NCBI GenBank assembly: GCA_010093705.1 | Contig: MU006119.1 | Location: 135,002-170,195 of the forward strand | Length of the DNA stretch: 35,194 nt | Direction: 5' to 3' | Source: Patellaria atrata CBS 101060 | Lineage: Eukaryota | Shown here: positions 1 to 35,194 of the stretch, piece after piece | Layout: each line of letters opens with the position of its first letter | Position numbering within the stretch: position 1 is the first letter of the stretch | The notes under the pieces: generated by a model | Database searches by the model: none | What the model was told of the DNA's origin: nothing | Seen by the model: only the letters and a program-made list of their open reading frames with translations | Program-made: the position numbers and the translations under genes

Positions 1-3000
1 TAAAAGATAATTAAACTAAAATTTAATAAAATAGAACTATTATATATAAATACTTAATTTATAATATTATTATTTCTTAACTTAATCTTTATACTTAATA
101 GTTAATAATAAAGATAGTTAAAATATAATTATTATAATTATATTATATTATTATACTAGATTAAATTTTTCTTTAATAATCTTTAAAAAGATAATATAAT
201 ATTTTAATTAAAGTATAATATTAGTTTAATTAATAAATAATTATAAAATTAATTAGAAATTTATAAATAATTAAGCTTTATTAATAATAAAATATTTAAT
301 ATTTAAAAATATTAATATTAATAATAACGATAATTTAGTATTTAAAAGAAATTAAAATTAATAAATATAAATTATTTAAAAAAGTAAATATTATAGTAAA
401 TTAAATAAAATAATTAAATCTTTAATAATTTTAATAAAGTAAATAAATAATAAATTAACTATAAATTTAAAAGTAAAAAGTAATATTAAATTAAAAGAAA
501 AAATATATTAATATAAATTAATATTAAAAGTAATTAATTAATAAATTATTAATAATATTTTAGAAATAAATTTATAAAATTTATTAAAAAAAATTTCTAA
601 AATAATAAAAAAAGAAAAATCTCTTAAATATATTATTATTATAAATAATTGAAATAATAATATAATTAATAAAATAAAAGAATAAATAGTTAAAAGTTTA
701 AATTAATTTATAATAAAATATTTTTATATAAAAGTAAAATTTATAATTTAAAAAATATAATTTAAAAAAATAGTAAATTTTATTAATAAAATAATATTTA
801 ATTTATAATTAAAGCTATAAATATATTAAATAAATAAAAAAGCTATAAAATATTTTTAAAATAAAATTAATATTTTAAAAAGATAAATTAAATAATTTAA
901 ATTAAATTAAAAAAGTATTTAATTTAATAATAAATTTAATAATAAAGAATTATTAATATTATATAATTATAATAATTAAGTTAAAATAATTAATTTAACT
1001 AAAAGATTTAAAAGTAAAGATAATAATAAAATAAAGAAATTTCTTAATTTATTAAAATTAATTAATAATAAGAAATTAATTTATAAAAAATAAAAAGTAA
1101 AATAAATAATAAACTTTATATTAATAATAATTAATTTTAAAATAAAAAAGTAAAAACTATTTATATTAAAATATAAATTAATAATAAAATAATTAAATAT
1201 ATATATATTTTTTTTAAAATTAAAAAAGAATAATATAATTTTAATAAAATTAATAAAATTTTTAAACTAAATTTATAAAAATTTAAATAAATAATTAAAA
1301 GTTAAAAATAAATTAAAAAAGTTAAAATAAAATTATTTAATAGATTTTCTAAAATTTTAATTTATATTTATTTAGTTAATTAATAAAGTTAAATTATTAT
1401 ATAATTAATAGAAAAAGAGACTTTATAATAAATTTTATAATAATTTAAGATTAATAATAATAAAAACTATAAATAATAATAAAATTAGCTTTTAAAAGTA
1501 TTATAATAAAGTTATAATATAAATATAAAAGTTAAAAAGATTAAATAAAACTAATAAAATTTATAAAAAAAATTAAAAATATAATAAATTAATTAAAATA
1601 ACTTTTATTTTAATAATAATAAAAAAATTTTATATTAATTAAAAAGTAAAGAAACTATTTTATCTATAATATTATAAATAATAAAGTAAATTATAATTAT
1701 TTAAAAATTTATAGATAATTATTTTAATTATAATAAAATTAGATATAAAGTATTAAAATACTAGAAATTAAAGAAAATAATTAAAGTAAAGTTAATTTAA
1801 AAAGATAAATATTAAAGTTTAAAGTTTAATTTAAAGTTAAATTTAAAAAATAAGAAACTTTAAATAAAAACTTTATATTAAAATTAATAATAGAAATATT
1901 AATAATATTAATTAATAATTTAATATTAAAAAAGCTATTTATAATATTATATTAAATTTTAAAGAATAAAATTATAATATAACTTAAAACTTTAATTAAT
2001 ATTAAAGTTTAAAAGTATATTTTATTAAATAAAAGATAATTATTTACTCTAAAATAATATCTTAAAATCGAAATTAGAAAAATAGATTAAAAAATTAAAA
2101 TTAATATCTTTAATAATTTAAAGATAATATTAATTAATTAAATATTTAAGATAAACTTTATAATTAAAGAATAAAAATAGTTAATATTAATTATAATAAT
2201 AAATATAAATTATAATAATATATTTATAAATAAAAAGTAATTTTTTAAAACTAATAATTTATTTAATTATAAATATTATTAAATTATTTAGTTAAAATAA
2301 ACTATTATAATTAAAAACTAATAATAAAATATTATAATTTTAAAGAATAAGCTATAAATTTAAATAAATTTATAATATTAATTTAATATAAAATAATAAA
2401 ATAAAATTATTAATAAATAAAAATATAATTAATAAAAAATATTAATTAATTAAAGAAAAAAATTATAATTATTTTAATAAAAATAATTAAGTTTATAAAC
2501 TAAAAATATTAACTTTAATCTTTAAAAGATAAAATTAAAACTATTAAATTTAATAAAAAGAGAAATATTAAAACTCTTTAAAAAATTAAAATTAAAATTA
2601 AATAAATAGATTAATATTATTAGAATTTATATAAATATTTACTTAATTAATAGAGAAAATTATCTAAAAAATATAAAATATAAAGATATTATTATAAATA
2701 TTATAAGTTTATATAAAATTAACTTTTTAATATAAAATTAACTTTTAAAAGATAAAAATCTTTTAAATAAAAATAAAAATATTTATAAAATAATAACTTA
2801 TAAAAAATTATTTAAAAAATATTATTATTTAATTTATATATTCTCGAAATTTATATTTAATAAGTTACTATTATTTAAAAAAGATATAGATTATAATATA
2901 ATATTAAATTAAAATAATAATTTTATTATTAACTTTTTATATAATATATTTATCGAATATTTATAGCTAATAAAGAATTATTTAAAGAAATATTTTTAAA

Positions 3001-3247
3001 AGAGATTTATTATTTCGAATAAAATATTATATATATTTTTAGTATTATTTATTAAAAAGTTAAAAGGAGATTAAAGATTTTATATTAATTATAAAAAACT
3101 AAATAATATTATTAAAAAGAATAAATATCTATTATTTTTAATTAAAGAAATATTAATATATTTTCGATAAATAAAGATATTTATAAAATTTAATATAAAA
3201 TAAATATTCTATTAAATTTAAATAAAAAAGTTAATTAAAAATCTTAT

Positions 3248-3445
3248 TATAACGGTGTAGCGGTTATAGAGAATCGAATTAGATTATAACTAGTATAACT
3301 TAACTATAATATAAAGAGATTAAGTTAAGGAAAGAAGAAATTATAATTATATAATCTATTAATATTAAGTATATAATAGTAGAATCTCGGCGCGACTACT
3401 ACTAATAAGGGAAAATAGGAAATAATAATCTATAATATTATTATA
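3248..3445. mobile_element. 198-bp solo LTR of an unrelated LTR-retrotransposon family inserted in the RT of E
   Basis: Ends are tataacgg...ttattata, i.e. RIP-mutated TGTAACGG...CCGTTACA inverted termini. TSD CTTAT at 3243-3247 and 3446-3450. It keeps more G/C (cggtgtagcgg, ctcggcgcgac) than its flanks. Confidence 0.85.
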
Positions 3446-3655
3446 CTTATTATCTTTTAAATAAAATATAAATTATTTAAATATAAAATATTATCTTTTA
3501 AATTATATAATAGTTTAATCTTATTTTAATAATTTATTAATAAGATATTTTTTTAATATTTTAATAATTTTTATATAATATATATTAATAATATATTAAT
3601 TTACTTTAAATATTTATTAAAATATTAAATCTATATCACGAAAATACTAAAAATA

Positions 3656-4283
3656 TATTATAATAAAAGTTTATATTTATTAAAATAAAATTAGATAAAT
3701 TTAAAAATATATTTAACTTTTTATTTAATATAGTTAACTATAAAGATAAATTTAATAAAATAATAAAATATATATAATAAAGATATTTTAAGTTAATAAT
3801 ATAATTTATTAACTTTTTAATTTTAGATAACACTTATAATAAGATAAGATATATTATATAAAAATAATATAATAAATAAAGTTAAATTTAAAACTATAAT
3901 ATTTAACTTTATAAATAAGATTAATAGTAAAAATAATTATAAAGAATTTAAATATATAAAAAAAAGATTATTTTTAAATATTTTTATTTTTTATAATTAA
4001 TTTAATTATTTATATTTTAATTATTTTAATTATTTAATTATTTAATTATTTCTTTTATAATTAAAATATTTATATATTTAAATATTTAAACTATATAATA
4101 TTTTTTAATTATTTTAATTATTTAGTTATTTAATTATTTTTTTTATAATTAAAATATTTATATATTTAAATATTTAAATTATATAATTTATTATTATTTA
4201 TTTTATTTATAATTCTTTTAAATAGTTTTCCTTTTTTCCTTTTATTTATTATTTATATATTTCTATAACTTATAACTATAATA
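3656..4283 (-). mobile_element. 628-bp solo LTR of the A/B/C Gypsy family inserted in the RT of E
   Basis: Colinear with LTRs 4952-5534 and 10919-11528 over the first ~350 bp and last ~100 bp. TSD aaata (3651-3655) / aagta (4284-4288) differs only by a G>A change. Confidence 0.9.
4015..4186. repeat. Two-copy ~88-bp tandem repeat in the U3 region of the solo LTR
   Basis: ttttataattaaaatatttatatatttaaatatttaaa occurs at 4053 and 4141 (period 88). Confidence 0.8.
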
Positions 4284-4918
4284 AAGTATTAATTAAGGCT
4301 AATTTATAAATTAATATTAAAAAAAATAAATTCTATATAATAAAGATAAAATTTTTTAACTTAATTATTAATATTAATAGAATAATAATAAATTTAAAAA
4401 AGATTAAAATAATTTAAAATTAGAAATTACTAATAAATATAAAAAGAATCTTATTATTTAATAAATTTTATAACTTTTATTAAAAGTTTCTAAAGAAATT
4501 TAGATAAATTATATAACTATTAATAATATAAATATAAAAAGAGGTTTAGAAATTATTTAAATAAAAAGAAAAAAAAATATTTAAGAAAATAAAAAAGTTA
4601 ATTCTATTAAATTAAATATTAATATATTATAACTTTTTATTTAAGATAAAAATTAAGTTTAATTATAATAATTAAATTATTATAATAATTATATTATAAT
4701 TTTATAAATATATTTAAAAGTTAATTATCTTCTAGACTAAAATATTATTAGAAATAAAATTAAAATATAAAATCTATAATAAGAAAATATTAATTATAAT
4801 AAAAGTATTAATTAAATAGAGAAATATATTAATAAAATTATAGTAAATTCCCTTTACTATAATTATTAATTATAAAATATTAAAATATTTTACTATAAAA
4901 TAATTATTTAATACTAAA

Positions 4919-4951
4919 TATTATATTTAATTAAGTATTTAATTAAATATA
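4919..4951 (+). repeat. Copia D 5' LTR, first 33 bp
   Basis: tattatatttaattaagtatttaattaaatata matches 34691-34723. Confidence 0.8.
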
Positions 4952-5534
4952 TATTATAATAAAAGTCTATATTTATTAAAATAGAATTAAATAAATTTAA
5001 AAATATATTTAACTTCTTATTTAATATAGTTAATTATAAAGATAAGTTTAATAAAGTAATAAAATATATATAATAAAAATATTTTAAGTTAATAATATAA
5101 CTTACTAACTTTTTAACTTTAAATAATACTTATAATAAGATAAAATATATTATATAAAAATAATATAATAAATTAAATTAAATTTAAAACTATAATATTT
5201 AAATTTATAAATAAAATTAATAGTAAAAATAATTATAAAAAATTTAAATATATAAAGAAAAAATTATTTTTAAATATTTTTATTCTTTATAATTAATTTA
5301 ATATATTTATATTTTAGTTATTCTAATTATTAATTATTTATAACGATTAATATAATTAGTAATTATTATCTAATTATTTTAATTATTAATTATTTCTAAT
5401 AATTAACGCGATTAATAATTATTATTTAATTATATAATTCTTTATTATTTATTTTATCTATAATTTTTTTAAATAATATTTCTTTCTTCCTCTTATTTAT
5501 TATTTATATATTTTTATAATTTATAGTTATAATA
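4952..5534 (-). repeat. 3' LTR of element B (583 bp)
   Basis: Termini tattataat...gttataata (RIP form of TGTTAC...GTAACA), followed by the complement of the polypurine tract (ttattctcttttttcttaact). Confidence 0.9.
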
Positions 5535-5650
5535 TTATTCTCTTTTTTCTTAACTTTTATCTTAAAAGTTTATTTTTTTTACTTAAGTATAAAATAAATA
5601 TATTATTTATTTATTAAATTATATATATCTTTTTTTTCTTTTTTTTTAAG

Positions 5651-6198
5651 ATATTAAAAACTAAATCTTATTTAATCTATTATTAATATTATATTATTTA
5701 TATTACTTTATATAATTATCTTATATTAACTTTTTATTTTATTTATTATTATTCTTTTTATTTTTATATTATTAATATTCTCTTTAATTTTTATTTTAAA
5801 TATTTTATTTATAATATAAAATATAATCTTATAATATTATAAAAAAATTAAGATAAACTTAATATTTTAAGAGTTAAACTTTATTATTAACTTATTTAAA
5901 CTTACTCTATTAATAATAAGGCGTTTATTTAAAAGAAATAATTAATATAATAACTTTATTTTTTTAATTAAAAAGAGATTAAAATATTTTATTATAAATT
6001 AAATTTTATTAAAAAGTTAAAAACTTTAAAATAAATAATTAAAGAATAATAAACTTTCTTAATTATTTCTTTTTTTTTATTATTATATCTTCTTCTAGTT
6101 AATTTAGTTTAAATTTCTTTATTTTTAAAAGTTTAAAATTTTCTAATTTTAATAATAAAACTATTTAAATTTTTAATTATAATTTATTAAATATTTAA
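5651..6198 (+). pseudogene. Antisense ORF relic of element B: Zn2Cys6-like cluster plus coiled coil (divergent variant)
   Basis: Aligns codon by codon with 11644-12213. Six Cys-compatible tat codons keep the x2/x6/x8/x2/x6 spacing. There is an in-frame 7-codon indel in the coiled coil and a 1-nt loss in a T-run near 6070-6078. Confidence 0.7.
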
Positions 6199-6440
6199 AT
6201 AATTTCTATATATTATTTATATATTTATAGTCTTTTTATTTTATTAAATACTTATATTAATTATTTATTTATTATAGATTTAAAATTTATTTTATTTTAT
6301 AAATATCTTCTTTTTTAAATTTTATAGATTATATTTAAAGTTTAATATTAGTATATACTAATTCTAGAAATAATATATAAAAAACTAAATATATCTTTAT
6401 TTTTTATAATAATTTTAATTTATAATTAACTTTTTCTTTA

Positions 6441-6491
6441 ATATAATCTATAAGCGAGTAGTATATATAAATAAATAATATATTTTTCCAT
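6441..6491. repeat. Left TIR of element F
   Basis: Reverse complement of 8252-8302 apart from transition differences. Confidence 0.85.
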
Positions 6492-6538
6492 TTTATTATA
6501 ATCTTTAAACTTAATTATATAGTTATAACTCGAGAAAA

Positions 6539-8203
6539 TTAATTATATTTAATTAAACTTTCTTCTTTAAATATTTCTTTATTCTTTTAATAAGTTTATA
6601 TATTATATTTAATCTTTCTATATCTTCTATAATATTATAAATATAATAATTCTTTCTTTACTAAATCTCTTTTCTTTAACTTTTTACTCGATTATCGCCT
6701 AATAATCTTTTTCTAAATAATTAATTCTTATATATCTTATATATTAAATACTTCTTCTATTTATATATATATTTTTTTAGCTTATCGTCGCTTTATAAGT
6801 ATCTTATTAGCCTTTCGAAGCGTTTAGACCTTATTATATATAAATATTATTTTATAAGTAATAAACTTTATACTCTTTATTAATTATTTAATAGTTAAGA
6901 AAATAGTATTTAAAGAACTTCCTTAATATTAAATTATCTAATTCTTAATATATTTAGACTACGAAATAGCTTTTTTAAAGTTATTTAATATCTAAAAAAC
7001 TTATAAATCGGTAGCGGGAAGAAAAAATCTAGTTAATATTAATATTTATAACTTTATATTAAGCTTTAAAATAATAGCTTAAAGATTATAAAGAACTAGG
7101 CTAATATTAAAGAAACTCGCTTAAATATTTTTAATCGTTATAATATTAATATAGATATTTTTAAATATAATAAAGAATTTAATTTTAGTGATATAGTTAA
7201 TATAAACTTTAATAAAGACTTTAAGTTCCCGGCTATATATTCGTTTTAATACGCTAAAATATCTAATATTTAAAGATTAGATAAGATGCGAAAAATATAT
7301 AAATAAATAAATAGTAATAATATTCTTTTCTTTATAGAATTCCTTAAACTAAACTAATAAATAACTTATATAATTATTAAGAATAATTATCTAATAAATA
7401 TTTTTTTATTAGATATTTATATATTAATGGAAATACTAAATTTAGTCTATAGCTATCTTTTTATCTATTTAGCCGTTTAGCGAGATCTTAATAACTTAAG
7501 AAAGCGGGAGACTATATTTAATATATTAAAATATAAGATAATTAACGCCTTATATAATTAAGAAAAAAGATAGTATAAAACTATTATTACTTATATACTC
7601 GATTATTATAGCTTATTCGCGATTATTAGGCTAAAGTTATTTATCTTTATTACGTCTATTAATACACGTAATAACTATATCGTTATAAATAATATCTATT
7701 ATAAAGTCTATTTTATCGAAGTTATAAAGATTAATATCTTAAATTATATATTTCGCGTATATATTAGTTATTAAATAGAATTATATATTTATCGTATTTA
7801 AATTTTTATAAAGAGCTCTTTAGAAATCGTAAATATAAGAAAAATATATTTTTAGTTTTAATTATTATTTAATAAAGTTCTCTATTTAATACTTTTTTAT
7901 ATATCCTATAACGCGTTTCACGAGAAGTAGATTAGCTATCTCTTCTATATTAACTAGCTAAGATAGAAACCCTCATGTATTTAAGTCTAAAATATATTAG
8001 ACGATTATCTCTTCTTTAGTTTCTATTAACTTTTAAGAATTAGGGCGATAGTCGCGTTTAAAAGTTTAGCCGTTTATTCTCGTATAAAAGATAGTTTTAG
8101 AGATATTATAGATTATTATAACTTTCTAATAGCTAAGTTTTTTATTACGTTAAAAAGTTTAGATAATAAGGATAATTTAATTTTTATTTAATTATATAGA
8201 TAT
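6539..8203 (-). pseudogene. pogo/Fot1 DDE transposase relic (~554 codons)
   Basis: De-RIP reading gives MSIQSNENQIILAIQ... at the start and ILDGH.SHLSAQFEEFCKEKNIITICLPAHSSHLTQPLDVGCFSVLKRMYSRELE (~7385-7220). The C-terminus ...ARTCQKDEEMSEEES is in the same frame as the start. Confidence 0.88.
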
Positions 8204-8251
8204 TATTAGTTATAGAGAAATATATTATTATAGAAGAAAAAGTTATAATAT

Positions 8252-8302
8252 ATAAAAAAGTATATTATTTATTTATATATATTACTCGTTTATAGATTAT
8301 AT
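8252..8302. repeat. Right TIR of element F
   Basis: ...tattatttatttatatatattactcgtttatagattatat, an inverted copy of 6441-6491. Confidence 0.85.
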
Positions 8303-10918
8303 TAATTTATTTAATTTTAAAAGAGTTAATTTTTTTATAATTTAATTTTTTATTAAATCGTTTTATTTTAAAATTTTTCTATAATAAATAAACTTTATTC
8401 TTTTTTTTAAAGATTAATTTTAATAATTTATATTAATTATTATATTTTATAGTTTTTATTATTTAAAAAGCTATATTTTATAATAATTATATATATAATT
8501 CTTTAATTTATTTAACTTTTAATATTACTTCTTATAAAATATTTTAAATTATTCTCGATTTATAATATACTTTTAATTTAAAATTATAGTTTATATAAAA
8601 GAGTAAAATCTTTATAATATTAAATTTTATATTATTATATATAAATTATACTATTAATAGTAACTTTATTTAATTATTTTATTAATAATTTATATAATTA
8701 TATAAATATTATTTTAAAGATTAATTTATTCTTTTAATTTAATTATTTATTTATAAATAAAAGTTTATTAATAATTTATAATTTATCTTTAAACTTTATA
8801 TTAAAATTTATTAAAATATTAATTTAAATAATTTATCTTTATTTAAAATAATCTTTTTTAATATTTAATAATTTATTAATATTATTTTTATTATTAATAT
8901 TCTTATTTATAATATTATTATTATCGTCTTTATTAATATAAAATAAATAAACTTTATTAATTATTTTATAATAATTAATATTATATTATATTCTACTTTT
9001 ATTATTAAATCTTTAAATTTTAATAAATTTATAATAAAGTTTATTATTATTAAGTTTTATACTTATTTTAATAATTTAATATATTATATTTATCTATAAA
9101 ATATATATTTTATACTCTTATTTTATATATAATTATTATATTTTAAGATAATTTATTTTATTATACTTTTTATTTTTAAAAAATAGTAATTTCTTAAAAT
9201 TCTTTTTAAGATTTTATTAATATTTTAATAACTATATATTAATACTTTATAAATCTCTTTAATAAGAATCTTTTATAATATTATTAATATATATATAAAT
9301 TTATTATATAATTATATTTTTTAAAATATTTATATTATTTTAAAATTATTATTTTTTTTAAAACTTCTTTATTATATTATTTTTCTAATAAATATTATAA
9401 ATTTATTATTTTTTTATAAATTCAATTATTAGTATTATAGTTAATCTTAATTAATTATAGATAATCGCGTTATTTTCTTTTTTTAATATTATATTATATA
9501 CTAATTTTATTTTTTTTAAATAATTAAATTTTCTATTTATAATATTATTTAATTTATTTTTAATTTCTAGTTTATAAAAGATTTTAAAATTAAAGAATAT
9601 AAATATTTTTATCTATTTTATTTATCTTTAATTTAATTTCTTTATTATAAAAAAATTTATTAAGTTTTAATAATTTAATTAAACTTTTATAATATATTTA
9701 AATTCTTTAAAATATAACTTTTACTATTTAAATATATTAATAATTATTAATGATTCTTTATTATTTATATTATAATTTAACTTTATAATTATAAACTTTT
9801 ATAAATAAAAAATTATTAAATATAATTATTTTTTCTTATTTAATTAATTTATATATATATTTAATATATAATTAAATATATTAGTTTTTAATATTATTAA
9901 TTTCTTTAAATTAAATATAATTAAAATAAATATTATAATAAACTTTTTCTTAAATTTATTAAATACTTTTTATATTTTTTTTATTTAAATAAAGATATTT
10001 TCCTTCTTTATTAATTTTAATAATAGTATTATTACTTTTAAATACTTTTAAATAAATTTTCTATAATAGTTTATAAAATTTAAAAATAATTATATATTCT
10101 TTATATTCTTTAATATTAGTTAATTTTTAATTATAATTATCTTTTTTAAATTTATTTATATTTTTTTAATAATAATAATAAAGTTTAGAAATTTCGTTTT
10201 TTTAATATAAAATTTATATTTATTTAAATATATTAAAAGTCTCTTTTCTTATAATTTTATTAATATTTTCTTTATATATTTTCTATATTTTTTAAACGTT
10301 TTATTTATATATATTAGTATATTATCTAAATAAATAATTATAAATATATTTAAATATTCTTTTAATATATAATTAATTATTACTTAAAATATTATTATAA
10401 TATTAATTAAATTAAATAATATTATTATATATTTATATAATCTAAATTTTATTCTTATAATTATTTTCTATTTTTTATCTTCTTTTATTCTAATTTAATA
10501 TTAATTATTTTAAATATTAAATTTTATAAATTATTTTACTTTTTATAATTTATCTTAAATTTTTAAGATTAAAGATAATAAATATTTATTTTTAATTATA
10601 ATATTATTTAACTATTTATAATTAATATATAATTTTAACTTATTATTTTTCTTTAATATAAATAAAATTAATAAAATTATTAAATTTTTATTAAATTATA
10701 TATATCTTTTTTTTAAATTAATATAAATATATTCTTTAAATATTTTATATTATTTTTTTATTAATAAATAAATTAAATTAAATTATAATTTTATATTTTT
10801 TTTTAATATTATTTTATAATTTTATATTTAATAATTTAGAAATATAATTATTATATCTTTTTTAAATAAATCTTTAAACTTATTATATTCTTTAAATATA
10901 TTAGATTTTTTAAAAATC

Positions 10919-11528
10919 TATTATAACGGGAGTCTATACTTATTAAGACGGAACTAGATAAATCTAGAAACACGTCTAGCTTCTCACTTAACGTGGTTAA
11001 CTATAAAGATAGGTTTAGTAAAGTGATAGGATATATATAATAAAGGCATTTTAAGTTATCGATATAACTTACTAACTCCTTAACTTTCGGTAATACTTAT
11101 AATAAGATAAGACGTACTATATAGAAATAATATAATAAGTGAAGTTAAGTTTAAAACTATAATATCTAAATTTATAGATAAGATTAATAATAAGAATAAC
11201 TATAAAAAATCTAAATATATAAGAGAAAGACCGTTCTTAAATATTCCTATCCTCTATAGTTAATTTAGTATACCTATACCTTTTTAGATATAGTGGCCGT
11301 TTTAAATATAGATCTCCTTCTACGTCCTTTACGTCTATTACGTCTATAACCTAGACGTCCTAAATATAATGGACGTGGATCCCCTCTTACGTTCTTTATA
11401 TCTATTACGTCTATAGTTTCTAATCACGTGACCCCTTATTACTAGTTTTATCCGTAGTTCTCCCGAGTGGTGTTCCTACTTTCCCCTTACTTATTATCTA
11501 TATATTTCTATAACTTATAGTCGTAATA
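10919..11528 (-). repeat. 3' LTR of element A (610 bp)
   Basis: Direct repeat of 17741-18350, with termini tattataacggg...gtcgtaata. Confidence 0.95.
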
Positions 11529-11545
11529 CTATCCTCCTTTTTCTT
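11529..11545 (-). other. Polypurine tract of element A
   Basis: ctatcctcctttttctt = aagaaaaaggaggatag on the minus strand, abutting the 3' LTR. Confidence 0.8.
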
Positions 11546-11643
11546 AACTCTTATTTTAAGAGTTTATTCCTTTTACTTAAGTATAAAGTAGCCGTATTAC
11601 CTATCTATTAAGTCGTACGCACCTCTTTTTCCTTTCTTCTAAG

Positions 11644-12213
11644 ATACCTTAAACTAAATCTCGCGTAGTTTATCGTCGGTGTCTTATAGCCTAAATTATA
11701 TCCTCCGGTCGACTAATACTTACTCCCTATTTAATCTATCGCCGTTAATCTTATATTTACCGTCTCGATCTCTCTTCCGGCTTCTATTCTAAGTGTATAG
11801 CTCGTGGTTTAAAATGCGACCTTATAGTGATATAAAAGGATTAAGATAAGTTAAACGCTTCGCGATCTAAGCTTCGTCGTAAACTCGCTAAGGCGCGAGT
11901 TTCCCGTGATAACGTACACGCCCGGATATTAGAGGCTTTTACTCGTGAGGAGCGATTAATATAGTAACTCTAACTTCTCGATTAGAAGAAGGGCGAAATA
12001 ATTCATCGTAAGCTTAATTCTATTAAGAAACTTAAGGCTTTAAAGCGAGTAGCTAAAGGGTAGCGAGCTTCCTCGATCGCTCCTTCTTCCTCCATTATCG
12101 TGTCTTTCTCTAGTTAGTCTAGTTTAGATTTCCCTACCCTTAAGGGTCTAGAATTCCCTAGTTTTAACGATAAAACTATTTAAGTTTCTAATCGTAGTTC
12201 GTTAAGTGTTTAA
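11644..12213 (+). pseudogene. Antisense ORF relic of element A: predicted Zn(II)2Cys6-like cluster (11728-11817), coiled coil and Ser/acidic tail, ~190 codons
   Basis: De-RIP using A and C: MPRTKSR..HRRRLVAQIMSSGRP..TPCS.CRRQS..CRLDLSSGFCSECIARGLKCDL..TQKDWDKLDASRSKLRRELAEAR.SRDN.HARMLEAFAREERLMQQLQLLDQKEGEMIRRELSSIEELEALER. All stops are TAA/TAG explicable as RIP of CAA/CAG/TGG/CGA. The true stop position is uncertain. Confidence 0.75.
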
Positions 12214-15200
12214 GTGGTTTCTATATATTATCTATATATTTATAGTCTTTTCATTTTACTAAATACTTATACTAATTATTTATTTATTATAGGTCTAAGA
12301 TTTATTCTATCTCGTAGATATCTTCTTCCTCGAGTTCTATAGATCGTGTTTAAAGTTTAGTATTAGTAGATACTAGTTCTAGGAGTAATATATAGAAAAT
12401 TAAGTATATCTTTATTTCTTATAGTAATTCTAACTTATAATTAACTTTTCCTTTAACCTATTTAATTCTAAAAAGGCCGATTTTCTTATAGTCTAGTTTC
12501 TTATTAGGTCGTTTTATTTTAAGGTTTTTCTATAATAAGTAAACTTTATCCCTTCTTTTAAAGGTCGGTTTTAGCGACCTATACTAGTTACTATACTTCG
12601 TAGCTCTTATTATCTAGAAAGCTATATCTCGTGATAGCTATATATATAATTCCTTAATTTACTCGACTTTTAATATTACTTCTTATAAAATACTTTAAAC
12701 CGTTCTCGGCTCTCGATATACTTCTAGTTTAAAACTATAGTTTATATAGAAGGGTAAAACCTTTATAGTATCGAATTTCGCGCTATTATATACGAATTAC
12801 GTTATTAGTAGTAGCTCTACCTAGTTATTCTACTAGTAATTTATATAGTTACGTAAGTATTACTTTAGAGATTAATTTATTCTCTTAGTCTAGCTATCCA
12901 TTTATAGATAAAAGCTCGTTAATAGCTTATAGTTTACCCTTAGACTCTATACTAGAGTCTACTAAAACGTTAATTTAAATAGTTTATCTCTATCTAAGAT
13001 AATCTCTCTCGATATTTAGTGATTTACTAGCATTATTTTTATCACTAATACTACTACTTATAGTGCTATTATCGTTATCTTTACTAGTATAAAGTAGGTG
13101 AACTTTATTAGTCGCTCCACGATAACTAATATCGCGTTATACTTTACTTCTATCGCTAGATCTTTAGATCCTAGTAGATCTATAATAAAGTCTATCGTTA
13201 TTAAGTCCTATACTCGCTTTAGTGGCTTAATATATTATATCTATCTATAAGATACGTATTTAGTACTCTTATTTCGTATATAGTCGTTATACTCTAAAAT
13301 AACTTACTTTACTATATCTCTTACCCCTAGGAAATAGTAATTCCTTAAAATCCTTTTTAAGGTTTTATTAATACCTTAGTGATCGTGTGCTAGTGCTTTA
13401 TAGATCTCTTTAGTAAGGGTCTTTCGTAGTGTCGTTAGTATATATATAAGCTTATTATATAGCTATATTCCTTAAGCTATTTATATTACCCTAAAGTCGT
13501 TACCCTTTCGGAACTCCTCTATTATACTATCCTTCTAATAAGTATCACGAATTTATTATTCTCTTATAGATTCGATTATTAGTATTATAGCTAATCTTAG
13601 CTAGTTATAGATGATTACGTCGTTTTCTTTCTTTAGTACTATATCGTATACCGGTTTTATTCCTTCTAGATAGTCGGATCTTCTATTTATAGTATCGGCT
13701 AGTCTATTTTCGACTTTTAGTCTATAGAATATCTTAAAGTTAAAAGATACGAGTGTTTCTATCTATCTTACTTATCTTCAATTTAACTTCTTTATTATAA
13801 GGAAGTTTATTAGGTTTTAATAGTCTAATTAAACTTTTATAATAAACTTAGGTTCTTTAAAGTATAACCTCTATTATTTAAATATATCGACGATTACTAA
13901 TAACTCTTTATTATATACGTTATAATTTAGCTCTACGGCCGTGAATTTCCGTAAATAAAAGGCTATTAAATATAGTCGTCCTTTCTTATCTAGCTAACTT
14001 ATATATACACCTAGTATATAATTAGATACGTTAGTCTCTAGCACTATTAGTTTCTCTAGGTTAAATATAACTAAGATAGGTATTATAGTGAACTTCTTCT
14101 TAAATTCGTTGAATACTTTCTAGACCTTCTCTATCTAAATAAAGGTATTTTCCTTCTTTATTAATTCTAATAGTGATATTATTACCTTTAAGTACCCCTA
14201 AATAAACTTTCTATAATAGTTCGCGAAATCTAGGAATAATTATATATTCTTTATATTCTTCGGCGTTGGTTAATCTTAGATTATAGCTATCTTTTTTAGG
14301 TCTACTTATATACCTTTAGTGGTAACGATAAAGTCTAGGAATTTCGTTTCTTTAGTATAGAATTCACACTTATCTAGGTGTACTAGGAGTCTCTTTTCTT
14401 ATAGTTTCGTTAATACTTTCTTTATATACTTTCTATACTCTTCGAGTATTCCGTTTATATATACTAGTATATTATCTAAGTAAGTAATTATAAATACGTC
14501 TAAATACTTTTTTAATATATAATTAATCACTACTTAGAACGTTACTAGGGCGTTAGTTAAGCTAAATAGTATTACTATATATTTATATAGTCTAAACCTC
14601 GTTCTTATAACTATCTTCTATTCTTCGCCTTCTTTTATTCTAATTCGATAGTAACCGTCTCGGATATCGAATTTCGTAAACCATTTTACTCCTTATAACC
14701 TATCTTAGATTTCTAAGATTAAGGGTAATAGGTATCTATTCTTAACCGTAGTATCGTTTAACTATTTATAGTCGATATATAATCTTAGCTTACTATTCTT
14801 CTTTAGTATAAATAGAATCGGTAAAGCTATTAGGCTTTCGCTAGGTCGTATATATCCCTTTTCTAAGTTAGTGCGGATATATTCCTCGAGTGCTTTATAT
14901 TATTCTCTTATTAACGGGTAAATCGGACCGGGTCGTAGTTTCGTACCCTCTTTTAGCACTATCTTATAATCCCACGTTTAGTGATCTAGAAGTATAGTCG
15001 CTATATCTTCCTTAAATAAATCTTTAAACTCGCTATACTTTTTAAGTATCTTAGGTTCTTTAGAAACCTTCTTAGCGTCTATTTTCCTAAGTTATACTAC
15101 TTCTACGCTCTTAGATTTATTTCTATAGATCTTTATTATCTTATAATATAAAATACATCCTACGGATATATTAACGTCCGTCTACTTAGTACGTCTCGTT

Positions 15201-15661
15201 CACTTAACTTTATCCTTTTATAAGGTGTCTCGGTTAATCTAAATACTTCTCGTCTTTTAATTAATATTTAGGTTTATTATTTATAACTAGTTTATCCCTA
15301 GAATTATATTTATATCTTCTAAATTAGTTATAAGGATATATTAAGTAGTTACCTTTCCTTATATATTAACTTTTACCGATATAGTCTTAAAGTTAATTAG
15401 ACCTCGTCTATATCCTATTTCTTCGCCATTTCCTAGTCGTAACGGGACTAGATTTTCAAGTTTCGTGTAAGGTATACTCTTCTTTTCTACCTATTAGGGT
15501 GAGATAAACGAATCGGTGGCGCCGCTATTAACTAGCGCTATCGTTCTTTTACCGTGTATAGTAATATTTATCTAAAGCGTCCTATCGTTACTTCGTAGGG
15601 TTTTAAGGAACTTAGGAGCTATATTTCTCGATTATTCCTATCTCGAGTGGCTTAGTAGTTT
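12136..15661 (-). pseudogene. pol: pol relic of element A (PR-RT-RH-IN-chromodomain)
   Basis: Mirror of the C pol at 22975-26500. The 3' end is approximate. Confidence 0.9.
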
Positions 15662-17709
15662 TTTACGTAGCTATATACTAAGTAACTAGACTTTACGTAC
15701 ACGGTCTAGTGTAGTTTATCGTGTCGATTATAATATAGATCTTTACGATATTCCTTATATTCTAATTCTTAATATTCTCGTTTAATAACTACGTTATAAC
15801 TTAAGTTACTTTTAATTCCTACTCTCTATCTTTACGCGGTATAGTAATCGTATTATATTCCTCTAATAGCGTATTACCTAAAGTCTATCGCGTTATATTT
15901 AATAACTTATTTAATAGTTTCTCTTTTATCTCTAAACGTTTCTATTTTCTATAGGAACACTTTTTCTTTATAGAACTCTTCTTTTAATCCTTTATAGTAC
16001 TAGTAATTTATACTATATTCATAATCTACCTATATTACTACTATATATTCTACGTGGATTAGCGCCCCGTAATATTGTCTATATTTTAGTTTATCCGTGT
16101 AACTAAAACTATTATACTTTCTATAGTCGCCTATTAGTGGTTCGAGTCCTCGGTTCTTTTTAAGTGTTTTCGTTTCGTCTTCGTGGGTTTTACACCCTCT
16201 TACCTAGCACTCGTTTTTAGATAAATGTACGTGTATAGGGTCTCGGTCCTTAAACTTTACTATAACCTTCTATTATTTATAGTATAAGTAGCTATCCTCT
16301 TTATACTATATTTATTAAAAGGCTAGGTAGTCTTTTACTCTTAATATAAGATTTAATTATTATTCTTTAATAGTTATATCGGTATCGGATTCGGGTTTAA
16401 TCGGTTCCTAATTTCGGAACTCTTATTTAAGCTAACGTTATTATTCTATAATCCGGTATATAAGACTTAGTCCGTTAAATATTTATACTCTAATCCTTTA
16501 ACCCTAATTCTATACTAAGTATTCTAATACTATATATACGTGTATATTTCCGTATATCTAATATTATTAGTAGTTTAAATATTATCGGAGTATCTCCTCT
16601 TCTAGCTAGTTTCCTTTTATTAGGAATAACGTTAATAGCCTACTCACTCCTATTTAGTAAGGTAGCGGCGTTTCTTCGGTCTCTTCTTCTTCTAGCGATA
16701 AGACTAGTGACGGTAGTGTTAGATATATAACTCTAAATTATATACGTCGGTTATATCGCGATAATAGTTATATCTTTTATAGATAGTCTCTCTTAAAATA
16801 TCCCACTTCTCTATATTATAGATATACTTTATTCGTAAAGCGTTCTTTCTCTTTCTAGATAAATTATTGTTATTTCTTTAACTTTTTCTATTTTATCTAT
16901 TATAGTCGGTCGAGGTCTATCGAGTCCCTTTAATTTTATCTATTCGTGGCCCTCGTTACCTTCTTTCTATATCTAACTATAATATTCTTCTATCCTCTCT
17001 TTTTCTATCTACGCTCGTATAATTTATTATCTATTTTAACTACTAAAGTCACTATATTCTATATAGTTATTAGTCTCTTATAATAAATCTATTCGTCCTT
17101 TACTTCTTCCTTTAAACCTTAGTAGAAGGCGATTATTAGTGATTTATTAGGCTAACCTAATATTAATACTACTTATTAAAATATAGTTATATATTTTAAA
17201 GTTAATTCCTTCTATCTAAGTCCTTAAAGCTTTCTTTTAGTTATCTATTATTTATCGACTTCTCTAAAGACGTTCTTAAGCGTTTCTTTAAACTTTAAAA
17301 ATAACGTGAAGATCTTACTCGTTTTATCTTCTTAATTTTCCTTATTATTCTTAAAATAGTCTCGTATAATAGGTTTAAATCATTCTAAAGTGTCTTCTTT
17401 AAGGTATGTTAATATATTAAGTATACGTTCACTATTATCTATTAGCCCTATTCTTTTATAATAGATTCTTATCTAGGTTAAGAATCCTCTTAGCTCATCT
17501 CGTTTATTATCGTATAACGCGGGTTCTTTAACTTTTATGGTTCGCTTCTATAGTAAGAGTAACTATACGGTAAGTTATTCGAGCTAGTCCCTAAGTTCTT
17601 AGACTATTCCTTTATTTTTAAGTTCGTTAATATATTTATATAACACTTAAATATATTTTTTATCCGTTTTTATATTAGCTATAGCTAATAATATCGTGTT
17701 TAAGTCTAT
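15652..17709 (-). pseudogene. gag: gag relic of element A
   Basis: Mirror of the C gag at 20927-22984. Confidence 0.85.
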
Positions 17710-17740
17710 TATACGCCTTCCTACTACGTGGTAGTTATAA

Positions 17741-18350
17741 TATTATAACGGGAGTCTATACTTATTAAGACGGAACTAGATAAGTCTAGAAACGCGCCTA
17801 GTTTCTCACTTAACGTGGTTAACTATAAAGGTAGGTTTAGTAAAGTGATAGAATACGTATAATAAAGATATTTTAAGTTATCGATATAACTTACTAACTC
17901 CTTAACTTCCGGTAATACTTATAATAAGATAAGATATACTATATAGAAATAGTATAATAAGTGAAGTTAAGTTTAAAACCGTAATATCTAAATCTATAGA
18001 TAAGATTAATAGTAAGAATAACTACGAAGAATCTAAATATATAAAGGAAAGATTATTCTTAAATATTTCTATTCTCTATAATTAATTTAGTATATCTATA
18101 TCTTTTTAGATATAGTGGCCGTTCTAGATATAAATCTCCTTCTATATCCTTTATATCTATTATATCTATAATCTAGATATCTTAGACGTGGTGGACGTAA
18201 ATCCCCTTTTATATCCTTTACGTCTATTACGTCTATAGTTTCTAATCACGTGACCCCTTATTACTAGTTTTATCTATAGTTCTCCCGAGTGGTATTCCTA
18301 CTTTCTCTTCACTCGTTATCTATATATTCTTATAACTTATAGCTATAATA
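17741..18350 (-). repeat. 5' LTR of element A (610 bp)
   Basis: Direct repeat of 10919-11528, adjacent to the PBS region and gag start on the minus strand. Confidence 0.95.
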
Positions 18351-20285
18351 AAATCTTTTTAATATTTACTTTTTTAAATTATATTATTTTTATATTTTTA
18401 AATTTATTTCTATAAATCTTTATTATTTTATAATATAAAATATATCTTATAAATATATTAATATTTATTTATTTAATATATTTTATTTATTTAATTTTAT
18501 TCTTTTATAAAATATTTTAATTAATTTAAATATTTTTTATTTTTTAATTAATATTTAAATTTATTATTTATAATTAATTTATTTTTAAAATTATATTTAT
18601 ATTTTCTAAATTAATTATAAAAATATATTAAATAATTATCTTTTTTTATATATTAACTTTTATTAATATAGTTTTAAAGTTAATTAAATTTTATTTAAAT
18701 TTTATTTCTTTATTATTTTCTAATTATAATAAAATTAAATTCTTAAATTTTATATAAAATATATTCTTTTTTTTTATTTATTAAAGTGAAATAAATAAAT
18801 TAATAATATTATTATTAATTAATATTATTATTTTTTTACTATATATAATAATATTTATTTAAAGTATTTTATTATTATTTTATAAAATTTTAAAAAATTT
18901 AGAAATTATATTTCTTAATTATTTTTATCTTAAATAATTTAGTAATTTTTTATATAATTATATATTAGATAATTAAATTTTATATATATAGTTTAATATA
19001 ATTTATTATATTAATTATAATATAAATCTTTATAATATTTTTTATATTTTAATTCTTAATATTTTTATTTAATAATTATATTATAATTTAAATTACTTTT
19101 AATTTCTACTTTTTATCTTTATATAATATAATAATTATATTATATTTCTTTAATTATATATTATCTAAAGTTTATCGTATTATATTTAATAATATATTTA
19201 AATATTTTCTTATTATTTTAAAATATTTTTATTTTTTATAGAAATATTTTTTTTTATAAAACTTTTCTTTTAAATCTTTATAATATTAATAATTTATATT
19301 ATATTTATAATCTATTTATATTATTATTATATATTCTATATAAATTAATATTTAATAATATTATTTATATTTAAATTTATTTATATAATTAAAACTATTA
19401 TATTTTCTATAATTATTTATTAATAACTTAAATTTTTAATTCTTTTTAAATATTTTTATTTTATTTTTATAAATTTTATATTTTTTTATCTAATATTAAC
19501 TTTTAAATAAATATATATATATAAAATCTTAATTTTTAAACTTTATTATAATTTTCTATTATTTATAATATAAATAATTATTTTTTTTATATTATATTTA
19601 TTAAAAGATTAAATAATCTTTTACTTTTAATATAAAGTTTTATTATTATTTCTTTATAATTATATTAATATTAAATTTAAGTTTAATTAATTTTTAATTT
19701 TAAAATTTTTATTTAAATTAATATTATTATTTTATAATCTAATATATAAAATTTAATTTATTAAATATTTATATTTTAATTCTTTAATTTTAATTTTATA
19801 TTAAATATTTTAATATTATATATATATATATATATTTCTATATATTTAATATTATTAATTATTTAAATATTATTAAAATATTTTTTTCTTTAATTAATTT
19901 TCTATTATTAAAAATAATATTAATAATTTATTTATTTTTATTTAATAAAATAATAATATTTTTTTAATCTTTTTCTCTTTTAATAATAAAATTAATAATA
20001 ATAATATTAAATATATAACTTTAAATTATATATATTAATTATATTATAAAAATAATTATATTTTTTATAAATAATTTTTTTTAAAATATTTTATTTCTTA
20101 TATTATAAATATATTTTATTTATAAAATATTCTTTTTCTTTTTAAATAAATTATTATTATTTCTTTAATTTCTTTTATTTTATTTATTATAATTAATTAA
20201 AATTTATTAAATTTTTTTAATTTTATTTATTTATAACTTTTATTATTTTCTTTTTATATTTAATTATAATATTTTTCTATCTTTT

Positions 20286-20895
20286 TATTACGGCTATAAG
20301 TTATAGGAATATATAGATAACGAGTAAGGGGAAAGTAGGAACACCACTTAAGAGAACCACGGATAAAACTAGTAATAAGGGATCACGTGATTAGAAACTA
20401 TAGATGTAATAGACGTAAAGAATATAAGAGAGGATCCACGTCTATTATATCTAAGACGTCTAGGTTATAGACGTAGTAGATATAAAGAATATAGAAGGAG
20501 ATTTACGTCTAAAATAGTTATTACGTCTAAAAAGATATAGATATATTAAATTAATTATAGAGGATAGGAATATTTAAGGATAATCTTTCCCTTATATATT
20601 TAGATTCTTCGTAGTTATTCTTACTATTAATCTTATCTATAGATTTAAATATTACGGTTTTAAACTTAACTTTACTTATTATATTATTTCTATATAGTAT
20701 ATCTTATCTTATTATAAGTATTACCGGAAGTTAAGAAGTTAGTAAGTTATATCGATAACTTAAAATACCTTTATTATATATATTCTATCACTTTACTAAA
20801 TTTATCTTTATAGTTAACCACGTTAAGTGAGAAGCTAGGCGTGTTTCTAGATTTATCTAGTTCTATCTTAATAAGTATAGACTCCCGTTATAATA
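20286..20895 (+). repeat. 5' LTR of element C (610 bp)
   Basis: tattacggc...cccgttataata (RIP form of TGTTACGGC...GTTGTAACA or similar), a direct repeat of 27108-27717. Confidence 0.95.
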
Positions 20896-20897
20896 TT

Positions 20898-20905
20898 ATA
20901 ACTAC
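20898..20905 (+). promoter_or_regulatory. Candidate self-priming PBS (ataactac), complementary to gtagttat at 20611-20618 within the LTR
   Basis: Lies 2 nt downstream of the 5' LTR. No TGG-starting tRNA-type PBS is visible. The complementary 8-mer sits just downstream of a TATA-like tatatatt (20593-20600). Confidence 0.4.
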
Positions 20906-20926
20906 TATATAGTAGAAAGGCGTATA

Positions 20927-22984
20927 ATAAATCTAGATATAATATTATTAGCCGTAGCTAACACGAAAACGGATAAAGAATATATTTAGGCGTTATATAA
21001 ATATATTAATAAACTCGAAAATAAAGAAATAATCTAAGAACTTAGAGACTAGCTTAAATAACTTACTATATAATTACTCTCACTATAAAAGCGAACCGCG
21101 AAAGTTAAAGAACCCGCGTTATACGATAGTAAACGAGATAAGTTAAAAGGATTCTTAATCTAAATAAGAATCTATTATAAAAGAATAGAGCTAACGGACG
21201 ATAATAAACGTATACTCGATATATTAACGTACCTTAAAGAAGACGCTTTAGAATAGTTCGAATCTATTATACGAGATTATCTTAAGAATAATAAGGAAGA
21301 TTAAAAAAACGAAATAAGTAAAATTTTCGCGTCGTTTCTAAAGTTTAAAGAAACGTTTAAGAACGTCTTTAAGAAAATCGACGAATAATAGGTAATTAAA
21401 AGGAAGTTTTAAGGATTTAAATAAAAGGAATTAGCTTCGAAGTATATAACTATATTCTAATAGATAGTATTAATATTAGATTAGCCTAATAAACCACTAA
21501 TAATCGCCTTCTACTAAGGTTTAAAGGAAGAAGTGAAGGACGAATAAGTTTATTATAAGAGACTAATAACTATATAGAATATAGTAACCTTAATAATTAG
21601 AATAGATAATAGATTATACGAGCGTAAATAGAAAAAGGGAGGACGGAAGAATATTATAATTAGATATAAGAAGAAGGTAACGAGGGCTATAAATAGATAA
21701 AATTAGAGGGATCTAATAGACCTCGACCGACTATAATAGATAAAATAGAAAAAGTCGAAGAAATAATAATAATTTATTTAGAAAGAGAAAGAACATTTTA
21801 TAAATAAAGTATATCTATAATATAGAGAAGTGGGATATTTTAAGAGAGACTATCTATAAAAGACGTAACCACTATCGCGATATAACCGACGTATATAACT
21901 TAGAGTTATATATCTAATACCACCGTCACTAGTCTTATCGCTAGAAGAAGAAGAGACCGAAGAAACGCCGCTATCTTACTAGATAGAGGTGAGTAGGCTA
22001 TTAACGTCGTTCCTAATAAAAGGAAACTAGCTAGAAGAGGAGATACTCCGATAATATTTAGACTACTAATAATATTAGACGTACGGAAACGTATATATAT
22101 ATATAGTATTAGAATACCTAGTATAGAATTAGGGTTAAAGAATTAAAGTATAAATATTTAATAGACTAAACCTTATATACTAAATTATAGAATAATAACG
22201 TTAGCTTAAATAAGAGTTCTAAGATTGAAAACCGATCGAACCTAAATCTAATACCGACGTGACCGTTAAAGAATAATAATTAAATCTTATACTAAGAGTA
22301 GAAGACTATCTAGCCTTTTAATAGATATAATATAAGGAGGATAGCTACTTATACTATAAATAATAGAAGGTTATAGTAAAGTTTAGGGACTAAGACCCTA
22401 TATATATATATTTACCTAAAAGTAAGTGCTAGGTAAGAGGGTATAAAACCCACGAAGATGAAACGAAAACACTTAAAAAGAACTAAGGACTCGAATCACT
22501 AATAGGCGACTATAGAAAGTATAATAGTTTTAGTTATATAGATAAACTAAAATATAGACGATATTACGAGGCGCTAATCCATATAGAATATATAGTAGTA
22601 ATATAGGTAGATTATAAATATAGTATAGATTACTAATACTATAAAGGATTAGAAGAAGAGTTTTATAAAAGAAAAATATTCCTATAGAAAATAGAAGCGC
22701 TTAAAGATAAAAGAGAAACTATTAAGTAAGTTACTAGATATAACGCGATAGACTTTAGATAATACGTTATTAGAGGGATATAATATAATTACTATACCGC
22801 GTAAAGATAGAGAGTAGAAATTAAAAGTAACCTAAGTTATAACGTAGTTATTAAACGAGAATATCGAGAATTGGAATATAAGGAATATCGTAAAGGTCTA
22901 TATTACGATCGACACGATAAACTACACTAGACCGTATACGTAAAGTCTAGTTACCTAGTATATAGCTACGTAAAAAACTACTAA
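20927..22984 (+). pseudogene. gag: gag relic of element C (~685 codons) with CCHC zinc knuckle and long C-terminal extension
   Basis: De-RIP reading gives ...KVKEPALYDGKRDELRGFLTQMRIY... and ...LMIAFYQGLKEEVKDE.... The knuckle C-L-Q-C-G-E-V-G-H-F-K-R-D-C lies at 21812-21853 in the same frame. Confidence 0.85.
22972..22978 (+). promoter_or_regulatory. Probable -1 ribosomal frameshift heptamer A AAA AAC at the gag/pol junction
   Basis: Phased X XXY YYZ in the gag frame (gta aaa aac), and pol is in the -1 frame relative to gag. Mirror site in A at 15658-15664. Confidence 0.7.
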
Positions 22985-25900
22985 ACCACTCGAGATAAGA
23001 ATAATCGAGAAGTATAGCTCCTAAATTCTTTAAAACCCTATAAAGTAACGATAGGACGCTTTAAGTAGATATTACTATACACGGTAAAAGAACGATAGCG
23101 CTAGTTAATAGCGGCGCCACCGATTCGTTTATCTCACCCCGATAGGTAGAAAAGAAGAGTATACTTTACACGAAACTTAAAAATCTAGTCCCGTTATAAC
23201 TAGGAAATAGTGAAGGAATAGGATATAGACGAGGTCTAATTAACTTTAGGACTATACTAGTAGAAGTTAATATATAAGGGAAGATAACTATTTAATATAT
23301 CTTTATAACTAATCTAGGAGATATAAATATAATTCTAGGGATAGATTAGTTATAAATAGTGAACCTAGATATTAATTAAAAGACGAGAAGTATCTAAATT
23401 AACTAAAATATCTCACGAAAAAATAGAGTTAAGCGAACGAGATATATTAAATAGACGGACGTTAGTATATCTATAGGACGTATTTCGTATTATAAGATAA
23501 TAAAGATTTATAGAAATAAACTTAAGAGCGTAGAAGTAGTATAGTTTAGGAAAATAGACACTAAAAAGGTTTCTAAAGAACCTAAGATACCCGAAGAGTA
23601 TAGCGAGTTTAAAGATTTATTTAAGGAAGATATAACGACTATACTTCTAGATTACTAGACGTGGGATTATAAGATAGTGCTAAAGGAGGGTGCGAAACTA
23701 CGACTCGGTTCGATTTACCCGTTAATAAGAGAATAATATAAAGCACTTAAGGAATATATCCGTATTAACTTAGAAAAGGGATATATATAACCTAATAAAA
23801 GCCCGATAGCTTCACCGATTCTATTTATACTAAAGAAGAATAGTAAGCTAAGATTATATATCGACTATAAATAGCTAAATAATACTATAGTTAAGAATAA
23901 ATATCTATTACCTTTAATCTTAGAAATCTAAGATAGGTTATAAAGAGTAAAGTGGTTTACGAAATTCGATATCCGAGACAGTTACTATCGAATTAGAATA
24001 AAAGAAGGCGAAGAATAGAAGATAGCTATAAGAATAAGGTTTAGACTATATAAATATATAATAATATCGTTCGGTTTAATTAACGCCCTAGTAACGTTCT
24101 AAGTAGTGATTAATTATATACTAAGAGAGTATTTAGATATATTTATAACTACTTACCTAAATAATATACTAGTATATATAAATAGAACACTCGAAGAGTA
24201 TAGGGAGTATATAAAGAAAGTATTAACGAAATTACGAGAAAAGAGACTCTTAGTATACCTAGATAAATATAAATTTTATACTAAAGAAACGGAATTTCTA
24301 AGCTTTATCGTTACCACTAAAGGTATATAAGTAGACCTAAAAAAGATAGTTATAATTTAAGATTAACCGACGCTAAAGAACGTAAAGGACGTATAATCGT
24401 TCCTAAATTTTATAAACTATTATAGAAAATTTATCTAGGGGTACTTAAAGATAATAATATCGCTATTAGAATTAATAAAGAAGGAAAATACCTTTATTTA
24501 GATAGAGAAGATCTAGGAAGTATTTAATAAACTTAAGAAGAAGTTTATTATAATATCTATCTTAGTTATATTTAATCTAGAGAAACTAATAGTGCTAAAG
24601 ACTAATATATCTAATTATATATTAGGTGTATATATAAGTTAGCTAGATAAGAAAGGACGACTACACCTAATAGTCTTTTATTCACGGAAATTCACGGCCG
24701 TAGAGCTAAATTACGACGTACACGATAAAGAGTTATTAGTAATCGTCGACGTATTTAAATAGTGGAGGTTATACTTTAAAGGACCTAAGTTTATTATAAA
24801 AGTTTAGTTAAATTATTAAAACCTAATAAACTTCCTTATAATAAAAAAGTTAAATCGAAGATAAGTAAGATAGGTAAAAACACTTATATCTTTTAACTTT
24901 AAGATATTCTATAGACTAAAAGTCGAAAATAGACTAGTCGATACTATAAATAGAAGATCCGACTATCTAAAAAGAATAAAACTAGTATATAACGTAGTAC
25001 TAAAGAAAGAAAACGACGCGATCACTTATAATTAGCTAAGATTAGCTATAATACTAATAATTAAATCCACGAGAGAATAATAAATTCGTGATACCTATTA
25101 GAAGGATAGTATAATAGAGGAGTTCTAAAAGGGTAATAATTCTAGGGTAATATAAATAGCTTAAGGAATATAGCTATACGACGGGCTTATATATATACTA
25201 ACGACACTATAAAAGACCCTTACTAAAGAGATCTATAAAGTACTAGCACACGGTCACTAAGGTATTAATAAAACCTTAAAAAGGATTTTAAAGAATTACT
25301 ACTTCCTAAAGGTAAGAGGTATAGTAAAGTAAGTTATTTTAAAGTATAATAACTACGTACGAAATAAGAGTGCTAAACACGTATCTTATAGATAGATATA
25401 ATATATTAAGCCACTAAAGCGAGTATAGAACTTAATAACGATAGACTTTATTATAGGTCTACTAGAATTTAAAGATCTAGCGATAAAAGTAAAGTATAAC
25501 ACGATATTAATTATCGTGGAGCGACTAATAAAGTTCACCTACTTTATATTAGTAAAGATAACGATAATAGTATTATAAGTAGTAGTATTAGTGATAAAAA
25601 TAGTGCTAATAAATTATTAAATATCGAGAGAAATTATCTTAGATAGAGATAAACTATTTAAATTAACGTTTTAGTAGACTCTAATATAGAGTCTAGAGAT
25701 AAACTATAAGCTATTAATAAGTTTTCACCTATAAATAGATAGCTAGACTAAGAGAATAAATTAATCTCTAAAGTAATACTTACGTAACTATATAAATTAC
25801 TAATAGAATAACTAGATAGAGCTACTATTAATAGCGTAATTCGTATATAATAGCGCGAAATCCGATACTACGAAGGTTTTACCCTTCTATACAAATTACG

Positions 25901-26500
25901 GTTTTAAACTAGAAGTATATCGAGAGCCGAGAACGGTTTAAAGTATTTTATAAAAAGTAATATTAAAAGTCGAGCAAATTAAGGAATTATACGTATAGTT
26001 ATTACGAGATATAGCTTTCTAAACGATAAGAGCTACGAAGTATAGTAACTAGTATAGATCGCTAAAACTAATCTTTAAAAGAGGGGATAAAGTTTACTTA
26101 TTATAGAAAAACCTTAAAATAAAACGACCTAATAAGAAACTAGATTATAAGAAAATCGGCCCCTTTAGAATTAAATAGGTTAAAGGAAAAGTTAATTATA
26201 AGTTAGAATTACTATAAGGAATAAAGATATATCTAGTTTTCTATATATTACTCCTAGAACTAGCACCTACTAATATTAAACTCTAAATACGATCTATAGA
26301 ACTTAAGGAAGAAGATATTTACGAGATAGAATAAATCTTAGACCTATAACGAGTAAATAGTTAGTATAAGTATTTAGTAAAATAGAAAGGTTACGAACAC
26401 GTAAATAATATATAGGAACTACTTAAACACTTAACGAACTATAATTAGAAACTTAAATAGTTTTATCGCTAAAACTAGGGAATTCTAGACCCTCGAGGAT
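22975..26500 (+). pseudogene. pol: pol relic of element C (PR-RT-RH-IN-chromodomain); includes the 74-aa ORF-track fragment 24106-24330
   Basis: Protease ALV(D)SGATDSF (~23098-23130). RT WFTKFDIRD.YYRIR and Y-L-(D)-(D) (24154-24165). RNase [26 protein letters not shown] (~24672-24750). Integrase HGHQG, MDFI.GLP and HPQTDGQTERTNQ. Chromodomain YLVKWKGYEHVDNTWEPLKHLTNC (~26370-26442). The 3' end is approximate. Confidence 0.93.
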
Positions 26501-26992
26501 AGAGAAATCTAAACTAGACTAACTAGAGGGAGACACGATAGCGGAGGAAGAAAGAGTGACCGAGAAAGCTCGCTACCCTTCGACTACTCGCTCTAAAGTC
26601 TTAAGTTCCTCGATAGAACTAAGCTTACGACGAATTATTTCGCTCTCCTTCTAATCGAGAAGTTAGAGCTACTATATTAATCGCTCCTCACGAGCGAAAG
26701 CCTCTAATATCCGGGCGTGTACGTTATTACGGGAAACTCGCGCCTTAGCGAGCTTACGATAAAGCTTAGATCGCGAAGCGTTTAGCTTATCCTAATCCTT
26801 TTATATCATTATAAGGTCGTATTTTAAACCACGAGCTATACACTTAGAATAGAAGCCGGAAGAGAGATCGAGATAGTAAATATAAGACTAACGGCGATAG
26901 ATTAAATAGGGAGTAAGTATTAGTCGACCGGAGGATATAATTTAGGCTATAAGACGCCGACGATAAACTACGCGAGATTTAGTTCGAGGTAT
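26423..26992 (-). pseudogene. Antisense ORF relic of element C: Zn(II)2Cys6-like cluster (26819-26908) plus coiled coil
   Basis: Second copy of 11644-12213. It keeps cga (R) where A has taa, and has tac where A keeps tgc (C), showing that the stops and Tyr codons are RIP products. Confidence 0.75.
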
Positions 26993-27090
26993 CTTAGAAG
27001 AAAGGAAAAGGAGATATATATAACTTAATAGATAGGTAATACGTCTACTTTATACCTAAGTAAAAGGAATAAACTCTTAGGATAAGAGTT

Positions 27091-27107
27091 AAGAAGAGGG
27101 AGGATAA
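27091..27107 (+). other. Polypurine tract of element C
   Basis: aagaagagggaggataa immediately 5' of the 3' LTR. Confidence 0.8.
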
Positions 27108-27717
27108 TATTACGGTTATAAGTTATAGGAATATATAGATAATAAATGAGGGGAAAGTAGGAATACCACTCGGGAGAACCACGGATAAAACTAGTAATAA
27201 GAGATCACGTAATTAGAAACTATAGACGTAATAGACGTAAAGAACGTAAGAGGGGATCTATATCCACCACGTCTAGGACGTCTAGGTTATAGACGTAGTG
27301 AATATAAAAAACGTAGAAGAAGATCTACGTCTAGAATAGCTATCACGTTTAAAAAGATATAGGTATATTAAATTAACTATAAAGGATAGAAATATTTAAG
27401 AACGGTCTTTCCCTTATATATTTAGATTCTTCGTAGTTATTTTTACTATTAATCTTATCTATAGATTTAGATATTATAGTTTTAAACTTAACTTCACTTA
27501 TTATACTATTTCTATATAGTACGTCTTATCTTATTATAAGTATTACCGGAAGTTAAGGAGTTAGTAAGTTATATCGATAACTTAAAGTGTCTTTATTATA
27601 TATATCCTATCACTTTACTAAACCTATCTTTATAGTTAACCACGTTAAGTGAGAAGTTAGGCGTGTTTCTAGACTTATCTAGTTCTATCTTAATAAGTAT
27701 AAACTTCTATTATAATA
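27108..27717 (+). repeat. 3' LTR of element C (610 bp)
   Basis: Direct repeat of 20286-20895. Confidence 0.95.
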
Positions 27718-28464
27718 CTTTTCTTTTTTTATTTATATTTATATAATCTATTATTTATTTTAATTATTTTAATTATTATATTCTATATAATTATTAATTT
27801 TTTATAATAAATTTATTTATTTTTTACTTTTTTCTTTAAATTTTAATAGAAAATAATTATTAATAATTTATTAAATTATTTTAATATTAATATTATTTAT
27901 TAAAATATAATTATATATTTTAAAGTTAATTCTTTTTATTTAAATTTTTAAAGTTTTTTTTTTATTATTTATTATTTATCGACTTTTTTAAAGATATTTT
28001 TAAATATTTCTTTAAATTTTAAAAATAATTTAAAAATCTTTATTATTTTATCTTTTTAATATTTTTTATTATTTTTAAAATAGTTTTATATAATAGATTT
28101 AAATTATTCTAAAATATTTTCTTTAAAATATATTAATATATTAAGTATATATTTATTATTATCTATTAATTTTATTCTTTTATAGTAAATTTTTATTTAA
28201 ATTAAAAATTTTTTTAATTTATTTTATTTTTTATTATATAATATAGATTCTTTAATTTTTATAATCTATTTTTATAGTAATAATAATTATATAATAAATT
28301 ATTTAAATTAATTTTTAAATTCTTAAATTATTTCTTTACTTTTAAATTTATTAATATATTTATATAATATTTAAATATATTCTTTATTTATCTTTATATT
28401 AATTATAATTAATAATATTATATTTAAATTTATTATATATTTTTTTATTATATTATAATTATAA

Positions 28465-29021
28465 TATTATAATAGAAATTTATATTTATTAAAATAAAAT
28501 TAAATAAATTTAGAAATATATTTAACTTTTTACTTAATATAATTCATTATAAAGATAAATTTAATAAAATAATAAAATATATATAATAAAAATATTTTAA
28601 ATTAATAATATAATTTATTAACTTTTTAATTTTAAATAATATTTATAATAAAATAAAATATATTATATAAAAATAATATAATAAATAAAGTTAAATTTAA
28701 AATTATAATATTTAAATTTATAGATAAAATTAATAATAAAAATAATTATAAAAAATTTAAATATATAAAAGAAAAACTATTTTTAAATATTTTTATTCTT
28801 TATAATTAATTTAATATATTTATATTTTAATTATTTTAATTATTAATTATTTATAATAATTAATATAATTAATAATTATTATTTAATTATTTTAATTATT
28901 AATTATTTATAATTATTAATATAATTCTTTATTATTTATTTTATTTATAATTTTTTTAAATAATATTTTTTTCTTTTTTTAATTTATTATTTATATATTT
29001 TTATAACTTATAATTATAATA
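28465..29021 (-). repeat. 5' LTR of element B (557 bp)
   Basis: Direct repeat of 4952-5534, 26 bp shorter in the U3 tandem repeat. Confidence 0.9.
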
Positions 29022-29026
29022 ATATA

Positions 29027-29111
29027 TATATTATTTTTCTTTAATTTTCTTTAAATTAAATATTTTAATTTATATTTTTTTCTTTATTTTATATATTATT
29101 ATTATTTTATA
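29027..29111 (+). repeat. Copia D 5' LTR, remaining 85 bp
   Basis: Matches 34724-34808 (tatattatttttctttaattttctttaaattaaatattttaatttatat...). Confidence 0.88.
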
Positions 29112-31106
29112 ATTATAAATTTAATATAATTTATATTTTATTAAAATTATTTCTTATTTAATTATTTATTAATTATTTTTAATTTATTTATTATCTTTTA
29201 TTTCTATTATATTTATTTATTTTAAAATAATTTTAAAAGAAATTACTTTTTATAATATAAATAATTAATTTCCTTAAATCTTTATAATTAAAAGTATAAT
29301 TAAATTTTATAATTTTTAAAATTTTATTAATTTAAAGAAAACTTATAAATTATTATAAAAATTAATTATATTTATTAAATATATTAAAAATAAAATATTT
29401 ATTATTAAAGAAAAACTATTTTTAAATATATTTAATTAATATAAATATTTCTTTAAATAATTTAAATATAAATAAAAGAAATTTAATTTTATTAAAATAT
29501 ATATTATTAAAATAATAAATAAAATTTTTCTATTTACTTTTAAAATTATTATATTAATTTATAAATTTCTTAAATACTTTTATAATTAATTTACTTTTAT
29601 TTAAATAAATTAAAAGAACTTTATTATATAATAATATAATAAAAAGAAACTCTTTAATTTATATTATTATAATATTAAAAATTAATATTATTACTTTATA
29701 AATATATATATTAAGATAAAAAATTTAGATTTATTAAATATTTTTAAATATTATATTTAAAAAGATTTTATAAAAACTTTTAAATATTTTAAATTTATTT
29801 AAATTACTTTTATAAAAATTAGAATTTTTAAAATTTAAAAAATCTTTATTAAAATTTATTATTAAAATATTATTATTTAAATTAATTTTAAATATATAAT
29901 TAATTATTTTATTAATAAATTTCTTTAATATTATTAAATTATATATATAAAGAAAGTTAATATTTATAAAAATATCTTTATAATTTTTAATAAAAAAGAT
30001 TCTTTATATAATAAAAAAAGAAAATTTAAAGAAAAAAAATTAATTAAATCTTATTTAATTAAAAATAAAAATAATTATAATAATATTTAAAGTAAATATT
30101 CTTATATTAACTCGAGTATTAAAGAAAAAGAATTTATTAAAAATTTTAAAAAAATTAAAAAAGTTATTAAATTTAAAATTAAAAATAAAAAAAGAATTTT
30201 TAATAAAATATAAATTAAAAATAAAGAATATAAAAAAAAATTTAAAACTATTTAATATAAAATATATAATTTAAATTTATTAAAAATTAATTTAAACTTT
30301 TATTTTTTTTATATAATAGATTTTTTATTATTTATTTATTAAATTTTAATTAAAACTTTATTTAATAATATTTATTACTTTATTTTTAAACTTTTAATTT
30401 TATTTTAAATATTTATATTTATAATAATTCTATAAAATTTTATTAGGAAATATTAATAATTAATAATAATATAATATTAATTAAAGAGTAAAAAATATAA
30501 ATATAAATATAAGAAAAAGTAATTATTTTATTTTTAACTTTTAATAAAATTAAAAAAATTACTTTTAAATATATTATTTTAATATTATTATTCTTTATTT
30601 TATTAATTTTATTATATTAATTTAATTTTATTAAAATTTATTTTAATTTTAAAAATAATACTTTTTATAAAAAAGATTTAATTAAAAAAAATTATTATTT
30701 TATTAATTTAAATTAAAAATTATTAATTTATTTTATATAAAATTAAAATATTTTTATCTTTTATAAATTTTTATAAATTATTTTAAATATTTATTTTCTT
30801 TAATTAATATTATTTCTCTATAAATTTTTATAAATTATATTAATTTATTATTATTAAAGTTTATTTTCTTATAAAATATTTTAATAAAGAAATAATTAAT
30901 TATTTTAATTCTAAAATTATTAATATTATTAAAATTATTAAAGAAATATTTATAAAACTTTATTATAAATAATATTTAATTAATAAAATTTATTATATTA
31001 TTTTAAAATAATTTAAAAAAAAAATAATATTATAAAATTATTTAAATTAATTATTATTAATATTATTAAATTAAATATAATAAAATATAATAAATATAAA
31101 TATATT

Positions 31107-31170
31107 TTTTATAATTATTATTTTATTATTAAATTTAATTTTATAATTATTATTTTATTATTAAATTTAA
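31107..31170. repeat. Perfect 32-bp tandem duplication within Copia D
   Basis: ttttataattattattttattattaaatttaa x2. Confidence 0.8.
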
Positions 31171-31792
31171 TTTTATCTTTTTAATTTTTAATTAAAAGAA
31201 AAAAATTCTTTTAAAAATATTTAAAATTTTAGATTATAAATTTAAACGAGAATTTAATATTATATATACTTTTCTCTTTATAAATAAAGAGAAAAAATAT
31301 AATTTTATAATAAAAAATTTAATAATTATTTATTATTATAAAAAAAGAATTTAAATTTAAATCTATATATTATATATATTAAAATAAAATAATTTTATAA
31401 AAAAATTTAATAAAACTTTTATTAAATATTTAAAATTAATAATAATTATTATAAAATTATTTATTTATTTTATTTTAAAAATTTATATTATAATTAATTA
31501 TCTATTTAATTAAACTTTAAATAAATTATTATAATAAAATATTTTATTTAAAAAAATATATAATAAAAAGCTTTTATTAATATATTTTTATATATTTAAA
31601 TATAAAGTATTTTCTTTAAAAAATATAATATTAAAATTTAATAAACTTTTATTTTAAATTTATATTAATTATTTAGTTAAATATAATTTAATAAATTTTT
31701 TTATATTTAAATTTTTAAAACTTTAAATAAAAATTATTAAAAGAAAATAATTTATTTTTATAATATATTTTTTAAAAAAGATTCTTTTTATA

Positions 31793-31850
31793 AAAATTAA
31801 TTTAATAATTTATTTTAAAATTAATTTAATAATTTATTTTAAAATTAATT
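31793..31850. repeat. Perfect 24-bp tandem duplication within Copia D
   Basis: aaaattaatttaataatttatttt x2 plus a partial third copy. Confidence 0.8.
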
Positions 31851-34690
31851 ATTTAAAAAGATAATTTATAATATTAAAATACTAAAATTTAAAGTTAAAA
31901 ATTCTTTTAAAAATAAAGATATTATTAATTCTATTTTATCTTTAAAATATAAAGAATAATAAAAGTTTTATTAAATAATATAAAATAAAAATTTTATAAT
32001 AATTTTTATTTATTATAATAATTATTTTACTTTTAAATTAAATAATTTATTTTAATTATTATTATTTAATATTTTAAATATAAATAATATAATTAATTTT
32101 TAAATAATTATAAAAGATATTTTATTAAAATAATTTATTTAATTTTCTTAATTATTTAATAAAAGAAAATATTTTAATATTATTATTAATAAAAATATTA
32201 TTAATATTTAATTTTATATATTAAATATTTTTTTTAAAGAATTAAAAAGAGTTAAAACTAAATTTTAAAAATAATTTTATATAATTAATTATTATTAATC
32301 TATTTTTATAATATCTTTAATTAATAATAATAAATATTATTTCTATTATTTTTAACTTTTATTTAAATTTTAATATTAATTAAATATTTAAATAGAAATA
32401 AAATTATATAAATAAAAATTTATTATAATTACTTTTTAAAAACTTTAAATTATTAAAAGAAATTTTATTTATAAAGAAATTTTATAAAAAAATTTTCATT
32501 TTATTAAATATAAAATTTTATTATTATTATAAATATTTAAGTATAAATTTAATAATAAAAATTATTTTTTTAAATATAAAGTTTAAATTTATATATAAAA
32601 AGATTTTTAAATTATTATTAAAAATATTTATATTATTATTTTAATAATTAAAATATTTTATTTTTTTATAATTATTATTATTTACTTTAATCTTAATATT
32701 AAATAATATAATATAATTAATATATTTATAAATATAAATTTTAATATAATTATTTATTATTATTTATTTAAAGAATTTAATAATAAATAATATTTTTAAA
32801 AATTATATTATATATTTTATAATTTTAAGATTTTATTAATTCTTTAATATAAAAATTTTATATAAATTCTAAATAAATTTAGTTTTAAATTAATTTTTAA
32901 TATTTCTTATTTTTAAATAAATAATAAACTTATTATCTTTTTCTATATAAATAATATTATAATTTTAGTAAAATTAAATTATTTTATTTATTTTAATTTA
33001 TTTAAAAGAAAGTTTTTTTAATACTATAAAATTTATTTATTAGAAAATTTTAAAATCTTTTATAATATAATTATATATAAAAATAAAAATAATAATTTTA
33101 TCTAATTAAATTAAAAAGATTATATTAATAAAATTTATTATAAATATTTATTTTTAAAAATATTTATAAAATTATTTTAAATATTATTATAAATAAAAAA
33201 ACTTTTTTTATTTAATAAAATTAAAAATAAAAATAATTATTTATATTATATTTAATTAATTAAATTAATTAATTATATAATTAAAATAATAAAATTAAAT
33301 ATTTTAAAAATATATTTTAAATTTATTAAATTTTTAATTAATTTTATAATAATTTATATTAATATTATATATTAAATTTTAATTTATCTTTATTATATAA
33401 AATTAAAATTATTTATTTATAATACTTTAATTATAATAAATATAGTTTTTATTTAAAATTATAAAGAATTTAATTTCTTTAATATAATTAATATTATTTA
33501 TATAAATTATTAAATAATTTAAAAAAGTTTATAAAATTATATCTTTTTTTTTTTTAAAGATTTAATTAATTAAAAGATAATACTTTAATATTATATTATA
33601 AAATTAATAATTAGAGCTAAATTTATAGCTATATTTATTATAAATATAAAATTTATTTAATAATAAAAAGTTTTTAAATTTTTAAACTTTTATTTAAATA
33701 ATAAATAACTTTTATTTTATAATAATTAATAAATAATTAAATTATTTATTATTAAAGTATTTAAATTTAAAATAACTTTTTATTATATAAATATATATTA
33801 TTATTAACTATATTAAAAAGTATAAAAAAAGAATATTAATATAATATATATTATTATAAAAATTTAATTTATTAATAATTTAATTAAAATATTATTTAAA
33901 TAATATTTTATTATTTAAATTAATTTTTTTAATTTTAAAGAATTTTTTATTTAAAATTTATAAATAATATTTTAAAAATTATAAATTTTAATAAAATATA
34001 AATATTTAATTTAAAAAATATAAAACTATTAAATTTCTTTTATAAAAATATATATAAAAAATATAAAATTATAAATTTTTTTTATAAATTATAATTTTTA
34101 TTAAATTCTTTTCTTATTAATAAATATATATTTTAAAAGTTTAAAATAAATTAATATTAAATAATTAATAAAAATATTTATATATAATATATTTAAATTT
34201 TAAAGAGATTTTTTAATTTTTAAAAAAATTTAATTTTTAAAGAATAATAAAATTTTTATATAAATTTAAATTATTTAAATTAATTATTTAAGTTTTAAAG
34301 TTATAATTATTTCTTAATATATAATAAAAAAGTATTTAAATCTATATATTATATAATTAAAAAATATTTTATACTTTATATTTTATATTTATTTATATTT
34401 AATATTTAATATTTTATATTTTTAAAAAAAAGAATAATAAATTTAATTAAAATATTTCTATTTTATAGTTAATTTATATTATTATACTTTATTTTAAAAA
34501 TATAATTTTAAATTTATATTAATACTTTTTTATTTTATTTTTCTTTTATAAAATTTTTAAAATTTTAATAAAACTAAATATATAATAAATTATATATAAT
34601 ATTAAGATAAATAATAGTTTAAAAGATAATTAACTATTTTATTTTATATATAATAATTAACTTTAAAATTTTTTAAAATTAAGAAAAATA

Positions 34691-34808
34691 TATTATAATT
34701 AATTAAATATTTAATTAAATATATATATTATTTTTCTTTAATTTTCTTTAAATTAAATATTTTAATTTATATTTTTTTCTTTATTTTATATATTATTACT
34801 ATTTTATA
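34691..34808 (+). repeat. 3' LTR of Copia D (118 bp)
   Basis: Uninterrupted version of 4919-4951 + 29027-29111, preceded by a purine tract. Confidence 0.88.
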
Positions 34809-34813
34809 TTAAA

Positions 34814-35194
34814 TAAATTTAATAAAATAAAGTTTTTTTTAATTTTTATTTTTAAATTATATATTAATTTAAAGTTTAAAATATTATAATAAATATATTT
34901 TTCTATAAATAAAAAAATTTAAAAATAATAAAAAATAAAAATATTATAATATAAATTTAAATATTAATTAATTTAAATATAATAATAATATTTTTTTAAC
35001 TTTTAATAAAATAATAATTATTATTTAAAAAAATATTTTAAAATAATAAAAAATATATAATTTTTAAAAAAAAAGTAATAGAAAAATATATTTTAAAATT
35101 AAAGTCTAAAATTTAAATAATAATAATTAAGATAATAATAATTAAACTTTTATAGAAAATAAAAAAAGTTAAAATTTAAAATTAAAAATTTATA
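34814..35194 (+). mobile_element. Element E, right part: continuation of Gypsy pol (end of RNase H), running off the window
   Basis: Joining 4918 to 34814 reads ...RLLN(A/T)R|QARWNEVLSNFHFQITYRPG.QN.VADALSRK in frame, the conserved Gypsy RNase H C-terminal motif. Confidence 0.85.

Follow-up and report, generated by a model that had tools for sequence, protein, structure and literature searches.

An Old, RIP-Saturated Chromovirus Copy in Patellaria atrata with an Antisense Gene for a Predicted Zn2Cys6 Protein and Two Variable Blocks at Its 3' End

Results and Discussion

Layout of the Window

We compared the window, i.e., the whole stretch of 35,194 nucleotides under analysis, with itself, and did so again in a purine/pyrimidine (RY) code that ignores C>T and G>A changes. 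The stretch consists of nested members of one LTR-retrotransposon family, with two young copies, A and C, both inserted in an older copy, B. Copies A (10919-18350) and C (20286-27717) each measure 7432 bp with LTRs of 610 bp, and 5-bp target duplications were found at their insertions (AAATC and CTTTT, respectively). Gag-pol runs on the minus strand in A and on the plus strand in C. The self-comparison placed the 3' and 5' LTRs of A at 10919-11528 and 17741-18350 (both minus strand), and the 5' and 3' LTRs of C at 20286-20895 and 27108-27717 (both plus strand).

Copy B is broken into four pieces (4952-6441, 8302-10918, 18351-20285, and 27718-29021), with the 5-bp target duplication ATATA at both of its ends. 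Its 3' LTR (4952-5534, minus strand) has a GC content of 6.7%, and its 5' LTR lies at 28465-29021 on the same strand. A polypurine tract, read from the sequence at 5535-5554 (minus strand), adjoins the 3' LTR. A solo LTR of the family, F, is located at 3656-4283 (minus strand) with the target duplication AAATA/AAGTA. No ATG-started open reading frame (ORF) of 100 codons was found on either strand of the whole window. The A, B, and C copies are dead, and the interest lies in the family that they represent.

The Chromovirus Chassis and RIP

A single frame on the minus strand of A (12150-17740) holds gag-pol. Pfam domains RVP_2, RVT_1, RT_RNaseH_2, Integrase_H2C2, and SH3_Tf2-1 were detected in this order, and the domain order, the LTRs, the 5-bp target duplication, and the polypurine tract are those of Ty3/gypsy elements. 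In RIPed copy A, no Pfam match to Chromo was obtained at E <= 0.001; the chromodomain motif is visible in the translation at the end of the frame, and PF00385 (Chromo) was found in 20 of 22 pol homologues. The domain order of A, together with the motif and the domain in the homologues, points to a Ty3/gypsy chromovirus with a putative chromodomain.

Between A and C, 743 of 7432 bp are different, and all but one of these differences (742/743) are transitions. GC content is 3-34% over the whole window, about 29% in A and C, 3-7% in the LTRs of B, and 3-10% in B plus its surroundings. Such near-exclusive transitions and low GC content are the signature of RIP. We then matched A against the pieces of B in an alignment scored to tolerate transitions, and counted the transversions per 150-bp window. 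Nearly throughout gag-pol, 0-2 transversions per 150 bp were found (about 41 in 5300 bp), and the only raised window was 15814-15963, with six. This agrees with a sequence-only reading of the same DNA, made before our analysis, according to which B differs from A and C almost only by C>T and G>A changes.

Every stop near the end of the pol frame of A is reachable by RIP. The alignment of pol homologues ends near 12184, and their tails extend about 17-41 residues past the chromodomain motif. It is possible that pol overlaps the conserved 3' third of the antisense ORF described below.

An Antisense ORF between Pol and the 3' LTR

All three full copies in the window (3/3) carry an ORF between pol and the 3' LTR, antisense to gag-pol. 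It is located at 11644-12213 (plus strand) in A, at 26423-26992 (minus strand) in C, and at 5651-6198 (plus strand) in B, where it was placed by RIP-aware alignment to paralogues. The B copy is RIP-saturated and contains a 1-bp frameshift; its divergent part spans 5656-6019. The A and C copies have 10 internal stops each, all of the RIP type. The A ORF, translated with X at the stops, matched P0001, a hypothetical protein of 165 aa from Patellaria atrata CBS 101060 (E = 5e-47), for which the UniRef label is Zn(2)-C6 fungal-type protein. By undoing C>T and G>A changes alone, 162 of the 165 residues of P0001 can be reached from A and 163 from C. Judged by its sequence, P0001 amounts to the A allele without the damage.

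The cysteine spacing CX2CX6CX8CX2CX6C occurs in P0001-P0007, with a Tyr at the first position in P0002 and without the sixth Cys in P0005, and the family conforms to the Zn2Cys6 pattern CX2CX6CX5-12CX2CX6-8C. Among 37 members, C8 is invariant, and C5, C15, C24, C27, and C34 are conserved to at least 90%. In the A copy of the ORF, two of the cysteines are intact and the other four are now Tyr codons, which are reachable by G>A. On P0001 the Pfam profile Zn_clus (PF00172), for which the cut-off is 21 bits, scored 14.4 (E = 0.042), and it reached E <= 0.01 in 7 of the 37 family members, with a best value of 1.8e-4.

The AF2 model of P0001, built with 37 relatives, has a mean pLDDT of 83, with values of 89-99 over residues 1-115. 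In it, a pair of short helices in the cluster precedes a single helix spanning residues 40-120, and the tail is disordered. Of the 29 rows returned by Foldseek, about 24 were Zn2Cys6 DNA-binding domains, all with weak E-values (0.07 or more); Put3, Leu3, Gal4, Pho7, Hap1, and Ppr1 were at the top (E from 0.07 to 1.7), and AlcR and Cep3 were also listed. Sequence and model together support P0001 as a predicted divergent Zn2Cys6 plus coiled-coil protein, one that stays under the threshold of the Pfam profile.

Most relatives have an N-terminal extension of 24 residues. The 165-codon core of the A ORF begins at 11716, and in each of A, B, and C this frame yields a compatible extension from an ATA at 11644, which is reachable from ATG. 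Because the extension is present in relatives and the frame is compatible in all three copies, the full ORF is probably 11644-12213. The proposal that an antisense Zn-cluster ORF is present here was supported by the intact homologue, by the RIP-compatibility of the A and C copies with it, and by the conserved spacing.

The Protein Family and Its Loci Elsewhere

Six further paralogues of P0001 are present in the Patellaria atrata genome. Exhaustive searching returned 401 cluster representatives at a limit of E <= 1e-3, of which 86 reached E <= 1e-10, and nearly all of them are 80-290 aa long. The named members, from Watsoniomyces, Aaosphaeria, and Aureobasidium, are all called hypothetical, and the position of P0001 in the ESM Atlas is among unnamed Ascomycota clusters.

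A search for related loci with a six-member alignment found two, L001 and L002, in metagenome contigs, and none in genome contigs or viral contigs. Both (2/2) are linked to elements. In L002, the ORF (9001-9432) converges on a RIPed pol, and LTRs 6274 bp apart enclose the ORF; the terminal Chromo domain of this pol was detected with E = 9.6e-4 and a score of 19.5 bits, where the cut-off is 25.1. L001 is un-RIPed and has the order gag, LTR, ORF. To give the family consensus, a 49-nt intron (GT...CTGAC...TAG) must leave the L001 ORF. An intron on the antisense strand survives retrotransposition, and its presence suggests a separate antisense mRNA. As one part of our overall explanation, we think it probable that this is a large, unnamed protein family that travels with fungal chromoviruses.

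The U3 Repeat Blocks

In B, TRF identified a 56-bp period at 5318-5452, repeated 2.4 times, and the best self-offset of the block was also 56; the B-type block, with about 2.4 copies of the unit, lies at 5316-5426. The corresponding block in the 5' LTR of B (28829-28920) is 19 bp shorter than that in the 3' LTR. The A-type block (11283-11420; 27216-27353 in the 3' LTR of C) consists of two loose 67-bp units. In A and C, TRF missed the 67-bp unit and reported a 9-bp period alone. However, the best self-match of the A-type block is at offset 67, with 62% identity on the de-RIPed consensus and 80% in the RY code. The de-RIPed A-type block has 12 ACGT cores within about 140 bp, and its GACGT words, seen inverted as ACGTC, stand in threes at 9-bp spacing, forward and then inverted. 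A single CGG occurs in the A-type repeats alongside the 12 ACGT cores.

We aligned the A and B blocks in the RY code and obtained a score of 27, which is close to that of shuffled sequences (22.2 +/- 3.9) and was reached by 37 of 300 shuffles. In the U3 window 11219-11518, A and B differ by 19 transversions plus gaps. The 56-bp unit of B and the ACGT-rich 67-bp unit of A had been described as unrelated, and the shuffle test bears this out.

Solo LTR F has a third version of the block, with an 88-bp unit at 4019-4138. The blocks of B and F are related, as none of 300 shuffles attained their score. The R-U5 of F is of the chassis type (3 transversions in 363 bp), and the 5' part of its U3 is slightly divergent from A (5 transversions in 108 bp). 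No antisense ORF was found beyond F, where the RIP-aware scores were at background. The comparisons of these sequences support the U3 block as a second variable cassette of the element.

Divergence of the Antisense ORF

The difference between A and B is concentrated in an island of the ORF, where we counted 40 transversions in 390 bp (11644-12033), the first at 11649 and the last at 12033, with in-frame gaps of 3 and 18 bp. The window 11669-11968 alone contains 31, and there are none between A and B in the following 180 bp of the ORF. The stretch between the two blocks (11421-11648), which includes the polypurine tract in B, has 3 transversions in 228 bp. The first 130 or so codons had been noted as rich in transversions that RIP cannot make, and the intervening spacer as much better conserved. 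The present counts, which place the transversions in codons 2-130, agree with both observations. According to the sequence-only reading, an equal transversion density in pol and the ORF would refute its regulator/binding-site pair; the densities are unequal (40 in 390 bp vs about 41 in 5300 bp).

It could be argued that the island is an artefact of RIP saturation and misaligned AT-rich DNA, and that the ORF is a chance frame. B has a GC content of 4-7%, at which any alignment will seem permissive; RIPed translations are rich in Tyr, which makes the Cys-to-Tyr pattern in B alone weak; and no Pfam domains were found in the three RIPed ORF copies of the window translated with X at stops. However, the island alignment is gap-free over 11649-11897, and its transversions are beyond the reach of RIP. 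A RIP-aware six-frame scan was positive only at the three expected places (scores of 316, 321, and 116, against a background of 24 or less), and intact homologues exist. We rejected this explanation on the transversions, the scan, and the homologues, and consider it extremely improbable.

The transversions of the island are distributed over codon positions 1, 2, and 3 as 15, 6, and 19, with a depletion at position 2 (chi-square test, p = 0.036); the split in the N-terminal extension is 2, 2, and 8. The depletion at position 2, together with the in-frame indels, indicates that both alleles diverged as working genes. At third positions, transversions amount to about 15% in the island vs 0.8% in gag-pol. 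Since the third positions are as diverged as the others, the alleles appear to be much older than the chassis and to have been swapped in, rather than to have evolved fast in place; positive selection in place cannot account for such a distribution.

We also compared B with the paralogues by a local RIP-aware score. The Zn cluster of B fits the type II paralogues (CIVDIPSGF type), with scores of 94/104 for P0007 and 41 for P0001 against a background of 24 or less. The coiled coil of B reads nearer to type I. A type II-like cluster joined to a coiled coil nearer type I suggests that the B ORF is internally recombinant.

The intact pair P0001 and P0003 shows the same pattern as A and B: identical residues number 36/47 across the cluster and linker, fall to 14/46 along the coiled coil, and reach 66/72 in the tail. 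The linker adjoining the cluster (CDL.VTQKDWDKL) is common to both types, and the distal coiled coil is the most variable part. These sequence comparisons support the view that the variable part of the protein is its N-terminal, predicted DNA-binding and coiled-coil part, also among intact paralogues.

Origin of the Two Blocks

The sequence-only reading had proposed that the protein and the U3 repeats diverge together, with recombinational swapping as a simpler alternative. The existence of both islands was upheld. Another explanation is rapid evolution in place, under which positive selection on the protein and repeat slippage after the A/B split would have produced both blocks with no exchange. 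Tandem repeats change quickly, as the 19-bp difference between the two LTRs of B illustrates, and half of the transversions in the cluster and coiled coil (13/26) fall at first codon positions. However, third positions hold 19 of the 40 transversions of the island, far above the gag-pol background; the A and B U3 blocks have no detectable similarity; and the Zn cluster of B is nearly residue-for-residue compatible with intact P. atrata paralogues. As the cluster matches paralogues that are intact elsewhere, the B allele must have existed before. Rapid evolution in place was thus rejected on the third-position divergence and the pre-existing allele, and we consider it very unlikely.

We favour, as the probable explanation, that 5310-6040 represents the 3' end of a chromovirus copy that is old, saturated by RIP, and equipped with an antisense Gal4-type gene, and that both of its blocks are older cassettes brought in by recombination. 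The region would hold the polypurine tract, a U3 whose tandem array resembles an enhancer, and about the first 130 codons of an accessory gene that sits between pol and the 3' LTR and is encoded on the other strand. The product of this gene would be a Gal4-type protein of 165-190 aa in which a Zn2Cys6 cluster is followed by a long coiled-coil helix and then by a tail that is disordered and acidic. The two variable blocks would represent alternative cassettes, older than the recently shared gag-pol/LTR chassis that carries them. Such a mosaic could be produced by recombination between co-existing subfamilies, through template switching in reverse transcription or through gene conversion, and turnover of the U3 tandem repeats may have contributed to it. 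The protein may be an element-encoded transcription factor acting on the LTR; the U3 array lies 300-430 bp upstream of its gene, at the place where a fungal upstream activating site would sit.

Recombination among subfamilies is well known in retroviruses and LTR elements. Solo LTR F is a third mosaic, with a chassis-like R-U5 and a B-related U3 block. No donor copy was seen. The two islands lie on either side of the conserved 228 bp, an arrangement that requires a minimum of two exchanges, or a single one followed by homogenisation. The left edge of the ORF island (first transversion at 11649) coincides with the inferred start codon (11644), which is unexpected for a random crossover, and the right edge is intragenic; thus, selection on the protein may shape the island. 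Likewise, the edge at the start codon and the position of the two islands round a spacer with the polypurine tract and the LTR end suggest that selection may decide which mosaics survive.

Are the Protein and the U3 Array a Matched Pair?

A rival explanation, that of the sequence-only reading, is a matched pair in each subfamily. The Zn2Cys6 allele would bind its own version of U3, and selection would keep the pair together, as in the Tat/TAR or Tax/TRE specificity of retroviruses, while the rest of the element was homogenised. The two islands that separate A from B are indeed the predicted DNA-binding and coiled-coil part and the U3 array, and the edge of the ORF island at the start codon also fits this idea.

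The arrays point in the same direction. In both the A-type and the L001 elements, the U3 arrays are made up of words containing CG that recur every 9-10 bp and occur in either orientation, and they are located about 240-430 bp upstream of the ORF start. The L001 array comprises seven copies of GCGATCAC, five forward and two inverted, at 10-bp spacing, and the word is absent elsewhere in the L001 contig. The presence of CG-word arrays upstream of the ORF in both elements favours a matched pair, as does the fact that L001 differs from A both in the word and in the residues between the second and third cysteines. The CGT-N6-CGT spacing has what we take to be the geometry of Hap1-type direct repeats.

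However, the window offers a single independent comparison (A/C vs B), and a double difference would be expected about half the time under free reassortment, an illustrative figure that assumes at least three U3 versions and at least five ORF alleles at equal frequencies. The conserved 228 bp imply that crossovers do fall between the blocks, which counts against a pair held together, and the B ORF is itself a mosaic. The two types share one linker by the cluster, and variation is greatest in the distal coiled coil; by analogy with Gal4-family proteins, this part would set partner choice more than site spacing. ACGT or CRE-like words are classic sites of host bZIP or bHLH factors. The ACGT words of the A-type array, which has only one CGG, are thus equally good candidates for binding by such host factors. 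Taken together, we regard a selected protein/site pair as unlikely.

Self-regulation of the antisense gene through the U3 arrays upstream of the ORF is plausible, and we hold it with low confidence. A more complete model would be that a widespread lineage of ascomycete chromoviruses encodes an antisense, minimal Gal4-type transcription factor, for which the 3' U3 array would be the upstream activating site, while the 5' array would drive the element. This would make a self-activating loop with exchangeable cassettes, in which co-resident subfamilies would not cross-activate each other. The model is speculative and, as a whole, improbable in our judgement. If true, it would be the first specificity system of the Tat/TAR kind in an LTR retrotransposon.

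Significance

Antisense extra genes of LTR retrotransposons are known; here, such a gene has a recognisable, predicted DNA-binding fold. It is found in hundreds of sequence clusters, mostly unnamed. Cassette-like alleles of the protein sit beside a cassette-like enhancer block. The idea of a retrotransposon-borne transcription factor thus becomes testable with two short proteins and two short arrays. The combination of purine/pyrimidine coding and RIP-aware translation can recover gene content from DNA of 4-7% GC.

Comparison with Known Systems

The Boty-like Ty3/gypsy elements of Botrytis and Sclerotinia carry an antisense gene, brtn (PMC7264820, PMC8365987, PMC4227169, and PMC5987419, citing Zhao et al. 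2011, Virology 417:248). According to these citing passages, Boty belongs to the chromodomain-bearing gypsy elements of fungi and has an additional gene, antisense to gag-pol, between pol and the 3' LTR; the element described here, with its putative chromodomain, is alike in this. The likeness is one of gene position and orientation by description, and none of the named family members that we looked up is called BRTN. The passages that cite brtn do not mention cassette-like allelic variation, which is seen in the element here, and the supplements of PMC8365987 mention neither brtn nor zinc. In the literature searched, where Zhao et al. 2011 is represented by citing passages, we came across no LTR element described as carrying a Zn2Cys6 gene.

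In plants, antisense ORFs between pol and the 3' LTR have been described in Grande (gene23), RIRE2, Retand, and PvRetro13 (PMC7264820). According to the part of that paper on these elements, a regulatory role and nuclear localisation have been proposed, Grande has been shown to have its own antisense promoter, and no clear likeness to database proteins is described (PMC7264820). The position and orientation are the same in the element here, and the ORF is present in the three full copies of the window (3/3) and in both loci from elsewhere (2/2), as in the class termed aORF-3R. Unlike the plant ORFs as described, the family here has a recognisable, predicted DNA-binding fold, and the plant elements are mostly not chromoviruses.

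HBZ of HTLV-1 is an antisense bZIP factor that is transcribed from the 3' LTR, and it is spliced. Like HBZ, the protein here is an element-encoded, predicted dimeric transcription factor in antisense orientation beside the 3' LTR, and the 49-nt intron of the L001 antisense gene recalls the splicing of HBZ. However, the DNA-binding folds are different and there is no homology; HTLV-1 is an animal retrovirus, and the protein here is known from sequence. An antisense promoter of HTLV-1 is mentioned in PMC7264820. By analogy, HBZ may be considered the nearest functional counterpart. Tat/TAR and Tax/TRE are retroviral regulator/site pairs with specificity.

The family resembles Gal4, Put3, Leu3, and Hap1 in the spacing of the six cysteines and in its helices, two short ones in the cluster and one after it, and these proteins are among its best structural matches. 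It differs from them in its length of 165-190 aa, in having no middle homology (Fungal_trans) domain, in its helix of about 80 residues, and in being encoded by a mobile element. Gal4 has a Lys-Lys pair before the third Cys; in the family here this pair is replaced by Q/S/F-S, and the Pfam score is under the cut-off.

In tobacco, Tnt1A, Tnt1B, and Tnt1C have differing U3 repeat boxes on a shared coding region. The element described here is similar in that gag-pol and the LTR ends are common and the U3 tandem-repeat blocks are unrelated. Unlike Tnt1, it has a second variable cassette, located 230 bp away in an element-encoded, predicted DNA-binding protein.

The antisense ORF and its relatives

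The antisense Zn2Cys6 ORF, which lies between pol and the 3' LTR, carries an in-frame N-terminal extension of 24 codons in the two young copies A (11644–11715) and C (26921–26992) and in the older copy B (5651–5722). We found that this extension is similar to that of relatives from other fungi, and that third positions take eight of the 12 transversions within it. The second methionine is the start in all seven (7/7) P. atrata gene models.

A related gene occurs at L001, an un-RIPed locus from metagenome contigs. It contains a 49-nt intron at 2201–2249 (GT...CTGAC...TAG), and once this was taken out the family consensus (…SEAEWKKL…) was regained. Positions 1–2537 of L001 hold gag, which is on the minus strand and starts at 1391, followed by one LTR and then the antisense ORF. 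This order reflects either two elements with one LTR in common or an assembly path across identical LTRs.

Substitution patterns between copies

Across gag-pol, the comparison of A with B showed raised transversions in just one window, 15814–15963 (6 per 150 bp), which may be another small exchanged patch. At the sites differing between A (10919–18350) and C (20286–27717), the base following the surviving C was G in 289 cases and T in 262, and only rarely A (80). CpA sites seem to be already exhausted in both copies.

Insertions and repeat remnants

A solo LTR of the same family, F, is located at 3656–4283 and is flanked by the target duplication AAATA/AAGTA, the two sides differing by one transition. 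Its U3 repeat unit is 88 bp long and related to the U3 block of B. The segment 3074–3230 is a short inverted match to A 14630–14786 (purine/pyrimidine identity, 87%); it is a piece of another, related element. No family match was recognisable in the 7 kb from 28000 to 35194 (GC, 3–4%), which probably consist of older repeats saturated by RIP.

The pol region of B is interrupted by a 1860-bp insert (6442–8301; GC, 17.7%). The insert, probably a RIPed DNA transposon, ends in imperfect inverted repeats (about 19 bp) that are bordered by duplicated bases resembling TA/TTAA.

B, much more heavily RIPed, is also the landing site of both young copies, with junctions at 10914–10918/18351–18355 for A and 20281–20285/27718–27722 for C. 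Their position inside B would fit insertion into heterochromatin guided by the chromodomain.

Follow-up and report, generated by a model that had tools for sequence, protein, structure and literature searches.

Antisense Remnants of a Gene for a Zn2Cys6-like Protein in a Chromodomain Ty3/Gypsy Retrotransposon of Patellaria atrata

LTR retrotransposons are usually taken to rely on the transcription factors of their hosts. At the 3' end of one such element of Patellaria atrata CBS 101060, on the strand opposite gag-pol, there is a frame of some 190 codons that is riddled with stops and in which an earlier note, written from the letters of the DNA alone, had recognized the traces of a zinc cluster followed by a coiled coil. 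The question that this locus raises is whether a gene once stood there, what kind of protein it specified and what such a protein might do for a mobile element. We have taken it up both in the window, by which we mean the whole stretch of 35,194 nt that was analysed, and in homologues of the frame found elsewhere.

The carrier element and its antisense frame

GC content is only 3-12% across much of the window and 26-34% in two blocks, and these blocks are inverted copies of a single 7.4-kb element. Copy A occupies positions 10914-18353 with gag-pol on the minus strand, copy C lies on the plus strand at 20283-27722, inverted with respect to A, and the two are 90% identical over 7440 nt. Target-site duplications of sequence AAATC are read from the flanks of copy A at 10914-10918 and 18353-18357, and its LTRs, both on the minus strand, extend over 10919-11528 (610 nt) and 17741-18352; they were recognized as a repeat in which 10919-11528 matches 17741-18350 with an identity of 88.5% over 610 nt, with 70 mismatches and no gaps. 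Because gag-pol of copy A is on the minus strand, the left LTR is the 3' LTR (the right one being the 5' LTR) and the polypurine tract (PPT) is located at 11529-11545, also on the minus strand, where the plus strand reads CTATCCTCCTTTTTCTT. The inner (U3) end of the 3' LTR is ...GTAATA at 11528, with ...GTAACA in un-RIPed relatives, and in relatives the same C(C/T)ATCCCCC.. block adjoins the LTR just as the PPT does in copy A. Two sequencing runs, both probably of DNA, gave genomic contigs only over 10500-18800; one such contig, which connects 10916 directly to 18362 and omits 7445 nt, looks like the empty site of copy A.

The RIP-degraded gag-pol of copy A extends over 12095-17740 on the minus strand, where Pfam matches in one frame correspond to an aspartyl protease, RVT_1 (E 6.8e-18), two RNase H models, Integrase_H2C2 and SH3_Tf2-1. 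In terms of domains the copy contains PR, RT, RNase H, integrase, SH3 and a chromodomain, the chromodomain or chromodomain-like end of pol lying at about 12161-12319 (minus strand) and the original pol stop somewhere within 12095-12166. Chromo (PF00385) and Retrotrans_gag are included among the Pfam domains of relatives. The features by which a Ty3/Gypsy chromovirus is recognized, LTRs, a 5-bp target duplication, a PPT and the domain order gag, PR, RT, RNase H, IN and chromodomain, are all found in the window, and the carrier is a chromodomain Ty3/Gypsy element of 7.4 kb.

The antisense frame of copy A runs on the plus strand from 11644 to 12213, exactly as the earlier note had it, and consists of 190 codons including the terminal stop (189 codons and a stop, as delimited by alignment to homologues). 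Its first position lies 115 nt inside the end of the 3' LTR at 11528, in keeping with the ~115 bp that had been estimated, and a leader on the plus strand (11546-11643) separates the PPT from the start codon; gene and pol are thus arranged tail-to-tail. The description of the frame as sitting between pol and the PPT is correct as to its position 3' of pol and inexact at one end, in that the frame, which closes with a stop at 12211-12213, shares its final 48-119 nt with the 3' terminal part of pol on the opposite strand. A second version, 92% identical to the first, occupies 26423-26992 of the minus strand in copy C, and a third, older and far more degraded version belongs to copy B at 5651-6198 on the plus strand, where the match to A (61% identity) covers 5658-6198. 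These are the three locations that had been given. No further occurrence of the frame region beyond A, B and C was found in the window, and all three window copies of the region carry the gene.

Position 11644 of copy A begins an ATA where a start ATG is expected. The terminal codon included, there are 13 stops in the frame of copy A and 12 in that of copy C, 12 and 11 of them internal, and all are TAA or TAG with no TGA. The six codons that had been singled out as a former zinc cluster are all present, TAT at 11728, TAT at 11737, TAC at 11758, TAT at 11785, TGT at 11794 and TGC at 11815, with the spacing x2, x6, x8, x2, x6 that had been claimed, and the last of them is indeed TAC in copy C where A has TGC. 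Tyr now stands in place of Cys at four of the six positions in copy A, at five of six in copy C and, in a by-eye reading against A, at all six in copy B. Over the 570 nt of the frame copies A and C are distinguished by 44 transitions and no transversions, which is the pattern left by RIP.

Whether the four Tyr codons were once Cys, and whether the stops were produced by RIP, as the earlier note had supposed, can be judged from a less-mutated homologue. Two translations from the window (P0001 and P0002), with stops read as X, were used as queries and four proteins were found, all of them from P. atrata CBS 101060. The best match, P0003 (165 aa, E 2.3e-68), is named Zn(2)-C6 fungal-type domain-containing protein in UniRef and aligns codon for codon to window positions 11716-12210, over 165 codons and without a gap. 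Identity extends to 107 of the 165 codons, a further 55 are explained by C>T or G>A in the window, three show the reverse change (a mutation in the copy that encodes P0003 itself) and there are none of any other type. The Cys residues at positions 5, 8, 15, 24, 27 and 34 of P0003 coincide with the six cluster codons of the window, each either TGY or its RIP product TAY, and of the 10 internal window stops that fall within the alignment eight are opposite Gln and two opposite Trp, so that every aligned internal stop is of the kind that RIP produces. When the frame was slid by one codon as a control, 11 codons were the same, 23 were explainable and 131 were unexplainable (n = 165). That all differences from P0003 are of the C>T/G>A type, and that the shifted control fails, makes the fit more than a matter of chance. 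On the strength of this codon comparison we regard it as confirmed that the window frame derives from a gene killed by RIP, the four Tyr codons of its cluster having been Cys, as they are, rather than Tyr or His, in less-mutated homologues. Reasoning about RIP codon by codon in this way retrieves genes that are missed by ORF finders. In the window itself the gene is a RIP-mutated pseudogene in all three copies and does nothing there.

Gene models for the Patellaria proteins begin at an internal Met, and most relatives start about 25-30 residues earlier. The stretch 11644-11727 (plus strand) matches the basic N-terminal arm of those relatives, of the type MPK..RR.RL..I..SG..MPTPC, so that the 190-codon frame represents the whole gene; the start at 11644 fits as well, ATA deriving from ATG. 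Beyond the arm, all on the plus strand, come the six-Cys cluster CX2CX6CX8CX2CX6C at 11728-11817, placed by the P0003 alignment, a long-helix (coiled-coil) segment predicted at 11818-12060 from an AlphaFold model of the relative P0043, with a right limit estimated by eye, and a Ser-rich acidic tail with aromatic residues at 12061-12210, the last part of which overlaps the 3' end of pol on the opposite strand.

A protein family with a fixed place in its elements

A search with P0003 returned 401 clusters (50% identity) at E<=1e-3, 86 of them at E<=1e-10. Among the 150 relatives listed of the 401 clusters nearly all lengths lie between 79 and 290 aa, the longest protein having 388 aa, and 147 are shorter than 250 aa. 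The full six-Cys pattern is present in 132 of 154 family proteins and several of the others have Tyr at a Cys site. For an alignment of 84 members we chose proteins that have the Cys pattern, and the invariance of Cys in that alignment is therefore partly a result of the choice; a basic N-terminal arm of at least 20 aa, of the type given above, is found in 70 of the 84. Most members of the family are unnamed metagenome proteins. By our assignment of classes, the named members are spread over Dothideomycetes (Patellaria, Cercospora, Elsinoe, Hortaea and Macrophomina), Leotiomycetes (Pseudogymnoascus and Acephala), Lecanoromycetes (Lasallia), Eurotiomycetes (Penicillium) and Sordariomycetes (Cytospora, Cryphonectria, Cordyceps, Hirsutella, Rostrohypoxylon and Monosporascus); one further member is from a Watsoniomyces MAG. 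A gene family of about 190-aa proteins is thus shown to span classes of Pezizomycotina. Clusters closest to it in the ESM Atlas are annotated as ascomycete 'hypothetical proteins', share no Pfam family and give no hint as to function. The family explains hundreds of small orphans, called 'hypothetical' or misnamed, among the proteins predicted from fungal genomes and from metagenomes, and annotators are warned that such small proteins are transposon genes. Some members carry wrong automatic names (galactokinase, AcrA, EnvC).

In order to see where the gene resides in other elements we have scanned metagenome sequence with a profile made from a 9-member subfamily alignment, which yielded 25 loci that sample this one subfamily only. 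An intact ORF of 173-207 aa is present at 19 of the 25. At 18 the gene stands beside pol on the opposite strand, as it does in the window, 16 of these having been recognized with Pfam and two more (L010 and L014) with tblastn. The 16 Pfam-positive loci have pol-type domains directly downstream of the ORF on the opposite strand, in tail-to-tail arrangement and mostly with the chromodomain included; what is matched is either SH3_Tf2-1 with Chromo or an entire pol from protease to chromodomain, often with gag beyond, and at seven of the 16 the pol frame is uninterrupted over 1159-1258 aa. The remaining loci comprise two with gag and no pol adjoining the ORF (L020, L021), one without a pol match at which the ORF match is at the end of a contig (L025) and four that are short or fell outside the pol test (L009, L011, L013, L024). 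The 3' ends of gene and pol range from 9 nt apart to an overlap of 113 nt (-9 to +113). Position within the element is thereby shown to be fixed.

The pol C-termini of the carrier elements are 36-85% identical to one another, and at 13 loci their distances correlate with those of the zinc proteins, with a Mantel r of 0.44 that was reached by 8 of 5000 permutations. The gene is thus a long-standing resident of the element and has diverged along with pol.

Selection on the gene has been quantified with Nei-Gojobori estimates over 14 lineages, that is 91 pairs. For the 42 pairs with finite dS the median dN/dS is 0.23 (range 0.056-0.46), and in the remaining 49 synonymous sites are saturated; the closest pair, L002/L007, has dN 0.045 and dS 0.462. 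When all six frames are compared, the lowest pN/pS belongs to the plus frame in nine of nine pairs and none but this frame stays open in every one of the 14 lineages, which excludes a chance frame, a sense ORF and a function purely at the RNA level. The gene is accordingly shown to be under purifying selection at the level of the protein, and the earlier expectation that the frame would be conserved among homologous elements is borne out both by this comparison and by the 19 intact ORFs.

Two other explanations of the frame had been considered and rejected along the way. A chance frame is ruled out by the ungapped fit to P0003, by the shifted-frame control and by the comparison of frames among lineages. 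A sense-strand ORF downstream of pol fails because each minus frame is stopped in 13 of the 14 lineages and has a higher pN/pS.

Architecture of the predicted protein

An AlphaFold run on the 84-member alignment, with P0043 (197 aa) as its first row, gave a model with a mean pLDDT of 87.4 in which helices are formed by residues 9-23 (the arm), 32-37 and 51-56 (both inside the Cys knot) and 66-147 (one long helix). Foldseek lists 17 PDB matches for the model, 16 of which are Zn2Cys6 structures, with a best E of 0.68 and hence no match at E<=1e-3. With VIA-align the knot superimposes on known zinc clusters at 1.8-2.1 Å over 33-36 residues (Ppr1, 1.8 Å over 36; Gal4, 1.9 Å over 34; Lac9, 2.1 Å over 33), with Z values of only 2.2-2.4 for these three and 2.2-2.8 overall. 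A profile search of the family against PDB sequences gave weak matches to the Zn2Cys6 chains 1cld (E 0.067) and 1ajy (E 0.13), above which coiled-coil proteins were ranked, all of them non-significant.

Membership of Pfam PF00172 (Zn_clus), for which the earlier note had proposed a scan, is borderline. The spacing CX2CX6CX5-12CX2CX6-8C is present in P0003 and in the window codons, and 11 of the 84 relatives match Zn_clus at E<=0.01 with a best E of 1.8e-4. Most family members, on the other hand, score below the Pfam gathering threshold of 21 bits (P0005, the best of the Patellaria models, 20.9, P0003 14.4, P0004 and P0006 11.7 each), and the window translations P0001 and P0002, with stops as X, give no Zn_clus match at E<=10. 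We read the domain as a divergent Zn2Cys6-like one and not as a clean member of PF00172.

The other parts of the proposed layout, a helical segment and a Ser/acidic tail following the cluster, are recovered in the AlphaFold model and in the amino acid composition. The arm carries a median net charge of +4 (70 relatives with an arm of at least 20 aa) and the cluster one of +5. The C-terminal 50 aa, with a median of -6.5, are negative in 83 of the 84 relatives and contain a median of 4 Trp or Phe. As modeled, the protein of about 190 aa would therefore consist of a basic N-terminal helix, a six-Cys knot, a pairing helix of ~80 residues and an acidic tail rich in aromatics.

That the long helix pairs two copies of the protein is supported, short of proof, by a model in which two chains of residues 25-150 were folded together with four zinc ions; computed from a single sequence, it scores 0.52 as compared with 0.00 for the best control. 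In a calibration that was carried out without ligand, 21 of 30 proteins whose solved structures are pairs of one chain attained that mark, and none of 23 solved as single chains did so. At least 67% of contacts agree between runs and the pLDDT of the partner is at least 76. The predicted interface comprises residues 65-128, and contacts such as 100 with 93, 83 with 114 and 96 with 96, with pair sums of about 193-197, describe an antiparallel dimer centered near residue 97. Paired in this way, the two clusters would come to lie far from each other at the two ends of the dimer, in contrast to Gal4, Ppr1 and Put3; Gal4-type factors form a parallel coiled-coil dimer that holds both clusters on one site.

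The protein resembles factors of the Gal4/Ppr1/Put3/Hap1/Pho7 type in its Cys spacing and in the superposition of the knot, and also in having a helical dimerization segment next (here a predicted helix) and an acidic C-terminus. The differences are considerable. With about 190 aa the element protein lacks the middle homology region and is mostly below the Pfam threshold, and its predicted dimer is antiparallel. Gal4 reads CGG through contacts made by basic residues in the stretch between Cys2 and Cys3; in the element protein basic residues do not appear to be conserved there, in that no residue of the stretch reaches 50% in the 84-member consensus, although the cluster as a whole is basic. 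The loop of Zn2Cys6 factors usually contains Pro, and the element protein has SG(R/K)C in place of that loop. Finally, the Gal4-type factors are encoded by host genes and the present protein by a gene carried on a mobile element.

What the antisense gene may do

Antisense ORFs between pol and the 3' LTR (aORF-3R) are a known feature of LTR elements, and the available part of a review names gene23 of maize Grande, rice RIRE2, Silene Retand, Phaseolus PvRetro13 and brtn of Botrytis Boty (Vicient & Casacuberta 2020, PMC7264820). In the portion of that text at hand the function of aORFs is given as not known and no clear similarity to other proteins is described. Antisense extra ORFs in LTR elements are also dealt with in PMC8365987, and Boty is a fungal chromodomain Gypsy element according to PMC4227169, both sources being represented here by excerpts. 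The gene that we describe is likewise antisense, lies between pol and the 3' LTR and recurs in most copies of its family; it differs in its Zn2Cys6-like knot, predicted dimer helix and acidic tail, and in belonging to a family of 401 clusters with measured purifying selection. Boty brtn, reportedly the subject of a paper by Zhao et al. in 2011, may be a member of the family; among the named matches there is no Botrytis or Sclerotinia protein. In the full-text literature, as represented by titles and the beginnings of abstracts and with few subscription journals covered, we have found no description of a zinc-cluster gene in an LTR retrotransposon. The architecture is readable, and this makes the role of retrotransposon antisense accessory genes directly testable.

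Being antisense to the genomic RNA, the ORF is untranslatable from the sense transcript and needs a transcript of its own, made from integrated DNA. Judging from position, this transcript would begin within the 3' LTR of integrated copies, at an antisense promoter such as the earlier note had proposed, or a little to the inside of that LTR: the gene begins 44-117 nt from the inner edge of the LTR in relatives, whose LTRs are about 355-393 nt long, and 115 nt from it in the window. The protein made from it would enter the nucleus, its dimer would bind DNA by way of the zinc clusters, and the bound dimer would regulate transcription from the LTRs of the element itself, in a mode akin to that of the antisense-encoded HTLV-1 HBZ or of a Tat/Tax-type transactivator. 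HBZ of HTLV-1 is a small dimerizing bZIP factor that is encoded antisense next to the 3' LTR and expressed from integrated copies. The likeness, which is one of analogy, consists in the gene for a dimerizing factor (a predicted one in our case) that stands antisense beside the 3' LTR of a retroelement; a bZIP is set against a zinc cluster, host kingdom and element family differ, and there is no homology. An antisense promoter in the 3' LTR of HTLV is mentioned in the available part of PMC7264820.

We incline, with little more than even confidence, to the view that the protein is such a regulator, binding DNA as a dimer at the LTR of its own element and expressed, HBZ-like, from the antisense gene. 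It is favored because a basic cluster, a dimer helix and an acidic aromatic tail make up the layout of a small activator, and an activator appears somewhat more likely than a repressor because of the acidic tail. Confidence is limited by the variable Cys2-Cys3 stretch, the antiparallel pairing and the LTRs, in which paired CGG sites do not occur: a search of the LTRs of relatives for such sites gave no shared motif. The only enriched word that contains CGG, GCGGGG, is found in seven of 11 lineages (7 found, 0.6 expected) and is absent from the window LTR. The low scores against Pfam Zn_clus, the weak matches to PDB sequences and the low structural Z values count against this reading as well.

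The same three points lend some weight to another possibility, doubtful in our estimation, namely that the protein is selected for something other than regulating the LTR of its element. It may work on the chromatin of the host or counter silencing, be it by RIP, quelling or heterochromatin; it may bind RNA; or it may bridge distant nucleic-acid sites as an antiparallel dimer, for example in a pre-integration complex. The evidence for purifying selection applies equally to such roles, clusters held far apart in the predicted dimer would suit them, and the similarity to Pfam Zn_clus is weak. What argues against them is that the arrangement, from the basic cluster through the dimer helix to the acidic and aromatic tail, is classic for a small activator, that the fold matches are solely to DNA-binding Zn2Cys6 domains and that no specific alternative partner is indicated.

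It is very unlikely that the antisense RNA is itself the functional product, serving as a trigger for dsRNA/siRNA or through transcriptional interference in the control of copy number, with the ORF incidental. Sense and antisense transcripts would overlap across the whole ORF and part of pol, and the available part of PMC7264820 deals with antisense RNAs that have regulatory roles in other LTR elements. Against this reading stand a dN/dS far below 1 with synonymous sites near saturation, a plus frame that has the lowest pN/pS in nine of nine pairs and alone is open in 14 of 14 lineages, and the retention of six Cys in 132 of 154 proteins; an RNA role could of course exist beside that of the protein. 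Least probable of all is capture, not long ago, of part of the gene for a Zn2Cys6 factor of the host, carried since as a passenger with no role in the element, for which it can be said that LTR elements are known to capture genes (PMC7264820, available part) and that Zn2Cys6 factors are plentiful in fungi, and against which stand the same place in elements with co-diverging pol C-termini that are 36-85% identical, named members across five classes and lengths (147 of 150 listed relatives below 250 aa, the longest 388) that are not those of host factors; a distant full-length parent in a host may still exist.

Returning to the regulator of the element's own LTR, we would extend it tentatively, as a conjecture less probable than not, to a large clade of ascomycete chromoviruses that encodes a private transcription factor matched in each lineage to the motifs of its own LTRs. 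Were this so, a zinc-cluster protein that varies in its DNA-reading stretch would be paired with the LTR motifs that it recognizes, an antisense gene at the 3' LTR would switch the sense promoter on or off in a fungal counterpart of the Tat/Tax/HBZ circuits, and scattered solo LTRs would place nearby host genes under a factor encoded by a transposon. As for the LTRs of relatives, a conserved TATATAC stands at 171-246 nt from the inner edge in all but one of the 14 loci that have an edge marker. GAGCA-type repeats in the LTRs of relatives are 7-9 fold above expectation, and TCACGTGA is also enriched; the latter occurs in the 3' LTR of the window too, at 11424-11431.

Base composition and insertion site of copy A

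In copy A, a 7.4-kb RIP-mutated chromodomain Ty3/Gypsy element, the accessory ORF (11644-12213, +), an antisense gene for a six-Cys coiled-coil protein lying between pol and the 3' LTR, has a GC content of 38%, as compared with 28% for gag-pol (12214-17740) and 28.5% for the LTR. Either the accessory ORF was originally GC-richer or it contained fewer of the dinucleotides that RIP targets. The GC content of the surroundings of copy A and of the inverted copy C is merely 3-12% across tens of kilobases (1-11000, 18000-20000 and 28000-35194), and repeat matches show that much of this sequence derives from this element family, in copies that are older and have decayed much further, including 18351-19830, which matches 15064-16453, and 8302-10922, which matches copy C. 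These stretches represent the extreme end-state of RIP.

Sequencing contigs from both runs (probably of DNA) connect position 10916 with 18362, with copy A absent and 8 other letters in its place. Because this junction resembles an 'empty' paralogous site, the target of the copy A insertion was probably an older repeat, of which a version lacking copy A is present elsewhere.

LTR motifs shared with metagenome relatives

The LTRs of L001-L023, metagenome loci that contain relatives of the accessory ORF, are otherwise unalignable, with U3 regions that have in common TATATAC, arrays of the words GAGCA/TGCTC, TCACGTGA and GCGGGG. The RIPed LTR of the window retains TCACGTGA (11424-11431), and several TACGTC repeats are also kept there, at ∼11320-11410. 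Immediately downstream of TATATAC the LTRs of L009 and L013 contain a perfect palindrome (at 95-125 and ∼205-235, respectively), the arms of which differ in sequence between the two loci with complementarity preserved (GTGATCTGT..ACAGATCAC in L009 and GTGATCTCT..AGAGATCAC in L013). This palindrome could be an R-region hairpin or the binding site of a dimer.

Unusual structures and misnamed relatives

The contigs of L001, L002, L004, L007 and L022 have 123-174 nt repeated at both ends and a gene order of pol, accessory ORF, single LTR, gag and pol. Such a circularly permuted layout with one LTR is what tandem copies, 1-LTR circles or an assembly-graph cycle would be expected to yield. A second arrangement is found in L020 (5087-6699) and L021 (9989-11601), where the zinc-cluster ORF is followed directly by gag on the opposite strand, without pol, at a locus on a 115-kb contig close to a MIF4G/MA3 gene; it is possibly a non-autonomous, pol-deleted derivative that has retained gag and the accessory gene.

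Six protein relatives of the accessory gene product (P0162, P0163, P0215, P0226, P0135 and P0280) were misnamed by their source pipelines as 'galactokinase', 'multidrug efflux pump subunit AcrA', 'transglutaminase-like cysteine proteinase' or 'septal ring factor EnvC'. These are plainly mis-annotations, in metagenomes, of a fungal transposon gene.
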